Source: a virus
Lineage: Duplodnaviria; Heunggongvirae; Uroviricota; Caudoviricetes
IMG/VR virus record: IMGVR_UViG_2703718852_000003
Span: 1 to 27,458 of that record
Length of the DNA stretch: 27,458 nucleotides
Direction: 5' to 3' (one strand)
Shown here: positions 1-27,458 of the stretch, one piece after another
How positions within the stretch are numbered: the first letter of the stretch is position 1
How the letters are laid out: each line of letters opens with the position of its first letter
Position numbers and translations under genes: made by a program
Notes under the pieces: generated by a model
The model's database searches: none
What the model was told of the DNA's origin: nothing
The model's input: the letters and a program-made list of their open reading frames with translations, nothing else

Positions 1-319
1 TTGCCTCCCCCCCGTTGATGGGTAAAATAGCCGCAATTTTTCGTTTTCAACAAGCGCGGCGCGATGCCGCTTACTCAAGAAGAAAGAATTATGACGTTGT
101 CTCCTTATTTGCAAGAGGTGGCGAAGCGCCGCACTTTTGCCATTATTTCTCACCCCAATAATTAAGCCCAATTTAAAGCTCTTTTATTCTTTCAAAATCC
201 TTTCAGTTAATTGAGGTTGAGTCATATAACTCATTTAAATACATTTGGTTATGTGGCTTCTTTAATTGAAAATTCTTTCATGTAGCTTTAAATCGATCAG
301 GTTGCTTTCATCAAAAATC

Positions 320-376
320 TGTACATATGCTTGTACATAATGTACAAAGCAGCAGAGGTGTTTTGCGATTTGTACA
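320..376. promoter_or_regulatory. Four copies of the palindromic hexamer TGTACA (320, 332, 341, 371) directly upstream of the integrase start; possible int promoter or recombination-protein binding sites
   Basis: Repeats read directly from the sequence; function is inferred from their position 10-65 bp upstream of the int ATG. Confidence 0.3.
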
Positions 377-385
377 AGGTGAGTA

Positions 386-1609
386 ATGGCGCTGTCTGAT
401 GCGTGGTTGCGTTCAGTCGTTGGAAAGGAACGTGATAAGGTTTTGGTTAAATCCGATCGTGATGGTCTGTCTGTCAGAGTATCACCGAAAGGTCGCGTAG
501 TGTTCCAATATCGTTATCAATGGGCAGGGAAAGGTGAGCGTCTTGATATCGGAACTTACCCGGCAACTGGATTAAAAGAGGCCAGAGAAGAAGTTATTCG
601 TCTCCGTGGTGAACTTGAGTCAAACCGTAATCCACGATTTGTCAAGCAGGCTGAAAAACGAAAAGCTACTGAAGCCATGACGGTAGAGTCTGTGATCCGT
701 GCCTGGTATGAAGCATATTGTGTAAAAAATAAAAAAGGTTCTGAACAGATACTCCGCTCGTTTGAGCTGCACCTGTTCTCTAAAATCGGGAATATCCCTC
801 ACGATGCAGCTACATTGCATGATTGGTTAGAAGTCCTGGAGCCTCTTAGCACTAAGACTCCAGCAATAGCAGACCGATTGCTAATTAACGCAAAGCAGGC
901 CCATGTCTGGGCGTATAAGAGAAAGCTCATTGAAACTCGCCCGCTGTCGGATATCACGGGTAAAGATATGGATATCCGTAAAGGTCAGAAGAAACGGTTT
1001 CTGACACATGATGAAATTAAAATCCTTTATGCTGCGATCGATGGTTCTCGAATGGTTCCTAAATACCGGGCCTTCATTAAGCTATTGCTGCATTTTGGCT
1101 GCCGTAGTTCAGAGCTAATTACTGCCAGGGTGGACGATTTTGATTTCATTAATAAGGTATGGACTGTACCACCAGAACGACATAAGACTGGGGAGATAAC
1201 AGGCGAACCGCTAAAGAGGCCCATTATTGAACCGGTGGAGGAGCTTATAAAGAACGCTATCTCTATGAACAATGGTTCCGATATGCTTTTTACTAAGGAA
1301 GGAAGCAGGGAACCCGTTGGTCGAACATCATTGCAGTCGCTGCCTTACAATTTAATGCAGTACGCATGGCGGAGTTTGGGGTATCAATTCCCTCATTGGT
1401 CTCTTCATGATTTGAGGCGAACAGCACGAACAAACTTTTCTGATCTTACTGCTCCTCATATTGCAGAAATAATGCTCGGCCATAAACTGCCAGGGGTTTG
1501 GCAGGTTTATGACAAGAGCGATTATCTAGAAGAACAGCGTAAAGCCTACCAGGCGTGGTGGGAGAGGGTTGAATCGATCATTACTTGTGCTAGCTCAGAC
1601 CCCAACTGA
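386..1609 (+). CDS. int: Tyrosine-type site-specific integrase (phage integrase family)
   Basis: 407 aa ORF with AGGTGA ribosome-binding site; C-terminal catalytic region HDLRRTARTNFSDL ... LGHKLPGVWQVYDKSDY matches the R-H-R-Y tyrosine recombinase signature; lies at the prophage end next to an excisionase. Confidence 0.9.
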   Translation: MALSDAWLRSVVGKERDKVLVKSDRDGLSVRVSPKGRVVFQYRYQWAGKGERLDIGTYPATGLKEAREEVIRLRGELESNRNPRFVKQAEKRKATEAMTVESVIRAWYEAYCVKNKKGSEQILRSFELHLFSKIGNIPHDAATLHDWLEVLEPLSTKTPAIADRLLINAKQAHVWAYKRKLIETRPLSDITGKDMDIRKGQKKRFLTHDEIKILYAAIDGSRMVPKYRAFIKLLLHFGCRSSELITARVDDFDFINKVWTVPPERHKTGEITGEPLKRPIIEPVEELIKNAISMNNGSDMLFTKEGSREPVGRTSLQSLPYNLMQYAWRSLGYQFPHWSLHDLRRTARTNFSDLTAPHIAEIMLGHKLPGVWQVYDKSDYLEEQRKAYQAWWERVESIITCASSDPN

Positions 1610-1763
1610 TAGTCTGTTTTGTCGGAATACTTACAATTTCTCATTCAAGTTAGTTAAGTGGTATTTTACAAATGGAGACAATGTAATGTCTGGTCAAAAT
1701 AACAGCGACGAGATTTGCAATTGATTAGTGGCAGGTTTGGTTCTAATAACATAGGAGTTATTG

Positions 1764-2579
1764 ATGCAGAGCGAGATAATCACGCAGAAAAATGGGAAAG
1801 GTATATTTGATCGAAAGGCTTGGTTAACAGAGTCTAAAAAACTGTATTTATCTGCGAAGCTGTTGAGAAGTGAAGGTGAGCGAAACAAAAAATTGCTTCG
1901 GGCAGCAAGTAAGAAATCTCCTATTGTTCATGAATACATCGATATCGCATCGGCAACTGATCAAACTAGCAGACTTATGTTGGGGTATGCTTTTGAAATG
2001 TTGTTAAAGTCAGCGATTCTTCTAATGAATCTCGGTGCGAGAAAAAAAGCTATTGAAAATGAGTTTTGTAATTATGGGCATAAACTTGATTGTATGGCTG
2101 TTGATTTAGGTTTGCCATTAACCGTTGACGAACTGAAGTTATTGAAAGTTGCGTCTCGAGATATAGTTTTAAATGCTCGATATCCTATTGGAATAGTGGA
2201 TGATAATAAATATATAACAGAGTTGAATGAAAGAAATATTCAGTTGGCAGATGAAAATATTTTTAGGGATATGGTCAGTCTGTATGACAAAATAAAAAGT
2301 ATAGTTGCTAAGTTTGATAATGATGTAGCGAATTGTGCAAATTTCAATATGCTTAGATTGAGTGAGTTTACTCTCTTTATGCGGAATGGTGGTGGACTAT
2401 CATCAAGAGCAATAGTTATCTTTTCGGATAAATTTCCAGAAGTCAGTAAACGCAAGTCATATTTAAAAAAAGCTATCGAAGAACATGCAGGCAAAGTGGC
2501 TTTTTTATATACTTACCGCTGGTCTTCGTTTTCATTCTTTGAAGACACAGGTAAAAAACTTATCCCGCTTGTGGAGTAG
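1764..2579 (+). CDS. Hypothetical protein, AT-rich cargo (moron) ORF between int and xis
   Basis: Long ORF with AGGAG ribosome-binding site 5 nt upstream of the ATG; visibly lower GC than flanking phage genes; no family recognised by eye. Confidence 0.6.
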   Translation: MQSEIITQKNGKGIFDRKAWLTESKKLYLSAKLLRSEGERNKKLLRAASKKSPIVHEYIDIASATDQTSRLMLGYAFEMLLKSAILLMNLGARKKAIENEFCNYGHKLDCMAVDLGLPLTVDELKLLKVASRDIVLNARYPIGIVDDNKYITELNERNIQLADENIFRDMVSLYDKIKSIVAKFDNDVANCANFNMLRLSEFTLFMRNGGGLSSRAIVIFSDKFPEVSKRKSYLKKAIEEHAGKVAFLYTYRWSSFSFFEDTGKKLIPLVE

Positions 2580-2714
2580 TACAGATGAGCTGTGTCCCGT
2601 TGATTATTTTATACTTATGTTAGTAGTATCTTCTTTTGGCACAGAGCAGGTAGTTAGATTAGGTTTGACTCTGTGCCATAGTGGTGTGTCAGCTTACATC
2701 TGATCTAAGGCATA

Positions 2715-2909
2715 TTACTCAATGACTCCTGCAAACCTGTAAATCTTTTGTGATGCCCATTTATTTGGGCAGGATTTAATATCAGGATCTGGAAAGTCTG
2801 GTCTGTATTTCTTGCCAGTTCTCCGGTTTACGCTGTTCCAGCGAAGCACCGTCGATATTGAAACGCCACAGAATTCGGCGACTTGTTTTGTTGTCATTAA
2901 GTTGTTCAT
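2715..2909 (-). CDS. xis: Excisionase / AlpA-like DNA-binding protein
   Basis: 64 aa; N-terminal MNNLMTTKQVAEFCGVSISTVLRW is the helix-turn-helix typical of phage excisionase/AlpA family; adjacent to int. Confidence 0.7.
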   Translation of the reverse strand: MNNLMTTKQVAEFCGVSISTVLRWNSVNRRTGKKYRPDFPDPDIKSCPNKWASQKIYRFAGVIE

Positions 2910-3520
2910 TAATTTACCTCCTGCGGCGGCTCCGGTAGCGGTATCCAGTGGGTTACATTGCGGCTCTGCGTTTCGAAGAACTCCTCACCATTGCGGACAA
3001 CATCAAAAAACTCACCGTCTCGATATTGCGCATAAAGAACGAATGCGCCATCACATAAAATAATTACGTGCTGACCGTCCTCTGGCATTCGCTCACTACA
3101 GCTTATCCAACCATCCGGAGTTACAGGAGGGTTGCCCGACAGCTTGTTCAACTTGTAAGTCTGGCTTACAGGTTCGGCACCATGAAGCATGACGGCGCGG
3201 CAGGCGTTCCAGCCTTCATCAAAGCCGACTATGCCATTATTTAAAGACGGAAGAGCATCCGGCACCACCGACACTGGCTGAGCCATATATAGCGGCTGAA
3301 CATACCAGCCCTTTGATAACCAACTGTCAGCAATGTTTTTGCTCCTGGTTATTGCCGGAATACCTAAGCCATTGTCTGAATGAAGCCACGCCACCGGCTC
3401 TGCTTCCAGTGATGCCAGAGCAATTTCATAAGCACGGCGCTCAACATTGTCTCGCACGTCTAAGCTGCCGATTCGTTCTTTGATTTCTTTAATCAGTTCC
3501 TTATCGGTGAAAGTGGTCAT
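2909..3520 (-). CDS. DUF551 domain protein
   Basis: 203 aa; C-terminal THWIPLPEPP motif characteristic of DUF551 proteins in lambdoid early-left operons. Confidence 0.7.
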   Translation of the reverse strand: MTTFTDKELIKEIKERIGSLDVRDNVERRAYEIALASLEAEPVAWLHSDNGLGIPAITRSKNIADSWLSKGWYVQPLYMAQPVSVVPDALPSLNNGIVGFDEGWNACRAVMLHGAEPVSQTYKLNKLSGNPPVTPDGWISCSERMPEDGQHVIILCDGAFVLYAQYRDGEFFDVVRNGEEFFETQSRNVTHWIPLPEPPQEVN

Positions 3521-3882
3521 TATGCTCCAGCCTCCGGTGCTTTTGGCATTACTGCCCAGTGAGTGATATTGACGTTTTCAAGGTCCCCGACCTGAAATGT
3601 CCACTGCCATTCTCCGGTTTCTTTTTGTCCCCAGGTGTACCAGAGAGAACGCCAGCCAATTAGCCAGCCTTCTCCGTTAGCATCGAATAACAAAACACTT
3701 TCATTTGCTGGTGGCAGTTCAGTTGACACTGGTATTACTTTGTTTTCCTGTGCTGCACATTTAGCTTCAAGCGCATCGAATTTACGCACCAGGTATTCAG
3801 CATCTGTTTCATTTACTTTCAGATCTCGCGGTACACATCTCCCACGAAGAAACCCTTCCATTTCGAAAACATTCATGCGCAT
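3520..3882 (-). CDS. DUF551 domain protein (second copy)
   Basis: 120 aa; C-terminal ITHWAVMPKAP motif; tandem with the previous DUF551 gene. Confidence 0.65.
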   Translation of the reverse strand: MRMNVFEMEGFLRGRCVPRDLKVNETDAEYLVRKFDALEAKCAAQENKVIPVSTELPPANESVLLFDANGEGWLIGWRSLWYTWGQKETGEWQWTFQVGDLENVNITHWAVMPKAPEAGA

Positions 3883-4409
3883 TTGCGTAACTCCGATAAC
3901 TCGTTAAAGCGTTCCATAAACATCCCGTAGGCATGGCCCGGTGCCAGTGGAATCACGTTGAACATCTCTGTTGCCGGGATACCTTCCAGTACAGGCCAGA
4001 AAGAGCCATCATCAAGCCCGAGATCGCGGCGTTCGGTTGCCAGCATGATGAGATCGGCATATTTCACGGGCGTACTCATAACTGGGGGTAACCCGTATTT
4101 CTCACGGATTACGGCGTCTATTTTTTCTTCCATTTGTTTATAGTCAGGAAGAAGGCGTTTCAGTGGTGCGGGAATGTCCAGGCAATACGCTTCTGTTGCA
4201 TCATGCATTAACGCTTCAAAAGCAAATTCCTGCGGCACCAACTGGCTGCAAAGAACCGCATGTTGGGCGACGCTGTAGAAGTGCGAAAGATGACCGGCAA
4301 AGCGACAGATATTTGAAAGGGAAACCGCGATATCGTTAATATCGATGTCGTCTTTATTTATCCTGTCATAATAAAAATGCTTCCCGGAAAAAGTTTTAAT
4401 AAATGACAT
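3873..4409 (-). CDS. HD-domain metal-dependent phosphohydrolase (YfbR-like 5'-deoxynucleotidase family)
   Basis: Conserved H ... HD motif (AQHAV ... LMHDATEAY); start set at the second ATG (MSFIKTF), which has a GGAGAA ribosome-binding site 4 nt upstream; the longer ORF-track start lacks one. Confidence 0.7.
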   Translation of the reverse strand: MSFIKTFSGKHFYYDRINKDDIDINDIAVSLSNICRFAGHLSHFYSVAQHAVLCSQLVPQEFAFEALMHDATEAYCLDIPAPLKRLLPDYKQMEEKIDAVIREKYGLPPVMSTPVKYADLIMLATERRDLGLDDGSFWPVLEGIPATEMFNVIPLAPGHAYGMFMERFNELSELRKCA

Positions 4410-4536
4410 TTTGTTCTCCACGTATATGCGCTGCACCGCGCTGAATTTTGGTTAAAGAAAACCCTCGCCATCAGGCGATTATTGAGTTAATTACGTTTCC
4501 ATAAATGCCCCCGCAGGGGCATTTGCAGTAATGAAA

Positions 4537-5361
4537 TCAGGCGGTGAAAGTACCAATAAAGGTTTCTACTTTGCTGTCTTTGAATTTTTCAACAAGCAGA
4601 TTACGAAATTCGTTAGCCATTTCTTCCTGTACTGCTTCCAGCTGAATAATGCGCAGAACCAGTACAGGGCGATCACCAGTGATAATGCTGAGGCGTAATT
4701 TAAACGGACGTTCTTTCAGGCCTTCAAACGGAACGCATTTAAACTCAAATGCTACTGGCATAATGTCTTTGGTTTTCGCTTCGACAGACTCCATCAGAGA
4801 GCGTTTGCCGCTGAAGTCATTGTCTTCAAAATCAGCGGTCTGGTTTGCTTCAATCGTGATTTTACGGACCGCCGCAGCCGCTTTTGTTGCCTGAATGGCG
4901 TCACCATTAGCATCAAAGCCCACAAGGTAGTCGGCCCAGTCTTCAATCCATTCTGCCAGTGACTTCTGGGAGTTACGCTCGCCGTTAACAGACAACAGGG
5001 CAGAGAACGGTGCTGTCTTTTTCAGTTTGAGAGTGGCGGTGTTATCTGCGTGACCTGGTTCATCAATAGTACCCAGGTTAAGCACACTGACGGCTCGCAT
5101 ATTATCAGCATCGATAAAGCAGCGGGTGCCTTCATCTGCAAGATCTTTAGAATAACGGGTAAAGTCATCGATGCTGGCAGTGGAAAGCGCACCACGGAAA
5201 CGGAAGCGATTTAAATTAAATTTTTCCAGATCATGAATGCGGAAATTCTCAGGCAATGCCACAGCATCGGCACCAATCTTACTGATAATTTCATTAACAC
5301 CCTGAGCAGAAATAAGGGCATGGATTTGATTAATTGCGGTTGCGTCTAAGTTCTGAGACAT
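4537..5361 (-). CDS. YfdQ-like protein (DUF2303 family, recalled from E. coli CPS-53 prophage)
   Basis: 274 aa ORF; recognised from memory as resembling YfdQ; not verified by search. Confidence 0.6.
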
Positions 5362-5426
5362 AATAAGTCCTCACTATATAAAGATATTCAGTGATGAGAT
5401 AAATAATCAGTTAATTAAGAACGATA

Positions 5427-5789
5427 TTAATGACCTGCTGCGCGGAGTTTTCCGTCAGGTTCACCGGCAAGAGTCAGTAATTGTCCCTGGTCTTCCTGCA
5501 GAATAGTCAGGCGACCACCGCGATTGACATACATCGGCGTTTCGGTGGTGTCTTCTTCGGAAATTTTCCCGCGGTTAGTCGGGCGAACATATGAGAGTTT
5601 GTGTTTGATTTTCACACGGTTCTCATCAAATGGTTCGATTTCCAGGTTGAGTGAGACCTTACCTTTGGTTTTCGTGTTCATCACACCGGAAGCGACTTCA
5701 CTGAGAACTGCGCCGATTTTGGTTTCAAATACGCCGCCGTCCAGCTCCCCGATAAATGCCTGCACATCAGTACTGCGTTCGCTAGCCAT
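5427..5789 (-). CDS. YfdP-like small early protein
   Basis: Start placed at the internal ATG (MASERSTDV...) preceded by AGGAG; the 77-codon upstream extension in the ORF track is Cys/Pro-rich and overlaps strong RNA stem-loops, so it is probably leader, not coding. Confidence 0.55.
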   Translation of the reverse strand: MASERSTDVQAFIGELDGGVFETKIGAVLSEVASGVMNTKTKGKVSLNLEIEPFDENRVKIKHKLSYVRPTNRGKISEEDTTETPMYVNRGGRLTILQEDQGQLLTLAGEPDGKLRAAGH

Positions 5790-5837
5790 TTTGCTGCTCC
5801 TCATCATATCGACCCTGTAAGGTCGGTTAGTTTCTCC

Positions 5838-5972
5838 ACAAAACAGAGAAGAACACCTGCGGTGGCAGCCGCCCGGATGGATTGGGTTATGAGCCCGTCG
5901 TCCGGTGATGCTCTTCTCTGTTTTGTAAAAAGAGCGGTACCAGCCGGAAGCAAGGGTACAAACTGGTACCGC
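5838..5972 (-). repeat. Two adjacent strong inverted repeats in the leader of the leftward early operon: 15-bp perfect stem (5838-5852 with 5912-5926) and 10-bp perfect stem (5934-5943 with 5963-5972)
   Basis: Perfect reverse-complement arms read directly from the sequence; located in a roughly 700-bp GC-rich ORF-poor region between the operator sites and the first early-left gene. Confidence 0.5.
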
Positions 5973-6397
5973 CAAAGCAGTGGCTGTTGTGGTGGGGTTG
6001 TCACTCAGGCGTATGGTCAACCTGACAATCCGGTGTCCTCAACGGGGAAAGAGTAACCCCGCCATACTTACCGCCGCGCCATTTCGCGGATTACCACAAC
6101 GCTGAGAGCACTTAGCCAGTTACGGCACCACACTTTGTCGCGGCTCCATAAATGCCCTCATCGTTGCACCCTGGTCTCTTCCCAGGCGTCAAACCGAATC
6201 GCCACGCTGGTTAGGCGTCTTATCAGCATCATCATTGACTTGCACATTCCGGCTACCTGGTTTGTTTGCCCGAGCAAGGAGTGGATTGTCCCCTTTAACG
6301 TCCCCAGACCGCTAACGACGCATGTGCCATACGCCGTGTTACAACCAAATTTTGTTAGTACCTTGTTTGTTTGTCTGGAAAGAAAGATAAAATGAAG

Positions 6398-6436
6398 TTG
6401 CGCATTATGCAAGTGTTTTTGTTGCGAGATATGCAA
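6398..6436. promoter_or_regulatory. Putative leftward operator pair: TTGCGCATTATGCAA (6398-6412) and TTGCGAGATATGCAA (6422-6436)
   Basis: Same TTGCG-N-GCAA pattern recurs in the cI-cro intergenic region (TTGCGCGTTAAGCAA at 7205-7219); position fits an OL/pL region downstream of the cI terminator. Confidence 0.4.
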
Positions 6437-6450
6437 TTTAAAGGGTAATG

Positions 6451-6470
6451 AAAAGCCACCTTTGGGTGGC
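6451..6470 (-). terminator. Rho-independent terminator downstream of the repressor gene
   Basis: GCCACC-CAAA-GGTGGC hairpin followed by TTTT on the minus strand, about 20 bp after the cI stop. Confidence 0.5.
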
Positions 6471-6491
6471 TAATTGATGAGGAGGTAAGGG

Positions 6492-7184
6492 TTAATTGTG
6501 TCGCTTAAGGGTTTGTGACTGGCTGATTAAGACCTTTCCAAAGACCATAAACCGGTGTTCATTTTCGCTGGTAATTCCCCATTCACGGTAAATCTGGTTA
6601 TCAGAAATCACCAGTAGTTTGTCAGGTATCATTTGCAGTCGTTTGACATAAATTTTATCATCAAAACCAAATACATAGATACCATCTCCATCAAACTGAT
6701 TGATACTGACATCAACGAAGATGAGATCTCCTGGCTCAATGGTTGGACACATACTGTCCCCACGAACGTTGATAACTTTAATGTGATTGGCTGGCCGTCC
6801 GCCAAACATCGATACAGCATTATCAGTTCTGTATTCAATGGCATGAATCACATCAATGACATCACCGCCCTGGATAAGGCCATTTCCCGCACTGGCACTG
6901 ACATCCAGCATTTCAATACGGAATACATCCTTCACCTGCGCAACATCCTCACTAATACTGTTTTTACATACAGTATTACTTTTGACGTCTGAGGTAAAGA
7001 GATCAGCAATATCAACACCTAAGCTCCTGGCAATATTACTCAGGGCTTGTTCAGTGAATTGTTTCTGCTTACCTGTTTCCAGGCGTGAGATATTCGCCGC
7101 ATCCACTCCTATTGCTTCAGCGAGATCGGCGATTTTCATGTTCTTCGCCTGGCGAAGTTGTCTGACTCGGTTTCCTATGTTCAT
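6492..7184 (-). CDS. cI: CI-like prophage repressor (XRE-type helix-turn-helix plus S24 LexA-like self-cleaving peptidase domain)
   Basis: N-terminal helix-turn-helix (VRQLRQAKNMKIADLAEAIGVDAANISRLETGK); C-terminal S24 catalytic dyad GDSM ... KRL; divergent from a cro-like gene. Confidence 0.9.
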   Translation of the reverse strand: MNIGNRVRQLRQAKNMKIADLAEAIGVDAANISRLETGKQKQFTEQALSNIARSLGVDIADLFTSDVKSNTVCKNSISEDVAQVKDVFRIEMLDVSASAGNGLIQGGDVIDVIHAIEYRTDNAVSMFGGRPANHIKVINVRGDSMCPTIEPGDLIFVDVSINQFDGDGIYVFGFDDKIYVKRLQMIPDKLLVISDNQIYREWGITSENEHRFMVFGKVLISQSQTLKRHN

Positions 7185-7204
7185 GCGTTTATTACATTTC
7201 TTTA

Positions 7205-7267
7205 TTGCGCGTTAAGCAAATCAACTTGCGCAAAATATTTGCGTGAAATAATATGCTTATCACGCAA
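7205..7267. promoter_or_regulatory. Operator/promoter region between cI and cro: TTGCGCGTTAAGCAA, palindrome TTGCGCAA, and inverted repeat TTGCGTGA-N13-TCACGCAA
   Basis: Repeated TTGCG half-sites read from the sequence in the 97-bp divergent intergenic region. Confidence 0.45.
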
Positions 7268-7281
7268 TATGTGGAGGTTAT

Positions 7282-7542
7282 ATGCAATCACCATTACGGA
7301 ATGTGCGTAAGGCGCACGGATTTACTTTGCAGCATGTTGCTGCTGGCGTTCAGGTCAATCCAGCGACGCTGAGTCGTATTGAAAGACTGGAACAAATTCC
7401 ATCTATCGATCTTGCAGAACGTCTGGCCAATTTTTTTAAGGGTGAAATCAGCGAAATGCAGATTCTTTATCCGGCACGTTTTCAATCTAGCCAAAACCAG
7501 AATGGGTTTAAACCACAGGAACAGGAGGTAAGCCGTGGGTAA
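7282..7542 (+). CDS. cro: Cro-like helix-turn-helix regulator
   Basis: 86 aa, helix-turn-helix (FTLQHVAAGVQVNPATLSRIERLEQIPSIDLAERLA); first gene of the rightward operon, divergent from cI. Confidence 0.7.
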   Translation: MQSPLRNVRKAHGFTLQHVAAGVQVNPATLSRIERLEQIPSIDLAERLANFFKGEISEMQILYPARFQSSQNQNGFKPQEQEVSRG

Positions 7543-8092
7543 TCATCACTGGAAAGTGGAAAAACAGCCTGAGTGGTACGTGAAAGCTGTCAGAAAAACT
7601 ATCGCGGCGTTGCCGGGGGGTTACGCTGAAGCTGCTGAGTGGCTGGATGTAACAGAGAACGCATTATTTAACCGCCTTCGTGCCGATGGCGATCAGATTT
7701 TCCCGCTGGGATGGGCAATGATTTTACAACGTGCTGGTGGCACTCACTTCATTGCCGACGCTGTGGCGCAGTCTGCAAATGGCGTCTTTGTGTCTCTTCC
7801 TGACGTCGAGGATGTGGACAATGCCGATATTAACCAGCGTTTACTGGAAGTCATTGAACAGATCGGCAGTTATTCAAAACAGATTCGTTCGGCAATCGAA
7901 GACGGTGTAGTGGAACCGCATGAGAAGACAGCAATTAACGACGAGCTGTACCTCTCAATTTCGAAGCTGCAGGAGCATGCAGCACTTGTCTACAAAATTT
8001 TTTGCGTTTCAGAAAGTAATGACGCCCGCGAGTGTGCAGCTCCGGGCGTCGTGGCGTCGATTGCTTCTGGTTGTGGAGAAACTAACGCATGA
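7535..8092 (+). CDS. YmfL-like putative regulatory protein (cII-position gene, as in e14-type prophages)
   Basis: 185 aa, GTG start with AGGAGG ribosome-binding site; resemblance to YmfL is from memory. Confidence 0.55.
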
Positions 8093-8427
8093 ACAGTTTA
8101 ACAACACACTACCGTCGCTCGCAACTGATTGCGCTTCCTGTACCGGGTGGAAAAGCGAAGGTGGAGTATTGCTATGCAGTAAATGTACCAGGTGACAGGG
8201 AAATTGTAACCCACAGCTTTGCTGAGTGGGCTGTGGGGGATTTCAACCGGCAGAAGGAGACAGTCCTTTGCGACAAGTTAACCGCTGGTTCAAAGATCAC
8301 TACGGAGTGCCCGTCAGAGTCATTCGTTGGGAGCCGGAAACACAACGGGTTATCTACCTCCGTGAAGGCTATGAGCATGAGTGCTTCAGCCCGCTCGAAC
8401 AGTTTCGTCGTAAATTCAGGGAAATAG
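8089..8427 (+). CDS. YmfM-like hypothetical protein (reading frame uncertain in its 3' half)
   Basis: 112 aa ORF coupled to the upstream gene; its C-terminal third is Ser-rich and low-complexity, while an overlapping frame (8226..8447) looks more protein-like. Confidence 0.4.
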
Positions 8428-8436
8428 AGGTCGGTC

Positions 8437-9378
8437 ATGAGCACTAAATTAACCGGCTATGTATGGGATGGTTGCGCTGCGTCAGGCATGAAATTATCCA
8501 GCGTGGCAATTATGGCCCGCCTGGCTGATTTCAGTAATGACGAAGGTGTGTGCTGGCCATCAATTGAAACTATTGCCCGTCAGATTGGCGCGGGGATGAG
8601 TACCGTCAGAACGGCTATCGCACGGCTGGAAGCAGAAGGCTGGTTAACGCGTAAGGCGCGTCGCCAGGGTAACCGCAATGCGTCGAATGTTTATCAGCTT
8701 AACGTTGCGAAGCTTCAGGCAGCGGCATTTTCTCAACTGTCAGATTCTGACCCGTCAAAATCTGACGCATCAAAATCTGACACGTCAAAATTTGATGCGT
8801 CGAAATCTGGCAAAAAAGCGGGTTTTCACCCGTCAGAATCTGGCGGGGATCCGTCAGTAAAATCAAAACATGATCCGTCAGATAAAAAACCTTCTCGTCC
8901 GGACGCTTCGCAACCGGACACGCAGACGGCTGAACAGGATTTTTTAACTCGCCATCCTGATGCGGTTGTATTCAGCCCTAAAAAGCGCCAGTGGGGAACG
9001 CAGGATGATTTGACCTGCGCACAGTGGCTCTGGAAAAAAATCATTGCCCTGTACGAGCAGGCCGCCGAATGTGACGGCGAGGTGGTTCGTCCCAAAGAAC
9101 CGAACTGGACAGCCTGGGCAAACGAAATTCGCCTGATGTGTGTGCAGGATGGTCGTACTCACAAACAAATCTGCGAGATGTACAGCCGCGTCAGCCGCGA
9201 TCCGTTCTGGTGCCGTAACGTGCTCAGCCCGTCGAAGCTGCGGGAAAAATGGGATGAGCTTTCCCTGCGCTTATCGCCGTCCATCAGCACATACACAGAA
9301 AAACGCGAAGACCCGTATTTCAAATCCAGTTACGACAGCGTGGACTACAGCCAGATCCCGGCAGGATTCAGGGGGTGA
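8437..9378 (+). CDS. Replication initiator protein (O-like, N-terminal winged-helix DNA-binding domain) with an internal origin-like iteron array
   Basis: N-terminus (WPSIETIARQIGAGMSTVRTAIARLEAEGWL) typical of phage replication initiators; GAGG ribosome-binding site; Ser/Asp/Lys repeat linker encoded by DNA iterons, as for lambda ori inside O. Confidence 0.7.
   Translation: MSTKLTGYVWDGCAASGMKLSSVAIMARLADFSNDEGVCWPSIETIARQIGAGMSTVRTAIARLEAEGWLTRKARRQGNRNASNVYQLNVAKLQAAAFSQLSDSDPSKSDASKSDTSKFDASKSGKKAGFHPSESGGDPSVKSKHDPSDKKPSRPDASQPDTQTAEQDFLTRHPDAVVFSPKKRQWGTQDDLTCAQWLWKKIIALYEQAAECDGEVVRPKEPNWTAWANEIRLMCVQDGRTHKQICEMYSRVSRDPFWCRNVLSPSKLREKWDELSLRLSPSISTYTEKREDPYFKSSYDSVDYSQIPAGFRG
8739..8860. 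repeat. Iteron-like direct repeats with 15-bp period (CGTCAAAATCTGAC and variants, four tandem copies plus degenerate copies), preceded by palindrome GTCAGATTCTGAC; putative origin
   Basis: Tandem copies at 8752, 8767, 8782, 8797 and further copies at about 8830 and 8852, read directly from the sequence. Confidence 0.5.
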
Positions 9379-9380
9379 GC

Positions 9381-9710
9381 ATGAGTCTTTTGAATGAAGT
9401 TCAGAAATTCATTGAAGCCCATCCGGGCTGTACTTCCGGAGACATTGCGGATGCTTTTGCAGGTTACTCACGGCAGCGCGTTCTGCAGTCAGCAAGCAAG
9501 TTACGTCAGAGTGGGCGTGTGGCTCACCGTTGTGAAGGGGATACACGCAGACATTTCCCGCGCCTGACTGAGAGAGCGCAGGAGCCGGAACCACAACCAG
9601 TTCGTGAAACCAGACCTGTGCGCAATTTCTATGTCGGCACTAACGATTCCCGGGTGATTTTGTGCCTGACTCGCCAGGCGGAAAAACTGGTCAGGGAGAT
9701 GGCGGCATGA
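9381..9710 (+). CDS. Hypothetical protein
   Basis: ATG with GGGGG ribosome-binding site, overlapping the stop of the initiator gene; stop overlaps the next start (ATGA). Confidence 0.5.
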   Translation: MSLLNEVQKFIEAHPGCTSGDIADAFAGYSRQRVLQSASKLRQSGRVAHRCEGDTRRHFPRLTERAQEPEPQPVRETRPVRNFYVGTNDSRVILCLTRQAEKLVREMAA

Positions 9711-10033
9711 CGACGTTAACTCAATGCCAGCAGCAGGTGCTGGATATGCTGATTTCTTACCAGAAAGAACGTGGCTTCCCGCCAACCAATCAGGAGGTGG
9801 CAACCATGCTGGGATACCGTTCAGTGAATGCAGCGGTGGAGCATCTTCGCGCACTGGAGAAAAAAGGCGTCATCACGATAAAGCGTGGCGTGGCCCGGGG
9901 GATCACGCTTCATACCGCAGTGAAGGACGACGACAGCGAAGCGGTCGGTATCATCCGCGCACTGCTTGCCGGTGAGGAGAACGCTAGGTTGCGTGCAGCC
10001 CACTGGTTACATGAGAGGGGCCTGAAAGTATGA
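9707..10033 (+). CDS. LexA N-terminal DNA-binding-domain homolog lacking the S24 peptidase domain
   Basis: LTQCQQQVLDMLISYQKERGFPPTNQEVATMLGYRSVNAAVEHLRALEKKGVITIKRGVARGITL aligns along its length with the LexA winged-helix domain; protein ends after about 108 aa. Confidence 0.65.
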   Translation: MTTLTQCQQQVLDMLISYQKERGFPPTNQEVATMLGYRSVNAAVEHLRALEKKGVITIKRGVARGITLHTAVKDDDSEAVGIIRALLAGEENARLRAAHWLHERGLKV

Positions 10034-10419
10034 AGTTGATCCTTCCTTTCCCGCCCAGTGTGAACACGTACTGGCGACACCCCAACAAAGGGGCATTTGC
10101 TGGTAAGAGCCTGATAAGCGAGGCGGGGCGAAAATTTCAGAGCGCGGCGTGCGCAGCAATAGTTGAGCAGTTACGTCGTCTGCCGAAACCAACGTCGGCA
10201 CCTGCTTCAGTGGAGATCGTGTTGTTTCCTCCGGATAACCGGATCCGCGATCTGGACAACTATAACAAGGCTCTGTTTGACGCCCTGACCCACGCGGGTG
10301 TGTGGGAAGACGACAGACAGGTGAAAAGAATGCTGGTGGAGTGGGGACCGGTTATCCCGAAAGGGAAGGTCGAGATCACTATCAGTAAGTATGAGAAACC
10401 GGCGGGTGCAGCCGCCTGA
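10030..10419 (+). CDS. rusA: RusA-family Holliday junction resolvase
   Basis: 129 aa; conserved acidic motif IRDLDNYNKALFDALTHAGVWEDD typical of RusA. Confidence 0.85.
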   Translation: MKLILPFPPSVNTYWRHPNKGAFAGKSLISEAGRKFQSAACAAIVEQLRRLPKPTSAPASVEIVLFPPDNRIRDLDNYNKALFDALTHAGVWEDDRQVKRMLVEWGPVIPKGKVEITISKYEKPAGAAA

Positions 10420-10438
10420 TTAAGAGGAGAAACGAAGT

Positions 10439-11248
10439 ATGAATAATCTGATGGTCATTGATGGTATTGAAGTTCATCGTGATGCTTATGGGCGTTACAG
10501 CCTGAACGATCTGCATCGCGCAGCAGTAGCATCTGGTGCAAATGCCAGAACCAAGGAGCCAGGAAAGTTTCTTTCCAGCCAACAAACTGTTGAGCTTGTT
10601 CATGAATTGACCAACACCCAGAATTTGGGTGTTGACCCGGTGAGTGTGATTCATGGGGGAAATGAACGGGGAACGTATGTCTGCAAGGAACTGGTGTATG
10701 CCTATGCAATGTGGATCAGCCCGTCATTCCATCTGAAGGTGATCCGTACTTTCGACATGGTAACCAGCGCACCGGAAAAATTATCCGGACAGGCTGCTGA
10801 CAAGATGCAGGCTGGTGTGATTCTGCTGGACTTTATGCGCCGGGAATTAAACCTGTCTAACTCTTCAGTGCTTGGTGCCTGTCAGAAACTCCAGGAGGCT
10901 GTTGGCTTACCGAATCTGGCACCGCGCTATGCCATTGATGCTCCTGCTGACGCGCCTGATGGCTCAAGCCGCCCCACGCTGTCGCTGAGTGCACTGCTGA
11001 AACAGTATGGTATCCGCCTGACGGCTAATCAGGCATATCACCAGATGGCGAAGCTGGGGATCGTTGAACAACGCGAACGATACAGCCGTACCGCGATTAA
11101 CAACATCAAAAAATTCTGGTCGCTGACAGCGAAAGGCTGCATGTTCGGCAAGAACATCACCAGTCCCGCAAATCCGCGCGAGACGCAGCCGCATTTCTTC
11201 GAATCCCGATTCCCTGAGCTGTTAAAGCTGCTCGATACCGTTCATTGA
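10439..11248 (+). CDS. KilA-N domain protein (anti-repressor-like)
   Basis: N-terminal KilA-N pattern (IDGIEVHRDAYGRYSLNDLHRAAVASG); strong AGGAG ribosome-binding site. Confidence 0.7.
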   Translation: MNNLMVIDGIEVHRDAYGRYSLNDLHRAAVASGANARTKEPGKFLSSQQTVELVHELTNTQNLGVDPVSVIHGGNERGTYVCKELVYAYAMWISPSFHLKVIRTFDMVTSAPEKLSGQAADKMQAGVILLDFMRRELNLSNSSVLGACQKLQEAVGLPNLAPRYAIDAPADAPDGSSRPTLSLSALLKQYGIRLTANQAYHQMAKLGIVEQRERYSRTAINNIKKFWSLTAKGCMFGKNITSPANPRETQPHFFESRFPELLKLLDTVH

Positions 11249-11249
11249 G

Positions 11250-12245
11250 GTGACCGTGAGAGCACTACTGACCCCTGAAATTGCCCCGCGTATGGGGATC
11301 GTATTGTTCAGGCCCGGTTCAGAGCTGATGCCCCTGTTTATGCAGGGGCGTGTCCTGCTGGAGCCTGAGCCGGAGCATTATTCATCTTTCGCCAGTGGTG
11401 CCGTTCCCGCGGCGTCACAACCGCTGGCGGATGATCCTGCCGTTTGGGCCGTGTTCCGCAATGAGGCAGTGATCCGTCGTGCTGGTGGCGTGGAATGTCT
11501 TGAAAGCTGGTTACTTCGTGAAAAAGGCTGCCAGTGGCCTCATTCCGACTGGCACAGCGAGAACATGACCACAATGCGACACGCTCCGGGTGCAATCCGT
11601 CTGTGCTGGCACTGCGATAACCAGCTGCGCGATCAGTTCACGGAACGGCTGGAATCAATGGCAACGGATAACTGTGCCCGCTGGGTGTTGTCTGTTGTGC
11701 GTCGGGATCTCGGTTTTGATGACAGTCACGTTGTGACAATGCCGGAACTGTGCTGGTGGCTGATTCGTAATGACCTGGCGGATGCCTTACCGGAAAGTGC
11801 AGCCCGTAAGGCACTGAGATTACCGAAGCCTGTTGTGCCGTCTGTCACCCGGGAAAGTGACCTTGTGCCTTCGGTTCCTGCTACCAGCATCATCCAGGAT
11901 AAGGCGAAAAAGGTGCTGGCGCTGAAAGTGGATCCGGAGTCGCCGGAGTCTTTTATGTTACGCCCAAAACGTCGCCGCTGGGTTAATGAAAAGTACACGC
12001 GCTGGGTTAAGACACAGCCGTGTGCATGTTGTGGAAAGCCTGCTGATGATCCCCACCACCTGATAGGTCACGGTCAGGGTGGAATGGGTACAAAAGCGCA
12101 TGACCTCTTTGTGTTGCCTTTGTGCAGAAAGCATCACGACGAGCTGCATGCAGATACCGTGGCATTTGAAGAGATGTATGGCTCCCAGCTGGAGCTGATA
12201 TTTCGTTTTATCGATCGTGCGCTGGCAATTGGCGTGCTGGCCTGA
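11250..12245 (+). CDS. DUF968-like protein with C-terminal Cys/His (HNH-like) motif
   Basis: C-terminal PCACCGKPADDPHHLIGHGQGGMGTKAHDLFVLPLCRKHHDELH; exact start uncertain (GTG at 11250 or 11256). Confidence 0.55.
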   Translation: MTVRALLTPEIAPRMGIVLFRPGSELMPLFMQGRVLLEPEPEHYSSFASGAVPAASQPLADDPAVWAVFRNEAVIRRAGGVECLESWLLREKGCQWPHSDWHSENMTTMRHAPGAIRLCWHCDNQLRDQFTERLESMATDNCARWVLSVVRRDLGFDDSHVVTMPELCWWLIRNDLADALPESAARKALRLPKPVVPSVTRESDLVPSVPATSIIQDKAKKVLALKVDPESPESFMLRPKRRRWVNEKYTRWVKTQPCACCGKPADDPHHLIGHGQGGMGTKAHDLFVLPLCRKHHDELHADTVAFEEMYGSQLELIFRFIDRALAIGVLA

Positions 12246-12262
12246 TTTTGTGGAGAAAGTTG

Positions 12263-12616
12263 ATGCGTGATATGTATGAAGTTTTGGACCGCTGGGGGGC
12301 ATGGGCTGCTGCAGAAAACAGTGGTGTGGACTGGCAACCGGTAGCTGCTGGCTTCAAGCGGCTTTTACCTCATGGCAGAAAGTCCCGGATTCAGTGCGAT
12401 GATGATGAGGGCATCATAATAGACGGTTGTGTCGCTAGGTTGCGTAAATACAAGCCGGCAGAGTATGAGCTGATAATTGCTCACTTTGTTGTTGGCATTT
12501 CGCTCCGTACAATTGCAAAGAAGCGGAAATGTTCAGACGGAACAGTTCGAAAAGATATGCAAACAGCTATGGGGTTTATTGATGGATGCTTGTCATTTTT
12601 TTATTTAATACAATGA
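12263..12616 (+). CDS. Q: Late antiterminator Q (phage 21/82-type)
   Basis: MRDMYEVLDRWGAWAAAENSGVDWQPVAAGFKRLLP ... matches the remembered Q-type N-terminus; start at the ATG with GGAG ribosome-binding site; lies upstream of the lysis cassette. Confidence 0.75.
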   Translation: MRDMYEVLDRWGAWAAAENSGVDWQPVAAGFKRLLPHGRKSRIQCDDDEGIIIDGCVARLRKYKPAEYELIIAHFVVGISLRTIAKKRKCSDGTVRKDMQTAMGFIDGCLSFFYLIQ

Positions 12617-12639
12617 GTTAAGTGCTATGTAAAATCATT

Positions 12640-12670
12640 CTACTTTCCCAACTTTTATGTGTATATAATA
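12640..12670 (+). promoter_or_regulatory. Promoter-like element (TATAAT at 12664-12669) just downstream of Q; candidate late promoter PR'
   Basis: Good -10 hexamer, weak -35; position equivalent to PR' in lambdoid phages. Weak evidence. Confidence 0.25.
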
Positions 12671-12695
12671 CCAGGGTAAAGTAACGGAGAATCTT

Positions 12696-13736
12696 GTGAA
12701 CATTCAAGCAGTAGACATTTTTTGTGGCGCAGGGGGCTTAACTTTTGGGCTAAAAAAAGCCGGGATTGAAGTTTCTCATGGCATTGATATTGATGAGTCC
12801 TGCCGTTTCGCTATTGAGAGCAATAATCCCTTAACGAAGTTCATTAACCAGTCAGTTACTGAACTGCAATCCAGCGATGTGTCTGCTATGTTCAAGGAAG
12901 GAAATATTAGATTACTTGCAGGCTGTGCCCCTTGCCAACCGTTTTCCAAGTATCGTAATCCAAATAGCAGAAAAGATGATACAAAGTGGCGTCTTTTATC
13001 TGAGTTTCAGAGGATTGTAAGTGATGTCATGCCAGAGCTTGTGACTATGGAAAATGTTCCTCAACTTAGAAATCATAAGGTTTTTGAAGAGTTTGTTAGT
13101 GTATTAAAGACTCTTGGGTATCATCTGTGGTACGACGTTGTAAAATGTTCCGAGTATGGCTTGCCTCAAAATAGACGTAGATTAATTCTAATTGGGTCCA
13201 TATTGGGGCCAATCAGCCTTGATCAAAAAAAAGTAAGCCGTAAAGTTACAGTAAAGGATGCTATTGGTCAGTTGCCAAAAATAGGTGCAGGGGAGAAACT
13301 CGAAAGTGATCCATTGCATCGTTCGCCTAAATTAAGGGATATTAACCTTAAACGAATCTTGCACTCTTTACCAGGTGGTACGTGGGATGATTGGCCTGAA
13401 GAAATTAGAGCGGATTGCCATAAAAAGCATTCAGGTGCTACCTATAAAAGTGTTTATGGACGGATGGTTTGGGACGATACTAGTCCTACAATAACTACCC
13501 AATGTTATGGATATGGTAATGGGCGATTCGGACATCCTGAGCAAAATAGAGCAATAACTTTGCGTGAAGCTGCTATTTTACAATCTTTTCCTATGGATTA
13601 TAAATTTATTGGAAAAAATACGCCTTTTTCATTCCAAAAGTTAGGAACGATGATTGGTAATGCTGTTCCCCCTATAATTGGCCAAGTAATAGGGAGAACG
13701 TTTGTTAGGCATGTTGAGGGGATAAATATCCGTTAG
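12696..13736 (+). CDS. DNA (cytosine-5)-methyltransferase
   Basis: Motif I FCGAGG, motif IV catalytic PCQPFS, motif VI ENV, motif VIII QNRRR; GTG start with GGAGA ribosome-binding site; AT-rich. Confidence 0.9.
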   Translation: MNIQAVDIFCGAGGLTFGLKKAGIEVSHGIDIDESCRFAIESNNPLTKFINQSVTELQSSDVSAMFKEGNIRLLAGCAPCQPFSKYRNPNSRKDDTKWRLLSEFQRIVSDVMPELVTMENVPQLRNHKVFEEFVSVLKTLGYHLWYDVVKCSEYGLPQNRRRLILIGSILGPISLDQKKVSRKVTVKDAIGQLPKIGAGEKLESDPLHRSPKLRDINLKRILHSLPGGTWDDWPEEIRADCHKKHSGATYKSVYGRMVWDDTSPTITTQCYGYGNGRFGHPEQNRAITLREAAILQSFPMDYKFIGKNTPFSFQKLGTMIGNAVPPIIGQVIGRTFVRHVEGINIR

Positions 13737-14394
13737 AGATAATATAATCTTCAGTTGAGTTTATTAATAAACGAAGATATAGATCAACTCTCTCTGCTCT
13801 AGACTTAACTTCTTCTAAGGGGTCAATTTGCCCCTTTTTAGAGAAGCTAGTACTTCCATGCGCGAGTTCGTTTCTGATATCCTTAAGCAAGTCTAAGTCA
13901 ATACCATTTCTACATTCAGGTGAGTTTGCGATAGTTATTCCGTAAGCCTGCGTTATTTTGTGTAATACAGGCTTGCAAACATTACCATTGAATTCTTTAC
14001 GAATATTCAATGAGGCTGAAATTATTCTTTTGGAAATGTCAGTGCCTATCTTTTTATAAAGGGATTGCCCTGTTTCATTATCTGAAACAATTCTATGTAA
14101 TATATTTACTTGAAGCTTCTCCCTGAGTGATGCGTAATTCACCTCATTATCTTGTAAATGATCATAAATTGACTCGATGCAACCTCTGGCAGTATTTTCA
14201 ACTTGATTATATAGCATCATATGAACGGATGATTTTAAAATATTTACCCTTAGGATATTAGATTCTATTTCATCTTGATGCGCTTGCGGATCTAACTGCT
14301 GAGTATGAATCTCTATAGATGATGCAAGAGAAAGCAGTTCCATAATGTCTCTTGCTCTTTCTTCATATTCATCTCGTAAATCAATTAGACTCAT
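13705..14394 (-). CDS. HEPN-like protein (R-x4-HG motif), second gene of the DUF262 operon
   Basis: C-terminal IRNELAHG fits the HEPN R-x4-6-H motif; start 3 nt after the DUF262 stop; 3' end overlaps the convergent methyltransferase by 32 bp. Family assignment by eye only. Confidence 0.5.
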   Translation of the reverse strand: MSLIDLRDEYEERARDIMELLSLASSIEIHTQQLDPQAHQDEIESNILRVNILKSSVHMMLYNQVENTARGCIESIYDHLQDNEVNYASLREKLQVNILHRIVSDNETGQSLYKKIGTDISKRIISASLNIRKEFNGNVCKPVLHKITQAYGITIANSPECRNGIDLDLLKDIRNELAHGSTSFSKKGQIDPLEEVKSRAERVDLYLRLLINSTEDYIISNGYLSPQHA

Positions 14395-14396
14395 TT

Positions 14397-15557
14397 TTAA
14401 ATCCCTAACAACTTATTTTTAACGTAAAAGATTCTGTTTTTTAGCTGGCTGGTATTGTTTGCACTATCAGCAGTAACAAGTGTTTCAAATTCCTCTTCAA
14501 ATAGCCATTCACCTACAGGTACGGCTGGACTCTGGAGTTGTGGGTTAGTTTTTAATGCAAGTGCAGTTCCCACGGCAATGGCTTCGTATCTGGCTCGTGG
14601 GGTGGTTTTACTTGTTGCGGTCTTTTTAAAGCCAATAGGGAAATGGGTAGCAACAAAAGCAAGCATCATTTCAAAATCATGTTTAAAATTATCAACATCT
14701 TGTTGAGTAGTCACAGCTGCTGCTTGTTCATTTAAATAATTATCAATAAAGGGACGGACAAATCCCTTATAGTTTTCTAAATCATTTAAATATGCAAAAA
14801 ATCTCAAAACTAACTCACGATGATCGCCATTCGACCGTTTCCGGTCTGATAATGGAGCTAGTTGGGAAAAAAGTGAGTTTGTTGAGCATGGGGTCACAAC
14901 ATCTTTATAGAACATTGAGGTAGCAGCATCTGAGCCATGCCTCACTTCCATCGCTTCTAATCTTTTAACACCTGAGTTGATCCTTTCAAATAAATCTCTT
15001 CTATGTTGTTCCTCAACATCACCTTTCAACTCAATAAATCTTAGTGAAGCTCTTAAAAATCTTCTTTGGCGGCTAGCTAAAAGATCTGAAAATTTGAAAC
15101 CTTCTAAACTTTTAAGCTCTTTCAAATCCTTTAACTCAAATTGATCGTTCCAAAAATAATAAATAGAGCGTATCCGTTGTGAACCATCAATGATTTCTAC
15201 CCTACCATCTAATTCAGGGTCTTCATTAAATACATCAGCAATGTAAAGGTAAGGTATTGGAAAGTCTAATAGAATACTTTCTATAAAGCGAGAGGCTGTT
15301 TTTGTATCCCACTTGTAATCACGTTGATAATCTGGAATAAAAAGCTCGTTTTTGTCATTTTCAATATTATCACCATACTTTTGAATAATGACTTCAACGG
15401 TCCACTCACGTACATTGTATCCAATGTTTCTCTGAGCGAGTCTGATTTCATTGTCAGCGGAAGCGGTTAAAGCTGCAATTTCAGCCTTTTTTCTGTTCTT
15501 AGCGTGTTCATCTTGTATCTGAGCAAGCTCTTCTTTGAGTTCTTTGAGTGTAGTCAT
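14397..15557 (-). CDS. DUF262 (GmrS / ParB-like NTPase) domain protein
   Basis: Hallmark motifs FIPDYQRDYKWD and EIIDGSQR (DGQQR box); AAGGAA ribosome-binding site; AT-rich. Confidence 0.8.
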   Translation of the reverse strand: MTTLKELKEELAQIQDEHAKNRKKAEIAALTASADNEIRLAQRNIGYNVREWTVEVIIQKYGDNIENDKNELFIPDYQRDYKWDTKTASRFIESILLDFPIPYLYIADVFNEDPELDGRVEIIDGSQRIRSIYYFWNDQFELKDLKELKSLEGFKFSDLLASRQRRFLRASLRFIELKGDVEEQHRRDLFERINSGVKRLEAMEVRHGSDAATSMFYKDVVTPCSTNSLFSQLAPLSDRKRSNGDHRELVLRFFAYLNDLENYKGFVRPFIDNYLNEQAAAVTTQQDVDNFKHDFEMMLAFVATHFPIGFKKTATSKTTPRARYEAIAVGTALALKTNPQLQSPAVPVGEWLFEEEFETLVTADSANNTSQLKNRIFYVKNKLLGI

Positions 15558-15657
15558 GTTTTCGTTCCTTTAATTGAAAGTTGATTGTAAGAAAACTATA
15601 ACGCGTACGCAAAAAGTATTGTATTGTGTTAAGAGTGGTTACTTCGCCACACAACTT

Positions 15658-15682
15658 AAACCCGCCGTCGAGCGGGTTTTTT
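15658..15682 (+). terminator. Rho-independent terminator-like hairpin
   Basis: AAACCCGC-CGTCGA-GCGGGTTT followed by TTTTTTG on the plus strand. Confidence 0.5.
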
Positions 15683-15804
15683 GTACCTGTAAACCTGGTG
15701 CAGTACGGTAAACACGCTGGTGGTCGTGAATACTGACTTTTTATCTTGCTGGCTTTTTAGACAAGAGTTATTGGTATGTCATGTTAACCAGAAGGAAAAA
15801 AGAC

Positions 15805-15999
15805 ATGCTAAAACAGCAAGATATGACAGAAACGGCGAAAGTTGTTTTTAATGAATTAAGCATCGAACCGGCAACAGTCGGGGAGATTGCACAAAACACA
15901 TATCTTTCACGCGAACGCTGTCAGTTAATACTGACCCAGTTGGTTATGGCGGGGCTGGCAGATTACCAGTTCGGCTGTTACAGACGCCTTCAGCAATGA
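15805..15999 (+). CDS. Small hypothetical protein, possible winged-helix regulator
   Basis: ATG with GAAGGA ribosome-binding site; helix-turn-helix-like segment ATVGEIAQNTYLSRERCQLILTQL; divergent from the DUF262 operon. Confidence 0.4.
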   Translation: MLKQQDMTETAKVVFNELSIEPATVGEIAQNTYLSRERCQLILTQLVMAGLADYQFGCYRRLQQ

Positions 16000-16148
16000 A
16001 GGACTTTTAATTTGTGAAAATGGGCGGCTGGTGGGTGTTGGTAGCACCTGCCAGCCATTCGCTCATGCTTACTGGTCACAAGCGAACCACGGCCCACTGC
16101 TTTAGCGCAAAAGCAGAGTGAGCCTACCAGAGTTACGCTTACTGATCC

Positions 16149-17201
16149 ATGAAAAATACTGTAAAAATAAACAGTGTTGATTTAATCAACGCTGATTGCC
16201 TGCATTTTATTCAGTCCCTGCCTGATGATTCCATTGACCTGATTGTTACCGATCCGCCTTACTTCAAGGTGAAACCCAACGGTTGGGACAATCAGTGGAA
16301 AGGGGACGAAGATTACCTTAAGTGGCTGGACCACTGTCTGGCCCAGTTCTGGCGGGTGTTGAAACCTGCCGGAAGCCTTTACCTGTTCTGTGGGCATCGC
16401 CTGGCATCTGATATTGAGATCATGATGCGTGAACGTTTCAACGTGCTTAACCATATCATCTGGGCGAAGCCGTCCGGACGTTGGAATGGGTGTAATAAAG
16501 AAAGTCTGCGCGCATATTTTCCTGCCACAGAGCGCGTTCTGTTTGCTGAACATTACCAGGGGCCATATCGCGGCAAAAGTGACGGCTATGCGGCAAAAGA
16601 AAGGGAACTCAAACAGCACATAATGGCACCGCTGATATCGTATTTCAGGGATGCTCGTGCCGAACTGGGTATAACGGCAAAACAAATTGCCGAAGCCACA
16701 GGTAAGAAAAATATGGTTTCCCACTGGTTTGGTGCCAGTCAGTGGCAGTTGCCGAATGAGGCTGACTATCGGAAGTTACAGGCACTGTTTTCCCGTATAG
16801 CGGCAGAGAAGTTTCAGGAACAACAACTGGAACAACCACACCACCAGCTGGTGGCATCTTATGATTCACTGAATCGCAAATATTCTGAATTGCTGGATGA
16901 GTTTAAATCTCTCCGGCGCTATTTCTCCGTATCAGTCTCCGTGCCTTATACCGATGTCTGGATGCATAAACCCGTTCAGTTCTACCCGGGTAAACATCCG
17001 TGTGAGAAACCGGCGGATATGCTCAGGCAAATAATCAATGCCAGTAGTCGACCTGGTGATCTGGTTGCTGATTTTTTTATGGGATCCGGTTCCACAATAA
17101 AAGCAGCAATGGCGCTGGGGCGTCGGGCCTTAGGTGTTGAGCTTGAGTCAGAGCGGTTTAACCAGACAGTGAAAGAGATAAACGAGCTGGTGGGGAAATA
17201 A
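16149..17201 (+). CDS. DNA amino-methyltransferase (N6-adenine or N4-cytosine, beta class)
   Basis: Motif IV DPPY near the N-terminus and motif I FFMGSGST near the C-terminus. Confidence 0.8.
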
Positions 17202-17268
17202 TCTGGTGGCCACGTCAGGTGGCCTTTTTATTTCCATTACACAGCACCCGCATCTGCGAGGTGGGGTT

Positions 17269-17484
17269 ATGAAATCCATGGATAAGTTAACAACGGGTGT
17301 CGCCTATGGCACCTCAGCAGGTAGTGCCGGGTACTGGTTTTTACAGTTGCTCGATAAAGTCACGCCCTCACAGTGGGCGGCAATAGGTGTGCTGGGTAGT
17401 CTGGTATTTGGCCTGCTGACGTACCTGACAAACCTTTATTTCAAGATTAAAGAAGATAAGCGCAAGGCTGCGAGAGGTGAATAA
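17269..17484 (+). CDS. S: Pinholin, phage 21 S21-type, with dual-start motif
   Basis: [26 protein letters not shown] ... two transmembrane segments, charged C-terminus; matches the remembered S21 sequence; the ORF-track start at 17206 is an unsupported extension. Confidence 0.85.
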
Positions 17485-17981
17485 TGCCTCCATCATTACG
17501 AAAAGCAGTTGCTGCTGCTATTGGTGGCGGAGCAATTGCTATAGCATCAGTGTTAATCACTGGCCCAAGTGGTGACGATGGCCTGGAAGGTGTCAGCTAC
17601 ATACCATACAAAGATATCGTTGGCGTATGGACTGTATGTCACGGACACACCGGAAAAGACATCATGCTCGGTAAAACGTATACCGAAGCAGAATGCAAAG
17701 CCCTCCTGAATAAAGACCTTGCCACGGTTGCCAGACAAATTAACCCGTACATCAAAGTCGATATACCGGAAACAACGCGCGGCGCTCTGTACTCGTTCGT
17801 CTACAACGTGGGTGCTGGCAATTTCAGAACATCGACGCTTCTTCGCAAAATAAACCAGGGCGATATCAAAGGCGCATGTGACCAGCTACGTCGCTGGATA
17901 TACGCTGGCGGTAAGCAATGGAAAGGCCTGATGACTCGTCGTGAGATTGAGCGTGAAGTCTGTTTGTGGGGGCAACAATGA
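17484..17981 (+). CDS. R: SAR endolysin (signal-anchor-release lysozyme, R21-type)
   Basis: N-terminal Gly/Ala-rich SAR domain [20 protein letters not shown] followed by lysozyme catalytic region; start overlaps the holin stop. Confidence 0.9.
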
Positions 17982-18445
17982 GCAGAGTAACCGCGATTAT
18001 CTCCGCTCTGGTTATCTGCATCATCGTCTGCCTGTCGTGGGCGGTCAATCATTACCGTGATAACGCCATCGCCTACAAAGAACAGCGAGATAAAAAAGTC
18101 AGAGAGCTGAAGCAGGCGACCGCCACCATTACTGACATGCAGCAGCGCCAGCGTTCTGCTGATGCACTCGATGCTAAATACACGAAGGAGTTAGCTGATG
18201 CGAAAGCTGAAAATGATGCTCTTCGGCGCAAGCTTGATAATGGTGGTCGGGTGTTCGTCAAAGGAAAATGCCCTGTGCCATCCTCAGCCGAAACCTCCAG
18301 CGCCTCCGGCATGGGCAATGATGCCACCGTCGAACTCTCTCCAGTTGCTGGACGAAACGTTCTCGGTATCCGGGACGGAATTATCCGCGACCAAACAGCA
18401 CTGAGAACGCTTCAGGAATACATCAGGACGCAATGCCTTCGATGA
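17978..18445 (+). CDS. Rz: Rz i-spanin
   Basis: N-terminal transmembrane segment, coiled-coil-rich periplasmic domain; start overlaps the endolysin stop (ATGA). Confidence 0.75.
18198..18404 (+). CDS. Rz1: Rz1 o-spanin (lipoprotein embedded in the +1 frame of Rz)
   Basis: Signal peptide with lipobox (LIMVVGC), Pro-rich mature region, GAAGGAG ribosome-binding site; entirely within Rz. Confidence 0.7.
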
Positions 18446-18715
18446 TAGCGATAATTTTACTCATCATCCTTCACATCTGGCTCTGTAGACAGGATGGTGA
18501 TCACTTCTGGAGTGAATCCAGATTAAACATCTCATTGCTGATGCTTGAGGTTAAACATCTGGCGCGCGGTAAGGGGCTGCGTTGAGATAAGAGCCAGTTC
18601 ATTACAAAGCCTATCTACGGATGGGCTTGATAATGGTTTGTTAACCTCGCTTATCACGAACGGCATTACCGCAGGCATTCACTGAGTGCCTGCGATAATA
18701 CTTTTGATAGTCAGA

Positions 18716-18907
18716 TTACAGGATAAAAATTAGATCGAAGTAATAACCTCCTTCCATTGTGATTTTTCCTTCACGGTATAACTCGCAAAGAGAATCGAAA
18801 GTTTCTTCATGATTATCGTTCTCAGGGAACCATGCTGGCTGGAAAGCAACTTTTCCTTTTTCATTCATTACTTTTAACATATAAGGGATAATATCTTGTT
18901 TTTTCAT
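18716..18907 (-). CDS. Small hypothetical protein (AT-rich, opposite strand, in the position of lambda bor)
   Basis: 63 aa ORF with AAGAGG ribosome-binding site; no family recognised. Confidence 0.4.
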   Translation of the reverse strand: MKKQDIIPYMLKVMNEKGKVAFQPAWFPENDNHEETFDSLCELYREGKITMEGGYYFDLIFIL

Positions 18908-19104
18908 AAAAAAACCTCTTATTTTGATTGAAAAGTTTTACGCGGCATTTAGAGTACTTGAAGTCACTTCTCATCTTTAACGTCCTCCGCAAATACATCG
19001 AAAATAATATTCACTTTGTGATTTGTAGTTACCTTGGAAAGGTACATAACTAACGAGAATTACTCTCATCATTGACGGGTCCTCCCGGTGGGGTGGCCTG
19101 CCAC

Positions 19105-19187
19105 GGGGCGGGAGCGTCGCGGAAAAAGGCTAGTTTTTGAAATTTTATTCGTCATCACCACCACTGTAATTGATTGATATTACAGTG
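19105..19187. promoter_or_regulatory. Putative cos region: GGGGCGGGAGCGTCGCGG resembling lambda cosN, then AT-rich segment and a 9-bp perfect inverted repeat CACTGTAAT-N8-ATTACAGTG
   Basis: Resemblance to remembered lambda cos (GGGCGGCGACCTCGCGGGTTTT...) and location between the lysis genes and the small terminase gene. Confidence 0.3.
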
Positions 19188-19291
19188 ATTTTATTTTTAT
19201 GGTGTCGATTCTGATTGTTTTTTGTTCATCACTAACACCGTTTGCCTAAAGTTGTTCGCAAGATGCATGTTTAAAACATTCTGGAGCGGGT

Positions 19292-19621
19292 ATGGATCGA
19301 GAGTTAAAAAATCTGACGCTGAATATCAGTCAACTGGCGGCATTGTCAGGTGTACATCGCCAGACTGCTGCGGCAAGGCTGCAAAATCTACCCGTTGCAG
19401 GGGGGCATGAAAGCAACCTCAAGCTTTATCGGGTGGTTGATATTGTGTCGGCATTTCTGGCATTACCACCGCCGGTTGCAGAAGGCGAAATGGACGCGCA
19501 TGAGCGCAAAGCCTGGTATCAGTCTGAACGTGAGCGTCTTAAGTTTGAACAGGAAACGGCACAACTCATTCCGGCCAGTGATGTCAGACGGGAGTTTGCC
19601 ATCTGGGCAAAATCCGGATGA
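19292..19621 (+). pseudogene. Terminase small subunit (Nu1-like), truncated or frame-disrupted
   Basis: N-terminal helix-turn-helix (LNISQLAALSGVHRQTAAARLQNL); ORF stops at 109 aa; a charged tail continues in another frame to 19769; no large terminase or portal gene follows. Confidence 0.55.
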
Positions 19622-19782
19622 TGTCAAACGTCGGCGCAAGGCCGAAATTGATGAAAACCGCAAGCTGGATCTGGTATTTGATACCGATCCGGCCAGTGAT
19701 AAAGGAGGCAGCAGTGCCGCAACGAAACGACAGGAGCCGCAGCACACCGACGACCAGTCCGAAGAATAATTCCTGGTTCAGG

Positions 19783-21945
19783 ATGCAGGCTGGTCACCAG
19801 AGTGACGCGGATATTTATATTTATGACGAGATTGGTTTCTGGGGTGTTACAGCGAAGCAGTTTATCAGTGATCTGAATGCACTGGGCGATATCACCCACA
19901 TTAATCTCCATATTAATTCACCGGGTGGCGATGTCTTTGAAGGCATCGCCATTTTTAATGCGCTGAAAACACATGGTGCGTCCATTACCGTTTATGTCGA
20001 CGGTGTGGCGGCGTCAATGGCGTCGGTCATTGCGATGGTGGGAAACCCGGTCATTATGCCGGAAAACACCTTCATGATGATTCATAAACCATTTGGCTTT
20101 ACGGGCGGTGATGCGGAGGACATGCGCACCTATGCCGACCTGCTCGATAAAGTTGAGGCGGTTCTGTTACCCGCTTATGCACAGAAAACCGGGAAAACCA
20201 CCGATGAAATTGCTGCCATGCTGGCGGATGAGACCTGGATGTCCGGTGCCGAATGTCTGGCACATGGATTTGCTGATCAGGTAACGCCAGCCGTTAAGGC
20301 AATGGCATGTATTCAGTCAAAACGTACAGAGGAATTTAAAAAGATGCCGGAATCCATTCGAAACATGATTACTCCGCCACGCAACAGTGCTCCACGCGTA
20401 CAGGATAATGAACCTGAAGCCTCCCGGACGCCAGTGCAGGCAGCAGCACCCGTGGTGGATGAAAACAGCATCCGTGCGCAGGTACTGGCAGAGCAAAAAG
20501 CGCGTGTAAACGGTATTAATGATCTGTTTGCCATGTTTGGCGGGCGTTATCAGACGCTGCAGGCTCAGTGTCTTGCCGATCCTGAATGTTCGCTGGAGCA
20601 GGCCCGCGAAAAGCTGTTGAACGAGATGGGGCGCGAGTCCACGCCATCCAATAAAAATACCCCGGCTCATATTTATGCCGGTAACGGTAATTTTGTGGGG
20701 GACGGGATCCGCCAGGCGCTGATGGCGCGTGCCGGATTTGAAAAAACCGAACGTGATAATGTCTACAACGGGATGACCCTGCGTGAATATGCCCGTATGT
20801 CACTGACTGAACGGGGTATTGGGGTTTCCAGTTATAACCCGATGCAGATGGTCGGTGCGGCGTTCACACACAGTACGTCTGACTTCGGTAATATTCTGCT
20901 GGATGTTGCGAACAAAGCCATTCTGCAGGGCTGGGAAGATGCCCCTGAAACCTATGAACAGTGGACGCGGAAAGGTCAGTTGTCTGATTTTAAAATTGCC
21001 CATCGTGTGGGTATGGGGGGCTTCAGTGCTCTGCGTCAGGTGCGTGAAGGGGCGGAATATAAATACGTCACCACCGGAGATAAACAGGCCACTATTGCAC
21101 TGGCGACCTATGGCGAGCTGTTCAGTATCACCCGTCAGGCCATTATCAATGATGATCTGAATATGCTGACCGATGTCCCGATGAAACTGGGCCGTGCGGC
21201 GAAATCCACTATTGCCGATCTGGTTTATGCCATTCTGACGTCTAACCCGAAAATCTCCACAGATAATGTAAGTCTGTTCGATAAAGCGAAACATGCAAAC
21301 GTACTGGAGAGCGCTGCAATGGACGTGGCACCGGGCATGGCACGCATCTGCCTTTACGGGGATTTACAACGATTTGGCCGCCGCATCGACCTTCGAGTGA
21401 AAACGGGGTCCGAAGCCATCCGGGCGCTGGCCATGCAGAACCCGGCGTTTCGTCAGAAACTGAGTGACGGCTGGTACCAGGTACGCATTGCCGGGCGTGA
21501 TGCAGGTGAAACCGAATTGTCTGCCCGTCTTAATGAGCCGCTGGCAAATGGTGCCGTGATCCACATCGTGCCGCGTCTGGCGGGAGCTAAAAGTGGAGGT
21601 GTGTTTCAGGTGGTGCTGGGGGCGGCGCTGATTGCGGTGGCATGGTGGAACCCTGTGGGCTGGCTGGGTGCCGCGGCTGTATCGGGCATGTATGCGGCAG
21701 GGGCCAGTATGATCCTGGGCGGAGTGGCGCAGATGCTGGCACCGAAAGCCAGGACGCCCACGGCAGCAAGTACAGATAACGGCAAACAGAACACCTATTT
21801 CTCCTCACTGGATAACATGGTTGCCCAGGGCAATGTTCTGCCGGTTCTGTACGGTGAAATGCGCGTGGGGTCTCGCGTGGTTTCTCAGGAGATCAGCACG
21901 GCAGACGAAGGGGACGGTGGTCAGGTTGTGGTGATTGGTCGCTGA
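19783..21945 (+). CDS. Chimeric ORF: ClpP-like prohead protease plus HK97-type major capsid protein (C-terminally truncated) fused in frame to a lambda gpI-like tail assembly protein
   Basis: Protease core HINSPGGDVFEGIAIFNALK ... ASMASVIAMVG; capsid-like middle; from about 21336 MARICLYGDLQRFGRRIDL ... NTYFSSLDNMVAQGNVLPVLYGEMRVGSRVVSQEISTADEGDGGQVVVIGR matches remembered lambda gpI. Confidence 0.65.
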   Translation: MQAGHQSDADIYIYDEIGFWGVTAKQFISDLNALGDITHINLHINSPGGDVFEGIAIFNALKTHGASITVYVDGVAASMASVIAMVGNPVIMPENTFMMIHKPFGFTGGDAEDMRTYADLLDKVEAVLLPAYAQKTGKTTDEIAAMLADETWMSGAECLAHGFADQVTPAVKAMACIQSKRTEEFKKMPESIRNMITPPRNSAPRVQDNEPEASRTPVQAAAPVVDENSIRAQVLAEQKARVNGINDLFAMFGGRYQTLQAQCLADPECSLEQAREKLLNEMGRESTPSNKNTPAHIYAGNGNFVGDGIRQALMARAGFEKTERDNVYNGMTLREYARMSLTERGIGVSSYNPMQMVGAAFTHSTSDFGNILLDVANKAILQGWEDAPETYEQWTRKGQLSDFKIAHRVGMGGFSALRQVREGAEYKYVTTGDKQATIALATYGELFSITRQAIINDDLNMLTDVPMKLGRAAKSTIADLVYAILTSNPKISTDNVSLFDKAKHANVLESAAMDVAPGMARICLYGDLQRFGRRIDLRVKTGSEAIRALAMQNPAFRQKLSDGWYQVRIAGRDAGETELSARLNEPLANGAVIHIVPRLAGAKSGGVFQVVLGAALIAVAWWNPVGWLGAAAVSGMYAAGASMILGGVAQMLAPKARTPTAASTDNGKQNTYFSSLDNMVAQGNVLPVLYGEMRVGSRVVSQEISTADEGDGGQVVVIGR

Positions 21946-21963
21946 TGCAAAATGTTTTATGTG

Positions 21964-21990
21964 AAACCGCCTGCGGGCGGTTTTGTCATT
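21964..21990 (+). terminator. Terminator-like hairpin between the gpI-like region and J
   Basis: AACCGCC-TGCG-GGCGGTT stem-loop followed by a T-rich run. Confidence 0.35.
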
Positions 21991-22005
21991 TATGGAGCGT
22001 GAGGA

Positions 22006-23877
22006 ATGGGTAAAGGCAGCAGTAAGGGGCATACCCCGCGCGAAGCGAAGGACAACCTGAAGTCCACGCAGCTGCTGAGTGTGATCGATGCCATCAGCGA
22101 AGGGCCGGTTGAAGGTCCGGTGGATGGATTAAAAAGCGTGCTGCTGAACAGTACGCCGGTGCTGGACAGTGATGGGAATACCAACATCGCCGGTGTCACG
22201 GTGGTGTTCCGGGCCGGTGAGCAGGAGCAGACTCCGCCGGAGGGATTTGAATCCTCCGGCTCCGAGACGGTGTTGGGTACGGAAGTGAAATACGACACGC
22301 CGATCACCCGGACCATCACGTCGGCAAACATTGACCGTCTGCGTTTTACTTTCGGCGTGCAGGCACTGGTGGAAACCACCTCAAAGGGGGACAGGAATCC
22401 ATCGGAAGTCCGCCTGCTGGTTCAGATACAACGTAACGGTGGCTGGGTGACGGAAAAAGACATCACCATTAAGGGTAAAACCACTTCACAGTATCTGGCC
22501 TCGGTGGTGGTGGATAACCTGCCGCCGCGCCCGTTTAATATCCGGATGCGCAGGATGACGCCGGACAGCACCACAGACCAGCTGCAGAACAAAACGCTCT
22601 GGTCGTCATACACCGAAATTATCGATGTGAAACAGTGCTACCCGAACACGGCACTGGTCGGCGTGCAGGTGGACTCGGAGCAGTTCGGCAGCCAGCAGGT
22701 GAGCCGTAATTATCATCTGCGCGGGCGTATTCTGCAGGTGCCGTCGAATTATAACCCGCAGACGCGGCAATACAGCGGTATCTGGGACGGAACGTTTAAA
22801 CCGGCATACAGCAACAACCCGGCCTGGTGTCTGTGGGATATGCTGACCCATCCGCGCTACGGCATGGGGAAACGTCTTGGTGCGGTGGATGTGGATAAAT
22901 GGGCGCTGTATCTTATCGGCCAGTACTGCGACCAGTCAGTGCCGGACGGCTTTGGCGGCACGGAGCCGCGCATCACCTGTAATGCCTGGCTGACCACACA
23001 GCGTAAGGCGTGGGATGTGCTCAGCGATTTCTGCTCGGCGATGCGCTGTATGCCGGTATGGAACGGGCAGACGCTGACGTTCGTGCAGGACCGACCGTCG
23101 GATAAGGTGTGGACCTATAACCGCAGTAATGTGGTGATGCCGGATGATGGCGCGCCGTTCCGCTACAGTTTCAGCGCCCTGAAAGACCGCCATAATGCCG
23201 TTGAGGTGAACTGGATTGACCCGGATAACGGCTGGGAGACGGCGACAGAGCTTGTGGAGGACACGCAGGCCATTCTCCGTTACGGTCGTAACGTCACGAA
23301 GATGGATGCCTTTGGCTGTACCAGCCGGGGGCAGGCACACCGCGCCGGGCTGTGGCTGATTAAAACGGAGCTGCTGGAGACGCAGACCGTGGACTTCAGC
23401 GTGGGTGCCGAAGGGCTTCGCCATGTACCGGGCGATGTCATTGAAATCTGCGATGATGACTATGCCGGTATCAGCACCGGCGGGCGCGTGCTGGCGGTGA
23501 ACAGCCAGACCCGGACGCTGACGCTCGACCGTGAAATCACGCTGCCATCTTCCGGTACCACGCTGATAAGCCTGGTTGACGGGCAGGGGAGTCCGGTCAG
23601 CGTGGAGGTCCAGTCCGTCACCGACGGCGTGAAGGTGAAAGTGAGCCGTGTTCCTGACGGCGTTGCCGGATACAGCGTATGGGGGCTGAAGCTGCCGACG
23701 CTGCGCCAGCGCCTGTTCCGCTGCGTGAGTATCCGTGAGAACGATGACGGCACGTATGCCATCACCGCCGTGCAGCATGTAACTACGGCTCCCCTTACGG
23801 AAACATTGACTTTATCGAGATCTCGGCGCGCGGTCTGCCTTCTTTGCTTAGTGCGGATAATGTTTCTCGTCATCTGA
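22006..23877 (+). pseudogene. J: Tail tip host-specificity protein J, N-terminal roughly 590 aa only
   Basis: Near-identity to remembered lambda J from MGKGSSKGHTPREAKDNLKSTQLL through ITAVQHV, then unrelated sequence and a stop after about 30 codons; full J is about 1130 aa. Confidence 0.8.
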
Positions 23878-26408
23878 GTATACGCCGCTTAGGGTCAACC
23901 GGGCTGACCGATAACAACCAGATGCGTTACGGCCTGGTTAAAGGTGATGGCTTTATTGAGGTTTGGGCCTTCCAGTGCGCATTTATCAACGGCGCAAAGG
24001 TTGCGGTACTGGCGCAGACGGCACGCACGGAATTATACATTCCAGACGGATTTGTTAAGCAAACCGCCGCGCCTTCTGGATATATTGAAGGCAACGTTGT
24101 AAGGATTTACGACCAGGTAAACAAGCCGACTAAAGCAGATTTGGGTCTTTCTAATGCTATGCTTACAGGCGCTTTCGGTCTTGGCGGTAGCGGGATATCA
24201 ACAAACGGCAAGATGAGCGATGTAGAGATCTTAAAAGCTCTGCGTGACAAAGGTGGTCATTTCTGGCGCGGTGATAAGCCGACCGGAAGCACGGCGACCA
24301 TTTATAGCCACGGTTCTGGTATATTCTCGCGGTGCGGCGATACGTGGTCAGCGATCAATATCGACTACTCAACCGCGAAGATTAAGATCTATGCCGGCAA
24401 CGATGCCCGGCTTAACAACGGGACTTTTAGCGTCAATGAGCTATACGGCTCGGCAAACAAGCCGTCGAAATCGGATGTTGGACTTGGCAACGTAACGAAC
24501 GATGCGCAGGTAAAAAAAACCGGCGATACAATGACCGGTGACTTGACAATCAAAAAAGGTACACCGTCAGTCTTCCTGCGGGCAGACAGTGGAGTCACCG
24601 CTTTGCGGTTTTATACTGGCGATAACACAGAGCGCGGCATAATCTATGCTGGTCCTAACACTGATTCGCTTGGCGAAGTTCGCATCAGGGCAAAGACAGC
24701 AGGGGGGACATCAGGAGGGGATCTTGTTGTTCGTCACGACGGGAGGGTTGAAGTCCGTGATCTCACAGTAGCGTATAAAATTAAAAGCAGAACGATTGAG
24801 ATTGCAAATACCGACACTGACTCATCGGCAACTACGCTCAGCATCTATGGAGTACAGCACACGCCGTTGGTTTTAACGCGTTCTGGTTCTTCTGAAAATG
24901 TGTCCATTGGGTTTAAGTTAGACAACATGAACCCAAAGTATCTTGGAATTGATACTAATGGGGATCTGGCTTTTGGTGAGAGTCCTGATCAGAAACAAAA
25001 CAGCAAATTGATCACGCAAGCGAAACTCGACAAGGGATTAACGATTGGTGGTCAACTGGCTTTCAAAGGTACGACAGCGTTTTCAGCCGTTGCTACGTTC
25101 AGTGCCGGGATAGCAGGAGCCATCGAGCCGGAAAACATTGACGGCCAGACGGTTAATCTTAACAACCTGACCATCATCAAGTCAGATGCCGGGGCAGTTA
25201 AATACTATATTTGTCCATCCTCTGCAGGTGGTGCAAATATCACCAACAAGCCTGACGGCGTAACAGGTAACTTTTTGCTCCGTGTTGAATCGACTCGTAA
25301 GGTTAGGGATTCAGATTATGCGAACATGCAAACGCTGATTAACAGCGACACAAAACGTATATACGTTCGCTTTGTTGTTAATGGAAACTGGACAGCGTGG
25401 AGTCAGGTTGTTGTTTCCGGATGGAATCAGGATGTAACCGTCAGGTCGTTAACCTCGACGACTCCATCAAAATTAGGTGGCGGGCGGATTGATGTGCTTG
25501 GAAGTACGTCAGATTATGGCAGCATGAATTGTACCGTTCGTGGTGTTGATAGCACTGGAACCAATTCGGCGTGGTCGGTAGGCACATCAGAAAGCACAGG
25601 CAAAAAGTTGTTCCTGAAAAACCACAGAAGCAGCGCTCAAGTGCTGTTAAATGGCGATGATGGAGCGGTTCAACTACTAAGTGGCACTGTTAACGGTGCT
25701 ACAGCGCAGGCGCTAACCATCAACAAAGATGAGGTTAACTCAACTGCCGATTTAGTAATTAGAAAACAAACAGGGACTGGCAATCGTTTTGCTTTACTTA
25801 ATTCAGGTAATTCAGAACTGCCAGTTAGCATCGCGGTCTGGGGGTCAAGTGATCGACAAAACGTTTTTGAGGTTGCAACGTCTGCTGCGTATCTGTTTTA
25901 TGCGCAAAGAACACCAGCAGGCCAGTTGTTTGATGTAAATGGCGCTATTAATTGCACAACGCTGAATCAGTCATCAGACCGCGACCTTAAAGACGATATT
26001 CGCGTTATCAGCGACGCGACGAAAGCAATCCGCAAAATGAACGGTTACACCTACACGCTCAAGGAAAACGGCCTGCCTTATGCTGGCGTTATTGCACAGG
26101 AAGTAATGGAGGCGATACCAGAAGCTGTGGGATCGTTTACTCATTATGGTGAAGAGTTGCAAGGTCCGACCGTTGACGGCAACAAGCTACGCGAAGAAAC
26201 GCGCTATCTTAATGTTGACTACGCCGCCGTGACGGGTTTACTTGTTCAGGTCGCCCGTGAAACAGATGATCGCGTTACCGCGCTGGAAGAGGAAAACACA
26301 ACGCTACGTCAAAATCTGGCAACAGCAGGCACCCGGATCAGCACTCTGGAAAATCAGGTAAGCGAACTGGTTGCACTTGTCCGGCAGTTAACAGGAAGCG
26401 AACATTGA
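23844..26408 (+). CDS. Side tail fibre protein with C-terminal intramolecular chaperone (peptidase S74-like) domain
   Basis: Fibre repeats (NKPSKSDVGLGNVTNDAQVKKTGDTMTGDLTI); C-terminal SDRDLKDDI ... coiled-coil segment typical of the auto-cleaving chaperone; true N-terminus uncertain because the frame is open upstream. Confidence 0.7.
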   Translation: MLSADNVSRHLSIRRLGSTGLTDNNQMRYGLVKGDGFIEVWAFQCAFINGAKVAVLAQTARTELYIPDGFVKQTAAPSGYIEGNVVRIYDQVNKPTKADLGLSNAMLTGAFGLGGSGISTNGKMSDVEILKALRDKGGHFWRGDKPTGSTATIYSHGSGIFSRCGDTWSAINIDYSTAKIKIYAGNDARLNNGTFSVNELYGSANKPSKSDVGLGNVTNDAQVKKTGDTMTGDLTIKKGTPSVFLRADSGVTALRFYTGDNTERGIIYAGPNTDSLGEVRIRAKTAGGTSGGDLVVRHDGRVEVRDLTVAYKIKSRTIEIANTDTDSSATTLSIYGVQHTPLVLTRSGSSENVSIGFKLDNMNPKYLGIDTNGDLAFGESPDQKQNSKLITQAKLDKGLTIGGQLAFKGTTAFSAVATFSAGIAGAIEPENIDGQTVNLNNLTIIKSDAGAVKYYICPSSAGGANITNKPDGVTGNFLLRVESTRKVRDSDYANMQTLINSDTKRIYVRFVVNGNWTAWSQVVVSGWNQDVTVRSLTSTTPSKLGGGRIDVLGSTSDYGSMNCTVRGVDSTGTNSAWSVGTSESTGKKLFLKNHRSSAQVLLNGDDGAVQLLSGTVNGATAQALTINKDEVNSTADLVIRKQTGTGNRFALLNSGNSELPVSIAVWGSSDRQNVFEVATSAAYLFYAQRTPAGQLFDVNGAINCTTLNQSSDRDLKDDIRVISDATKAIRKMNGYTYTLKENGLPYAGVIAQEVMEAIPEAVGSFTHYGEELQGPTVDGNKLREETRYLNVDYAAVTGLLVQVARETDDRVTALEEENTTLRQNLATAGTRISTLENQVSELVALVRQLTGSEH

Positions 26409-26591
26409 TATCCTTCAAGCTCTGAAGGAGGCTGTTCCCGGTACGTTCAGACTGTTGTTGAGCTGGAAATCGCAACGGAGGAAGAAACCTTGTTGCTGGA
26501 AGCCTGGAAAAAGTATCGGGTGTTGCTGAACCGTGTTGATACATCAACTGCACCTGATATTGAGTGGCCTACAGTACCTGTTATGGAATAA
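26409..26591 (+). pseudogene. Tail fibre assembly protein (Tfa) C-terminal remnant, no start codon
   Basis: In-frame after the fibre stop; encodes ...[30 protein letters not shown], the conserved Tfa C-terminus. Confidence 0.6.
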
Positions 26592-26648
26592 TCGTTACTG
26601 CTGTAGCCATAATAACGTCATATACAAGAGCTTGCTGGATTACGAAGT

Positions 26649-26850
26649 ATGCGCGCTGATTTTGAAGATAAAATCAGTGGTACAAAGTCCGAAAGGCCTG
26701 GGCTGAAAAAACTACTCAGAATATTATCGGCAGGTGACACACTGATTGTCTGAAAGCTGGACTGACTGGGGGCGTTTTTTCTTCCATGTTATGGGGCTCA
26801 GGCCGAAATGGAACGTGAACTGACTGTTAAGAGAACAATAGTCGGGTTTT
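26649..26850 (+). pseudogene. Serine DNA invertase (Pin/Hin/Gin family) remnant with N-terminal loss, internal deletion and two in-frame stops
   Basis: Translation MRADFEDKISGTKSERPGLKKLLRILSAGDTLIV*KLD*LGAFFLPCYGAQAEMERELTVKRTIVGF matches Pin segments FEDKLSGTRTDRPGLK ... DTLVVWKLDRLG and RFFFHVMGALAEMERELIIERT; catalytic Ser region missing. Confidence 0.6.
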
Positions 26851-27035
26851 GAGGCTGCGAGATTACATAGAGTTAATTGGTTGATTAATAGGGTATAGAG
26901 GTTATCCAACTATTCGTTACGACATATATTGTTGTTACCTACAAGTTATGAAAAATATATTATTTTATTGATTTTTTGTATGTACAGATTAATACTTAAT
27001 ACGCATCAATCTGCACATTTGCTTTTGTGAGAGAA

Positions 27036-27458
27036 TTATCGTTGTAAGAGTGATTTAATATTGTTGGCGACTACTTCAGGATTATTATCATAGACCATAT
27101 AATACTTATCACTAAGTAAAGGTAATGATAGGTTTACGACCTCCTCGTCTTCTTTTTTTAATAAGGTCAAAAGTTTTACGTCGCCACTCGATATTTCGCT
27201 GGCTAAAACTGCCCTTAATTCTTTTTGAGGCCATTCCTTATTGACTGAATTAGCAGATAAAATAGCGATGACATATTTTGATTTAACTAGTGCTGCATTT
27301 ATTTTCTCAATTAAGGAGTCGCCCCATTTTATCTCAACATGATCTATGAAGGCTGAAATTTTAAGTTTAGTTAACTCGTCATATATTGGAATTGCAATGC
27401 CTTTTTTGTCTTCGCTTGCATGGCATATAAAAACATCAAAGTTTTCTGTTTCTTTCAT
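27036..27458 (-). CDS. TIR-domain protein (standalone, about 140 aa)
   Basis: N-terminal FDVFICHASEDK and conserved SANSVNKEWPQKEL block (S-x-x-S-x-W-x-x-E-L with putative catalytic Glu); AT-rich; start codon at the window edge, so upstream context is not visible. Confidence 0.75.
   Translation of the reverse strand: MKETENFDVFICHASEDKKGIAIPIYDELTKLKISAFIDHVEIKWGDSLIEKINAALVKSKYVIAILSANSVNKEWPQKELRAVLASEISSGDVKLLTLLKKEDEEVVNLSLPLLSDKYYMVYDNNPEVVANNIKSLLQR

Follow-up and report, generated by a model that had tools for sequence, protein, structure and literature searches.

A plausible anti-phage gene encoding a predicted HEPN-fold protein in an integrase–excisionase cargo slot of an Escherichia coli prophage

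Introduction

A restriction-type nuclease and a HEPN protein share a single operon in PD-T4-2, which combines DUF262 with a RiboL-PSP HEPN, and in PrrC with the EcoprrI restriction system, where the partner of PrrC is a type I enzyme. HepS, encoded by the Salmonella prophage Gifsy-1, is a constitutively expressed abortive-infection system made of a single HEPN protein. It has no inhibitory partner, and carries the canonical Rx4–6H motif (R100–H105); the study that describes it restricted the family to standalone proteins of at most 250 aa (PMC13043305). The AF0298-like HEPN-T proteins (PF05168 clade; PDB 2hsb, 1ufb, 1wol, 1wwp) are found in archaeal and thermophile MNT–HEPN pairs. In these proteins helix 2 contributes an acidic residue, an insert between helices 2 and 3 holds a conserved alternative histidine, and helix 3 ends with the motif arginine, which is not followed by a histidine at a distance of four to six residues; clustering of HEPN-T genes with restriction-modification operons has also been noted (PMC3710099). 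Catalysis by the His/Arg site of the AF0298 type was predicted in 2013, and we found no test of this prediction in the literature.

Hotspots of interchangeable cargo in temperate phages and satellites have been described for P2 and P4 (Rousset et al. 2022, PMC9122126) and in a survey of E. coli defence islands (PMC10121019). Their AT-rich cassettes, some of which are known defence systems, are exchanged between conserved flanks. Here we analyse a gene located between integrase and excisionase in a 27,458-nt stretch of viral DNA (IMG/VR record IMGVR_UViG_2703718852_000003), which we refer to as the window. Our literature search found nothing that describes this slot in the prfC prophage or the protein encoded in it.

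Results

The window derives from a lambdoid prophage integrated in prfC of E. coli. Its left end (1–161, + strand) is host flank from the yjjG–prfC junction. In identical RefSeq loci, yjjG ends directly before this segment, and the annotation has a partial CDS of 23 codons at about 91–159, which we take to be the truncated 5′ piece of prfC. The integrase (386–1609, +) is a tyrosine recombinase with a P4-type arm-binding domain (Pfam Phage_integrase, E = 1e-17; Arm-DNA-bind_3, 3.4e-16; Phage_int_M, 1.3e-07). At ≥90% identity it is present in about 700 of 5426 complete E. coli genomes (about 13%). The 64-aa excisionase (2715–2909, −) matches the PHROG profile phrog_1553, 'excisionase', over its full length (E = 5.9e-35), with weak additional matches to HTH_17 and MerR.

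Between these two genes lies an open reading frame (ORF) of 271 aa with an ATG start (1764–2579, +), annotated in RefSeq at the same coordinates as the hypothetical protein WP_001190315.1. An AGGAG ribosome-binding site (1753–1757, +) is positioned 6 nt before the ATG; in an alignment with the intact modules described below, the matching position reads TAGGAG or TAAGGG. An in-frame TTG at 1761 offers an alternative start, but every homologue begins at the residue equivalent to the ATG. The gene has a GC content of 35.4% (GC3 30.9%), compared with 47% for the whole window and a mean of 48.7% (s.d. 5.8) for the other 27 window genes (z = −2.3). It ranks second in AT-richness among the 28 genes, and only 3.5% of 816-bp windows are equally AT-rich. 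The initial annotation had described a 271-aa ORF with an AGGAG site and lower GC than its surroundings, lying between integrase and excisionase, and our analysis bears out each of these points.

More than 30 clusters of homologues, 46–99% identical to the protein, have the same length, and pairwise dN/dS between the gene and its homologues is 0.14–0.18. The ORF is therefore a genuine gene and not a chance ORF. Promoter and terminator scans detected no promoter-like or terminator-like site above background adjoining the gene. Rfam detected no RNA family in positions 1–3200, and hence nothing that would point to a type III antitoxin RNA.

To define the borders of the cargo, the window was compared by blastn with five sister prophages carrying other cargos. 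Homology breaks 2–12 bp past the integrase stop codon (1611–1621) and picks up again at 2629–2634 in four of the five resumptions and at 2685 in the fifth (L024). This delimits a variable cassette of ~1 kb (1612–2628) with a GC content of 35.1%, compared with 45.5% in the left and 46.5% in the right flank, while integrase and excisionase form the conserved borders of the slot. The right flank also contains a perfect 10-bp inverted repeat with a 22-nt loop (2637–2678; minus-strand fold z = −3.3). Because the repeat lies inside the region common to the sister prophages, it is phage backbone and not cargo; it has no T-run on either strand and is thus not a canonical terminator.

The same slot holds AbiU/AIPR in 58 genomes (AbiU PADLOC match, E = 2.6e-111) and Dsr1 in 76; at least three further cargos, all unrelated hypotheticals, occur in 54, 71 and 28 genomes. 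Known defence genes occupy it in 134 of the 306 genomes with a typed junction. Our gene fills the slot in only 19 of the 5426 complete E. coli genomes, in copies that are 98.8–100% identical. E. coli strains with the gene in the form seen here come from humans, dogs, cattle, poultry, pigs and dolphins, and IMG/VR and metagenome contigs carry this form as well. A tblastn search found no match in 50,697 deposited phage genomes and 72,556 plasmids; the gene is therefore rare. With its conserved flanks, interchangeable inserts that include known defence genes, and deviant base composition, the slot is a defence hotspot and the gene is horizontally acquired cargo (a 'moron'). The sharp borders and the alternative cargos thus agree with the initial annotation, which had proposed an acquired gene in an integrase-proximal hotspot. 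The slot resembles the P2 and P4 hotspots in its conserved flanks, its exchangeable AT-rich cassettes and the known systems among them (here AbiU and Dsr1), and differs in that it lies in a lambdoid prophage in prfC, between integrase and excisionase. A further link to P4 is a homologue among the cargo of a P4-like island that lies at ssrA.

The protein was modelled using AlphaFold (pLDDT 86.2, pTM 0.84). In the model, residues 17–186 (1812–2321, +) form a helical domain whose core, an up-down bundle of four helices, can be superposed on HEPN domains of known structure; this predicted N-terminal domain is of the HEPN fold. Residues 193–268 (2340–2567, +) form an alpha/beta domain with no recognisable fold, in which R207, G209, G210, W253 and E260 are conserved. 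We refer to this architecture as HEPN-CTD. Whereas the initial annotation could not assign the protein to a known family, the fold comparison thus allows its N-terminal domain to be placed.

In an N-terminal alignment of 26 diverse family sequences, E78, K82, H106 and R139-Y140-P141 are invariant (codons 1995–1997, 2007–2009, 2079–2081 and 2178–2186), and H106 is the only fully invariant residue in a 60-sequence alignment. E78 and K82 lie within helix 55–88 (helix 2), H106 is located between this helix and helix 121–138, and R139 ends the latter. The protein lacks the canonical Rx4–6H motif: YPIGIVDD comes directly after R139, no histidine stands four to six residues on, and the family consensus at this position, ARYPxxxxxxxxY, likewise lacks one. 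Instead, the arginine is kept, the motif histidine is lost, and a histidine in the helix 2–3 insert accompanies an acidic residue in helix 2, in the places given for the AF0298-like HEPN-T variant as defined in PMC3710099. The protein shares this residue logic with AF0298-like HEPN-T proteins and differs from them in several respects. It has no sequence-profile match to PF05168, its bundle is longer, with two extra helices, and the C-terminal alpha/beta domain is unique to it. An adjacent or fused minimal nucleotidyltransferase, as in MNT–HEPN pairs of the HepT/MntA type, is absent, and the family resides in proteobacterial mobile elements. HepS, compared by description only, is similar in being a prophage-borne single HEPN protein with no inhibitory partner, and differs in its canonical motif and in a family restricted to standalone proteins of at most 250 aa; our protein has 271 aa and an extra domain.

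Sequence searches placed the protein in a family of its own, with 186 representatives at 50% clustering (about 190 clusters) from Enterobacterales, Pseudomonas, Shewanella and Alphaproteobacteria. The family has no model in Pfam, NCBIfam, PHROG or PADLOC. Searches of the protein against these four collections gave no meaningful match, including to the Pfam HEPN families; the PADLOC-DB v2 matches were at chance level (REase_II, 0.0012 over 40 residues; PDC-S19, 0.0067 over 32 residues). Among 60 family members, one matched PF05168 (E = 0.0028) and one HEPN_AbiU2 (0.017), both below threshold, and the relatives of the protein carry no precomputed Pfam domain. Neither the close alignment nor the wide N-terminal one, used as a profile against PDB sequences, gave a match. 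A third protein search, based on the N-terminal alignment, recovered nothing beyond this unannotated family and no sequence bridge to known HEPN families. The close family alignment led to two genome loci; a 769-aa chimeric moth protein (P0120) was excluded from the wide family alignment. None of the searches of Pfam, PADLOC, PHROGs, NCBIfam and phage genomes revealed homology to a housekeeping phage function.

In its nearest relatives, the HEPN-CTD gene is the second gene of an operon, behind a gene for a 302-aa Mrr-like nuclease of the PD-(D/E)xK type (Mrr_cat, PF04471). The Mrr_cat gene lies 35–40 bp upstream on the same strand in at least nine distinct loci of a clade with 73–80% identity; at one of these, in Serratia marcescens, the two genes alone form an islet flanked by housekeeping genes. 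The window retains the operon leader of such intact modules from other Enterobacterales (1613–1667, +), which is 87% identical to the region upstream of Mrr_cat in Klebsiella michiganensis (L003, 6968–7022). Compared with four intact modules, the leader of the window lacks the 12 bp ATGTATAAGACC, which contain TATAAG. Alignment with intact genes showed that the nuclease gene itself is reduced to a 12-codon stub, MSGQNNSDEICN followed by a stop (1686–1724, +), in which the Mrr_cat ribosome-binding site, the start codon, the first ~6 and last ~6 codons and the stop are kept. The deletion removed 873 bp at an ATAA microhomology, equal to 291 codons, and is thus in frame. A tblastn search found no Mrr_cat gene elsewhere in the 27-kb window, which therefore carries a degenerate, one-gene version of the module whose nuclease partner has been deleted. 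The inserted ORF of the initial annotation is thus cargo, although not a simple one-gene insertion, since the cassette is a degenerate two-gene module.

A second deletion of the partner, with the same architecture and an intact HEPN-CTD gene, was found in Citrobacter koseri (L032). A single ancestral deletion common to both was rejected, as the two were sister lineages in 0 of 200 bootstraps; the partner was therefore lost independently. Branch dN/dS is 0.18 for the window lineage and 0.085 for the C. koseri lineage, compared with 0.10–0.20 for partner-linked lineages, and both partner-less genes are under purifying selection. The two lineages share three parallel changes, where about 0.5 would be expected by chance, and the window branch is among the longest in its clade. 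The near-identity of the E. coli copies says little about selection since the deletion. Within intact modules, HEPN-CTD evolves faster than Mrr_cat (identity 83–87% versus 89–94%; dN 0.076–0.103 versus 0.027–0.051). Among the loci examined, Mrr_cat was not seen without HEPN-CTD.

More distant homologues of HEPN-CTD are solitary. In a second clade (clade B), HEPN-CTD is abutted by a different conserved protein of 232 aa with an invariant SLNRHAFAHG (Rx4H) motif. HEPN-CTD is thus a conserved component that is paired with swappable putative nucleases. The 232-aa protein had no match in Pfam, NCBIfam, PHROG or PDB, so that its possible HEPN nature is a lead from the motif only. We tested it for kinship with the HEPN-CTD family and with the HEPN_MAE_28990 protein of the window, and found it unrelated to either; the proteins upstream of distant homologues are likewise unrelated to Mrr_cat and to each other.

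As in PD-T4-2 and PrrC/EcoprrI, the intact module joins a restriction-type nuclease and a HEPN protein in one operon. It differs in its nuclease type (Mrr_cat), in its predicted non-canonical HEPN-T domain with an extra domain attached, and, in the window, in the loss of the nuclease. Both module proteins give only weak candidate matches to PADLOC models (the PDC-S19 match above; PDC-S02, 6e-07). The same prophage also carries a PD-T4-2-like pair at 13705–15557.

Other homologues have neighbours with links to defence. One lies next to Abi_alpha/PDC-S47 in a P4-like island, one next to PD-T4-1 (1.4e-183) in a mobilisable element of Pectobacterium, and one next to a retron-type RT-TIR (6e-182) in a Citrobacter phage; further homologues adjoin a reverse transcriptase (RVT_1) and a KAP NTPase. 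By guilt by association, these unrelated contexts suggest a role in defence. DUF8209 and DUF1493 genes also recur beside homologues.

Discussion

The gene is a plausible anti-phage gene, judged by its predicted fold and its genomic associations. We tentatively favour, at slightly less than even confidence, the reading that it encodes a HEPN-based abortive-infection or defence protein that is carried by the prophage and works alone. It would then be a functional accessory gene in the swap slot of the prfC-integrated prophage, whose product joins a HEPN-type four-helix bundle of the AF0298/HEPN-T kind to an ~80-residue C-terminal domain without detectable relatives. We infer that a lysogen makes the protein and that it acts against phages by abortive infection. 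The HEPN domain would be a metal-independent RNase, probably a dimer, using the alternative H106/R139 site, as in the proposal of Anantharaman et al. for AF0298-like HEPNs. The domain may stay inactive until a phage cue is signalled by the C-terminal domain, as a putative sensor, or by a change of conformation; HepS provides a model here, as a HEPN that is inactive by default until a phage protein activates it (PMC13043305). After the in-frame removal of the nuclease, which left leader, ribosome-binding site and stub in place, HEPN-CTD would have kept working by itself. Comparison of the gene sequences points in this direction, with two independent partner losses, low branch dN/dS in both and solitary distant homologues.

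Several observations count against this reading. The canonical Rx4–6H motif is missing, and for HEPNs of the AF0298 type the literature itself offers RNase activity only as a prediction. No promoter-like site was detected upstream, and the leader lacks the 12 bp with TATAAG. The gene is rare, being absent from the deposited phage genomes and plasmids. Moreover, the gene left behind is the one able to persist without the nuclease, and an antitoxin would look likewise.

This last point leads to the strongest alternative, which we nevertheless consider unlikely: that the protein is an orphan antitoxin, immunity or regulatory subunit of the lost upstream nuclease. HEPN-CTD would in that case restrain or regulate the nuclease (the Mrr-like DNase, or elsewhere the 232-aa Rx4H protein) and persist as a harmless remnant after deletion of the toxin; by 'anti-addiction', it might even protect the lysogen from incoming elements with the same toxin. 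The tight linkage to Mrr_cat, even in the bare Serratia islet, is consistent with such a role, as are the pairing with a different conserved protein in clade B, the faster evolution of HEPN-CTD and its lack of the canonical RNase motif. In addition, only the nuclease was lost, twice independently, and no Mrr_cat was seen alone in the loci examined. Yet the invariance of H106, E78, K82 and R139 across the family resembles an active or ligand-binding site, beyond a mere binding surface, and distant members are solitary, with no nuclease neighbour. Orphan antitoxins usually decay, whereas both orphan lineages are under purifying selection. The nuclease-first gene order also speaks against this alternative, since it is atypical for classic type II toxin–antitoxin pairs.

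An improbable alternative is that the cargo serves a purpose other than defence. It could regulate lysogeny or induction, be a moron that affects host physiology or virulence, or be a HEPN that binds nucleotides, is not a nuclease and acts on host metabolism. The cargos of the slot are mostly uncharacterised, and the DUF8209 and DUF1493 genes that recur beside homologues have no known defence role, which would suit this idea. However, the protein matches no regulator, virulence-factor or phage housekeeping family, bona fide or candidate defence genes neighbour homologues in at least five unrelated contexts, and known defence genes are frequent occupants of the slot.

Least probable is a non-functional leftover of a module that works only as a two-gene unit, its ORF intact merely because the deletion is recent: the clear loss of the partner, the shortened leader with no detected promoter-like site, the near-identical E. 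coli copies and the long window branch would fit, but selection on that branch is not relaxed and all family-invariant residues are kept, the deletion is exactly in frame and leaves the upstream cistron with its ribosome-binding site, start and stop, C. koseri arrived independently at the same architecture with an intact gene, the solo form is widespread across E. coli hosts, IMG/VR and metagenome contigs, and parallel changes between the solo lineages exceed expectation.

Returning to our preferred solo defence protein, a broader version of this proposal is more doubtful than the orphan antitoxin, though we rate it above the two remaining alternatives. The HEPN-CTD family could be the core of an undescribed anti-phage system, acting either as a solo sensor or regulator or coupled to interchangeable upstream nuclease effectors (the Mrr-like DNase or the Rx4H-motif protein). 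Its 'alternative' AF0298-type His/Arg site would perform RNA or nucleotide chemistry, and the two partner deletions would reflect a modular system shedding its effector.

Regardless of the function of this gene, a polymorphic cargo slot between integrase and excisionase is documented here, and several uncharacterised cargos inside it are worth screening. If the protein is an anti-phage effector, about 190 clusters (50% identity) would be added to the single-protein HEPN defences, and E. coli would offer a tractable test of whether the non-canonical His/Arg site of an AF0298-type HEPN is catalytic. The intact and partner-deleted forms would then constitute a natural experiment on toxin, sensor and antitoxin roles.

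An interchangeable cargo cassette between integrase and excisionase

The target gene occupies window positions 1764–2579 on the plus strand (the ORF opens at 1761 or 1764 and encodes 272 or 271 aa). Its ATG form, 1764–2579, is the RefSeq hypothetical protein WP_001190315.1, from identical E. coli chromosomes. Upstream lies a 407-aa tyrosine integrase (386–1609, +; Phage_integrase 1e-17, Arm-DNA-bind_3 and Phage_int_M), and downstream, on the minus strand, a 64-aa excisionase (2715–2909), whose match to PHROG 1553 'excisionase' is full-length (E 5.9e-35). A ribosome-binding site, AGGAG, can be read at 1753–1757 (+), six bases upstream of the ATG. The gene has a GC content of 35.4% (GC3 30.9%) against a mean of 48.7% for the remaining 27 window genes (z = -2.3), and ranks second in AT-richness. 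Coordinates, family matches and composition all bear out the initial annotation, which had described an AT-rich 271-aa ORF of distinctly lower GC, preceded by AGGAG, between integrase and excisionase. Because more than 30 clusters of same-length homologues exist in Enterobacterales and pairwise dN/dS against homologues is 0.14–0.18, sequence comparison identifies the ORF as a real gene. Promoter and terminator scans around it stayed at background level, so the good expression suggested in the initial annotation is tentative.

The window begins at the yjjG/prfC junction, which places the prophage in the 5′ end of prfC; the left junction (1–161), directly after yjjG, keeps a 23-codon fragment, presumably of prfC. 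Of 5426 complete E. coli genomes, 700 (~13%) carry an integrase of ≥90% identity and only 19 the target gene, at the same locus every time. The borders of the slot were mapped by blastn of the window against sister prophages with other cargos at six loci. On the left, homology stops at 1611–1621, 2–12 bases past the integrase stop codon. On the right, the restart falls at 2629–2634 in four comparisons and at 2685 in one more, while the remaining locus, the sixth, stops within its cargo. The cargo cassette, as defined by these breakpoints, is therefore 1612–2628, with a GC content of 35.1%.

Cargo types were counted with probes across the integrase–cargo junction. Besides the target gene (19 genomes), the slot holds an AIPR protein called AbiU by PADLOC (2.6e-111; 58 genomes), Dsr1 (76 genomes), a 331-aa hypothetical protein of phrog_5157 (54 genomes; L001 4976–5971, -), a 239-aa hypothetical protein of phrog_8440 (71 genomes; L024 5010–5729, +) and a pair of 150-aa and 160-aa hypothetical proteins (28 genomes; L020 4825–5801, +), the L numbers denoting comparison loci. 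Of the ~700 prophages, about 306 were placed in these six types, which leaves about 390 with untyped cargos; further types must therefore exist. With its sharp borders and interchangeable cargos, including AbiU and Dsr1, the slot is well supported as a swap cassette and defence hotspot, and the earlier suggestion of a moron in an integrase-proximal hotspot holds.

The conserved flank 3′ of xis contains a perfect 10-bp inverted repeat (TGGCACAGAG ... CTCTGTGCCA; 2637–2678) with a 22-nt loop and a minus-strand fold z of -3.3. Since both strands lack a T-run, it was rejected as a canonical terminator; it may serve as a protein-binding site or mark where the early-left operon ends.

A PD-T4-2-like pair and methylase genes elsewhere in the prophage

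A second AT-rich island (35–40% GC) of three genes spans 12696–15557. It comprises a C5 cytosine DNA methylase (12696–13736, +; PF00145 2.7e-54), a HEPN_MAE_28990/RiboL-PSP HEPN protein (13705–14394, -; 2.9e-17) and a DUF262/GmrSD_N protein (14397–15557, -; PADLOC NsnA 5.9e-45, PD-T4-2_A 4.6e-27). By their family matches, the two genes at 13705–15557 are classed as a PD-T4-2-like DUF262 + HEPN defence pair. An N6/N4 DNA methyltransferase follows at 16149–17201 (PF01555 2.2e-42; PADLOC MTase_II 3.3e-152). No adjoining restriction gene was noticed, and the enzyme probably serves the phage as an orphan methylase that counters restriction.

A HEPN-type fold in the target family

The target protein matched no model in Pfam, NCBIfam, PHROG or PADLOC, no PDB sequence and none of the deposited phage and plasmid records. 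An exhaustive HMM search yielded a family of 186 representatives at 50% clustering, mostly 260–300 aa long and spanning both domains, whose named members are all 'hypothetical'. Their hosts are Enterobacterales, Pseudomonas, Shewanella and Alphaproteobacteria (Rhodobacteraceae/Paracoccaceae, Rhodovibrionaceae). One entry, P0120, a 769-aa 'protein' of the moth Scirpophaga incertulas, joins 13 stretches matching the family profile to a jumble of Pfam domains and has the look of a chimera created during assembly or annotation; one family alignment and one search were contaminated by it.

AlphaFold2, run with the family alignment, gave a confident model (pLDDT 86.2, pTM 0.84) with a helical domain (residues 17–186) and an alpha/beta domain (193–268). 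The fold relatives listed for it are HEPN toxins of MNT-HEPN modules, sacsin HEPN and Csm6, with AbiA and AbiV lower in the list; Foldseek also matched 1ufb and 2hsb, at marginal E-values. Invariant across the wide family are W20, L71, Y75, E78, L81, K82, H106 and R139-Y140-P141, and the Rx4-6H motif is absent. [quoted passage not shown] AbiV and AF0298-type HEPN-T proteins usually lack the motif His; in its place they have a second conserved His, in the helix 2–3 insert, which is proposed to form an alternative active site (PMC3710099). In our model E78 lies in helix 55–88, H106 in the helix 2–3 insert and R139 at the end of helix 121–138, fitting the AF0298/HEPN-T description residue for residue. 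On the basis of the modelled structure and these residue landmarks alone, the N-terminal domain is assigned to the AF0298/HEPN-T type of HEPN fold; at the sequence level it fell outside PF05168.

A two-gene module that has lost its nuclease

In the nearest clade (73–80% identity), a 302-aa gene lies 35–40 bp upstream of the target homologue; its product has an Mrr_cat restriction-endonuclease domain (PF04471, about 1e-10) and a readable D...D-x-K motif. This linkage holds at all nearest-clade loci inspected except the window-type prophage and a Citrobacter koseri phage. Intact modules occur in a P4-like island at ssrA of Klebsiella michiganensis, in two Enterobacter chromosomes, in a different phage in E. 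coli, as an islet of just these two genes, flanked by LysR- and LacI-family genes, in Serratia marcescens, and on four metagenome contigs.

Window positions 1613–1667 share 87% identity with the leader that precedes the Mrr gene in Klebsiella, and 1686–1724 form a 12-codon ORF (MSGQNNSDEICN, then stop) that aligns with ~6 codons at each end of the intact Mrr gene, including ribosome-binding site, start and stop. The deletion lies at an ATAA microhomology and, having removed 873 bp (291 codons), is in frame; a tblastn search turned up no Mrr gene in the rest of the window. Read from these alignments, the target gene is half of a two-gene module whose Mrr gene has been deleted. An analogous 13-codon stub (MSDQNEECVCFIE, then stop) is present in the C. 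koseri phage, a different one. The two stub-bearing genes were sisters in 0/200 bootstraps of a neighbour-joining tree, from which it follows that the partner was lost at least twice.

The window and C. koseri (L032 6001–6816) genes share the changes V54I, A224D and E238K/Q, three alignment positions where about 0.5 are expected by chance; this could reflect parallel adaptation to partner loss, or recombination. A 17-nt motif (GTCTGGTCAAAATAACA / GTTTGGTTCTAATAACA) occurs at 1688–1704, at the Mrr stub start, and at 1735–1751, shortly before the target ribosome-binding site. Intact modules have this pair in recognisable form too; it may represent a common element for translation or regulation, or a coincidence.

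A second clade (51–54% identity), from Klebsiella pneumoniae prophages and gut metagenomes, is abutted (2–7 bp gap) by a conserved 232–242-aa protein (L008 7301–7999; L044, L049–L051). Its invariant SLNRHAFAHG (Rx4H) motif suggests that it may be a canonical HEPN RNase; Pfam, NCBIfam, PHROG, PDB and hhalign gave no support for any family. The remaining homologues are solitary or sit behind unrelated small ORFs.

Predicted function and alternatives

To the cargo status, hotspot, fold, conserved site, partner loss and continued constraint described here we add a tentative proposal, the best supported of the readings, that the target is an abortive-infection-type protein with an RNA-cleaving HEPN domain. 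Made in the lysogen, it would be off by default. RNA cleavage by the HEPN domain would use an H106/R139 site (plus E78 and K82), probably across the dimer interface as in other HEPNs, and sensing or autoinhibition would fall most naturally to the unique C-terminal domain. A precedent for such a defence role is HepS of Gifsy-1, a solo, constitutively expressed, default-inactive HEPN that is a complete prophage defence (PMC13043305).

The main rival, which we consider unlikely, holds that the target is an orphaned protein that served the upstream nuclease as its antitoxin or regulator. In the loci examined losses affect the nuclease alone, the partner nucleases look interchangeable and the target family (HEPN-CTD) evolves faster than Mrr, all of which this reading would accommodate; however, the invariant residues look catalytic, distant family members are solitary and constraint has been maintained.

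Neighbours of homologues, in independent contexts, include Abi_alpha/PDC-S47, PD-T4-1 (1.4e-183), a retron-type RT-TIR (6e-182) with a DUF4062 protein, and a reverse transcriptase (RVT_1) with a KAP NTPase. The homologues themselves are located in prophages, on a P4-like island, on a mobilisable element that has relaxase and ParA genes, or beside integrases or resolvases. As an association, neighbourhoods of this kind typify defence cargo, and a moron serving some purpose other than defence appears improbable. A DUF8209 + DUF1493 gene pair also recurs beside homologues in Pantoea and Enterobacter, with DUF1493 alone in Serratia (loci L009 6841–7607, L013 9037–9821 and L012 6752–7078 for the three genera together); the pair may be another mobile two-gene cargo.

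By three-point estimates, branch dN/dS is 0.18 for the window gene and 0.085 for C. koseri, against 0.10–0.20 in partner-linked lineages, so there is no sign of relaxed selection; that the gene is a decaying remnant is the least probable reading.

The target resembles AF0298-type HEPN-T domains in fold and site logic, HepS in mode of deployment, and PD-T4-2 and similar nuclease + HEPN pairs in module architecture, while its slot is comparable to the P2 and P4 hotspots (PMC9122126). It nevertheless falls outside the canonical HEPN RNases, lacking Rx4-6H, and outside the Pfam HEPN families, MNT-HEPN modules, HepS and every PADLOC system. A literature search found no paper on the protein, the Mrr + HEPN-CTD module or the int–xis slot. 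We rate the target as a prophage-borne HEPN defence candidate of predicted function, in a familiar category. It is a good, cheap experimental subject, its intact and partner-deleted forms providing a built-in natural experiment, and the int–xis slot, with three cargos uncharacterised, looks worth mining for new defence genes.

Follow-up and report, generated by a model that had tools for sequence, protein, structure and literature searches.

DicF, which blocks cell division and is produced from the dicBF locus of the Qin prophage in E. coli K-12, is among the oldest known bacterial small RNAs and has been treated as a single family of defective prophages. Small RNAs also arise from tRNA transcripts, as in the case of 3′ETS-leuZ and of the RtT RNA of the tyrT operon, and the put element of phage HK022 is a two-stem RNA. 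DicF itself is 53 nt long and has a 190-nt RNase III-dependent precursor (PMC10448788), and the 72-nt DicF has a 3′ end made by RNase III (PMC5069750). In phage P1, a dicF-like region is found in the ban operon (NC_005856). The prophage anti-sRNAs AgvB and AsxR are short and encoded at a fixed lambdoid position; their 3′ portion, a terminator, is conserved, and their 5′ portions vary (PMC4104026).

The prophage studied here is of the SfV/mEp460-like lambdoid type, and positions 5790–6380 of the window (the whole analyzed stretch of DNA, 27,458 nt) are the GC-rich leader of its leftward (PL) operon, that is, about 590–600 nt of untranslated RNA between the left early promoter and the first early-left gene. 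With a probability of about 0.6, we read this leader as a string of self-folding RNA modules arranged on the plan of the Qin dicF locus, where, in the manner known for the dicBF operon, partial termination and trimming by RNases III and E would release a small RNA, and the read-through mRNA would carry the early genes. The features are listed in Table 1.

Table 1. Features of the leader and its flanks, in the order of the leftward transcript.
Feature	Position	Strand	Basis or content
cI-like repressor gene	6492–7184		Peptidase_S24 and HTH matches
Intrinsic terminator of the cI-like repressor gene	6454–6471	–	terminator scan
PL-type promoter and OL operators	6384–6436	–	direct repeat and sequence reading
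Module D	6150–6345	–	about 190 nt, at least five helices; conserved structured RNA
Linker between D and C	6101–6149	–	ends in conserved GGCUAAGUGCUCUCAGC, with boxA-like UGCUCUC, just 5′ of the closing helix
Module C	5986–6100	–	cloverleaf-like; closed by GUUGUGGU (6100–6093) and ACCACAAC (5993–5986)
sRNA slot, DicF type	5926–5985	–	short 5′ segment AGCCACUGCUUU, then GCGGUACCAG/CUGGUACCGC hairpin (5972–5963/5943–5934), then UCUUUUU
Element X	5838–5926	–	20-bp stem (5926–5907/5857–5838) around a three-way junction
3′ end of the leader	5789–5837	–	conserved GGAGAAACUAAC, hairpin 5811–5828 (scan), Shine–Dalgarno GAGGAG, AUG 5789–5787
First early-left gene, YfdP-like	5427–5789	–	ORF list

Leader boundaries and coding capacity

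The preliminary description had placed in this region a long, GC-rich, ORF-poor stretch adjoining OL-like operators. The GC content is indeed 53–57% over 5700–6300, compared to 40–47% on either side, and the ORF-poor stretch is real, with its edge corrected from 5790, as the first gene starts at 5789. The OL-like operators are confirmed as a 16-nt direct repeat (6397–6412 and 6421–6436) identified by a repeat search, and a related site, TTGCG-N6-GCAT, is read in the sequence of the OR region. The putative PL promoter has the –35 hexamer TTGCAT (6407–6412) and the –10 hexamer TATCTT (6384–6389) separated by a 17-nt spacer, so that transcription would start near 6377; these hexamers were read by eye and were not called by the promoter and terminator scan. 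Homology to phages of other immunity types ends at 6356–6365, which places an immunity-specific promoter just to the right of this boundary. The repressor-gene terminator lies upstream of PL, outside the leader RNA.

A nearly full-length leader is present in 999 out of 5,426 complete E. coli genomes searched. The related phages examined (cdtI, mEp460, SfII, and F1055) carry it at the equivalent position, and their annotations show no N gene in the interval from the repressor to the early-left genes. The same holds here, as had been supposed: where the early-left ORFs have any match, it is to DUF2303, DUF551, or YfbR-like families, and a search for a lambda-type N/nut system yielded no ORF matching N and only the weak boxA-like UGCUCUC, whose resemblance was judged by eye.

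Several public records annotate hypothetical proteins here, and one alternative explanation of the region is small protein genes, e.g., a 66-aa minus-strand ORF matching the annotated ymfH of e14. The plus-strand ORF at 5862–6056 is open in Citrobacter-type homologues, and some distant relatives carry a mini-ORF with a Shine–Dalgarno sequence and AUG in the terminator loop. Nevertheless, substitutions relative to the Citrobacter-type homologues are spread evenly over codon positions (e.g., 11/10/11), also in the 5862–6056 ORF; of the five candidate ORFs, the other four are interrupted in these homologues by stops or frameshifts, and none of the leader candidates has a Pfam match. The mini-ORF frame is shifted in Izhakiella, stopped in Trabulsiella, and absent from the window; insertions in the X loop are 22 and 25 nt long, not multiples of three, and the ORFs run across the terminator and the 20-bp hairpin. 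No conserved ORF is observed in 5790–6380, in agreement with the non-coding nature assumed initially, and we consider protein genes here very improbable. By the same token, ymfH, though annotated as a gene in K-12, is probably not one; nothing relevant on ymfH or on e14 sRNAs was found in the literature search.

Folding and covariation of the modules

For the 601-nt leftward RNA, the folding energy is –232 kcal/mol (z = –4.5), a value equaled by none of 20 shuffles. The stem-loops noted in the preliminary description are all present, and its suggestion of a structured RNA on the leftward transcript is borne out both by better-than-chance folding and by compensatory changes across genera in three separate modules, D, C, and X, where the observed covariation was reached in 0 of 500 shuffles. 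As most copies are 97–99% identical, the covariation rests on a few divergent lineages.

Module D begins roughly 30 nt downstream of the inferred start of transcription and contains near-invariant blocks UGGCACAUG, AGCGGUCUGG, CAGGUAGCCGGAAUGUGCAAG, GGCGAUUCGGU, and GGAAGAG. It is 86% identical to its Citrobacter counterpart, 83% to a copy located upstream of tRNA-Arg in a podophage-like prophage, and 79% to a copy between tRNA-Ile2 and ban in P1; the near-invariant blocks persist across P1 and the lambdoid and podophage-like prophages. In alignment A4, 94.7% of cells pair, and ten pairs change on both sides, with 0 of 500 shuffles reaching this covariation. Control alignments with slid sequences pair at 35–47%, and the opposite strand at 80.5%, compared to 94.7% for the leftward RNA. 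Rfam 15 has no match to module D, which is a well-supported motif, and at least one module of the leader is undescribed as an RNA family.

Module C is predicted to fold as a four-way junction. It contains both short GC hairpins previously indicated at 6040–6090 (CGGGG/CCCCG and CCGCG/CGCGG). In alignment A6, 98.3% of cells pair, with two-sided changes in six pairs, a pseudoknot helix included; none of 500 shuffles reaches this.

Element X harbors the 15-bp perfect repeat recognized earlier, which turns out to be the core of a 25-nt repeat (5838–5862/5902–5926) with 84% complementarity. The perfect core stands, and the true extent of the stem is larger, about 20 continuous pairs when G–U pairs are counted. 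The 5832–5932 hairpin has a folding energy of –51.2 kcal/mol (z = –7.8, with 0 of 200 shuffles equal). The junction bears an anticodon-arm-like hairpin GGG-CUCAUAA-CCC (5897–5885) and a variable hairpin. In alignment A5, comprising 18 diverse sequences from Escherichia, Citrobacter, Salmonella, Erwinia, and Izhakiella, pairing in the long stem amounts to 97.2%, with compensatory changes. This stem provides the approximately 20 bp of continuous double-stranded RNA expected of an RNase III substrate, and both the 20-bp X hairpin and the closing helix of module C are candidate RNase III sites.

Rfam 15, a scan of which had been proposed as a check, matches none of the folded modules either at the gathering threshold or up to E = 10; permissive matches (eukaryotic miRNA, snoRNA, and lncRNA, a Caulobacter sRNA, and a hairpin ribozyme) are due to chance. 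tRNA genes were also considered and rejected: ARAGORN found none in the window, and no Rfam tRNA match was obtained up to E = 10, with tRNA-Arg of loci L001 and L127 detected as a control.

The sRNA slot and its relation to described loci

The 10-bp perfect stem at 5934–5943/5963–5972, likewise recovered by an inverted-repeat search, is predicted to be an intrinsic terminator, since it runs into UCUUUUU on the minus strand. It folds as 12 bp, and its C/U-rich loop has 19 nt; the simple terminator scan missed it because this loop exceeds 8 nt. In alignment A7, the slot and DicF share UUUGGCGGUAxCAGUUU…CCGCyCUUUUU, and the 3′ body of the slot, GGCGGUACCAG…CUGGUACCGC followed by UCUUUUU, aligns with the DicF terminator.

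The position of the locus is equivalent to that of dicF in Qin. In both, the RNA is encoded under a cI-like repressor, and here the repressor gene and operators adjoin a repressor-controlled early operon, in which a precursor domain of about 120 nt precedes the slot. The module C region (5978–6100) is 89% identical over 123 nt, and 93.5% over a 107-nt core, to the Qin sequence directly upstream of DicF. By length, the start of the 190-nt precursor would fall 0–6 nt ahead of the helix closing module C; this module thus appears to be the homologue of the 5′ part of this RNase III-made precursor. The homologous terminators (UUUGGCGGUAxCAGUUU…CCGCC and then U's) are followed in both loci by a long hairpin before the next gene; this inverted repeat, located in Qin after the DicF terminator and here represented by X, is in agreement with the 3′ end of the 72-nt DicF being made by RNase III (PMC5069750).

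There are also differences. The slot lacks about 25 nt including the 5′ seed of DicF, UUUCUGGUGACG, which base-pairs with targets, as well as the 10–12 nt of seed (approximately) kept in e14-type relatives, and its terminator has a perfect 10–12-bp stem and a different, 19-nt loop. The ydfABC genes found upstream in Qin are absent, the leader starting at PL with module D, and the downstream gene is YfdP-like rather than dicB. The Rfam DicF model (RF00039) matches nothing in the window at the gathering threshold or up to E = 10, while DicF in the Qin control reaches 76.7 bits, with the threshold at 48. The slot may hold a copy that has decayed or lacks a seed. Both Escherichia and Citrobacter retain the short-seed form. 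Pairing with the ftsZ leader, assessed by RNAduplex with shuffled controls, is uninformative, as even the genuine DicF control reaches only z = –1.4.

A second counterpart is provided by P1 and P7, where module C homologues are 75–81% identical and P1 records carry the label "dicF-like region." In P1, the homologue (75%) comes right after a repressor-controlled promoter, a short body and then an intrinsic terminator come next, and module D is present as well. Still, D and C are more than 2 kb apart in P1, with tRNA genes and tci genes in between, and the helix that closes module C is missing from the P1 copy.

The third counterpart links the leader to tRNA units and thereby recalls 3′ETS-leuZ and RtT. 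In related prophages a real tRNA-Arg(UCU) is flanked by the same 5′ flank, terminator type, and module D. Module C with its cloverleaf-like shape is replaced there at the same site by tRNA-Arg, with the linker 5′ flank conserved before both, and the DicF-type body serves as the trailer of the tRNA unit. The likeness is one of arrangement, as Rfam matches reveal no sequence relation to RtT or 3′ETS-leuZ. AgvB and AsxR are similar to the slot in the combination of constant and variable parts, but are located downstream of PR′ in the late region and have unrelated sequences, and the Rfam AgvB and AsxR models have no match here.

The same architecture is observed in Citrobacter, Trabulsiella, Erwinia, Izhakiella, Salmonella phages, e14, and P1, and among 120 IMG/VR loci at least eight different sRNA bodies follow module C. 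This suggests a widespread modular system to which the dicF locus would belong, comprising a conserved precursor domain, a slot for a tRNA or for one of at least eight sRNA bodies, and a terminator that is likewise conserved. Several genera and fully functional phages (mEp460, cdtI, SfII, Stx2c phages, and P1) carry the system, and it supplies candidates for early phage sRNAs and for the way in which N-less phages pass the terminator preceding the early-left genes.

Several other known elements were compared and set aside. Pas sRNAs (PMC13192938) are located in late and structural regions, and svsR (PMC12803456) is encoded at the cI 3′ end on the other strand, both being different elements. 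A retron ncRNA is rejected, as no reverse transcriptase gene was noticed nearby, and an attP core, owing to the distance of the tRNA-like piece from the integrase gene (386–1609).

Proposed processing and alternative readings

Under the dicF-type reading, once the cI-like repressor is off OL, the polymerase would transcribe module D, then module C, and then the short sRNA body. The strong terminator (5934–5972 and the U-run) would halt a part of the polymerases. The terminated RNA would be cut by RNase III at the closing helix of module C and trimmed further by RNase E, yielding a small RNA of about 55–70 nt that ends in the terminator hairpin and is of the Hfq-binding type; it would lack the DicF seed and likely make contact through the 19-nt loop, rich in C and U, or through its short 5′ tail. 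The remaining polymerases would read through to the early genes, with hairpin X possibly serving as the RNase III site that parts the RNA from the mRNA, as in the dicBF transcript. Since a part of the polymerases would stop and the rest read through, the terminator could double as an attenuator limiting early-left expression. What the data show is the lack of coding, the homology of the modules to the dicF locus, P1, and tRNA-linked loci, the covariation of the helices, and the anatomy of the terminator; the location of the promoter, cleavage by the RNases, binding of Hfq, the existence of a stable sRNA, and any target are inferred.

Of the two functions originally envisaged for the leader, a small RNA and a cis-acting RNA, the former has gained from the DicF-family slot with its terminator and from the homology to Qin. 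The latter, in the form of an antitermination RNA like HK022 put, would have module D, module C, or both allow the polymerase to pass the terminator at 5934–5972 and the later ones, thus replacing the missing N. It would fit the absence of an N-like gene among the early-left ORFs, here and among the annotations of the related phages with the same leader, the strong terminator between PL and every early-left gene, the boxA-like motif just 5′ of module C, and the placement of a conserved, covarying structured RNA directly downstream of PL. On the other hand, blastn of the leader against the PL–nun interval of HK022, which holds putL, produced only chance matches of 9–21 nt; HK022 has both putL and putR, whereas self-comparison of the window turns up each module only once, with none repeated downstream of PR; and module D, with its size and five or more helices, looks unlike the two-stem put, the leader RNA being much larger and modular. 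Moreover, the modules also occur at sites that suggest no put-like role: in P1, module D is found behind the dicF-like terminator, far from the promoter, podophage-like prophages carry it before a tRNA, and the Qin counterpart of the leader is already explained as an sRNA precursor (PMC10448788). We regard the put-like function as quite unlikely.

Somewhat less unlikely, though still improbable, is that the leader is an evolutionary remnant, a decayed phage cluster of tRNA and sRNA genes retained as mosaic filler, where the terminator alone works, acting as an attenuator, and stable functional RNAs are not produced. The boundaries of the modules are sharp, as expected from recombination, module C sits exactly in the place of tRNA-Arg, and the slot here has lost the seed that relatives possess; in addition, the X core with its tRNA-like anticodon arm follows tRNA-Arg in Klebsiella phage GZ7. 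Decay is difficult to reconcile with compensatory changes that keep helices across genera in all three modules, with the survival of long near-invariant blocks in P1 and in lambdoid and podophage-like prophages, and with retention of the short-seed form in two genera.

A bolder extension, which we put forward tentatively as possible rather than probable, is that module D represents a new functional RNA class and module C a tRNA-shaped handle, cloverleaf-like and pseudoknotted, that releases DicF-type sRNAs with interchangeable seeds, the leader being a "non-coding RNA operon" of exchangeable cassettes shuffled with tRNA genes. Module D would then be a roughly 190-nt RNA containing five covarying helices along with near-invariant blocks of 9–21 nt, common to P1-like plasmid prophages and to lambdoid and podophage-like prophages, and it could modify the polymerase or termination in cis or direct RNA processing. 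The module makes up a third of the leader, with a role that the dicF analogy does not explain. A re-scan of IMG/VR anchored on module D retrieved nearly the same loci, with no added diversity.

Genome setting and coding capacity of the leader

The window represents an E. coli lambdoid prophage, and the query region matches a chromosome of the RefSeq set at 100% identity. Its regulatory and neighboring genes are listed in the table, together with the other features considered here. At the operator-like repeats, a leftward promoter is predicted from the sequence as TTGCAT, a 17-nt spacer and TATCTT, with a start at approximately 6377; it is absent from the calls of the promoter scan. Phage cdtI, Stx2c phages, 2H10, and Ayreon, which have a different repressor, are 98-99% identical to the window up to 6356-6365 and diverge beyond; this locates the immunity-specific promoter immediately rightward of the divergence.

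The leader (approximately 5790-6380, read leftward) reaches 53-57% GC, compared to 40-47% around it, and the two inverted repeats and smaller hairpins of the preliminary description are present at its coordinates. The leftward RNA, 601 nt, folds better than shuffled sequences (z = -4.5), as does the big hairpin, element X (z = -7.8). The region had been described as ORF-poor, and we observe good agreement with this: none of five candidate ORFs matches Pfam, substitutions are even over the three codon positions (compared to homologues 81-86% identical), stops or frameshifts in homologues break all candidates but one, and the length differences between insertions in the big hairpin, 22 and 25 nt, are not divisible by three. 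Hence the region is not protein-coding, and a coding role is excluded for practical purposes. Parts of the leader are present in 4,770 of 5,426 complete E. coli genomes, and nearly the full region in 999.

Features of the window and of related loci (positions refer to the window unless a locus is named: L002, Qin of E. coli K-12; L149, e14 of K-12; L127, Klebsiella phage GZ7)
Feature	Position	Strand	Basis or remark
Integrase	386-1609	opposite to leftward genes
First leftward gene, YfdP-like	start 5789	minus	no Pfam family
Genes after the YfdP-like one			DUF2303/YfdQ, YfbR-like protein, two DUF551 proteins
Terminator of repressor gene	6454-6471		terminator scan
Two operator-like 16-nt repeats	6397-6412 and 6421-6436		repeat search
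cI-type repressor	6492-7184	minus	HTH and Peptidase_S24 domains
Cro-like HTH protein	7282-7542		ORF
CII-like protein	7535-8092		ORF
Module C closing helix			GUUGUGGU/ACCACAAC
Module C hairpin			CCGCG/CGCGG
Module C 9-bp helix			GGAUUGUCA/UGACAACCC; Izhakiella UAACCA/UGGUUA; P1 UUGCCA/UGGCAA
Module C pseudoknot helix			GUAUGG/CCAUAC; P1 GCAUGG/CCAUGC
GGUGAAUGCGGCU(C/G)AGCGCACGCGG module	L002 2780-2900; L149 2760-2820; L163/L212 after module D
Structured element of GZ7, unannotated	L127 2480-2551		core GACGGGCUCAUAAUCC, closed by a different 6-bp stem

A small RNA, svsR, is reported from the cI 3' end of a related lambdoid prophage, where it is on the positive strand in the NC-SV genome map (PMC12803456, 2026); the counterpart of this position in the window is the 3' end of the cI-like gene, approximately 6492-6570. 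The 16-nt sequence TTGTGGAGAAACTAAC is present twice in the window, at 8071-8086 (plus strand) and 5826-5841 (minus strand). The plus-strand copy overlaps the end of the cII-like gene, stops 2 nt short of the ATG at 8089, and by its sequence looks like a ribosome-binding site; the leader copy comes after hairpin X and has no start codon at the matching distance.

Conserved modules and the small-RNA slot

The segment 5994-6100 is 93.5% identical to K-12 DNA between ydfC and dicB of the Qin prophage, where the Rfam hit of DicF, a small RNA blocking cell division, directly adjoins the match (L002 2924-2975). Local BLAST comparison with 120 IMG/VR loci, fetched by an 18-mer from the DicF-adjoining part, delimits sharply a module (module C, 5978/5986-6100). 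DicF (53 nt) is an RNase E product of a 190-nt precursor, the 5' end of which depends on RNase III (PMC10448788); when transcription of the dicF locus reads through, RNase III cleavage gives a form of 72 nt (PMC5069750). With the 190 nt measured from the 3' end of DicF, the precursor starts 0-6 nt ahead of the module C closing helix, so that by length module C is the 5' part of pre-DicF. An alignment of 13 diverse sequences (P1, Erwinia, and Izhakiella among them) supports four helices, with 98.3% of cells paired and six pairs changed on both sides; none of 500 shuffles reached this covariation, and slid controls were 28-57% paired. A fifth hairpin is swapped outright in some loci (CGGGG/CCCCG, CUGGGG/CUCCAG, CAGGUG/CACCUG). 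Folded alone, the module forms a cloverleaf-like four-way junction. A further recurring non-coding module, starting with GGUGAAUGCGGCU(C/G)AGCGCACGCGG, varies in position between prophages, and in e14 it replaces the module C interior.

A 21-mer from module D, which precedes module C on the leftward transcript, fetched 120 further loci: 64 of the window type (module D, module C, small-RNA slot), 24 with tRNA-Arg after module D, approximately 25 of the P1 type (tRNA-Ile2, module D, then ban or another cassette), and a few others. Eleven diverse sequences support five helices, separated by near-invariant blocks of 9-21 nt; ten pairs (26 cells) are changed on both sides, a covariation reached by 0 of 500 shuffles, and slid controls are 35-47% paired. 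Pairing is present in 94.7% of cells of the leftward RNA and 80.5% of the opposite strand, which assigns the structure to the leftward transcript. The family is absent from Rfam, and no mention of it was found in the searched literature.

The 100 nt after module C form a slot with at least eight variants among the 120 IMG/VR loci, approximately three quarters being canonical DicF and about 20 loci, the type of the window; every variant ends with a GGCGG...CCGCC hairpin and U's. Aligned with DicF, the window slot keeps UUUGGCGGUAcCAGUUU and the terminator and is missing approximately 25 nt, the DicF seed among them; it is not matched by the Rfam model of DicF. Another seed, AUUGCUGUGUGUAGUCUUGGCGG, is kept in K-12 e14, Salmonella phage F1055, Trabulsiella, Izhakiella, and one IMG/VR contig; in both the window and Citrobacter, the seed of this type is approximately 10-12 nt shorter.

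The inverted repeat of element X, which follows the slot, is a 20-pair helix, G-U pairs counted, with 97.2% pairing in 18 diverse sequences (Escherichia, Citrobacter, Salmonella, Erwinia, Izhakiella) and compensatory changes at several positions, e.g., A-U to C-G and G-C to A-U. It encloses a hairpin GGG-CUCAUAA-CCC, with the loop shaped as a tRNA anticodon loop (anticodon CAU), and a second hairpin of variable length. In Klebsiella phage GZ7, the anticodon-arm-like core is found without the long stem, after tRNA-Asn and tRNA-Arg in the late region.

The segment 6094-6337 matches at 83% a podophage-like prophage, adjoining tRNA-Arg. In RNA sense, this locus has module D and the flank GGCUAAGUGCUCUCAGCGUU, both shared with the window. 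The acceptor stem GUGGCAU... of tRNA-Arg(UCU) comes next, beginning exactly at the position of the module C closing helix; the tRNA is followed by a 42-nt spacer and a GGCGGU...ACCGCC-CUUUUUAC terminator of the same kind as in the window. This layout implies that module C occupies a tRNA slot and that a DicF-type body can be the trailer of a tRNA unit. Neither ARAGORN nor Rfam identified a tRNA in module C.

Interpretation of the leader

The reading with the best support applies the dicBF model, by analogy, to an active-type prophage. Partial termination and trimming by RNase III/E would produce a small RNA early after induction, and the read-through mRNA, cleaved at X, would supply the early genes, the terminator thus having a possible second role as an attenuator. 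In read-through transcripts, RNase III may cleave at element X, by analogy with Qin, where a long inverted repeat TGAATTTTGTGATG/CATCACAAAATTCA, unrelated in sequence but equal in placement, lies between the DicF terminator and dicB. Early-left operons tend to carry inhibitors of host cell division (lambda kil, Rac kilR, Qin dicB and dicF), and the dicBF-type reading fits this habit. The seed missing from the window body and the unexplained module D count against it.

A put-like antitermination RNA retains some weight, as a strong terminator stands before every early-left gene and, in line with the preliminary description, no N-like protein was found among the early-left ORFs. However, the proposed likeness to the HK022 put RNAs has no sequence support: the HK022 PL-nun interval shows no similarity, the window has no second copy of the modules, and they occur also in unfitting contexts (P1 and the podophage-like tRNA-Arg locus). 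A pure relic conflicts with the compensatory pair changes in modules C, D, and element X, which bear out the structured RNA suggested earlier.

The wide spread of dicF-related sequences in prophages is old knowledge, reportedly the subject of a 1994 paper, according to its title, and P1 records already contain the label "dicF-like region." Judged by Rfam and the searched literature, the new points are the seedless or short-seed variant, the structures of modules C, D, and X with their covariation support, and the concept of a locus whose conserved flanks enclose a slot fit for several small-RNA bodies or a tRNA. There is a substantial chance that module D represents a new RNA class.

Related loci in other prophages and in P1

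In e14, the annotated protein gene ymfH (L149 2502-2813) extends over the closing helix, the DicF-type body and its conserved seed UGCUGUGUGUAGUC, the terminator, and hairpin X. The ymfH ORF is probably spurious and the protein annotation wrong, e14 probably encoding an unannotated DicF-family small RNA upstream of xisE.

In F1055, Trabulsiella, Erwinia, and Izhakiella, module C is followed by an enlarged terminator loop with a Shine-Dalgarno sequence and AUG. The mini-ORF (MFYRGTA...) reads across the 3' arm of the terminator stem. Izhakiella has it in a shifted frame, and in Trabulsiella it stops after 11 codons. Its translation could be coupled to termination. The terminator loop of the window contains no such mini-ORF.

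In P1, the order downstream of the C1-controlled ban promoter is the module C homologue annotated as the dicF-like region, a short body with its own terminator (L130 2441-2470, GCCCAUCUUCGGGUGGGC and U6), tRNA-Asn, tRNA-Thr, the tci genes, tRNA-Ile2, module D, and ban. With this body and intrinsic terminator, P1 probably has a small RNA of its own, transcribed from the ban promoter and missing from the annotation. Directly after module D (L130, approximately 100-140), AUUUUCUGGUGAUGAC resembles the DicF 5' seed UUUCUGGUGACG and lies just upstream of what appear to be the ban Shine-Dalgarno sequence and start codon AUG.

Follow-up and report, generated by a model that had tools for sequence, protein, structure and literature searches.

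The immunity regions of lambda, 434, P22, 933W and e14/cdtI are the described systems with which the locus analysed here can best be compared. In lambda, the start sites of the divergent promoters PR and PRM lie about 82 bp apart, and the operator of phage 434 has the form ACAA-N6-TTGT. For the lambdoid Stx2 phage 933W, two OL sites are quoted in PMC4587872. Surveys of Stx phages classify the CI proteins and give no target sequences for most clades (PMC8951638), and the paper on SfIV reports that SfV and SfIV have cI and cro genes different from those of SfII. In the literature that was searched, the coverage of which is incomplete, we found neither published operators for SfII, SfV, mEp460, ST64B or YmfK nor the operator sequence presented here, and no binding data for the repressor or Cro at these sites; on this basis the operator appears not to have been described previously in print.

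Here we describe the immunity module of an E. coli prophage, located within a 27,458-bp stretch of viral DNA (hereafter, the window). Four copies of a short inverted repeat are found on the two sides of its CI-like repressor gene, two in a leftward region (OL) and two in a rightward region (OR). Judging from sequence and comparative evidence, it is highly probable that these four dyads are the operators of the repressor encoded between them, and Cro probably binds to them as well.

The repressor gene (6492-7184, minus strand) encodes a protein of 230 amino acids with matches to Pfam HTH_3 (E 1e-10) and Peptidase_S24 (E 6e-19). The helix-turn-helix (HTH) domain is N-terminal, with DAANISRLET as helix 3, and residues Ala99-Gly100, Ser144 and Lys181 make up a LexA-type self-cleavage set, the Ala-Gly, Ser and Lys motifs of which are conserved in the alignment. 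Divergent from cI, and separated from it by 97 bp, is a gene for a Cro-like HTH protein of 86 amino acids (7282-7542, plus strand; Pfam HTH_3), preceded by a Shine-Dalgarno sequence, GGAGG, at 7273-7277. An ORF at 7535-8092 encodes a protein of the CII/CP76 family (YmfL). Between cI and OL, a terminator scan placed the intrinsic terminator of the repressor gene at 6454-6471 on the minus strand; its 7-bp stem includes 5 G-C pairs and precedes a run of T, and the SfII record likewise carries a terminator annotation for it. No Rfam family matched the window at gathering thresholds, and the leader of the predicted leftward transcript, pL, gave chance-level matches only.

The initial annotation of this DNA had proposed that a motif, TTGCG-N6-GCAA, occurs twice to the left of cI and once between cI and cro, and that, together with a palindrome and an inverted repeat, it points to a repressor recognition sequence and an OL/OR architecture. 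The elements themselves are all present: the motif at 6398-6412, 6422-6436 and 7205-7219, the palindrome TTGCGCAA at 7226-7233, and the inverted repeat with arms TTGCGTGA (7239-7246) and TCACGCAA (7260-7267) separated by 13 nt. When the motif was scanned for on both strands of the whole element, these 3 exact matches were found where 0.46 would be expected. Since at least 3 exact matches were also reached in 2 of 100 shuffles of the window, the count by itself is only modestly suggestive. All 3 matches, however, fall inside the 158 bp of intergenic DNA that flank the repressor gene, for which the expectation is 0.0026 (Poisson P ~3e-9). With one mismatch allowed there is no overall enrichment of the motif in the window (15 matches, 11 expected), and this search revealed a fourth site at 7253-7267, ATGCTTATCACGCAA, which reads TTGCGTGATAAGCAT on the minus strand.

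The same four sites emerge from a position weight matrix (PWM) that was made solely from the sites of relatives, with the window excluded. The top four places in the window start at 6422, 6398, 7205 and 7253, with scores of 15.8-21.6 bits. Matches at 2326-2340 (14.6 bits) and 363-377 (13.2 bits) were rejected, as they are within the range of the best match to be found in random sequence (mean 14.5, sd 2.4). The second of these sits in a cluster of TGTACA repeats upstream of an integrase gene.

For comparison, the repressor gene and its flanks were taken from 8 species-level genomes (Shigella, Citrobacter, Pseudescherichia, Klebsiella, Buttiauxella and Trabulsiella), the repressors of which are 66-97% identical to that of the window, and from approximately 230 viral contigs collected with three different relatives as queries. 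From these ~240 related loci came 86 repressor proteins, 94 OR sequences and 156 OL flanks that are distinct from one another. The recognition helix, (A/G/S)-A-N-(I/V)-S-R-(L/V/M)-E-T-G-K-Q-K, is kept in all 86 distinct repressors, and a single DNA specificity is thus to be expected; every one of the 86 variants with this helix keeps the sites. Across the ~240 loci, with repressors down to 66% identity, the half-sites and the positions of the sites are nearly invariant, and the central 5-6 bases are variable. The consensus is a 15-bp dyad, TTGCR-N5-YGCAA, or TTGCG-N5-CGCAA when symmetrised, in which position 5 is G or A and position 1 tolerates A or T.

The cassette is widespread. The stretch from 6000 to 8100 is 100% identical to chromosomal prophages of many human E. 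coli isolates, and when used as a query it is covered to at least 80% in 1,027 of 5,426 complete E. coli genomes. Fifteen phage records carry the cassette. The core consisting of cI, OR and cro (6380-7545) is 91-99% identical in PhiR63_1, mEp460, phiSTEC1575-Stx2k, 1720a-02, Stx2a_1447, Stx2a_WGPS2 and SfII, and about 72% identical in the Salmonella phages ST64B and F1055. The Stx2a PST2 cluster, for which its authors found no operators, was considered and set aside; it is of a different, O104:H4-like type and lies outside the 15 records.

Co-inheritance of the motif with the repressor is evident from a comparison with phage cdtI. This phage matches the window at 100% identity over 6000-6356 and at 88% identity beginning at 7507; between these shared flanks it carries an e14-type cI and cro and different repeats. 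TTGCG-N6-GCAA was not found in the cdtI cassette or in e14, which have GTAC-type repeats at the corresponding positions. The segment 6357-7507, comprising pL/OL, the terminator, cI, OR and most of cro, therefore behaves as a classical exchangeable immunity cassette, and the motif travels with the repressor type as part of it. The suggestion that the motif is the recognition sequence of this immunity type is borne out to this extent: it is conserved across repressors of 66-100% identity and is gone where the cI/cro cassette has been replaced. TTGCG-N6-GCAA is very probably the DNA site of the CI-like repressor, and of Cro, in the control of the early promoters. The OL/OR arrangement holds likewise, both here and in the relatives, with OL to the left of cI, past its terminator, and OR in the gap separating cI from cro. 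The interpretation first put forward is partly supported, being largely right and needing three corrections, all of which concern OR.

OL comprises two exact copies of the motif. OL1 (TTGCGCATTATGCAA, 6398-6412; 20.2 bits) is the second-best PWM match in the window and OL2 (TTGCGAGATATGCAA, 6422-6436; 21.6 bits) is the best; together they form a conserved pair, 24 bp apart from centre to centre. Exactly two sites, spaced by 22, 23 or 24 bp, are present in 147 of the 156 distinct OL flanks; in the others there is mostly one site, accompanied by a copy with a single mismatch. The predicted pL promoter (6384-6412, minus strand) would have its -35 hexamer, TTGCAT (6412-6407), supplied by the right half of OL1 as read on this strand, followed by a 17-bp spacer, the -10 hexamer TATCTT (6389-6384), and a start near 6377. 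This promoter matches 7 of 12 consensus positions. In support of the -10, 146 of 147 distinct relatives have a TAnnnT hexamer at a spacing of exactly 17 bp. OL2 is placed further upstream, beyond the -35.

Both dyads of OR are associated with candidate promoters. OR-A (TTGCGCGTTAAGCAA, 7205-7219; exact motif, 17.7 bits) covers the -35 and spacer of the predicted PRM, and OR-C, the one-mismatch site at 7253-7267 (15.8 bits, fourth best in the window), overlaps the last two bases of the predicted PR -10 and the start site. In 93 of the 94 distinct OR sequences, OR-A is at a fixed offset and OR-C is exactly 48 bp away. A per-column profile of OR shows peaks of conservation at the TTGCG/GCAA halves of both sites, at ATTACA (7191-7196), ACTTGCGCAA (7224-7233) and TAAYAT (7249-7254), and at the ribosome-binding site of cro. 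Conservation is lowest at 7234-7246 and in the centres of the dyads.

The putative PRM (7191-7219, minus strand) consists of TTGCTT (7219-7214), a 17-bp spacer and TGTAAT (7196-7191). The latter recurs in 93 of 93 distinct OR sequences, with TTGCAT, TTGCAC or TTGCTT as the -35. The -10 is located six bases before the ATG of cI and there is no Shine-Dalgarno sequence, which implies that the cI mRNA would be leaderless. On the plus strand, the putative PR (7226-7254) consists of TTGCGC (7226-7231), again conserved in 93 of 93 sequences, a 17-bp spacer and TAATAT (7249-7254), the -10 being TAACAT, TAATAT or TAAAAT in 91 of 93; the start of PR would lie near 7261. PR matches the consensus at 7 of 12 positions, and the three promoters range from 7 to 8 of 12. 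A consensus promoter scan listed none of them; its sole call in OR, TCCACA-16-TATTAT on the minus strand (7275-7248), has a -35 that is not conserved in the relatives. The assignments given here are based instead on the conservation of the hexamers and on their spacing and geometry. If they are correct, a TTGC half-site serves as the -35 in each of the three.

The palindrome TTGCGCAA had been cited along with the motif as a sign of a repressor recognition sequence. Rather than a stand-alone operator, it is better seen as the invariant PR -35 (TTGCGC, 17 bp, TAAYAT) and at best as half of a weak third site. On its own it occurs at chance frequency in the window (1 copy, 1.0 expected); its significance derives from its position and from its conservation, the surrounding ACTTGCGCAA being present in 90 of 93 distinct OR sequences. 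The 15-mer at 7219-7233, of which TTGCGCAA is the good right half, may represent a weak third site. Its score is -1.8 bits in the window, rises to 6-8 bits in about half of the relatives and reaches 15.6 bits in a single one. It shares one base with OR-A, and its centre is 42 bp from the predicted PRM start, which is where OR2 is situated in lambda. A full OR2-type dyad for the activation of PRM was looked for at this place and was not found.

The 29-bp inverted repeat, TTGCGTGA-N13-TCACGCAA, is real, but the second full site of OR is the 15-mer at 7253-7267 rather than the repeat. Its right arm is the right half of OR-C. Its left arm (7239-7246) is a lone half-site that mirrors TTGCGCAA about position 7236; it falls where OR is least conserved and is specific to one lineage, being limited to a sublineage of E. 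coli, Shigella and Citrobacter and absent from loci L006-L010 and ST64B. In this sublineage the whole OR forms an imperfect palindrome with 32-nt arms, centred at 7236. Within the sublineage, the extra half-site may matter locally.

One could nevertheless suppose that the repeat is functional as such, either as a long operator or as an RNA or DNA hairpin, and that with TTGCGCAA it constitutes a three-site OR like that of lambda. The 8-bp arms are perfect, the extended symmetry about 7236 is present in the OR of the window, and the interval 7229-7243 (CGCAA-AATAT-TTGCG) is placed exactly 24 bp from the centres of OR-A and OR-C. This is unlikely, though, given that the left arm belongs to the 13 bp of OR where conservation is lowest, that ST64B and L006-L010 lack it and have the same recognition helix, and that the right arm is wholly accounted for by OR-C. 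As a central third operator, the interval 7229-7243 was rejected: it consists of everted half-sites, scores -47 bits against the site model and is not conserved. With TTGCGCAA assigned to the PR -35 and the left arm being lineage-specific, OR has two full dyads and not three, and the lambda-like three-site OR is not borne out.

The dyads might also be bound mainly by another protein, be it Cro alone, YmfL or a host factor. All relatives except two have inherited Cro along with the sites, its gene beginning at the same place after OR, and TTGC is also the half-site of lambda CII, to the family of which YmfL belongs. Lambda CII, however, uses direct repeats, TTGC-N6-TTGC, whereas the sites here are inverted; the direct form occurs twice in the window (2.2 expected), once inside cro on the plus strand and never in OL or OR. 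YmfL is common to cdtI and e14, both of which are without the motif, and two Pseudescherichia loci that lack cro keep the repressor and both OR sites. Moreover, sites that flank the repressor gene and would autoregulate it are the usual arrangement of CI-type systems. We consider a principal binder other than the repressor to be very improbable.

It is scarcely credible that the TTGC elements are nothing but the suitably spaced -35 hexamers of three early promoters, with the dyads as a by-product and the repressor binding elsewhere: three half-sites do coincide with the predicted -35s of pL, PRM and PR, and TTGCGCAA alone is no more frequent than chance, but conservation is just as high in OL2, which precedes the pL -35, and in the GCAA half of OR-C, which covers approximately +1 to +7 of PR, the half-site of each site has a partner at a fixed 7-bp distance, and the motif is exchanged along with the repressor gene in cdtI and e14. 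Since OL2 and the right half of OR-C are outside any promoter hexamer, a role in promoters does not suffice to explain why they are conserved.

If the four dyads are the operators of the CI-like repressor, as we favour, the following scheme can be proposed. At OL, repressor dimers would occupy OL1, over the -35 and spacer of pL, and OL2, one site upstream, probably in a cooperative manner, and would silence the leftward early operon (yfdP to xis). Occupancy of OR-C would block the operon of cro, ymfL and the replication genes. Occupancy of OR-A would result in negative autoregulation by the repressor, or in the shut-off of repressor synthesis by Cro. Looping between OL and OR over ~0.8 kb might contribute as well. 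Upon DNA damage, RecA-stimulated self-cleavage at Ala99-Gly100 would part the DNA-binding domain from the dimerisation domain, and the three promoters would be freed. The role suggested for Cro is consistent with its helix 3, D/N-P-A-T/N-L-S-R-I-E, which resembles D-A-A-N-I-S-R-L-E of the repressor. BLASTP of the CI N-terminal domain against Cro gave no significant alignment, so that it is this short helix resemblance which argues for a shared specificity.

As OR is without a clear third dyad, the scheme has no obvious counterpart to the activation step at OR2 in lambda. Rather doubtful, but worth stating, is the idea that a two-dyad OR operates here with a logic unlike that of lambda, all three -35 hexamers being taken from half-sites, OR-A and OR-C being 48 bp apart, and an invariant TTGCGCAA lying between them. 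In such a case TTGCGCAA could be a deliberately weak third site (B), filled only through cooperativity or by a repressor tetramer that bridges OR-A and OR-C, so that activation, or a tighter repression, could be had without a full OR2. The third-site element overlaps OR-A by one base, and A and B could for this reason be mutually exclusive instead. Taken with the terminator-bearing pL leader and the lack of an N gene, this would make for an early control circuit of a kind that may not yet have been dissected.

This immunity type is found in phages of medical interest, namely the Stx2-converting phages Stx2a_1447, Stx2a_WGPS2 and phiSTEC1575-Stx2k, the Shigella serotype-converting phage SfII, Salmonella phage ST64B and coliphage mEp460. 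With the operator sequence and the promoter layout at hand, homo-immune members can be predicted among the common prophages of E. coli, Shigella and Salmonella, some Stx2 phages included. Natural operator mutants become recognisable, and there is a basis for the design of reporter and induction experiments.

With regard to known systems, the cassette of e14 and cdtI (YmfK, YmfT) occupies the same genomic slot and is followed on the right by a ymfL-type gene; cdtI in addition has an identical pL leader on the left. By contrast, the N-terminal domains of the repressors are unrelated, the repeats there are of the GTAC type, and the immunity specificity is different. The annotation of YmfL had suggested an e14 immunity type for the window, which was rejected: the BLASTP alignment with YmfK is confined to 39 residues in the S24 domain (E 5e-6) and includes no part of the N-terminal domain, and the intergenic repeats are unrelated. 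A two-site OL is shared with phage 933W, the repressor and operator sequences of which are different and which has three OR sites.

Resemblance to 434 and P22, of the HTH_3 type, lies in the form of the operator, a short dyad with 4-5 conserved bases per half-site and a variable centre, and in the similar recognition helices of repressor and Cro. Among solved structures, a derivative of the 434 repressor (1sq8, E 2e-4) is one of the best matches by sequence; the matches to solved structures were weak and generic, to HTH proteins and UmuD, with no structure close enough for transferring DNA contacts. The half-site sequence differs from those of 434 and P22, both of which have three sites per operator region.

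In comparison with lambda, the operator is unrelated, with 15-bp TTGCR-N5-YGCAA sites in place of 17-bp sites, and there are two full OR dyads 48 bp apart and two OL sites as opposed to three of each. As there is no rexAB here, OL and OR are separated by only ~0.8 kb. There is also no N gene, the pL transcript would open with a leader of ~590 nt that is structured and includes a terminator-like hairpin at 5927-5973, and the CII-like gene is of the CP76/YmfL family. That pL, PR and PRM probably all draw their -35 from operator half-sites also sets the locus apart from the known systems. The similarities to lambda are extensive: a self-cleaving repressor with HTH and S24 domains, operators on both sides of its gene, a divergent cro, and back-to-back PR and PRM with predicted starts ~77 bp apart. 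One site lies over the -10 and start of PR (OR-C, corresponding to OR1) and one over PRM (OR-A, corresponding to OR3), neighbouring OL sites are 24 bp apart, and the cI mRNA would likewise be leaderless. The locus is an ordinary lambda-style switch, and it represents another instance of the lambda paradigm rather than a new principle.

The immunity module, at about 6357-7507 in the window, occurs at more than one attachment site, since in strain 2024CK-00474 the same immunity region adjoins thrW/proA and is accompanied by a different integrase. In the present prophage, the start of the window (within 1-420) resembles the beginning of a host gene, its 5' end, which is tentatively read as prfC. 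The host gene-like start is followed by the integrase gene (386-1609, plus strand), whose product contains Arm-DNA-bind_3 and Phage_integrase domains; four TGTACA repeats are located upstream of this gene, at approximately 311-376.

Just left of OL, the inferred operator at 6398-6436, a second type of leader start for the inferred leftward early promoter pL (GGCTACTTCGTGGGCGTCCTGCCTGTT, plus strand) is found in ST64B, e14 and several IMG/VR loci. This leader start is common to ST64B-type loci with the present immunity and to e14, which has a different immunity. Since the same sequence stands beside two immunity types, the recombination joint in several lineages falls directly at the point where pL is inferred to start.

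Some relatives have altered operators or lack parts of the module. In an otherwise near-identical relative (IMG/VR 2534682108_000015), conserved bases of the half-sites are altered by point changes at both sites of OR, the inferred operator at 7205-7267: GCAA is changed to TCAA in OR-A (7205-7219) and ATGC to ATGA in OR-C (7253-7267). The relative may be either a naturally occurring mutant of both operator sites or a prophage in decay. Two Pseudescherichia loci (L007 and L221) encode a repressor homologue at 68% identity and retain both OR dyads and TTGCGCAA; a cro homologue was not found after OR, nor were OL sites after the terminator. Possible readings are that a remnant is left here or that the repressor has been domesticated.

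Two further regions lie rightward of the module. The ORF at 8089-8427, after ymfL, is by position in the slot of e14 ymfM, which is annotated in K-12 as an SOS-inducible cell-division inhibitor; the ORF itself had no Pfam match. The stretch at 12696-15557, which separates the Q-like antiterminator from the lysis genes, encodes a cytosine methyltransferase; the strand opposite to this gene encodes a DUF262 protein and a nuclease that is HEPN-like (MAE_28990 family). The gene names are taken from the annotation of the identical chromosomal copy. By its gene content the region resembles an island of defence cargo within the leader of the late operon.

The first 590 nt or so of the inferred pL transcript (5790-6377, minus strand) are without an annotated gene and lie upstream of yfdP (5427-5789). 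This leader folds far better than shuffled sequence (z = -4.3) and had no match in an Rfam search. It includes a strong hairpin (5927-5973, minus strand; GGCGGUACCAG...CUGGUACCGC followed by UCUUUUU) that resembles an intrinsic terminator, and after it a second, long hairpin (5838-5926, minus strand). The N gene is absent from the phage. Phage cdtI, whose immunity type differs, is 100% identical to the window over 6000-6356. These features suggest that the early-left operon is controlled by termination and antitermination. Termination-based immunity was reportedly described by Roberts et al. (2007; cited in PMC3475682) for the related phage SfV.

Follow-up and report, generated by a model that had tools for sequence, protein, structure and literature searches.

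An SfIV-like lambdoid prophage carries a probable replication origin of dyad-symmetric iterons within its initiator gene, next to a DnaT-like C-terminal tail

In phage lambda and in the Stx-phage variants 933W and P27, the replication origin is situated within the initiator gene, at the junction of the parts encoding the N- and C-terminal domains, and in lambda it is composed of direct repeats, each with a dyad symmetry of its own, with an A/T-rich tract on the distal side. Lambda possesses four iterons of about 18–19 bp, which start 20, 24 and 23 bp apart and occupy nucleotides 349–433 of the gene, while the Stx-phage ori contains six and its O protein has 13 extra residues, in-frame variation in iteron number altering the length of the linker (PMC7466680). 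Lambdoid phages with O only are also known, and the paper that deals with them calls their replication not understood (Genome Res 2025, PMC12315714).

Here, we consider a locus of this layout in a window of 27.5 kb (the whole stretch of DNA that was analysed), which is an SfIV/SfII-like lambdoid prophage of a kind common in E. coli and Shigella. Its replication initiator gene belongs to the rightward early operon, where it follows cro and a cII-like gene as O does in lambda, and the product, 98.8% identical to gp41 of Shigella phage SfIV, is aligned over its full length (residues 1–313) with positions 1–298 of the 298 in the PHROG 391 profile “replication initiation O-like” (E 2e-134). From N to C terminus it comprises a winged-helix (wHTH) domain, a linker encoded by repeats, a lambda-O-like C-domain and a DnaT-like tail. 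The SfIV genome paper is silent on any origin or repeats, an NCBIfam search gave nothing informative, and a match to the “O” of Min27 (43% over the HTH) was set aside as uninformative, that protein belonging to a different module with a large “P” protein next to it.

We propose, at a probability of about 0.8, that this SfIV-like prophage has its replication origin in the segment 8739–8897, inside the part of the gene coding for a disordered linker. The lambda-like layout makes it a familiar kind of origin, of which the present array would be a further case: the iterons occupy gene nucleotides 303–408, between the DNA-binding and C-terminal domains, each is dyad-symmetric, a moderately A-rich tract follows on the distal side, and in-frame changes in iteron number alter the linker, so that the parallel with lambda drawn by an earlier sequence-only reading is supported. 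In contrast to lambda, there are six sites of 13 bp phased at 15 bp, and two conserved GATC/half-site elements lie in the distal tract. With iteron plasmids (pPS10, RK2, F, P1 oriR) the locus shares several initiator-binding repeats (here predicted) beside an A/T-rich tract, but the present iterons are intragenic and the initiator is not of the Rep_3/RepA WH1-WH2 type, a Pfam search of it giving no Rep_3 match. The features, in window positions, are:

8437..9378, + strand, replication initiator gene, 313 aa (open reading frame; PHROG 391 match; SfIV gp41 likeness)
8437..8730, + strand, winged-helix DNA-binding N-domain, aa 1–98 (Pfam HTH_36 at aa 23–70, E 4e-11), the presumed reader of the iterons
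8739..8751, no strand, iteron 1, GTCAGATTCTGAC, perfect 6+1+6 dyad, best of the array
8754..8766, no strand, iteron 2, GTCAAAATCTGAC
8769..8781, no strand, iteron 3, ATCAAAATCTGAC
8784..8796, no strand, iteron 4, GTCAAAATTTGAT
8799..8811, no strand, iteron 5, GTCGAAATCTGGC, most degenerate copy
8812..8831, no strand, spacer breaking the array, AAAAAAGCGGGTTTTCACCC, of which the TTTCACCC portion is retained in many homologs
8832..8844, no strand, iteron 6, GTCAGAATCTGGC, with a counterpart in most homologs from nt 397 of the gene onwards
8848..8897, no strand, A-rich conserved segment with two GATCCGTCA elements (repeat family D6), candidate unwinding region
8983..9267, + strand, C-domain homologous to that of lambda O, aa 183–277 (BLASTP E 5e-26)
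9349..9375, + strand, C-terminal tail SQIPAGFRG, 8 of 9 residues as in the E. coli DnaT C-terminus SQIPPGFRG

The linker-coding sequence thus contains six 13-bp dyad-symmetric sites of the form GTCARAWTYTGRY, five of them phased at 15 bp (8739–8811, units starting at 8739, 8754, 8769, 8784 and 8799) and one at 8832–8844, past an 18-nt insertion. Tandem 15-bp direct repeats had been seen at this place before, and Tandem Repeats Finder places them at 8746–8809, with a score of 79 for 4.3 copies of period 15; the row for period 30 has the top score of the whole window (93). The count of four contiguous units is nevertheless to be raised to five plus the sixth site, and the palindrome GTCAGATTCTGAC, taken earlier for a separate element preceding the array, is in fact its in-register unit 1. 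Allowing at most one mismatch, GTCARAWTYTGRY gives 14 strand-hits in the window against 1.31 expected, a number matched in none of 100 shuffles, and 11 of the 14 fall within 8739–8844; lone full-motif matches at 25508 and 26308 were set aside as agreeing with the chance expectation of about 1.3. The symmetry GTCA-N5-TGAC is present in every unit, with pairing of 6/6 in unit 1 and 5/6 in unit 6, as expected for sites bound by a dimer.

A rival reading sees in the repeats just a low-complexity SKSD linker that lengthens and shortens by replication slippage, with functionless DNA and with copies that resemble each other owing to recent duplication. The encoded peptide, SDSDP-SKSDA-SKSDT-SKFDA-SKSG, is indeed Ser/Asp/Lys-rich, as had been noted earlier and as is typical of disordered linkers, and near-identical genes are polymorphic in copy number: a scan of viral contigs, informative for this polymorphism only as all 80 loci had identical N-domains, gave six sites in 75 loci, seven in three, eight in one and five in one. 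Slippage in frame may let the number of 15-bp units drift, harmlessly, by five linker residues per step. The synonymous positions speak against the DNA being functionless. Homologs were sampled at one per species across Enterobacterales, and 397 repeat units were chosen from 72 distinct genes by the peptide pattern.S[KEDN].[DEG] alone. Within these units serine is encoded by TCA in 369 of 397 cases (93%), compared with 233 of 1422 (16%) elsewhere in the same genes, lysine by AAA in 258 of 258 (62% elsewhere) and glutamate by GAA in 75 of 75 (55% elsewhere), counts inflated by slippage-driven concerted evolution, which homogenises copies within an array; even at invariant residues of the N-domain the commonest codon accounts for a mean of only 60%. 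Concerted evolution leaves unexplained the conservation across the 72 species-level genes, in whose flanks the synonymous sites are saturated. In 13 diverged genes, pairwise identity at third codon positions reaches 0.80 in the iterons and 0.84 in the GATC/A-rich tract, far above the structured domains on either side (N-domain 0.38, C-domain 0.48) and the segment following the tract (0.49). The residues themselves are poorly conserved, with non-conservative changes of S (to F, I, P, T or N) tolerated in units that keep their dyad, and an inverted repeat in every unit is not required by coding alone. The iterons and the A-rich/GATC tract are thus under purifying selection at the level of DNA, not of protein. 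Absence or lack of DNA-level conservation of the repeats in homologs had been named beforehand as an observation that would speak against an origin; instead, they are present across Enterobacterales, with synonymous sites conserved above the flanks.

Co-variation with the initiator provides a further line of evidence. In a sister clade, which has the MSSKLHGLVWE N-domain and is about 60% identical, the units are GGGTCAA-N3-TTGACCC and encode entirely different peptides (PSNID/PPTVE/GSTIG), yet the 15-bp period and the dyad are kept. Sites of type A and type B number, respectively, 2.9–4.2 and 0.5–0.7 per gene in clade A, and 0–1.5 and 4.0–4.7 in clade B, and the type of site tracks the N-domain clade regardless of the type of C-domain or the presence of P. 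The sequence of the repeats therefore changes together with the winged-helix N-domain, and the view of the repeats as a mere peptide linker is already largely refuted; we hold it for highly improbable.

The same evidence bears on the supposition that the array acts single-stranded, either as mRNA hairpins controlling translation or decay or as a structure in unwound DNA resembling a primosome assembly site and recognised by PriA, the latter being well suited to a DnaT-like tail. The predicted ssDNA fold of 8730–8900 is indeed stable (−28.4 kcal/mol versus −14.5 ± 2.5 for shuffles; z −5.66; equalled by none of 200), but palindromes that resemble each other give a comparable z-score in any array. 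With a centre of just 1 nt, a 13-nt dyad is unable to fold into a hairpin by itself, so the fold depends on pairing between units, which would not need symmetry within each of them, and co-variation with a DNA-binding domain points to recognition of the duplex by a dimer. Such single-stranded action appears very unlikely.

The origin proposed here extends beyond the iterons. The repeats lie where the sequence-only reading had put them (8739–8860), but the conserved DNA continues to about 8897 and takes in two GATCCGTCA elements (8848–8856 and 8872–8880), 24 bp apart, each of which combines a Dam site with an iteron half-site. Exactly two elements of this type are found in 64 of 83 homologs, with the 24-bp spacing in 58, and they occur in both iteron clades. 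GATC sites are found in the unwinding regions of P1 oriR and oriC. The 41 bp from 8855 to 8895 are 32% GC and 46% A, compared with 52% GC for the initiator gene overall; a classic unwinding element is longer and richer in A+T, and within the early region the stretch between cI and cro is lower still in GC.

The moderate AT-richness would suit a reading in which the array is initiator-binding DNA serving mainly autoregulation, copy control by titration or handcuffing, or exclusion of related phages, unwinding taking place elsewhere. Neither the constraint on DNA nor the co-variation with the N-domain defines the position at which replication starts, extra CCGTCAGA half-sites are found at 8311, 8577 and 8603, and plasmid iterons play roles in initiation and in control alike. 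On the other hand, the window holds no other repeat array, no DnaA boxes pointing to a host- or plasmid-type origin were found in the early region near the gene, and the third-position conservation of the A-rich/GATC tract, equal to that of the iterons, fits a composite origin. The array is placed, moreover, where the experimentally defined ori of lambda is (PMC7466680). We consider an array with such a main role unlikely, and retain the origin as the preferred reading.

Designation of the initiator as “O-like” is justified for its architecture and its C-domain, in which WGT.EDLT...WAN(E/D)IRLM...FW..NVLSP.KLR.KW is conserved with lambda O residues ~186–270, but not for the N-domain, which is HTH_36 and not Phage_rep_O (PF04492). 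Weaker N-domain matches are to GntR, MarR, DnaD_N and RP-C, and profile comparison by hhalign with the lambda O N-domain (residues 1–118) found no likeness (probability 0.1). A PDB sequence search with the whole initiator gave generic MarR/PaaX wHTH matches only, and a profile search with the lambda-O-like C-domain gave no relative of solved structure.

By analogy with lambda O at ori-lambda and with the Stx-phage variants, dimers of the N-domain would bind to the iterons, the resulting nucleoprotein complex would destabilise the neighbouring A-rich tract, and transcription from the rightward early promoter would pass through the origin. The wrapped O-some geometry of lambda is not simply transferable, since the 15-bp centre-to-centre distance (20–24 bp, about two turns, in lambda) corresponds to about 1.4 helical turns and leaves 2 bp between sites, and it may be that adjacent sites are not all filled together.

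Recruitment of the helicase would differ from that in lambda. The sequence-only reading had remarked that no helicase-loader gene follows the initiator, and this agrees with our searches: the downstream ORFs encode a PerC-like protein, a LexA-N-domain protein, RusA, KilA-N, DUF968/HNH and Q, and among these and the other ORFs tested in the window there was no match to a helicase, loader or primase family. With no gene for P, DnaC or DnaB in the phage, host DnaB–DnaC would have to come via the initiator, which, judging from comparative data, may itself bring them in. The best candidate for an adaptor would be the ~9 residues at its end, which reproduce the conserved C-terminal peptide of the host's DnaT. 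Lambda has P and the C-terminus ...DWIYGVDL, the present phage lacks P and ends in the DnaT-like IPxGFRG.

The likeness to DnaT in BLASTP is confined to these nine residues, and the DnaT domain PF17948 has no match in the initiator at E ≤ 0.01; on sequence grounds, the relation is one of motif sharing, not of family membership. DnaT (primosomal protein I of E. coli) is the source of the label “primosomal protein” on SfIV gp41. A P.GFRG ending is found in 99 of 107 near-full-length DnaT orthologs, and the GFRGAK variant is seen in DnaT and in initiators alike. When about 2 kb downstream of each of the 83 homologs was searched, a Pfam Phage_lambda_P gene followed none of the 48 initiators with a GFR[GST] tail, and all eight P-bearing relatives had other tails (Fisher p = 6e-4, the homologs not being phylogenetically independent). 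Relatives with a 90%-identical C-domain and a lambda-O-type W..L tail always have P adjacent; homologs L003 and L082 share 90% of their C-domain residues over 108 aa and have unrelated tails, GFRT without P and W..TL with it. A third kind of tail, a long WKE..AA C-terminus, occurs in 21 further P-less initiators and shows that loader-less solutions other than the GFRG tail exist.

We tentatively suggest, rating it at somewhat below even chances, that the IPxGFRG tail is a mimic or captured copy of the DnaT C-terminal peptide and acts as a loader-less adaptor to DnaB–DnaC or the primosome. In this family, P and the terminal peptide would then be swapped as one module, W..L with P and GFRG without, independently both of the N-domain/iteron module and of the C-domain type. 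The DnaT structure papers assign no partner to this C-terminal peptide, and a literature search linking GFRG with DnaT found nothing relevant; the acidic-IP-x-x-F pattern presumably resembles the C-terminal tip of SSB (DDDIPF). If true, the mimicry would give the DnaT C-terminus a partner-recruiting role and explain the replication of O-only lambdoid phages, called not understood in 2025 (PMC12315714). The anticorrelation of tail and P makes this loader-less replication approachable by a simple experiment. The placed origin offers a target for studies of induction and replication, for building mini-replicons, and for predicting replication incompatibility and specificity between co-resident prophages. 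The initiator family further represents a clean natural case of coding sequence constrained mainly by an overlapping, here predicted, DNA-binding site.

In the plaque-forming phage LLS, gp44 matches the present initiator at 86 of 98 N-domain residues, and its gene shares the iterons and the GATC elements; the protein ends in DTKIPEGFRG and has another type of C-domain (ITD...ENIRARL) in place of the lambda-O-like one. Like the present phage, LLS has no helicase or loader, yfbR/yfdQ-type early-left genes, no Rec module and abundant Chi sites; its authors describe it as O-only, and the accessible text of their paper contains no description of iterons or of a DnaT-like tail (PMC12315714). Judged from this likeness, the initiator/iteron module is one that works in a real phage. 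The 272-aa replication proteins SfV orf39, ST64B sb42 and Stx2a_1447 are also solo initiators with an HTH N-domain and linker repeats within the gene, but their N-domain, C-domain and repeats (GGTAGTGCAGGAG-type, GAACCAGTCA) are unrelated to those described here; they share the tail REDPYFK.SY.NVDYSQIP.GFRG, the last 76 nt being 93–95% identical, and the same downstream genes.

The initiator gene is widespread: 1576 of 5426 complete E. coli genomes carry it at no less than 80% of its length. Serotype-converting Shigella phages carry it too, as does the studied phage LLS, and its RefSeq label is only “helix-turn-helix domain-containing protein”.

The initiator gene of the window shares 98-99% identity with genes of the Shigella phages SfIV and SfII and of several E. 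coli phages, and the order of genes around it is that of the SfIV early-right operon. Given this identity and gene order, the window covers an SfIV-like lambdoid prophage from integrase to head genes.

8437-9378, + strand: initiator ORF, 942 bp, its phage counterparts annotated as 'replication/primosomal protein'
Upstream, by gene content: cI-like repressor, cro, cII-like (Phage_CP76), two small ORFs
3' of the initiator, in order: PerC-like, LexA-N-domain protein, RusA, KilA-N, DUF968/HNH, Q

Of 5426 complete E. coli genomes, 1576 carry the gene at no less than 80% of its length, under no more specific RefSeq name than 'helix-turn-helix domain-containing protein'; over its full length the product matches PHROG 391 ('replication initiation O-like', E 2e-134). 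Tandem Repeats Finder reports the expected repeats inside the gene at 8746-8809 (period 15, 4.3 copies), and its period-30 row is the highest-scoring tandem repeat of the window. The sequence-only reading had described four tandem units plus degenerate copies, preceded by a palindrome, GTCAGATTCTGAC; the 15-bp repeats do exist, but in register there are five contiguous units and a sixth site, and the palindrome is not separate, being unit 1 of the array.

Starts 8739, 8754, 8769, 8784, 8799: five contiguous 15-bp units, read in register
Start 8832: sixth site, after an 18-nt interruption following unit 5

Every unit consists of a 13-bp dyad (GTCA-N5-TGAC) and a 2-bp spacer. With at most one mismatch allowed, the motif GTCARAWTYTGRY, which is degenerate, has 14 matches in the window where 1.31 are expected, a count reached by none of 100 shuffles; 11 of the 14 lie within 8739-8844, and no second repeat array is found elsewhere in the window. 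Exact CCGTCAGA half-sites number five in the window (0.52 expected), with extra ones located 5' of the array at 8311, 8577 and 8603, two of them within the N-domain coding region. Among 80 loci with identical N-domains the number of units varies in-frame (6 sites in 75 loci, 7 in three, 8 in one and 5 in one), resembling the in-frame change in the Stx-phage origin, which has six iterons against four in lambda and 13 additional residues in O (PMC7466680).

Because the repeats encode Ser/Lys/Asp-rich SKSDx, possibly a slippery low-complexity linker, the question of whether DNA or protein is conserved becomes central. The comparison drew on one homolog per species from 80 genomes of bacteria spanning the Enterobacterales, with N-domain identities of 58-100%, and on seven phage records. 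For codon analysis, 397 units from 72 distinct genes were chosen by a single criterion, the pattern.S[KEDN].[DEG] in the peptide. Within units, Ser is encoded by TCA in 369 of 397 cases (233 of 1422 Ser elsewhere in the same genes), Lys by AAA in 258 of 258 (62% elsewhere) and Glu by GAA in 75 of 75 (55% elsewhere). For invariant N-domain residues, giving the background divergence, the commonest codon averages just 60%, and pairwise identity at third positions is 0.485. When 13 diverged genes are aligned by codon, identity at third positions starts at 0.38 in the N-domain, rises to 0.80 in the iterons and 0.84 in the following 17 codons, and drops to 0.49 past this tract and 0.48 in the C-domain. 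Codon choice, background divergence and the profile along the gene agree, so that conservation at the DNA level in homologs, proposed beforehand as a check, is borne out. The encoded peptide is only loosely conserved: at the fourth position of the unit, S, F, I, P, T and N all occur, via single-base changes that largely keep the dyad. Conserved synonymous sites along with a loosely kept peptide thus show that selection acts on the nucleotide sequence and contradict the view of the repeats as a mere protein linker.

The same view is contradicted by a diverged clade (N-domain about 60% identical, beginning MSSKLHGLVWE), in which no GTCAAAATCTGAC units are present and GGGTCAA-N3-TTGACCC dyads occupy the same location with the same 15-bp period, encoding clearly different peptides (PSNID, PPTVE, GSTIG). 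Another two N-domain variants, those of the homolog loci L079/L081 and L078, each have their own version of the repeat as well. The type of site tracks the N-domain clade irrespective of C-domain type and of the presence of P, the lambda helicase-loader gene, a pattern expected of an N-domain that recognises the repeats. Action of the repeats as single-strand hairpins is in line with predicted folding (z = -5.66), although such folding is an automatic outcome of any array of similar palindromes and leaves unexplained both the symmetry of each unit and the tracking of the protein's DNA-binding domain. We consider the repeats to be initiator-binding origin iterons with a probability of roughly 80%.

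The lambda-like layout suggested by the sequence-only reading, with iterons inside the initiator gene, is supported by gene position (sites at nt 303-408 of the gene; four annotated iterons at nt 349-433 of lambda gene O), by homology of initiator residues 183-277 to the lambda O C-domain (BLASTP E 5e-26) and by the PHROG 391 match. In contrast, the lambda O N-domain has no detectable similarity to that of the initiator (Pfam HTH_36), and iterons spaced by 20-24 bp in lambda are replaced here by shorter sites packed every 15 bp, or roughly 1.4 helical turns, so the geometry of the predicted initiator-DNA complex need not be that of lambda. No DnaA boxes are found near the initiator gene. On the 3' side of iteron 6 (8848-8897), the tract GATCCGTCAGTAAAA...GATCCGTCAGATAAAAAA is common to all clades.

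8848-8856 and 8872-8880: two GATCCGTCA elements, 24 bp apart, which both iteron clades have kept

Within each element, a Dam site is joined to half an iteron (CCGTCAG). Of 83 genes, 64 have two GATCC[GAT]T[CT]A elements, no more and no fewer, and in 58 of these the spacing is 24 bp; this part of the gene contains at least one GATC in 83 of 83 and at least two in 81. GC content is 32% in segment 8855-8895, where A makes up 46% of the top strand, against 52% for the whole gene; the A/T-rich element of lambda is stronger. In 47 of 83 homolog loci, the 2 kb or so that follow the initiator include a gene for a Dam-type methylase, and in five loci one for a D12-class adenine methylase; none of Dam type is found downstream in the window or SfIV. 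The tract is a likely candidate for the unwinding region and possibly methylation-sensitive. A binding array serving mainly control rather than initiation is a less likely reading: the position of the array, the conservation of the tract distal to it and the absence of an alternative array in the window favour the origin. As a previously undescribed member of the well-known lambda-type kind, this proposed origin is ordinary in concept, and the sequence-only reading had recognised it correctly. It stands out for a DNA-level constraint that shows very cleanly within coding sequence, for a 15-bp packing that is unusual and for its conserved GATC elements.

The main interest lies in the loader-less design, with a DnaT-like tail alternating with the P gene. 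No tested ORF of the window matches P, DnaC, DnaB or primase families, as anticipated for the loader, and no such gene follows the initiator in any phage relative examined. A 2025 paper (PMC12315714) reports that 34 of 314 Enterobacterales lambdoid phages have an O homolog and nothing else; its own phage, LLS, forms plaques on K-12. LLS gp44 belongs to the same initiator family (86/98 N-domain identity) with the same iterons and GATC elements, hence the origin-and-initiator design appears to work in a live phage. Other traits of LLS recur in the window, namely early-left genes of the yfbR/yfdQ type, the lack of a recognisable Rec module and many Chi sites. The window fits the 'no Rec module, high Chi' LLS type of PMC12315714: tests of early-left ORFs (YfbR-like, DUF2303/yfdQ, DUF551) revealed no Rec module, and Chi sites (GCTGGTGG) number 10 against 0.88 expected, nine of them on the + strand.

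3707, 7733, 10332, 11481, 11752, 15716, 16027, 16847, 17186, + strand: Chi sites
16841, - strand: Chi site

The initiator terminates in a peptide almost identical to the C-terminus of E. coli DnaT, SQIPPGFRG.

9349-9375 (aa 305-313 of the initiator): tail SQIPAGFRG, 8/9 residues as in DnaT

This tail is probably the reason why SfIV gp41 is labelled 'primosomal protein' in RefSeq. Since there is no similarity to DnaT outside the tail and no PF17948 match, the initiator is not a DnaT. A P.GFRG end is found in 99 of 107 DnaT orthologs, and DnaT shares a GFRGAK variant with some initiators. A GFR[GST] end is present in 48 of the 83 homologs, and not one of the 48 is followed within about 2 kb, the range searched, by a Phage_lambda_P gene; all eight homologs with P have other ends, six of them a W..L tail like ...DWIYGVDL of lambda O (Fisher p = 6e-4, uncorrected for phylogeny). 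In the homolog loci L003 (GFRT tail, without P) and L082 (W..TL tail, with P), C-domains share 90% identity across 108 residues, beyond which they have nothing in common; the switch between tail types is restricted to the tail. With 93-95% DNA identity, the same tail ends otherwise unrelated solo initiators of SfV, ST64B and Stx2 phages, and the last 76 nt (9303-9378) are 93-95% identical to 3' ends of replication genes that are unrelated elsewhere (SfV orf39, mEp460, cdtI, Stx2a/Stx2c phages), which marks a sharp mosaic junction. A second junction directly follows the repeats: mEp460_4F5 has just nt 443-942 in common, and phiNP just nt 2-479. The terminal peptide might be an adaptor to the helicase-delivery system, one tail type binding P and the DnaT-like one engaging a host factor instead; we regard such a host adaptor as a tentative proposal, somewhat short of even odds, and the DnaT papers examined assign no function to the last residues of DnaT. 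A third class of 21 homologs without P (335-374 aa; L006, L022, L028, L045, L058, L063 and others) ends in WKE..QR..AA or WQQAAEQAA after an additional extension of about 60 residues, which may be another loader-less solution, so the DnaT-like tail is not the sole one. Alternation of tail and P offers experiments a direct way into a question that PMC12315714 described in 2025 as open.

Downstream of the initiator, PerC-like (111 aa) and LexA-N-like (123 aa) ORFs overlap by 49 nt and occupy 659 nt (9375-10033), whereas their SfIV counterparts gp42 (164 aa) and gp43 (108 aa) cover 821 nt; a deletion or frameshift may have shortened the PerC-like gene in the window. Between Q and the lysis genes, three cargo genes look like a defence or moron island.

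12696-13736, + strand: C-5 cytosine methylase
13705-14394, opposite strand: HEPN protein, MAE_28990 type
14397-15557, opposite strand: GmrSD_N-domain protein

What the first reader, a model, noticed from the sequence alone, without database searches (positions are those of the whole stretch)
9707..10033. LexA DNA-binding domain without the self-cleaving peptidase domain
The 108-aa product aligns by eye along its length with the LexA N-terminal winged helix, including the NAA-x-EHL recognition-helix region, but terminates before any S24 peptidase domain. Such a protein could occupy LexA-type boxes while being immune to RecA-stimulated cleavage, a possible way to modulate the SOS response or prophage induction.
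Basis: partly seen in the sequence, partly recalled or inferred. Interest (0 to 1): 0.55.

Follow-up and report, generated by a model that had tools for sequence, protein, structure and literature searches.

The report
Prophage LexA-like DNA binder lacking protease
This is a real and very common prophage gene that encodes only the DNA-binding half of the SOS repressor LexA plus a small helical tail, so RecA cannot switch it off; databases already list the family, but nobody has tested its function or DNA target.

Summary
ORF 9707-10033(+) encodes 108 aa whose residues 1-69 are a full LexA winged helix (Pfam PF01726 E=2.9e-19; model vs LexA-DNA complex 3jso rmsd 0.9 A). There is no S24 peptidase domain.

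The rest is a family-specific two-helix hairpin, not a truncation scar. It is conserved down to 40% identity, and dN/dS is about 0.1.

The gene lies in the early-right operon of a lambdoid prophage and always sits just upstream of rusA. It occurs in 2233 of 5426 complete E. coli genomes and in SfV, SfII, cdtI, mEp460 and Stx2a/Stx2c phages. It is annotated "LexA family transcriptional regulator" (PHROG 362). I found no functional study.

- Four of LexA's five base-contact residues are kept.
- The prophage carries two near-consensus SOS boxes.
- Some relatives sit behind a LexA-repressed promoter.
- Against it, the R28/E44 pair, which covaries perfectly across LexA homologues, is lost here (N28, V44). 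The same SOS boxes also occur in phages that lack the gene.

Best reading: a RecA-proof, dimeric, LexA-derived regulator made after induction. Whether it binds canonical SOS boxes or its own diverged operator, as GIL01 gp6 does, is open.

The parts
9707..10033 (+). LexA-like gene (108 aa, stop included). Product = LexA winged-helix domain plus C-terminal helical hairpin, no S24 peptidase.
9707..9913 (+). Residues 1-69: LexA_DNA_bind winged helix-turn-helix (helices 6-22, 28-35, 40-52; beta hairpin 56-68).
   Evidence: Pfam PF01726 1-65/65; AF2 secondary structure; 3jso rmsd 0.9 A
9824..9862 (+). Recognition helix, residues 40-52 (VNAAVEHLRALEK). S39, N41, A42 and E45 are kept; LexA E44 is V here; LexA R28 is N28 (codon 9788-9790).
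9926..10015 (+). Residues 74-103: family-specific amphipathic helix-turn-helix hairpin (helices 74-88 and 93-103; consensus EAVxxIRALLAxExxARxRAxxxLxxRG). Inferred dimerisation module that replaces LexA's C-terminal domain.
   Evidence: no counterpart in LexA structures
10030..10419 (+). rusA (Holliday-junction resolvase). Its ATG overlaps the LexA-like stop (ATGA). RusA follows the LexA-like gene in every complete locus examined except SfIV, where it is a pseudogene; type-2 loci have a 67-aa ORF in between.
9375..9710 (+). Upstream 111-aa ORF (phrog_23071 / PerC-like activator family). Its stop overlaps the LexA-like ATG (ATGA), which indicates one operon. In most relatives a Dam methylase occupies this slot.
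8437..9378 (+). O-like replication initiator, the upstream member of the same rightward early operon.
12248..12616 (+). Q-like antiterminator, at the end of the operon that contains the LexA-like gene.
6956..6975 (.). Near-consensus SOS box TACTGTTTTTACATACAGTA inside the cI (S24 repressor) ORF, 209 nt from its start. Certainly a host-LexA-type site; only a candidate target of the LexA-like protein.
16157..16176 (.). Near-consensus SOS box TACTGTAAAAATAAACAGTG over codons 3-9 of the N6_N4 DNA methyltransferase (16149-17201), between Q and the lysis genes. Candidate target; also present in phages that lack the LexA-like gene.

Best explanation
The gene encodes a LexA-derived operator-binding protein that RecA* cannot inactivate. 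Residues 1-69 are a LexA winged helix. Residues 74-103 form an amphipathic two-helix hairpin that most likely replaces LexA's C-terminal domain as the dimerisation module (inferred).

The gene is a delayed-early member of the prophage's rightward operon (O-like, small ORF, LexA-like, RusA, KilA-N, DUF968, Q). Its start and stop codons overlap those of its neighbours. It should therefore be made only after derepression or on infection, which is when host LexA is being cleaved (inferred from position).

I propose that it binds SOS-box-type palindromes as a dimer, with half-sites related to CTGT. It would act as a cleavage-proof stand-in for LexA, re-closing LexA-type operators on the phage and probably on the host and co-resident prophages while RecA* is still active.

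Shown here: domain identity, absence of the protease, conservation and purifying selection, synteny, presence and lineage-level enrichment of SOS boxes, and SOS-controlled promoters in front of some relatives.

Inferred: dimerisation, the DNA target, repression and timing. The exact operator is uncertain because the R28/E44 pair of canonical LexA is replaced.
For: Domain and structure:
- Full-length LexA_DNA_bind match, and an rmsd of 0.9 A to DNA-bound LexA.
- S39, N41, A42 and E45, four of the five LexA base-contact residues listed in PMC3091678, are retained.
- There is no S24 domain, and the Ala-Gly site is not conserved.
- The C-terminal hairpin is conserved at 40-53% identity and modelled with pLDDT 88-90. 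The whole-length fold resembles, weakly, other winged-helix regulators with helical dimerisers.

Selection and spread:
- dN/dS is about 0.10.
- The gene is present in 2233 of 5426 complete E. coli genomes.

SOS boxes:
- This prophage has two near-consensus boxes, scoring 24.8 and 21.9 bits. The next best site scores 9.5, and the 95th-percentile shuffle maximum is 15.5.
- ACTGT-N8-ACAGT is the only palindrome that stands out in 19 diverse carriers (15 observed, 0.15 expected).
- Around window-type RusA (76 of 80 loci carry the gene) there are 4.6 strong boxes per 100 kb. Around DLP12-type RusA (0 of 80 carry it) there are 0.09 per 100 kb.

SOS control of relatives:
- In four divergent relatives (Kp4865-4, L013, L017, L111) a canonical LexA-repressed promoter (-35, then a -10 abutting or overlapping the box) heads the operon that contains the LexA-like gene. 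In one of them the SOS modulator DinI is in the same operon.
Against: - No binding data exist.
- E44 is V and R28 is N here. Among 113 cluster representatives, R28 pairs with E44 in 74 (and with D44 in 1), R28 with another residue in 3, non-R28 with E44 in 0, and non-R28 with non-E44 in 35. Every short-family member lacks both residues. The recognition chemistry has therefore changed.
- The two box types of this window belong to the cI and methylase modules. They occur with conserved sequence in phiNP and PSTRCR_117lys, which have no LexA-like gene. They are explained by host LexA alone.
- The box enrichment rests on roughly two box lineages, so it is not phylogenetically independent.
- Carrier 689R6 (43 kb) and several carrier loci have no strong box.
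- Neither box of this window overlaps a recognisable sigma-70 promoter.
- The only characterised truncated phage LexA homologue, GIL01 gp6, binds a different site and activates transcription.
Confidence: 0.4

Rival explanations
1. A phage-specific regulator of the GIL01 gp6 type. The LexA-derived domain has evolved its own operator, distinct from the SOS box. It activates or represses phage promoters (for example nin/Q or late-region genes) rather than substituting for LexA.
For: - gp6 is a truncated LexA homologue that binds GaCACAnnTGTGaC, not the host LexA box, and activates the late promoter P3 (PMC6182141).
- The whole short family has lost the covarying R28/E44 pair. True LexAs closest to it keep E44 in 11 of 13 and R28 in 12 of 13.
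- The SOS boxes are independent of the gene's presence.
- Some carriers have no SOS box.
Against: - No alternative conserved palindrome was found in 19 diverse carriers; the only standout is the SOS box.
- S39, N41, A42 and E45 are kept, so at least part of the CTGT reading head is intact.
- These phages already have Q for late control.
- gp6 lacks the C-terminal hairpin and comes from a tectivirus of Bacillus.
Confidence: 0.3
2. A DNA-binding accessory of the recombination/replication module. It would work with RusA (and perhaps DUF968), for example by targeting or modulating junction resolution or replication restart, and would not be a transcription factor.
For: - The gene lies immediately upstream of rusA, usually with overlapping stop and start codons, in every complete locus examined across 40-100% identity and several genera. 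The exceptions are SfIV, where rusA is a pseudogene, and type-2 loci, which have a 67-aa ORF in between.
- Neighbours are Dam/DNA methylases and replication genes.
- There are weak profile hits to replication-initiator winged helices (phrog_678 E=0.0087; DnaD_N E=0.16).
Against: - RusA is common without this gene: 80 of 80 DLP12-type loci lack it.
- The fold and recognition helix are those of a sequence-specific repressor.
- Synteny in lambdoid nin regions often reflects module order rather than physical partnership.
Confidence: 0.12
3. A decoy or pseudo-substrate. The LexA-like linker ('LLAGE' aligned with LexA 'VAAGE') would be cut in trans, or would occupy the LexA/RecA* cleavage machinery and so slow LexA or CI cleavage.
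For: HMMER extends the alignment through LexA residues 70-86, so that A88-G89 aligns with the Ala84-Gly85 scissile bond.
Against: - The Ala-Gly is replaced in relatives (LLANEE, VERES, LTRKE, IDDQP, LACSV, IAEEP, MADTP).
- The segment is modelled as the end of a helix plus a turn, not as LexA's cleavage loop.
- From my own knowledge of 8trg: RecA* engages LexA's C-terminal domain, which is absent here.
Confidence: 0.03

Closest known systems
Host SOS repressor LexA (E. coli; TIGR00498, PDB 1jhh/3jso)
   Same: - Homologous N-terminal winged helix, about 50% identical over residues 1-69, with rmsd 0.9 A.
- Same recognition-helix motif S-x-N-A-A-x-E-H-L and the wing residues R64-G65-I66.
   Different: - No S24 peptidase domain, no Ser119/Lys156 dyad and no conserved Ala-Gly site.
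- Dimerisation must come from a different element, the C-terminal helical hairpin.
- The R28/E44 pair is replaced by N28/V44.
- Encoded by a prophage early operon rather than an autoregulated chromosomal gene.
GIL01 gp6 (Bacillus thuringiensis tectivirus), a truncated LexA homologue that activates the late promoter P3 (PMC6182141)
   Same: Phage-encoded, LexA DNA-binding domain only, no cleavage domain, made from an early operon after SOS induction.
   Different: - gp6 is essentially the bare winged helix. This protein adds a conserved helical hairpin of about 35 residues.
- Different phage type (lambdoid siphovirus/myovirus prophages of Enterobacterales) and different host LexA motif.
- gp6's site and its activator role are demonstrated; nothing is demonstrated here.
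- Direct sequence comparison with gp6 was not done because its sequence was not at hand.
PHROG 362 / Pfam PF01726-only proteins, 'LexA family transcriptional regulator' (SfV orf42, SfII, cdtI, mEp460, Stx-phage pham 237)
   Same: This is the family the ORF belongs to (phrog_362 E=1.6e-59 over the full length; 96-99% identity to SfV, SfII, cdtI and Stx2a/Stx2c phage genes).
   Different: Nothing differs. These entries are annotation labels only, and I found no experimental work on them.
Non-cleavable LexA(Ind-) mutants and the LexA(1-84) N-terminal fragment (my own knowledge of E. coli genetics)
   Same: DNA-binding LexA moieties that RecA* cannot remove. Ind- mutants hold the SOS regulon shut, which is the functional analogy behind the best explanation.
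   Different: - Ind- mutants keep the C-terminal dimerisation domain and wild-type contacts.
- The natural 1-84 fragment binds weakly and is degraded by ClpXP.
- The phage protein has its own C-terminal module and altered residues 28 and 44.

Membership tests
LexA repressor proper (TIGR00498 / COG1974) | N-terminal LexA winged-helix DNA-binding domain | tested here: met
   PF01726 E=2.9e-19, full length; 3jso rmsd 0.9 A, 50% identity
LexA repressor proper (TIGR00498 / COG1974) | C-terminal S24 peptidase/dimerisation domain with the Ser-Lys dyad | tested here: not met
   The protein ends at residue 108. TIGR00498 matches profile positions 1-91/203 only, 70.5 bits against a cut-off of 110.95. 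No Peptidase_S24 hit.
LexA repressor proper (TIGR00498 / COG1974) | Ala-Gly self-cleavage site in the linker | tested here: not met
   A88-G89 aligns with A84-G85 in this allele, but it is not conserved in the family and lies in a helix-turn of the model.
LexA repressor proper (TIGR00498 / COG1974) | Base-contact residues S39, N41, A42, E44, E45 (PMC3091678) and the covarying R28 | tested here: inconclusive
   S39, N41, A42 and E45 are kept; E44 is V and R28 is N. R28 and E44 covary perfectly among 113 representatives, and both are lost in all short-family members.
LexA repressor proper (TIGR00498 / COG1974) | Binds CTGT-N8-ACAG SOS boxes and represses the SOS regulon | not testable with these tools
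   Only circumstantial: two strong boxes in the prophage, lineage-level enrichment and counter-examples.
Pfam PF01726-only phage proteins / PHROG 362 | Full-length profile match and a short single-domain architecture | tested here: met
   phrog_362 E=1.6e-59, 1-108 against 1-106/106. Homologues are 104-108 aa with PF01726 only.
Pfam PF01726-only phage proteins / PHROG 362 | Conserved position in lambdoid prophages (replication/Dam, then LexA-like, then RusA, DUF968 and Q) | tested here: met
gp6-type truncated phage LexA homologues (GIL01) | Phage-encoded LexA DNA-binding domain without a cleavage domain | tested here: met
   definition from PMC6182141
gp6-type truncated phage LexA homologues (GIL01) | Own operator distinct from the host LexA box; activates the late promoter | not testable with these tools
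   No alternative conserved palindrome was found. Loss of R28/E44 is compatible with a changed site.
gp6-type truncated phage LexA homologues (GIL01) | Direct sequence orthology to gp6 | not tested
The architecture differs, because this protein has an extra C-terminal hairpin.

The most novel reading that the evidence does not exclude
Prophages in about 40% of E. coli genomes, including Stx2a and Stx2c phages of O157:H7, make a cleavage-proof LexA surrogate once they are induced. It would re-close SOS operators while RecA* is still active. That would shut down host SOS functions and silence the LexA-controlled antirepressors, dinI genes, methylases and colicins of rival elements. In effect it would be a phage-timed off-switch for the SOS response and a weapon between prophages, with consequences for mutagenesis, co-induction and Shiga-toxin output.
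Probability: 0.3. Interest if true: 0.7.

Novelty: new member of a known kind. Interest (0 to 1): 0.42.

Why it matters
The SOS response controls prophage induction, Shiga-toxin release, mutagenesis and antibiotic tolerance. A LexA-type DNA binder that RecA cannot destroy, encoded in about 41% of complete E. coli genomes, could change how long and how strongly SOS genes stay on after damage. It could also decide which of several resident prophages gets induced.

If the protein instead has its own operator, it is an unrecognised regulator of the nin/late region of a very common lambdoid lineage. Either outcome can be tested with one purified protein and a few reporters.

As a sequence observation the finding is ordinary, because the family is already annotated. 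Its value lies in the untested function.

Tried and rejected
1. Cleavage-site decoy idea. LexA's VAAGE aligns with LLAGE here. Rejected, because the Ala-Gly is not conserved and lies in a helix-turn.

2. Strict co-dependence of the SOS boxes and the gene. Rejected. phiNP and PSTRCR_117lys keep the methylase-start box (phiNP also keeps an in-repressor box) without any LexA-like ORF. Carrier 689R6 has no box. Thirty-two of 80 close loci have none within 10 kb either side.

3. Search for an alternative operator. Palindrome enrichment for eight half-site/spacer geometries in 19 carriers gave only the SOS box plus GC-rich terminator stems. The GATA-N8-TATC signal turned out to be conserved DUF968 coding sequence.

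4. Promoters next to the two boxes. No sigma-70-like site was found.

5. Fused-dimer AF2 prediction to test dimerisation.

6. Literature for the roles of R28 and E44, and the LexA-DNA structure paper. Not held or not found.

7. Literature for any functional study of this family. None found.

8. Rfam and tRNA scans of the window. Nothing.

9. Genome-contig scan with the 14-sequence alignment failed for lack of conserved stretches. It was repeated with 6 sequences.

Caveat: the SOS-box weight matrix was built from 24 E. coli SOS boxes recalled from memory. Scores are therefore approximate, although both window sites are perfect TACTGT-N8-ACAGT(A/G) matches.

Full report
**1. The observation**

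The ORF exists as described. It runs from ATG 9707 to TGA 10033 and encodes 108 aa, preceded by AGGGAGA. A longer GTG-initiated form (9662) is possible, but the dominant homologue clusters are 108 aa.

- Pfam LexA_DNA_bind matches end to end (E=2.9e-19, 69 bits against a cut-off of 23.7).
- The best solved relatives are E. coli LexA entries (1lea, 1jhh, 3jso; E about 1e-15). The alignment shows RSVNAAVEHLRAL against RSPNAAEEHLKAL.
- An AF2 model (pLDDT 84) superposes on DNA-bound LexA 3jso at 0.9 A over 68 residues with 50% identity.
- No S24 domain is present. The NCBIfam lexA equivalog covers profile positions 1-91 of 203 only and falls below its cut-off (70.5 against 110.95 bits).

**2. Anatomy**

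The model has three parts:
- The LexA winged helix: helices 6-22, 28-35 and 40-52, and a beta hairpin at 56-68.
- A low-confidence linker at 71-75.
- Two further helices at 74-88 and 93-103.

This C-terminal hairpin is not a truncation remnant. Its pattern EAVxxIRALLAxExxARxRAxxxLxxRG persists in relatives that are only 40-53% identical (P0123, P0126, P0127, P0131, P0137, P0160, P0172, P0191, P0230). Its hydrophobic positions follow an amphipathic repeat. I infer that it replaces LexA's C-terminal domain as the dimeriser.

Whole-length Foldseek hits to winged-helix regulators with helical dimerisers (MepR, Rv1846c, MntR/IdeR, YtrA-type GntR) are weak and only topological.

The 'AGE' that HMMER aligns with LexA's Ala84-Gly85 site is not conserved. 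It lies at the helix-turn junction, so I reject a cleavage or decoy role.

Across 55 intact unique alleles, dN/dS is about 0.10.

**3. Context**

The window is a lambdoid prophage with this gene order:
- integrase 386-1609
- S24-type cI 6492-7184(-)
- cII-like 7535-8092
- O-like 8437-9378
- a 111-aa ORF 9375-9710
- the LexA-like gene
- RusA 10030-10419
- KilA-N 10439-11248
- DUF968/HNH 11250-12245
- Q-like 12248-12616
- two DNA methylases flanking a HEPN/DUF262 pair
- holin and lysozyme

The LexA-like start and stop codons overlap its neighbours (ATGA at both ends). It is therefore a delayed-early gene of the rightward operon. I infer that it is expressed only after derepression or on infection.

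**4. Distribution**

- Near-identical genes (96-99%) occur in SfV (orf42), SfII, SfIV, cdtI, mEp460, Stx2a_1447/WGPS2 and 15 Stx2c phages.
- The gene is in 2233 of 5426 complete E. coli genomes, with up to four copies per genome.
- Full-length relatives were found only in Enterobacterales: Shigella/E. coli, Citrobacter, Kosakonia, Buttiauxella, Enterobacter and Klebsiella phages.
- The order [methylase or replication gene], LexA-like, RusA, [KilA-N/Ant], DUF968, Q holds in every complete locus examined. In SfIV rusA is a pseudogene, and type-2 loci have a 67-aa ORF before rusA.
- Databases call it 'LexA family transcriptional regulator', 'LexA DNA binding domain protein' or PHROG 362 'transcriptional repressor'.
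- A Stx-phage survey lists it as pham 237 without comment (PMC8136144).
- I found no functional study.

**5. Does it read SOS boxes? Evidence for**

- Four of the five LexA base-contact residues named in PMC3091678 (S39, N41, A42, E45) are kept.
- The window has two perfect TACTGT-N8-ACAGT(A/G) sites, at 6956-6975 and 16157-16176. They score 24.8 and 21.9 bits with a matrix built from remembered E. coli boxes. The next best site scores 9.5, and the 95th-percentile shuffle maximum is 15.5.
- In 19 diverse carriers, ACTGT-N8-ACAGT is the only enriched palindrome (15 observed against 0.15 expected).
- Eighty loci around window-type RusA (76 with the gene) hold 4.6 strong boxes per 100 kb. Eighty loci around DLP12-type RusA (none with the gene) hold 0.09 per 100 kb. 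Lambda has none above 16.3 bits.
- A second architecture exists in four divergent relatives: Kp4865-4, L013/14, L017 and Enterobacter L111.
  - A canonical LexA-repressed promoter (TTGCAA/TTGCAT -35, then a -10 abutting or overlapping a strong box) heads the operon.
  - The operon runs [DinI in Kp4865-4], small conserved ORF, LexA-like, 67-aa ORF, RusA, DUF968, Q.
  - Where the immunity region was read (L013/14 and L017), the repressor is short and lacks S24.
  - The family is thus repeatedly wired into the SOS circuit.

**6. Does it read SOS boxes? Evidence against**

- The enrichment rests on essentially two box lineages: the methylase start (37 loci) and the site inside cI (24 loci).
- Both lineages belong to their own modules. 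Citrobacter phiNP and Providencia PSTRCR_117lys carry the same methylase with the box conserved over codons 3-9. phiNP also has a box inside its homologous repressor gene and two boxes at its dinI gene. Neither phage has a LexA-like ORF by six-frame hmmsearch. Host LexA suffices to explain these boxes.
- Carrier 689R6 has no strong box in 43 kb, and several carrier loci have none.
- Neither box in the window lies next to a sigma-70-like promoter.
- Most tellingly, positions 28 and 44 covary perfectly among 113 cluster representatives:
  - R28 with E44: 74 (plus 1 with D44)
  - R28 with another residue: 3
  - non-R28 with E44: 0
  - non-R28 with non-E44: 35
- Proteins with an S24 domain keep R28 in 12 of 13 and E44 in 11 of 13. 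Every member of the short family has lost both; here they are N28 and V44.
- A coupled pair at the start of helix 2 and the first turn of the recognition helix looks like a specificity dyad. The operator is therefore probably related to the canonical SOS box but not identical to it. I could not retrieve the structural paper to say which base these residues read.

**7. Precedent**

GIL01 gp6 is a truncated LexA homologue of a Bacillus tectivirus. It binds its own palindrome and activates the late promoter (PMC6182141). It shows that phages do recruit bare LexA DNA-binding domains, and that such domains can drift to a new site and a new sign of regulation.

**8. Verdict**

The best-supported mechanism (confidence about 0.4) is a RecA-proof, dimeric, LexA-derived operator-binding protein. 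It would be made after induction and act at SOS-type palindromes as a stand-in for cleaved LexA.

- The main rival (about 0.3) is a gp6-like regulator with a diverged operator.
- A RusA/recombination accessory role (about 0.12) is kept alive by the invariant synteny.
- A decoy role is unlikely (about 0.03).

The functional reading is plausible but unproven, and it needs the caveat about R28 and E44.

The family is already catalogued and extremely common, so this is a new member of a known kind of protein (truncated phage LexA homologues) rather than a new kind of system. Its interest lies in the untested and easily testable possibility that common E. coli prophages carry an SOS off-switch.

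Noticed in passing
window 6956-6975 (inside cI ORF 6492-7184, minus strand): A near-consensus SOS box lies inside the cI coding sequence, 209 nt from the start codon (codons 70-77, T-V-x-K/I-N/S-S). The box and these codons are kept in cI homologues of L008 (71% identity, same offset) and Citrobacter phiNP (68% identity). The residues in between vary, which suggests selection on the DNA site. No promoter-like site is nearby, and its role (roadblock to cI transcription, or an internal promoter) is unexplained.
   Followed up: partly
window 16060-16176 (start of N6_N4 methyltransferase 16149-17201): An SOS box spans codons 3-9 of a DNA methyltransferase located between Q and the lysis genes. The box, the ATG and about 90 nt of upstream non-coding sequence with a hairpin (GGCCCACTGCTTTAGCGCAAAAGCAGAGTGAGCC) are conserved in five divergent phages (E. 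coli, Klebsiella, Citrobacter, Providencia, L017). There is no Rfam match. The box sits in the path of late (pR') transcription, and the same segment is present in 15 Stx2c phages.
   Followed up: partly
window 13705-15557 (minus strand): A HEPN protein (PF18737, 13705-14394) and a DUF262/GmrSD_N protein (14397-15557) form a likely anti-phage defence pair. The second matches PADLOC NsnA at E=5.9e-45 and PD-T4-2_A at E=4.6e-27. The pair is inserted between two methyltransferase genes in the Q-to-lysis moron region.
   Followed up: partly
L006 10395-11402; L013 7560-8408; L017 7561-8357; L111 9467-10315: A second architecture of the family was seen. A canonical LexA-repressed promoter drives a small conserved ORF (75-97 aa, motif GYAxxRCxD...SFxPL..EIxGT; a possible antirepressor), then the LexA-like gene with an N-terminal extension of about 30 aa, then a 67-aa ORF, RusA, DUF968 and Q. 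Where the immunity region was read (L013/14, L017), the repressor lacks an S24 domain and YdaS/YdaT-like genes are present. In Kp4865-4 a DinI gene heads the operon.
   Followed up: partly
proteins P0133, P0151, P0157, P0161, P0164: Single polypeptides of about 160-220 aa carry two tandem LexA DNA-binding domains and no S24 domain. They are natural 'single-chain dimers', mostly also lacking the R28/E44 pair. Their genomic context was not examined.
   Followed up: no
LexA family alignment positions 28 and 44 (window codons 9788-9790 and 9836-9838): R28 and E44 covary perfectly across 113 LexA-domain cluster representatives: 74 have R+E (plus 1 R+D), 35 have neither, none has E44 without R28, and 3 have R28 without E44. 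This looks like a coupled recognition dyad that separates canonical LexA from the truncated or tandem derivatives.
   Followed up: partly
L002 (SfIV) 32639-32658: In SfIV the rusA gene downstream of the LexA-like gene is a pseudogene. A strong SOS box (TACTGTATTTATGAACAGTA) lies about 100 nt upstream of a different KilA-N gene (32756-33571), which resembles a LexA-controlled antirepressor arrangement.
   Followed up: no
window 15781-15999 (+): A 72-aa ORF (SfV orf47 homologue) lies just upstream of the SOS-box methylase. Its sequence, read by eye, looks like a small winged-helix protein (…ATVGEIAQNTYLSRERCQLILTQLVMAGLA…). It is followed by a terminator-like hairpin at 15987-16002. No profile search was run on it.
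   Followed up: no

Follow-up and report, generated by a model that had tools for sequence, protein, structure and literature searches.

Three AT-rich genes in a lambdoid prophage raise the question of whether a cytosine methyltransferase and its two convergent neighbors, which encode a DUF262 protein and a HEPN protein, form one restriction-modification (R-M)-like module or are separate functions that happen to travel together. The window, i.e., the whole stretch of DNA that was analyzed, is 27,458 nucleotides long. The answer we arrived at is a three-gene, mobile, methylation-coupled defense cassette, with a C5-methylase providing the mark, a DUF262 protein acting as sensor and a HEPN RNase as effector, and we put the chances of this reading being right at about even.

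Layout and Setting of the Cassette

The features of the locus are as follows.

12248..12616: Q gene (PF06530, E 5e-46)
12617..12695, + strand: intergenic stretch between Q and the methylase gene, 79 bp
12696..13736, + strand: C5-methyltransferase gene, 346 aa, GTG start
13705..13736: tail-to-tail overlap of the 3' ends of the methylase and HEPN genes, 32 bp
13705..14394, - strand: HEPN gene (MAE_28990 family), 229 aa
14397..15557, - strand: DUF262 gene, 386 aa
15558..15660, - strand: upstream region of the DUF262-HEPN operon, the expected place of the operon promoter
15661..15683, + strand: GC-rich hairpin, CCCGC-N6-GCGGG and then T6, the right-hand boundary of the moron slot
15781..15999: 72-aa ORF, between the cassette and the holin/endolysin genes
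16149..17201: N6/N4 methylase gene, between the cassette and the holin/endolysin genes
from 17206 onward: holin/endolysin genes

The open reading frames, motifs, 32-bp overlap and low GC content described in the first-pass annotation were all borne out when coordinates and translations were checked, the GC content being 0.37 in the cassette versus 0.53 in the left flank and 0.475 in the right. Its placement of the cassette between Q and the lysis genes held on the Q side, but the 72-aa ORF and the N6/N4 methylase gene intervene before the holin and endolysin. Phage Ayreon, which is without the cassette, has these two genes in the same order, and they are ordinary lambdoid backbone. Homology with cassette-free lambdoid phages starts at about 15592-15659, and the cassette is a moron just downstream of Q.

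The methylase gene is co-oriented with Q and the late genes. Direct reading of the gap between Q and the methylase revealed a perfect −10 hexamer, TATAAT (12664-12669), which we infer to serve as a promoter, and a ribosome-binding site, GGAG (12686-12689), that precedes the GTG start. The hexamer is absent from the output of the consensus scan because its −35 is weak; that scan gave 13 promoter-like sites where 10.8 were expected, which is no better than shuffled sequence, and found no convincing sigma-70 match in the region upstream of the DUF262-HEPN operon. Neither the operon promoters nor the position of pR'/tR' relative to the cassette was located by the consensus promoter and terminator scan, which also missed the hairpin at the right edge of the slot. 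This hairpin has a folding energy of −13.8 kcal/mol on the + strand and −15.2 on the - strand, and its homologous site in Ayreon is annotated "terminator". The two minus-strand genes had been read as an operon, and this was upheld by their shared strand, their conserved order and a gap of 2 nt between the end of the DUF262 gene and the HEPN start, the latter suggesting that translation of HEPN is coupled to that of DUF262.

The Three Proteins

The methylase matched PF00145 over its full length in a profile search (E 2.7e-54) and TIGR00675 above its cut-off, and among the PADLOC models it matched MTase_II (E 1e-88) and DrmMII (E 8e-85). The earlier call of a C5-methyltransferase with canonical motifs was confirmed, with motifs I (FCGAGG), IV (PCQ, which holds the predicted catalytic Cys80), VI (ENV), VIII (QNRRR), IX (REAAILQSFP) and X (GNAVPP) making up a complete catalytic set, as in Type II R-M. 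The nearest solved structures were the catalytic cores of DNMT1 and M.HaeIII. Orthologues of the methylase adjoin the DUF262-HEPN pair in other genomes at 46-94% identity, with 46-67% over the span from Enterobacteria to Cyanobacteria. The target-recognition region (residues 221-300) is conserved as much as the catalytic core, and the enzyme apparently marks a single sequence, with its specificity fixed. The Dcm model scored just 17.7 bits, and the idea that the enzyme is Dcm (CCWGG) was not adopted.

The DUF262 assignment likewise stood (PF03235, DUF262/GmrSD_N, E 5.8e-26). The protein carries FIPDYQRDYKWD at residues 73-84 and DGSQR, a DGxQR motif, at residues 124-128, and the residues PDYQR (75-79), W83, DG[ST]QR (124-128), R130, R192, N194, E248 and R252 were invariant in all 85 of 85 homologues. 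Its AlphaFold model (pLDDT 80) found BrxU (7p9k, probability 0.99) and SspE as the best solved folds. With domain naming taken from PMC12065111, the protein consists of:

residues 1-65: long helix
residues ~66-206: DUF262
residues ~215-384: helical domain, ParBDB/GmrSD-middle-like, putatively DNA-binding

The last of these, a part of the protein whose identity had been left as a point to check, owes its description to the model. Pfam gave only PF03235, residues 215-384 are all-helical and the protein ends at residue 386, so that neither Pfam nor the model showed a DUF1524, as had been claimed along with a separate HEPN partner. A PD-(D/E)XK, HNH, GIY-YIG or PLD domain was not found in the cassette either. 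In PADLOC, the protein matched NsnA (E 5.9e-45, 152 bits, profile positions 11-302 of 385) and PD-T4-2_A (E 4.6e-27, 93 bits, profile positions 52-322 of 363), the latter being homology at the level of the family.

The 229-aa protein matched PF18737 (E 2.9e-17, 64 bits against a cut-off of 26.8) and PF18735 (E 1.4e-7, 32 bits against 28.4), in agreement with the HEPN call. The motif IRNELAHG is present, although it lies in the C-terminal quarter (residues 173-180) and not at the very end as first described. Its Rx4H consists of R174-x4-H179, and R174, H179, E66 and G137 were invariant in 74 of 74 homologues. The AlphaFold model was all-helical and of moderate confidence (pLDDT 68), and a fold search with it returned generic helical bundles only (E > 0.1); the search being uninformative, the assignment rests on the Pfam matches and the invariant Rx4H. 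The protein is predicted to be an RNase effector with R174 and H179 as its catalytic residues. The MAE_28990 HEPN family has already been named by NCBI PGAP, and in PHROGs the protein is phrog_3846, "unknown function", with the DUF262 protein also "unknown". For the HEPN protein, PADLOC models gave nothing beyond RTasHEPN (E 0.019), and three related HEPN partners were also without a PADLOC match.

These domain assignments bear on a reading in which the DUF262 protein would itself be a restriction DNase acting on unmethylated DNA, with the HEPN protein held in complex as a second-line suicide RNase and freed when a phage neutralizes restriction, as in the PrrC-EcoprrI model. Anantharaman et al. 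2013 named the partner a "ParB nuclease" and proposed such logic for R-M-linked HEPN genes (PMC3710099). The PADLOC Type II restriction endonuclease model PDLC03418 gave weak matches to DUF262 proteins (E 7e-4 to 6e-12, the cassette protein being at E 7e-4), and strict linkage to a methylase fits a DNase equally. However, the characterized DUF262 enzymes cut DNA by means of a DUF1524 His-Me finger, with DUF262 being the NTPase/sensor (PMC10952713, PMC12065111), and neither DUF1524 nor another nuclease domain was found here, leaving a DNase role for the DUF262 protein unlikely, if worth keeping in mind.

Co-Inheritance and Mobility

The first-pass annotation had put forward the idea of the three genes as one R-M-like module, with gene co-occurrence across genomes as the key test, and this co-occurrence proved to be very strong. 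In E. coli, the pair was present in 107 of 5426 complete genomes and the methylase in 107 of 5426, at 108 places; both split identically into two alleles (34 and 73), and neither the pair nor the methylase was ever found alone in these genomes. One of the two alleles occurs in ST131 records, among others. A methylase was present at 63 of 63 informative loci in IMG/VR viral contigs and at 44 of the 65 informative species-level loci, the count outside Cyanobacteria being 34 of 34. The DUF262 and HEPN gene calls lie 1-10 nt apart across loci, their pairwise divergence correlates (r = 0.87), and DUF262 is upstream of HEPN in all loci with enough DNA except one (L075). The convergent packing of methylase and HEPN is conserved as well, with gaps of −104 to +39 bp in most loci and outliers of +282 and +414 bp. 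At three loci (L015, L034 and L038), a non-orthologous C5-methylase of 28-30% identity takes the place of the usual one, with a different gene order in two, and this argues that the system would need cytosine methylation rather than one particular methylase gene.

These distributions weigh on the choice between the two roles proposed earlier for the methylase, i.e., a protector belonging to the system, which is now clearly favored, and an unrelated anti-restriction moron, which is disfavored by an orthologous methylase that is co-inherited across phyla and element types and by its replacement with another C5-methylase. The second role would make the locus two independent modules, a modification-dependent, Type IV-like exclusion system of DUF262 and HEPN, and a methylase that shields the DNA of the mobile element from host restriction. 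Such a view has points in its favor. PD-T4-2, a system from E. coli ECOR65 that was validated both on a plasmid and by native deletion (Vassallo et al. 2022), defends against T4, a modified-cytosine phage, and was cloned without any methylase and was active in K-12 (PMC9519451). The known DUF262 proteins sense modified DNA, intact pairs persist without a methylase on an IncF plasmid and in Cyanobacteria, and this prophage slot often houses orphan methylases, e.g., the N6 enzyme encoded at 16149-17201. Yet it would have to accommodate a methylase present at every informative viral and non-cyanobacterial locus, matching E. coli distributions, overlapping 3' ends, a methylase orthologue whose divergence tracks that of the pair in different phyla and types of carrier, and the three substitutions. 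In addition, a modified-cytosine trigger that is always tied to a cytosine methylase would risk attack on its own host. We consider independent co-travelling modules quite unlikely.

The three genes are a conserved, horizontally mobile unit that is strictly co-inherited. Carriers include two lambdoid prophage types, a P2-like phage, Moraxella phage Mcat25, a Tn7-like element, an integrase island and a Klebsiella plasmid, and further copies lie beside McrBC or nested between hsdS and hsdR of a Type I R-M operon. R-M systems can act as addiction or stabilization modules, and with a cassette that is always on or beside mobile elements, it might be supposed that the HEPN toxin fires as methylation decays after cassette loss, its main role being to ensure that the population does not lose the prophage, plasmid or transposon. 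The typical defense contexts (beside McrBC, within Type I R-M, in a P2-like phage) speak against this, as do a closest relative that is a validated anti-phage system and the existence of stable chromosomal copies without the methylase, and we give addiction as the main role very little credence.

Pairs without a Methylase

All mobile copies in viral contigs have the methylase, whereas most of those that lack one are cyanobacterial genes fixed in the chromosome next to housekeeping genes. Such a contrast is what one would expect if mobile elements are unable to count on methylation by the host. Around 21 cyanobacterial species, which form one derived clade, and two scattered cases have an intact pair with all catalytic residues kept and no adjacent C5-methylase. 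An E. coli IncF plasmid carries an intact pair with no methylase within 4 kb, and in phage P2_4B2, the orthologous methylase is split by one frameshift beside an intact pair. Such pairs fit a methylation model only if a resident methylase provides the mark in trans, a role that could fall, for example, to Dcm in E. coli and to solitary methylases in Cyanobacteria. Because of these intact cyanobacterial and plasmid pairs, and because PD-T4-2 was cloned without a methylase, a strict dependence on the methylase is not proven.

The survival of pairs after loss or frameshift of the methylase, without death of the host, would also be explained if the DUF262 sensor needed the host methyl mark as a positional or activating cue instead of a shield, in which case methylase loss would abolish defense and not cause autoimmunity. 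A precedent is SspABCD-SspE, in which a module for modification of self DNA is joined to a DUF262 sensor, with the NTPase of SspE stimulated by the self mark, phosphorothioate (PMC10952713). On the other hand, the pairs without a methylase retain all catalytic residues in many species, suggesting continued function, and PD-T4-2 is active without a cognate methylase, though Dcm of K-12 might substitute. Licensing of this kind is improbable in our estimation.

Proposed Mechanism

Under the methylation-coupled defense reading, the C5-methyltransferase would mark one fixed sequence in cellular and prophage DNA, and the DUF262 protein, a ParB-like NTPase that also has a helical domain for DNA binding, would read the modification state of DNA. 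When the sensor meets unmarked DNA, such as that of an incoming phage, an NTP-driven switch would free the HEPN protein, which would then cut RNA and halt the infection, with arrested growth as the probable price. The gene identities, invariant catalytic residues, tight operon, strict three-gene co-inheritance and mobility are established, and we infer the absence of the mark as the trigger, RNA as the target and a complex of the two minus-strand proteins. A counterpoint to unmarked DNA as the trigger is that the characterized DUF262 proteins GmrSD, BrxU and SspE all answer to modified DNA (PMC10952713). The fuller statement, that this is an R-M-type system in which DUF262 reads DNA methylation and the HEPN RNase executes, in a compact cassette of ~3 kb exchanged by lambdoid, P2-like and other phages, plasmids and Tn7-like transposons, is offered tentatively, as somewhat short of an even proposition.

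If the model of DNA sensing and RNA attack is true, it would also explain how PD-T4-2 works and how chromosomally fixed cyanobacterial copies could drop the methylase, and the cassette would clearly exemplify an RNA-targeting abortive response under the control of epigenetic self-marking. The cassette gives a natural handle on the mechanism of PD-T4-2 and of other DUF262 systems that lack DUF1524: with a conserved methylase on the same sensor-effector pair, the target of the DUF262 sensor becomes directly testable by host-controlled modification. There is also a practical side, as the cassette is present in ~2% of complete E. coli genomes and is missed by PADLOC models, meaning that defense inventories and phage-therapy host-range predictions overlook it.

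Comparison with Known Systems

The module had been thought undescribed, and this was not supported. A hybrid of R-M and HEPN was predicted by comparative genomics in 2013, when Anantharaman, Makarova, Burroughs, Koonin and Aravind listed a MAE_28990 HEPN neighborhood with ParB and a DNA methylase, the same trio (PMC3710099). The cassette agrees with that neighborhood in its MAE_28990 HEPN with Rx4-6H, its adjoining ParB-superfamily (DUF262) gene and its DNA methylase. The 2013 entry is a one-line catalogue item with a generic R-M-plus-HEPN hypothesis, without a name or any account of gene order, distribution, mobility or experiments. A literature search by RefSeq accessions and by Pfam accession and name found no paper besides this survey, and none testing the methylase-linked form; a 2024 preprint on "embedded defences" covers HEC-05/06/08, and the 2026 DARNA preprint covers PD-T7-3. 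The methylase-linked form has no name, and its HEPN partner no defense-finder model.

Several systems share parts of the design. SspE, GmrSD and BrxU likewise have a DUF262 NTPase/sensor followed by a helical DNA-binding middle domain, but theirs is fused to a DUF1524 His-Me nuclease where the cassette has a separate HEPN protein, and a GmrSD/BrxU-type Type IV enzyme was ruled out by the lack of DUF1524. GmrSD and BrxU also have no cognate modification gene, whereas the cassette has a methylase, and the Ssp modification is phosphorothioation instead of C5-methylation. Menshen (NsnABC) shares the ParB-DUF262 plus ParBDB architecture, NsnA being the best PADLOC match of the DUF262 protein, but it was ruled out as NsnB (an ATPase) and NsnC (an inPIN-nuclease) are both missing, the next genes being HEPN and then the convergent methylase. 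PrrC-EcoprrI resembles the cassette in that a HEPN RNase is functionally tied to, and kept in check by, an R-M system (PMC3710099), but PrrC is an ABC-ATPase-HEPN fusion within a Type I system. PD-lambda-5 ("compacted RM+Abi"), likewise carried by a prophage, combines a ParB-like protein with a methyltransferase; the match of PD-lambda-5A to ParBc is weak, a convincing HEPN is lacking, and the PD-lambda-5 model was absent among the best 25 of the 62 PADLOC matches of the methylase. DARNA (PD-T7-3) sets a precedent for a HEPN effector governed by DNA sensing, as its DNA-binding domain turns on a HEPN tRNase during infection (2026 preprint), but it consists of one protein, whose C-terminal domain is unrelated and whose trigger is ssDNA in complex with the phage SSB, and it has neither DUF262 nor a methylase.

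The cassette is best seen as a methylase-linked relative of the known anti-phage pair PD-T4-2, a two-gene operon of DUF262 and then a HEPN of the RiboL-PSP/MAE_28990 clade. This comparison (RCO39066.1, ECOR65 contig QOYX01000002) was made indirectly, via PADLOC models and published HHsearch tables. Those tables give PD-T4-2B as PF18735 (97.8%) and PF18737 (96.9%) (PMC9519451), and the cassette HEPN falls in both of these Pfam families. The relationship is distant, as the PD-T4-2_A model scored 93 bits on the cassette DUF262 protein, below the 152 bits of NsnA, and the PD-T4-2_B model gave no PADLOC match to the HEPN protein at E <= 0.1. PD-T4-2 is also smaller, with both ORFs spanning 1540 bp versus 1853 bp here and a B protein of roughly 165 aa versus 229 aa, and the cassette has the methylase that the cloned PD-T4-2 lacks. 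Its net logic would be that of a DUF262-HEPN pair similar to PD-T4-2 and equipped with a dedicated modification gene, i.e., R-M with an RNase replacing the restriction endonuclease.

Organization of the locus

The cassette lies between Q and the lysis genes, and the first-pass annotation had described its open reading frames, overlap and low GC content accurately. The placement also stood, but two genes that precede the holin and endolysin, a 72-amino-acid ORF and an N6/N4 DNA methylase, had been missed.

12248..12616, Q (PF06530 match)
12696..13736, plus strand, C5-methyltransferase, 346 aa ORF
13705..14394, minus strand, MAE_28990-type HEPN protein, 229 aa ORF
14397..15557, minus strand, DUF262 protein, 386 aa ORF
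15781..15999, 72 aa ORF, weak winged-helix similarity
16149..17201, N6/N4 DNA methylase (PF01555, E 2e-42; PADLOC MTase_II, E 3e-152)

The methylase and HEPN genes overlap tail-to-tail by 32 bp, and the two minus-strand genes form an operon with a spacing of 2 nt. The GC content of the cassette (12617-15660) is 0.37, compared to 0.53 in the left flank and 0.475 in the right. Phage Ayreon has the identical ORF-methylase-holin order without the cassette, so the 72-aa ORF and the N6/N4 methylase belong to the ordinary lambdoid backbone. With the latter enzyme standing beside the C5-methylase of the cassette, the prophage therefore has two DNA methylases between Q and lysis. Two typical lambdoid accessory genes are found on the other side, directly 5' of Q; one encodes a KilA-N protein (10439-11248), the other a DUF968 protein (11250-12245) that weakly matches HNH.

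The methylase is oriented like Q and the late genes, and the effector operon runs opposite. Inspection of the 79 bp gap between Q and the methylase revealed TATAAT without mismatch at 12664-12669, and GGAG precedes the methylase GTG start; consensus promoter scans of the window gave nothing with statistical support. At the right end of the cassette slot is a stable GC-rich hairpin (15661-15683) followed by T6 on the plus strand. Flanked by A and T runs, it appears terminator-like on either strand and its equivalent in Ayreon is an annotated terminator, although the consensus terminator scan missed it.

Identities of the three proteins

The C5-cytosine methyltransferase encoded on the plus strand is complete (PF00145, E 2.7e-54), with a TIGR00675 score exceeding the cut-off and PADLOC matches to MTase_II (E 1e-88) and DrmMII (E 8e-85). 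Profile searches also bore out the two family assignments that had been made for the minus-strand proteins. In the 386-aa protein they recognized a GmrSD_N/DUF262 domain (E 5.8e-26); among PADLOC models, NsnA from Menshen (E 5.9e-45) scores best and PD-T4-2_A (E 4.6e-27) follows. Against Pfam, the 229-aa protein scores above threshold for two HEPN families, with 64 bits for HEPN_MAE_28990 and 32 bits for RiboL-PSP-HEPN, and it is matched by no PADLOC model. Both proteins fall into PHROGs entries of "unknown function", while the NCBI annotation pipeline labels the larger one "DUF262 domain-containing protein" and the smaller one "MAE_28990/MAE_18760 family HEPN-like nuclease". In some E. coli records (variants P0011, P0012 and P0016) the HEPN protein is annotated at 192 aa, a version with 97-98% identity over only 84% of its length, which could come from a different choice of start codon or from loss of the N-terminus.

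The C-terminal 150 residues of the DUF262 protein, left unassigned in the first-pass annotation, could be placed by structure prediction. In an AlphaFold model (pLDDT 80), residues 215-384 make up a purely helical C-terminal domain that comes after the ParB-like one, and BrxU and SspE are the top solved-structure matches. The C-terminus is thus predicted to be a helical DNA-binding "ParBDB"/GmrSD-middle domain, as described for NsnA, GmrSD and SspE (PMC12065111), and not a nuclease; neither profile nor structure searches found a DUF1524 in this protein. One rival reading of the trio, a DNA-cutting restriction-modification system with the HEPN protein as a fail-safe, would agree with the linkage to a methylase and would have to cut without a DUF1524; it is considered unlikely. 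Licensing by the methyl mark, as in Ssp, is regarded as very doubtful.

Distribution and co-inheritance

The three genes, which the first-pass annotation had put forward as a candidate module, do co-occur across genomes. When the pair and the methylase were queried independently in 5426 complete E. coli genomes, each was present in 107, at 108 places, and both were divided identically between two alleles (34 and 73). Not one of these genomes had the pair without the methylase or the methylase without the pair. The second allele resides in another lambdoid prophage with another replication module, again immediately after Q.

Distant homologues keep the geometry of DUF262, HEPN and then a convergent methylase. 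The trio lies between Q and holin in a Yersinia lambdoid prophage and is also found in a Salmonella bongori prophage, a Klebsiella plasmid, a P2-like phage and the Moraxella phage Mcat25. In Vibrio it occupies an integrase island, in Pseudomonas it adjoins McrBC, and in Pseudoalteromonas (L003, 5695-14675) it adjoins Tn7-like TnsB/C/D/E homologues and is apparently transposon cargo. At L011 (2324-12508) the order is hsdM, hsdS, trio, hsdR, inside a Type I restriction-modification operon, an "embedded defence" arrangement.

A species-level scan (one genome per species) reduced 162 confirmed relatives to 80 loci, which were scored with purpose-built HMMs. Where the DNA sufficed, HEPN was directly 3' of DUF262, except at L075 and at L087 (4977-6328), a decaying Okeania copy with DUF262 split into two ORFs and HEPN truncated. 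Of the 65 informative loci, 44 had a C5-methylase next to the pair (40 convergent, three upstream and one downstream on the same strand), including all 34 non-cyanobacterial ones; the same held for 63/63 informative loci in IMG/VR viral contigs. Two tandem C5-methylase genes are present at L021 (2162-4304).

The adjacent methylases are orthologous to the window enzyme (46-67% identity) except at L015, L034 and L038, which carry a non-orthologous C5-methylase (28-30% identity), two of them with altered gene order. At L034 (3773-8919) the pair has two such enzymes, one on each side, and neither is an orthologue of the usual methylase. More than anything else, this non-orthologous replacement argues that cytosine methylation itself is what the system needs. 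Because the target-recognition region (residues 221-300) is conserved at least as well as the catalytic core, a single methylase specificity is suggested. The catalytic residues of the pair are invariant, with PDYQR, W83, DG[ST]QR, R130, R192 and N194 present in 85/85 DUF262 proteins and R174, H179, E66 and G137 in 74/74 HEPN proteins. HEPN is the fastest-evolving member (mean pairwise identity 29%). Pairwise divergence of DUF262 correlates with that of HEPN at r = 0.87 and with that of the methylase at r = 0.55. Independent modules that only happen to travel together are, set beside the E. coli census, a quite unlikely explanation.

Pairs without a methylase

In some 21 species, all Cyanobacteria, the pair is intact and an adjacent C5-methylase is absent; Nostoc NIES-2107 (AP018180.1) is an example. 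In a neighbour-joining tree these form one derived clade and two scattered cases, hence the trio is ancestral. The clade, with members in Nostoc, Okeania, Microcoleus, Scytonema and elsewhere (L047, L056-L060, L063, L067, L072-L073, L076-L085, L089, L091-L092), retains all catalytic residues in the pair, and the neighbours are housekeeping genes (among them aconitase B, ClpB, S49 peptidase, CHAD protein and ABC1 kinase), with an N6/N4 methylase instead at one locus. Aconitase B is upstream at L059, and several other cyanobacterial loci have a similar-sized upstream ORF (869-896 aa).

The E. coli IncFIA plasmid pVE155 (L094, NZ_AP018354.1, 2828-4528) carries a shorter pair, a 353 aa DUF262 protein and a 211 aa MAE_28990 HEPN, and the 4 kb around it contain no methylase homologue. 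Conjugative IncF plasmids from both E. coli and Salmonella carry this type; as a pair lacking a methylase it resembles PD-T4-2 in layout, but the PADLOC models rejected that identity. In the P2-like Peduovirus P24B2 (phage P2_4B2; L093, NC_049387.1, 1994-3041) the pair is intact, and in the orthologous C5-methylase beside it a lone frameshift around residue 227 splits the gene, which could be a sequencing error, a true inactivation or phase variation; the methylase is intact in a related viral contig (L149). Taken together, the plasmid, P2_4B2 and cyanobacterial cases mean that the effector pair can be maintained when it has no methylase of its own, perhaps with a resident enzyme standing in. 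An addiction module sits poorly with the stable chromosomal copies that lack a methylase and seems extremely improbable.

A proposed methylation-coupled model

The reading favoured here, with about an even chance of being correct, is a methylation-coupled sensor-effector system. The methylase would put a mark on self DNA, an NTP-driven switch in the DUF262-ParBDB protein would let it read how DNA is modified, the role that DUF262 plays in SspE, GmrSD and BrxU, and the coupled HEPN RNase would carry out the response. The analysis itself bears out what the genes are, that their active sites do not vary, that the operon is coupled and that the three genes are mobile and inherited together; the polarity of this discrimination, RNA as the target and the formation of a complex are putative parts of the model. 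The distribution fits, as all mobile copies on viral contigs have the methylase and methylase-less copies are mostly chromosomally fixed and cyanobacterial. Mobile copies would retain the methylase because an element that changes hosts cannot depend on resident methylation.

Relation to known systems

The module had been flagged as a candidate undescribed system, yet the trio was catalogued in 2013 by Anantharaman et al. (PMC3710099), who proposed, by analogy to PrrC-EcoprrI, that HEPN RNases linked to restriction-modification are a second line of defence. The restriction-modification-like linkage in the first-pass interpretation held up, but its novelty did not, given that catalogue and the PD-T4-2-like kind of the pair. 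In the literature searched, mostly outside subscription journals, nothing was found that named or tested the methylase-linked trio, or that cited its RefSeq proteins or PF18737. PD-T4-2 ("DUF262, HEPN") was isolated from ECOR65 by Vassallo et al. 2022; it protects K-12 from T4, its deletion sensitised ECOR65, and by the published HHsearch tables PD-T4-2B belongs to the two HEPN families that the window protein also matches (PMC9519451). According to reviews, PD-T4-2, Dazbog and Menshen are DUF262 systems without DUF1524 whose mechanism is not known. Like PD-T4-2, the window cassette joins a DUF262 gene to a HEPN partner of those two families. Unnamed and without a model, it is a methyltransferase-linked variant of the PD-T4-2-like DUF262-HEPN kind.

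Follow-up and report, generated by a model that had tools for sequence, protein, structure and literature searches.

A lambda-like cos site in a lambdoid prophage that has lost its large terminase gene

The window analysed here is a stretch of 27,458 nucleotides of viral DNA (Caudoviricetes; positions 1 to 27,458 of IMG/VR record IMGVR_UViG_2703718852_000003). It raises the question of whether a segment upstream of a small terminase gene (terS) is a cos packaging site, and what such a site means in an element without a gene for the large terminase subunit (terL). An initial annotation of positions 19105-19187 had proposed a cos-like site retained despite the loss of terL, by which a helper phage might package the element and mobilise its defence genes.

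The site is an ordinary lambda-like cos, and the prophage group it belongs to is known and abundant. Comparison with related sequences suggests, with a probability of roughly 0.87, that positions 19077-19232 form the cos of a lambdoid prophage of the mEp460/cdtI/Fels-1 type, intact but orphaned as a packaging substrate. The head module of this type consists of a DUF1441 small terminase, a large terminase resembling lambda gpA and a fusion of a ClpP protease with the capsid protein.

The cos site and its probable cohesive end

The 18-mer, the A/T-rich tract and the 9-bp repeat named in the initial annotation all lie upstream of terS at the positions it gave. Together with the cosQ and cosN elements, the following features were found:

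19077-19083, plus strand: cosQ heptamer GGGTCCT, identical to lambda, 22 bp before the nick (23 bp in lambda)
19104-19119, no strand assigned: cosN, CG-GGGCGGGAGCGT-CG, placed by the ends of the Tritos and cdtI records and by the lambda register
19105-19122: 18-mer GGGGCGGGAGCGTCGCGG
19123-19149, no strand assigned: A/T-rich tract AAAAAGGCTAGTTTTTGAAATTTTATT (A5...T5), directly 3' of the 18-mer, the spacer between cosN and cosB
19162-19170 and 19179-19187: arms of a perfect 9+9 inverted repeat, CACTGTAAT-N8-ATTACAGTG, with an 8-nt loop
19292: ATG of terS, 3' of the flagged stretch

The layout in the window reads ...GACGGGTCCTCCCGGTGGGGTGGCCTGCCACG / GGGCGGGAGCGT / CGCGGAAAAAGGCTAGTTTTTGAAATTTTATTCGTCATCACCAC-CACTGTAAT-TGATTGAT-ATTACAGTG-ATTTTATTTTT..., where the slashes enclose the presumed overhang. 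In lambda, cosQ is the packaging-termination signal, and the counterpart of the heptamer in the window is numbered 48473-48479 there.

The 18-mer is identical to lambda GGGGCGGCGACCTCGCGG at 14 of 18 positions, the best such match anywhere in the window, but since shuffled windows contain a mean of 0.23 matches of this quality the resemblance of the 18-mer alone is not beyond chance. The window has a single instance of cosQ GGGTCCT together with GGGGCGG at lambda-like spacing, and 100 shuffles have none. A 12-mer search allowing mismatches found no second cos in the window. The alignment with lambda suggested as a check in the initial annotation puts the window in exact lambda register: in the window as in the joined lambda ends, the 12-nt overhang position has ACG before it and CGCGG after it. 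The A/T-rich spacer aligns with lambda GCTATTTATGAAAATTT and sits where lambda has its I2 or bent-DNA spacer. Similarity to a known cos site is thus present; four overhang positions differ from lambda, and the cosQ-cosN spacing is 1 bp shorter.

From this register the 12-nt 5' cohesive end would be 19106-19117, with the sequence GGGCGGGAGCGT, and the nicks would fall after 19105 on the top strand and opposite 19117/19118 on the bottom strand. The overhang matches lambda GGGCGGCGACCT at 8 of 12 positions and differs at 7, 8, 9 and 11, all in the right half; it matches that of Gifsy-1, GGGCGGCAGCGT, at 11 of 12, with position 7 alone different. Such differences in the right half are common among lambda-like cohesive ends while cosQ is highly conserved, and Gifsy-1 itself differs at positions 8, 9 and 11 (PMC4669245). 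The ends of Gifsy-1, N15 and mEp213 likewise confine their variation to positions 7-12 and conserve cosQ (PMC4669245, PMC9026076, PMC12315714). A hand count of two-fold symmetry on 19104-19119 gives four pairs (8 of 16 bp), against five pairs, or 10 of 16 bp, in the 16-bp cosN of lambda (PMC9026076). A literature search for the overhang sequence returned a single, unrelated paper.

Two phage genome records have their ends at the predicted nick. A search of 50,697 phage records showed that the opening bases of Tritos (OV696610), GGGCGGGAGCGTCGCGGAAAAAGGCTAGTTTTT, are 100% identical to window 19106-19138, and the cdtI record (AB285204) has the same first 33 bases. Both end in ...GGGTCCT(C/T)CCGGTGGGG..CCTGCCACG, and the last base matches 19105. 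Base 1 of these records may have been set by analogy with lambda; experimentally mapped virion ends for this cos type were not found in the literature, and the Tritos paper gives no termini. The mEp460_4F5 record lacks 3 bp inside cosN, which may be an assembly artefact. For Ayreon, the authors assigned TerL to the cos group by phylogeny and, a cos being no more than "expected" upstream, opened the genome at terS.

Positions 19040-19300 are 100% identical to the cos of an Escherichia coli prophage (NZ_CP085074) in which terS, terL, the adaptor and the portal are annotated as complete and terL directly follows terS. As in lambda, the site lies between the lysis and terminase genes: the lysis cassette ends at 18445 and the truncated terS begins at 19292. 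The terS ATG is at bp 187 from the left end and that of lambda nu1 at bp 191, so that both start about 190 bp into the genome. An exact 37-bp core is present in at least 119 IMG/VR viral contigs; the 37-mer spans the cut site, and the figure is therefore a measure of abundance in which contigs that end at cos are invisible.

Conservation among close relatives follows the same boundaries. Eighty IMG/VR loci with a TerS 100% identical to the full-length form yielded 70 distinct upstream sequences, or 71 with the window. Left of 19075 these are mutually unrelated, and near-invariance starts abruptly at cosQ and continues rightwards. cosQ is at least 98% conserved, as is the A/T-rich spacer except at 19146. 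The overhang is nearly invariant, with T at position 12 in 60 sequences and G in 11. Variable columns are restricted to the cosQ-cosN spacer, 19146, 19162, 19171-19172, 19187-19188 and a few others. The cos identity put forward in the initial annotation is thereby borne out by cosQ, cosN and cosB together, by the Tritos and cdtI record ends and by the identity with an intact prophage.

Candidate cosB sites and the inverted repeat

Right of the spacer, the window resembles the published "complex cosB", in which R3, I1, R2 and R1 follow each other with R2 inverted (PMC4669245, PMC9026076). The corresponding candidate sites for TerS and for integration host factor (IHF) are the following:

19152-19158 (bp 47-53 from the left end), plus strand: candidate R3, TCATCAC, from column co-variation in 180 relatives
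19167-19179, minus strand: candidate I1, TATCAATCAATTA, an exact match to the IHF consensus WATCAANNNNTTR, at the centre of the inverted repeat
19202-19208 (bp 97-103), minus strand: candidate R2, TCGACAC, inverted relative to R3 and R1, from column homology
19226-19232 (bp 121-127), plus strand: candidate R1, TCATCAC, from column co-variation

Order, orientation and approximate positions agree with those of lambda, where R3 is at bp 50-65 (PMC9026076). The motifs themselves are unrelated, being of the CGTTTCC type in lambda and of the TCATCAC type in the window, and the lambda TerS belongs to the Nu1 family whereas that of the window is a DUF1441 protein.

The R sites were assigned by comparison between TerS classes. 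The TerS scans were extended with VT1-Sakai, 606R10 and Fels-1, giving 180 distinct upstream regions that were grouped by the helix-turn-helix of TerS. The columns of R3, R2 and R1 switch between CAC and CAT together, and they do so with the helix-turn-helix class. CAC is paired with V or A before HRQT in the TerS helix and CAT with L. By class, with R2 given as the reverse complement, the heptamers are:

Window class (..SGVHRQTAAARL): R3 TCATCAC, R2 TCGACAC, R1 TCATCAC
1720a-02 class: R3 CCATCAC, R2 TCGACAC, R1 TCATCAC
606R10 class: R3 CCACCAT, R2 TCGACAT, R1 TCGACAT
VT1-Sakai class: R3 TCATCAT, R2 TCATCAT, R1 TCGACAT
Fels-1 class: R3 TCATCAT, R2 CCATCAT, R1 TCATCAT

In Fels-1 and VT1-Sakai, an unsupervised repeat search found a plus/minus/plus triple near bp 45, 96 and 120, and the same search recovered R3, R2 and R1 of lambda as a control. 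With 8-mers and one mismatch it missed the triple in the class to which the window belongs. R2 of that class agrees with the R3/R1 heptamer at 5 of 7 positions and is assigned because its columns are homologous to those of classes in which the repeat is clear. The heptamers are short and were noticed post hoc, and they are best regarded as candidates. Searched against PDB sequences, a TerS profile reached an E value of only about 0.3, and a structure prediction of the truncated TerS alone (pLDDT 50) was unusable.

Phages cdtI and Tritos share cosQ and the sequence from the nick to bp 33 with the window, and they differ in cosB and in the N-terminal domain of TerS. The cdtI TerL is 88% identical to that of the undeleted relative NZ_CP085074, while its TerS is 42% identical, with the divergence mostly in the N-terminal helix-turn-helix, and the cdtI DNA departs from the window from bp 34 onwards, where cosB starts. 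Lambda and phage 21 offer a parallel: they agree in cosQ and cosN, yet their cosB and TerS specificity differ (PMC4669245).

The inverted repeat noted in the initial annotation is predicted to mark the I1 (IHF) position of cosB and not a TerS site. There are three exact matches to the IHF consensus in the window, one of them between R3 and R2, and the variable loop columns 19171-19172 coincide with the NNNN of the consensus. The YAA-N4-TTGWT core is kept at the same place in 142 of the 180 relatives, across TerS classes, and an IHF-like core can be read directly at bp 64-76 of Tritos. On the minus strand the T-run at 19188-19198 reads as an A-tract that precedes the IHF core by 8 nt, an arrangement also found at the attP H' site. 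The repeat arms are kept in the window's TerS class only, and there only over the inner 8 bp (71 sequences); the repeat is absent from the other classes. The arms were also considered as TerS half-sites. This was rejected because they lie inside the expected IHF footprint with an unconserved outer pair, and because the classes without the repeat keep R3, R2 and R1 as well as the IHF core.

The repeat and the T-run could instead be an RNA element on the late transcript, either an intrinsic terminator or a stabilising hairpin before terS, but this is unlikely. A terminator scan does flag 19162-19187 plus ATTTTATTTT, and the fold has a free energy of -13.3 kcal/mol with a z-score of -2.8. However, the stem is AT-rich, with GC pairs at 3 of 9 positions. 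Covariation is divided. In the 71 relatives the pair 19162:19187 is T:G in 38, C:G in 13 and T:A in 13, and G:T or T:G wobbles at three further positions keep the pairing; against this, 19164:19185 is C:T in 6 and 19166:19183 is T:C in 4 and A:C in 3, so that pair-breaking lineages are about as many as pair-keeping ones. The other TerS classes have no hairpin but do keep the IHF-like core, and the T-run can be read as the opposite-strand A-tract of an IHF site resembling attP H'. An RNA hairpin and an IHF site could also coexist.

The deleted prophage and its prospects of packaging

The window holds a lambdoid prophage, integrated at the yjjG/prfC locus, with these genes:

386-1609: integrase
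2715-2909: excisionase
6492-7184: cI-type repressor (S24 peptidase domain), followed by cro and cII
8437-9378: O-like initiator, followed by RusA
12248-12616: Q
12696-17201: C5 methylase, HEPN and DUF262 pair, and N6/N4 methylase, in this order
13705-15557, minus strand: defence-type cargo within this region, a HEPN_MAE_28990 protein and a DUF262/GmrSD_N (NsnA-like) protein, left of cos
17206-18445, plus strand: lysis cassette of holin, lysozyme and Rz, directly upstream of cos as in lambda
19292-19621, plus strand: truncated terS (DUF1441/phrog_141), from Pfam and PHROG matches and alignment to a 164-aa TerS
19618-21945, plus strand: ClpP-protease/major-capsid fusion gene, with Pfam CLP_protease, Phage_capsid_4 and Lambda_tail_I in one open reading frame

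The true start of the fusion gene is probably at 19714; at 21329/21330 the reading frame continues into the C-terminus of tail protein I. Remnants of head and tail genes, J and a fibre gene among them, lie right of the truncated terS, and an RT-TIR gene is at the right edge.

Positions 6151-23781 are 99.95-100% identical to the prophage of E. coli P21_SE1_04.20 (NZ_CP085074) except for three deletions, which BLAST shows to be clean with 2-3 bp of microhomology:

19611/19612: deletion 1, 3,834 bp with 2-bp microhomology, removing terS codons 108-164, terL, the adaptor and most of the portal gene
21329/21330: deletion 2, 8,359 bp, from the 3' end of the capsid gene through the tail genes into I
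23779-23781: deletion 3, 3,603 bp, removing the 3' end of J, lom and the N-terminus of the tail fibre

The loss of the large terminase claimed in the initial annotation is thus explained by deletion 1, whose 3,834 bp are still present in the otherwise identical prophage. The same deletion has truncated terS, which had been taken as retained. The remaining protein has 107 native residues, including the N-terminal helix-turn-helix, followed by Ser-Gly-stop, and lacks the C-terminal 57 residues. All 107 native residues are identical to the full phage protein (98% identity over 109 aa).

How the site would work can be modelled on lambda. The N-terminal helix-turn-helix of TerS would bind R3 (forward), R2 (inverted) and R1 (forward), and IHF would bend the DNA at I1, inside the inverted repeat. 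TerL would then introduce staggered nicks 12 bp apart at cosN, leaving GGGCGGGAGCGT as the 5' overhang; packaging would proceed rightwards, towards terS, and terminate at the next cos by means of cosQ and cosN. Since the C-terminal domain of TerS, TerL, the adaptor and the portal are lost, the site could be used only with a terminase supplied in trans, and this would have to come from a phage of the same TerS specificity class. Protein binding, the nick positions and packaging in trans are all projected from lambda and its relatives.

The wording "retained despite" in the initial annotation suggested selection for the cos site, and the comparison with complete genomes speaks against this. The junction of deletion 1 was found in none of 5,426 complete E. 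coli genomes, and a 32-mer across it had no match in a species-representative genome set. A unique junction between near-identical flanks indicates that the deletion is recent and that cos has not been maintained by selection. Retention of cos is simply the leftover of a recent deletion that starts 320 bp inside terS.

Packaging of the element by a helper phage is nevertheless plausible, by analogy, because there is a precedent in the prophages Sp4 and Sp14 and because this cos type is common. Sp4 of E. coli O157 Sakai has a disrupted nu1 and was found packaged, "most likely" by the terminase of Sp14, since the two cos sites are identical (PMC2669165). The cos query was covered to at least 80% in 1,470 of the 5,426 complete E. 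coli genomes, about a quarter, and about 1,000 records reached an identity of at least 95%.

Efficient mobilisation of the defence genes, on the other hand, is probably not to be expected. Lambda-like packaging runs from cosN through cosB, that is rightwards (PMC4669245, PMC9026076). The DUF262/HEPN pair and the methylases are left of cos and would therefore be packaged only after excision and concatemer formation; the RT-TIR gene alone among the cargo lies right of cos, in the direction of packaging. Length is a second obstacle. The window measures 27.5 kb where the NZ_CP085074 reference spans 44.2 kb, and by this measure the complete element comes to about 29 kb, some 64% of the roughly 46 kb of the undeleted relative, so that a dimer would be about 127%. 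In lambda, packaging efficiency holds steady only when the DNA measures 80-105% of genome length; with shorter genomes, particles are fewer and in part non-infectious (PMC2771126). Helpers of the Tritos/cdtI type share cosN but probably not the cosB specificity and would probably not recognise the element.

These data also bear on a more far-reaching proposal, namely that the element is a functioning hitch-hiker whose cos is under selection and which spreads defence genes by means of its relatives, a satellite in the making. We consider this very unlikely. The intact cos, the compatible cos sites common in E. coli, the Sp4/Sp14 precedent, the RT-TIR gene downstream of cos and the presence of integrase, excisionase, cI-type repressor, O-like initiator, Q and lysis genes would all suit such an element. 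However, the deletion junction is absent from both genome sets, and flanks 99.95-100% identical to those of the undeleted prophage leave no time for selection. Monomer and dimer both fall outside the 80-105% range of lambda, and the DUF262/HEPN pair and the methylases are upstream of cos. There is also no Rpp-like redirecting gene and no capsid-size gene; the gene that follows cos is the truncated terS.

It is highly improbable that the orphan cos and the truncated TerS act together as an anti-phage device against relatives, a packaging interference born of the deletion. What is left of the protein comprises the DNA-binding helix-turn-helix and a portion of the central helix but no C-terminal domain, and it might poison the terminase of an invading phage by forming mixed oligomers or by occupying cosB. 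Alternatively, the terminase of the invader might cut the chromosomal cos, resulting in a chromosome break and an aborted infection.

A chance G+C-rich motif without any role in packaging is effectively refuted by the comparative data: the expected frequency of the 14/18 match would allow it, but not cosQ at the right spacing (0 of 100 shuffles), two phage records with ends at exactly 19105/19106, a fitting location between the lysis genes and terS, strong conservation against unrelated left flanks and an exact 37-bp core in so many viral contigs.

Relation to known systems

An orphaned cos of the mEp460/cdtI/Fels-1 type can be compared with several known systems. Gifsy-1 has an overhang that differs at one position but a Nu1/phage-21-type TerS and lambda-like head genes, where the window has the Fels-1/cdtI/mEp460 module; a placement of Gifsy-1 in the TerS family of the window was considered and rejected on the basis of its annotation.

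One parallel is Sp4 of O157:H7 Sakai, a lambdoid prophage without a working terminase whose cos is identical to that of a relative and which was found in DNase-resistant particles (Asadulghani et al. 2009, PMC2669165). Sp4 has Sp14, whereas no co-resident helper is known for the element described here, the host having been read over the 27-kb window alone. Sp4 has lost nu1 only, through an IS insertion, and is reportedly near full length, whereas the deletions in the present element took terL, the portal and most of the head and tail genes and left it at about 64% of unit length.

The cos-type phage-inducible chromosomal islands (PICIs) such as EcCICFT073 share cosQ and cosN with the window; like it they are chromosomal, lack a terminase of their own and need a lambda-like helper (Fillol-Salom 2019, PMC6739421; Murialdo and Feiss 2022, PMC9026076). 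They differ in having no phage-type cosB and in carrying Rpp beside cos, which retargets the TerS of the helper, while the window has an ordinary phage cosB and a truncated terS. PICIs are defined as small islands with no structural or lysis genes, and the window contains a holin, a lysozyme, Rz, remnants of the capsid, tail I, J and fibre genes and a full lambdoid early region. The element is not a PICI.

Packaging could also start from the chromosome. Packaging in situ from a prophage cos was reportedly described by Sternberg and Weisberg in 1975 for the "doc" particles of lambda. On this model the terminase of a helper would cut at the chromosomal cos, from which the right arm and the adjacent host DNA would be packaged in one direction, and a second cos would be needed to terminate the process.

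That a defective prophage without terminase can be packaged by way of a shared cos is an idea already published (PMC2669165). What is modestly new here is an explicit set of cos coordinates and proposed R heptamers for phages with a DUF1441 TerS, both of which were deduced by comparing sequences. An intact cos in a prophage without terminase is by itself no proof of a mobile element or of mobile defence genes, because mobility also hinges on the direction of packaging, the spacing between cos sites and the specificity of the helper. In practical terms the gain is small: the analysis fixes the coordinates of cos and a probable cohesive end, GGGCGGGAGCGT, for a group of E. coli prophages that is very common; mEp460 and Ayreon are among the deposited genomes that were opened at terS, cos not having been located. 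The proposed TerS heptamers could in turn explain which of these prophages package each other's DNA.

Deletions and replication genes

Apart from three clean deletions, the prophage is 99.95-100% identical to its undeleted relative in E. coli P21_SE1_04.20. Each deletion has 2-3 bp of microhomology at its junction:

19611/19612, deletion 1, 3,834 bp
21329/21330, deletion 2, 8,359 bp
23779-23781, deletion 3, 3,603 bp

Through the 8,359-bp deletion, the C-terminus of tail protein I has become an in-frame extension of the ClpP/capsid ORF. The junction at 19611/19612 was found in none of 5,426 complete E. coli genomes.

Behind the O-like initiator, the stretch 9375-10033 holds a 111-aa ORF of a 'transcriptional activator' family and a gene for a protein with a LexA DNA-binding domain, and no P/DnaC-type loader is found there. 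Because such a loader is missing at this position and the reference annotation lists the counterpart gene as a pseudogene, both the element and its relative may lack autonomous replication.

Defence genes and small ORFs

A defence-type island is located between Q and the lysis genes, and the prophage carries a further defence gene at its right end:

12696-17201, island with a C5 cytosine methylase, a HEPN_MAE_28990 protein, a DUF262/GmrSD_N protein and an N6/N4 methylase
27036-27458, minus strand, C-terminal TIR domain belonging to an RT-TIR (class XII) anti-phage reverse transcriptase, cut by the window end

The top PADLOC match of the DUF262/GmrSD_N protein is NsnA; the same search gave no match for its HEPN partner. 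RT-TIR is the sole defence gene downstream of cos in the direction of packaging.

Two small conserved ORFs, annotated without function, lie between Rz and cos:

18716-18907, minus strand, phrog_20657
18433-18585, phrog_11822

The reference prophage and 606R10 have both of them too, and PhiR40_1 has small ORFs at the matching positions.

The packaging module and TerS specificity

An abrupt mosaic boundary is seen at 19074/19075. Left of it, several unrelated sequences occur among relatives whose TerS is 100% identical, but from cosQ rightwards these relatives are nearly the same, so cosQ marks where the exchangeable packaging module has its left edge.

The three R heptamers (19152-19158, 19202-19208 and 19226-19232) and the homologous columns in the loci of relatives were compared with TerS. 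Across five TerS classes the final base of all three heptamers, C or T, follows the residue preceding HRQT in a helix at about residues 20-30 (V or A versus L). As a candidate recognition code, this pairing would determine packaging specificity.

Variation in the cohesive ends

The record of phage mEp460_4F5 (LR595868.1) lacks 3 bp (TCG) within cosN that all other relatives have, and it starts 5 bp left of the inferred nick; misassembly at the cohesive ends may explain this. Of 71 relatives with identical TerS, 60 carry T and 11 carry G at position 12 of the overhang (19117). Mixed infections of the T and G variants would yield cohesive ends with a one-base mismatch, resembling the situation described for lambda and N15.

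Follow-up and report, generated by a model that had tools for sequence, protein, structure and literature searches.

The late region of the window, by which we mean the whole 27,458-nucleotide stretch of viral DNA analysed here, is very probably the late operon of a lambdoid prophage with an mEp460/cdtI-type head and a lambda-type tail that has been eroded by three internal deletions. Compared with the intact prophage L003 of Escherichia coli P21_SE1_04.20 (NZ_CP085074.1), it lacks exactly three segments of 3,836, 8,361 and 3,606 bp, each removed seamlessly. The missing DNA totals 15.8 kb of the morphogenesis operon, which is present both in that prophage and in phage mEp460 (NC_019716.1). The initial annotation had proposed at least three deletions producing chimeric ORFs; there are three, each placed to the nucleotide by comparison with an intact prophage that occupies the same site. 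The element is an ordinary lambda-like E. coli prophage and a textbook defective one, of a known kind and with nothing new about it, and the finding matters little beyond annotation.

A defective lambdoid prophage at prfC

The window was found by blastn to be collinear with L003, which occupies the identical chromosomal site, the 5' end of prfC adjoining yjjG. It starts with the duplicated prfC 5' end, which has a 14-bp repeat in common with the prfC-proximal right end. Because it has an integrase gene and its attachment region is duplicated where it sits in the chromosome, the element is an integrated phage genome, that is, a prophage, and the nucleotide synteny of its late operon places it among lambdoid phages with mEp460/cdtI-type head and lambda-type tail modules. 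L003, which is assumed to be functional on the basis of gene content alone, has the same order of early, lysis and late genes and is 100% identical in the retained structural blocks, whereas the tail-fibre end of the window is only 94.9% identical to it. Over positions 6289-19612, the sole difference between the two is one intergenic 1-bp indel. A pseudogene call at about 9375-9689 is common to the window and L003. The viable phage mEp460, whose gene order is that of the intact prophage from the early through the lysis to the late genes, is 96-99% identical across all retained blocks, which are alike in order and orientation. The mEp460 and cdtI records begin at or near terS by convention and contain no annotated cos site.

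The integrase, immunity, Q and lysis genes are unaltered in the window; the lysis cassette, identical to that of L003, lies directly upstream of the eroded region in a shared late operon. The morphogenesis set (terS, terL, portal, protease/major capsid protein, head-tail joining, tail tube, tape measure, M, L, K, I and J) is incomplete, and what is left of it is a truncated terS, the tail of the portal gene, residues 1-539 of the capsid protein, I, and residues 1-592 of J. Absent are terL, the portal, a complete capsid protein, the head-tail joining proteins, tail tube, tape measure, M, L and K, together with the receptor-binding half of J and the fibre attachment domain. Structural genes elsewhere in the element, which the initial annotation had allowed for, were found neither in the left part, compared with the annotation of the AF44 prophage, nor in the right flank up to DinI and prfC in the sequence L006. 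Virion-essential genes are thus gone relative to intact relatives, as in defective prophages, and the element measures about 29 kb, or about 65% of the intact length of about 45 kb. A phage satellite (PICI or cf-PICI) was considered and rejected, since satellites are expected to be compact at about 10-20 kb, to bring a replication module and helper-exploiting genes of their own, and not to arise from a full phage by simple deletion, whereas this is a full 45-kb prophage minus three deletions that still has Q and the lysis cassette. Established lambda biology implies that morphogenesis requires the lost genes, and the element would therefore be unable to build virions alone. Because none of the integrase, immunity, Q and lysis genes has changed, induction should lead to excision, replication and lysis, and this lysis would probably proceed without released particles.

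Three junctions and the reading frames that they created

The late region aligns with L003 as four collinear blocks, with overlaps of 2, 2 and 3 bp at the junctions and no inserted bases (Table 1); the endpoints were located by blastn against L003, in keeping with the proposal that complete relatives be aligned. Between the junctions, the window matches L003 at 100% identity in blocks of 1,720 and 2,453 bp, so this is not a chance pattern. In the annotation of L003, the deleted intervals correspond to terL, the portal gene, the capsid 3' end, tail genes, the 3' half of J, lom and the 5' part of the side tail fibre gene stf.

Table 1 Features of the window and the junctions left by the three deletions
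Feature	Position in the window	Strand	Remarks
Integrase	386-1609		
Intact lysis cassette: holin, lysozyme, Rz-like spanin	17206..18445	+	Phage_holin_2_1, Phage_lysozyme and Phage_lysis matches
Truncated small terminase gene (DUF1441 type)	19292..19621	+	109 aa; aligned to L003 terS 23223-23717
Junction 1	19611..19612	.	AA microhomology; L003 23543 joined to 27378
Portal gene 3' remnant ('charged tail')	19611..19769	+	Last 52 codons and stop, without start codon
ORF	19618-21945	+	775 aa, open from ATG 19618
Chimeric 743-aa ORF: ClpP-like prohead protease/major capsid and gpI	19714..21945	+	Start called in public annotations
Junction 2	21329..21330	.	CA microhomology; L003 29097 joined to 37457
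gpI (tail assembly protein I) coding part	21337..21945	+	Lambda_tail_I, residues 574-657 of the 775-aa ORF
Truncated tail tip protein J	22006..23877	+	623 aa: 592 of 1165 native codons, then 31 out-of-frame residues
Junction 3	23779..23781	.	GTA microhomology; L003 39909 to 43513; AF44 25304 to 28908
Side tail fibre gene 3' two-thirds (S74 intramolecular-chaperone type)	23779..26408	+	Residues ~383-1258; Peptidase_S74

The 3,836-bp deletion at Junction 1 removed the 3' end of terS, terL, a gpW-like gene and the first ~450 portal codons, joining terS codon 107 to the final 159 nt of the portal gene. The small terminase does end at 109 aa and is directly followed by the protease ORF, with no terL or portal, as had been noted: it consists of 107 of 164 native codons and a Ser-Gly-stop supplied by the junction, and covers positions 1-103 of 147 of the DUF1441 small terminase profile (Pfam, PHROG and NCBIfam searches). 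The charged out-of-frame stretch ending at 19769 had been ascribed either to a deleted portal or to a frameshifted terS C-terminus. It matches positions 181-231 of 233, about the last 50, of the portal family phrog_537 and corresponds to L003 27378-27536, the end of the portal CDS (26028-27536), which bears out the former origin and rules against the latter.

Removal of the rest of the head and the tail shaft genes, as previously proposed, is accounted for by the 8,361-bp deletion at Junction 2, which took the capsid C-terminus and the head decoration and head-tail joining genes on the head side, and the tail terminator, tail tube, G/T, tape measure, M, L and most of K on the tail side. The protease-capsid ORF had been seen to run in frame into gpI near 21300-21340, and the junction lies within that interval; residues 1-539 of the 675-residue protease-capsid protein are joined in frame to residues 12-215 of gpI in the 743-aa chimera, and the 775-aa ORF contains CLP_protease, Phage_capsid_4 and Lambda_tail_I within one reading frame in the same family searches. 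Both internal ATGs used as I starts in other annotations, at 21337 (202 aa) and 21397 (182 aa), are kept; annotated I homologues are of these two lengths, and I of mEp460 lies at 14335-14883. The exact chimera is present in NCBI as HAM4140217.1 and others under the label 'Clp protease ClpP'. This 743-aa protein and the 623-aa J fragment are deletion artefacts and ought to be flagged as pseudogene products.

The 3,606-bp deletion at Junction 3 removed the C-terminal half of J, lom and approximately the first 382 codons of stf. J codon 592 now runs on, out of frame, into stf at about codon 383, so the earlier estimate that J retains roughly 590 residues was accurate. Against the lambda TipJ model NF049904 the truncated J scores 1345.6 bits, below the cut-off of 1950, over positions 1-593 of 1163, whereas J of L003 scores 2329 bits over 1-1163. 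The stf remnant has lost its own start, and its frame differs from that of J. The suggestion that stf is itself a pseudogene in the 'intact' relatives was rejected, as its translation is a single uninterrupted ORF of 1257/1258 codons and the split is an annotation choice. A promoter and terminator scan gave fewer matches than in shuffled sequences, and antisense ORFs in the remnants had no Pfam or other family matches.

Origin, age and meaning of the deletions

Seamless deletions with 2-3 bp of microhomology bear the signature of illegitimate, RecA-independent recombination; either replication slippage or template switching, or else microhomology-mediated end joining, may have produced them. 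The truncated terS, the portal tail, the protease-capsid::gpI fusion, the truncated J and the promoterless, startless 3' part of stf would then be passive consequences of breakpoint position. Between the two breakpoint regions of deletion 2, local alignment revealed no homology longer than about 10 nt. A CCGG motif lies within 0-3 nt of one breakpoint at all three junctions of the window; it was rejected as a post-hoc observation, given a background of one CCGG per 114 bp here and a loss of association after correction over all 4-mers with random breakpoints (P = 0.98 for the three junctions of the window and 0.69 for nine junctions).

Identity of 100% between the retained fragments and the intact relative marks the deletions as very recent, and they do not extend beyond a small clone. 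Neither the remnants nor any part of the early region has a substitution relative to L003. Identical copies of the chimeric proteins are encoded on 11-19 contigs in NCBI, ENA and Logan, one of them 4.89 Mb long, always with the same neighbours; the counts of 11 and of 16-19 probably differ because annotators, for example in L009, skip the J fragment. Across 5,426 complete RefSeq genomes, not one of the three junctions occurs, and intermediates with only one or two junctions were found neither there nor by exact-protein look-ups. Decay has gone further in siblings. In an assembly otherwise 100% identical to positions 12006-27458 of the window, the gene for the retron-type RT-TIR protein is frameshifted, and sibling L010 has an extra 4.8-kb deletion from 7522 to 12355 that removes the replication genes and most of Q and ends just short of the methylase/defence island.

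We weighed this origin by recent deletion against readings in which the junctions, or the proteins that they encode, are something else. Mis-joins in one assembly would agree with the absence of the junctions from all complete RefSeq genomes, and nothing else specifically favours them; the exact junction-spanning proteins are found on independent contigs from varied submitters and pipelines with identical DNA, and repeat collapse cannot explain the junctions, whose overlaps of 2-3 bp are much shorter than the k-mer of any assembler. We consider such an artefact extremely improbable. No more credible is the reading of the long ORFs as natural full-length fusions of an unusual functional phage module. 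The protease-capsid fusion by itself is a natural family, NF045540, of which the intact 675-aa protein of L003 covers positions 2-651 of 652, and it is the only part of the ORF for which the possibility of a natural fusion, raised in the initial annotation, holds. The chimera, however, exceeds the NF045540 cut-off (765.7 against 475 bits) with coverage of only 2-515 of 652, after which gpI follows; the capsid gene and I are separate, 8.4 kb apart, in all intact relatives and in mEp460, and J is only half covered by its own model. The capsid-I join is not a natural protein, its being in frame is a one-in-three accident, and the alignments already refute the natural-fusion reading.

Prophage domestication, reportedly a subject of Bobay et al. 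in PNAS in 2014, would make the deletions real and the remainder an object of selection, as cargo, as decoys or as a helper-dependent mobilisable unit; in the decoy form, truncated capsid, J or I products would be dominant-negative against related superinfecting phages. The defence-type cargo (two methyltransferases, the RT-TIR protein, and a DUF262 protein that matches NsnA and PD-T4-2_A and is paired with a HEPN partner), the sparing of the methylase/defence island by the L010 deletion, and the observation that interactions with other prophages still allow defective lambdoid prophages of O157 to be induced, packaged and transferred (PMC2669165) all speak for it. The initial annotation had likewise suggested retention for the cargo; with zero divergence from the intact relative, however, selection has had no time to act and can have left no signal, so that cargo retention is unsupported. 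The frameshift in the RT-TIR gene and the loss of replication genes and most of Q in L010 also tell against it, and the structural module is still whole in about 15 of the 16 complete genomes that carry this prophage. Lambda-like cos packaging usually has a minimum above about 65% of genome length, and by lambda analogy the element falls under it. Its chimeric ORFs, moreover, lie in the late operon, and their expression would have to await activation by Q. We regard domestication as improbable. Less probable still is that the remnant is not inert and that the deletions made a defence or satellite-like element in one step. In that case the Q protein of a related superinfecting phage would trans-activate the late operon, expressing the lysis cassette, the capsid::gpI chimera and the half J, and the latter two would poison the invading phage's assembly; in another version, the element might be mobilised by an mEp460-type helper phage resident in the same cell.

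Comparison with related and classical defective prophages

The closest genome to the window is the prophage of AF44 (NZ_OZ547155.1), with 0 substitutions over about 25 kb shared, and it is likewise defective. It carries one other deletion, which joins window position 19345 (terS codon ~18) to 21821 (mid-I), so that the head remnants are gone, and it retains the full J, lom and stf, unlike the window; neither element is derivable from the other. Together with a Logan contig bearing a fourth deletion, the window clone and AF44 make three near-identical prophage copies with differing microhomology deletions, a clean, datable snapshot of the speed of prophage decay within a clone, before point mutations. 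Independent multi-deletion scars in the mEp460-type module, including capsid-to-K/I and J-to-stf joins, are found in E. coli EC21Z-078 and 035152, in contrast to the window at other breakpoints and in other prophage lineages (95-99% identity). Some of these breakpoints lie 6-53 bp from those of the window, a proximity that may partly reflect hit ranking.

The cryptic prophages DLP12, Rac and Qin of K-12, which we take to be lambdoid elements with morphogenesis deletions and persisting regulatory, lysis and cargo genes, are comparable to the element described here. The same applies to Sp1-Sp18 of O157 Sakai (PMC2669165), lambdoid prophages that internal deletions in the morphogenesis genes have inactivated but that still have their regulatory, lysis and cargo genes. 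The O157 Sakai and K-12 prophages are older and diverged and often carry IS elements, whereas the window shows no divergence, no IS elements and clean microhomology deletions.

Deletions in the late operon

All ORFs claimed for the late region in the initial annotation were found (table), and its overall observation was confirmed by ORF calls, family assignments and junction mapping. By megablast against phages, window 19611-21330 matched the portal 3' end and protease/capsid gene of mEp460-family phages (mEp460, cdtI, Ayreon and others) at 99-99.9% identity, and 21329-23781 matched the K 3' end, I and J 5' half of the same family at 93-97%. In mEp460 these two stretches are separated by 8.4 kb, with lambda-order tail genes in between. 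The prophage is carried at ≥80% window coverage by 16 of 5,426 complete E. coli genomes. E. coli P21_SE1_04.20 (NZ_CP085074.1, locus L003) holds it at the same site, the yjjG-prfC interval, with a complete late operon in the order terS, terL, gpW-like gene, portal, ClpP-protease/MCP fusion, decoration and joining genes, tail tube, G/T, tape measure, M, L, K, I, J, lom and stf. When aligned directly with this locus by blastn, the window fell into four collinear blocks, and the junctions were then viewed at base level. No inserted bases, IS or repeats were found at any of the three junctions in this comparison, and the three mapped deletions support the earlier proposal that the chimeric ORFs arose by deletion.

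Features of the window and deletions mapped against the intact locus L003
Feature	Window position	Strand	Match or content	L003 bases joined	Deleted	Microhomology
prfC duplication (~160 bp)	1-160		duplicated prfC 5' end
Defence/modification island	12696-17201		C5 cytosine methyltransferase; convergent HEPN_MAE_28990 nuclease with DUF262/GmrSD_N protein; 64-aa ORF; N6/N4 methyltransferase
T-run	15670-15676		in terminator-like hairpin between DUF262 gene and 64-aa ORF
63-aa ORF	18716-18907	-	between lysis genes and terS
Hairpin	19162-19187		perfect 9-bp stem, then T-rich run; ~100 bp upstream of terS
Small terminase ORF, 109 aa	19292-19621	+	DUF1441-type, profile positions 1-103/147 only; phrog_141 (terminase small subunit)
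Frame-shifted stretch	end 19769		final ~50 positions of portal family phrog_537
Protease-capsid-tail ORF, 775 aa	19618-21945	+	CLP_protease, Phage_capsid_4 and Lambda_tail_I, all in one frame
J ORF, 623 aa	22006-23877	+	lambda TipJ positions 1-593/1163; score below family cut-off
Tail fibre ORF, 854 aa	23844-26408	+	C-terminal part, S74-chaperone tail fibre
RT-TIR gene, 3' part	27036-27458	-	534-aa ORF in AF44
Deletion 1	19611/19612			23543 to 27378	3,836 bp	AA
Deletion 2	21329/21330			29097 to 37457	8,361 bp	CA
Deletion 3	23779-23781			39909 to 43513	3,606 bp	GTA

The consequences for each gene were read off the L003 annotation. In terS, 107 of 164 codons survive, followed by Ser-Gly-stop, and only the last 52 codons and the stop of the portal gene are left. 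This stop coincides exactly with the end of the charged out-of-frame tail at 19769; of the two origins suggested for that tail, the portal 3' end is the correct one, the other being a frameshifted terS C-terminus. Of the 675 codons of the protease/MCP fusion protein, 539 remain, and these continue in frame into gpI, which is entered at residue 12 and read through to the native I stop at 21945. The protease-capsid fusion itself is natural: it corresponds to NCBIfam NF045540, whose whole profile is covered by the intact 675-aa protein, and the window copy ends at profile position 515/652. Separate production of I would in principle remain feasible, because internal ATGs at 21337 and 21397, the I starts of other annotations (202-aa and 182-aa versions), are retained. 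J keeps 592 of 1165 codons, followed by 31 out-of-frame residues, and stf lost its first ~382 codons, start included; the stf and J frames differ, so no J-fibre fusion is formed. In intact relatives (L003 42366-46139; L002 27761-31537), RefSeq splits stf into an 'incomplete' N-terminal-domain pseudogene and an S74 peptidase CDS. A pseudogene in these relatives was rejected, the translation being one uninterrupted ORF of 1257/1258 codons.

The deletions are seamless, show 2-3 bp of microhomology and lie within a late operon otherwise identical to the complete one. They probably arose by illegitimate recombination, through slippage, template switching or microhomology-mediated end joining; the chimeric ORFs would be their by-products and the lone in-frame fusion a 1-in-3 outcome. 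In lambda genetics, no virions are produced once terL, the portal, a complete capsid protein, the tail tube, the tape measure and the J C-terminal half are lost, and the same would hold for this element. With its integrase, immunity, Q and lysis genes all unaltered, the element should on induction still excise and lyse the cell, without particles.

Occurrence and recency of the deletions

The exact 109-aa, 743-aa (protease/capsid-gpI chimera) and 623-aa products occur on 11, 16 and 11 contigs in public collections, respectively, and direct contig look-ups placed the 623-aa protein on 12 contigs and the 743-aa protein on 19. The contigs with chimeric proteins come from NCBI, ENA and Logan, one being 4.89 Mb long; their neighbour genes are constant, and at DNA level they match the window with 100% identity. 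Because so many contigs share products, neighbours and DNA, an artefact of a single assembly is excluded. All three junctions are absent from the 5,426 complete RefSeq genomes; an apparent junction 2 match in strain 035152 proved to be a different deletion, with 70 bp more retained. Intermediates having just one or two of these junctions turned up neither in the contig look-ups nor in the 5,426 complete genomes; the deletions may have come one after another or in a single complex repair event. The structural blocks that remain match L003 at 100% identity, and the sole difference between window 6289-19612 and that locus is one T, in the intergenic T-run at 15676. All three deletions are real, and they are both rare and recent.

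The closest genome is E. coli AF44 (NZ_OZ547155.1), with zero substitutions over ~25 kb of shared sequence; the same T-run is the only difference in 19.3 kb (T6 in the window, T7 in AF44 and P21_SE1_04.20). Unlike the window with its three deletions, AF44 has a single one, joining the window equivalents of 19345 and 21821 at a TTG microhomology, and its J, lom and stf are complete. Neither element is derivable from the other. Because AF44 is substitution-free yet differently deleted, between two and four independent deletions took place within essentially zero mutational time.

In addition, a Logan contig from the same clone as the window (L010, SRR18429049) carries the same chimeric ORFs and a further 4.8-kb microhomology deletion, at L010 643-644, joining window 7521 to 12356. 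Lost with it are the replication genes, RusA, KilA-N, DUF968 and most of Q; the deletion stops shortly upstream of the methylase/defence island.

Remainder of the element and its cargo

The left 19 kb of the window matches the AF44 annotation gene for gene: integrase, YfdP-S genes and cI-like and cro-like regulators; replication genes, RusA, KilA-N, DUF968 and Q; cytosine methylase, HEPN/DUF262 pair and N6/N4 methylase; and holin, lysozyme, spanin and a small Kazal-like gene. On the right side, the only features beyond the fibre remnant are remnants of tfa and of an invertase, a retron-type RT-TIR gene and DinI, followed by prfC. Structural genes outside the remnant region were found neither in the left 19 kb by the AF44 annotation nor in the right flank to prfC, and antisense ORFs within the remnants had no family matches. 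The 63-aa ORF is elsewhere annotated as a Kazal-type protease inhibitor family protein. No cos site was located; the hairpin upstream of terS falls in the region expected for it. The prophage inserts at the prfC start, and the gene is restored at the far end. The prfC duplication and a 14-bp repeat, ATTATTTCTCACCC, common to both element ends (recurring near prfC), mark an element of ~29.4 kb, compared with ~45 kb for the intact form.

The initial annotation had also suggested that the defective element is retained for its cargo. The cargo is present: the DUF262 protein matches PADLOC families NsnA and PD-T4-2_A and adjoins the HEPN_MAE_28990 protein, and there are two methyltransferases and an RT-TIR matching retron type XII (PADLOC RT-TIR_XII). 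GC falls to 35-38% in the island, which lies between Q and the holin gene. Selective retention, on the other hand, is unsupported, though conceivable. Zero divergence from the intact relative leaves no signal of it, the structural module is whole in most complete genomes with the prophage, and in GCA_946403035.1, which matches window 12006-27458 at 100% DNA identity, the RT-TIR gene reads T6 rather than T7, which breaks it into ORFs of 385 aa and 128 aa. The break reflects either a genuine frameshift or an error in the homopolymer; the run lies at L006 16322, about 870 bp past the window's right end.

Relation to other defective prophages

The element belongs to a known kind, the standard defective lambdoid prophage, and falls in one class with the K-12 cryptic prophages. 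Rapid deletional decay is reportedly the general picture for prophages drawn by Bobay, Touchon and Rocha in PNAS in 2014. Independent multi-deletion scars occur in the same module type in other E. coli strains. In 035152 (L005 6001-7340), an independent prophage diverged by 1-5%, the distances to the window's breakpoints are 6 bp at the portal 3' end, 53 bp for the capsid and 17 bp at the K/I overlap, a closeness that could reflect a deletion hotspot or an effect of match ranking, since this strain is the best-ranked of thousands of matches and the ranking favours similar deletions. CCGG adjoins several breakpoints, a pattern not significant after multiple-motif correction. The O157 Sakai Sp prophages belong to the same class as well, and multiple defects together with residual mobility have been documented for them (PMC2669165).
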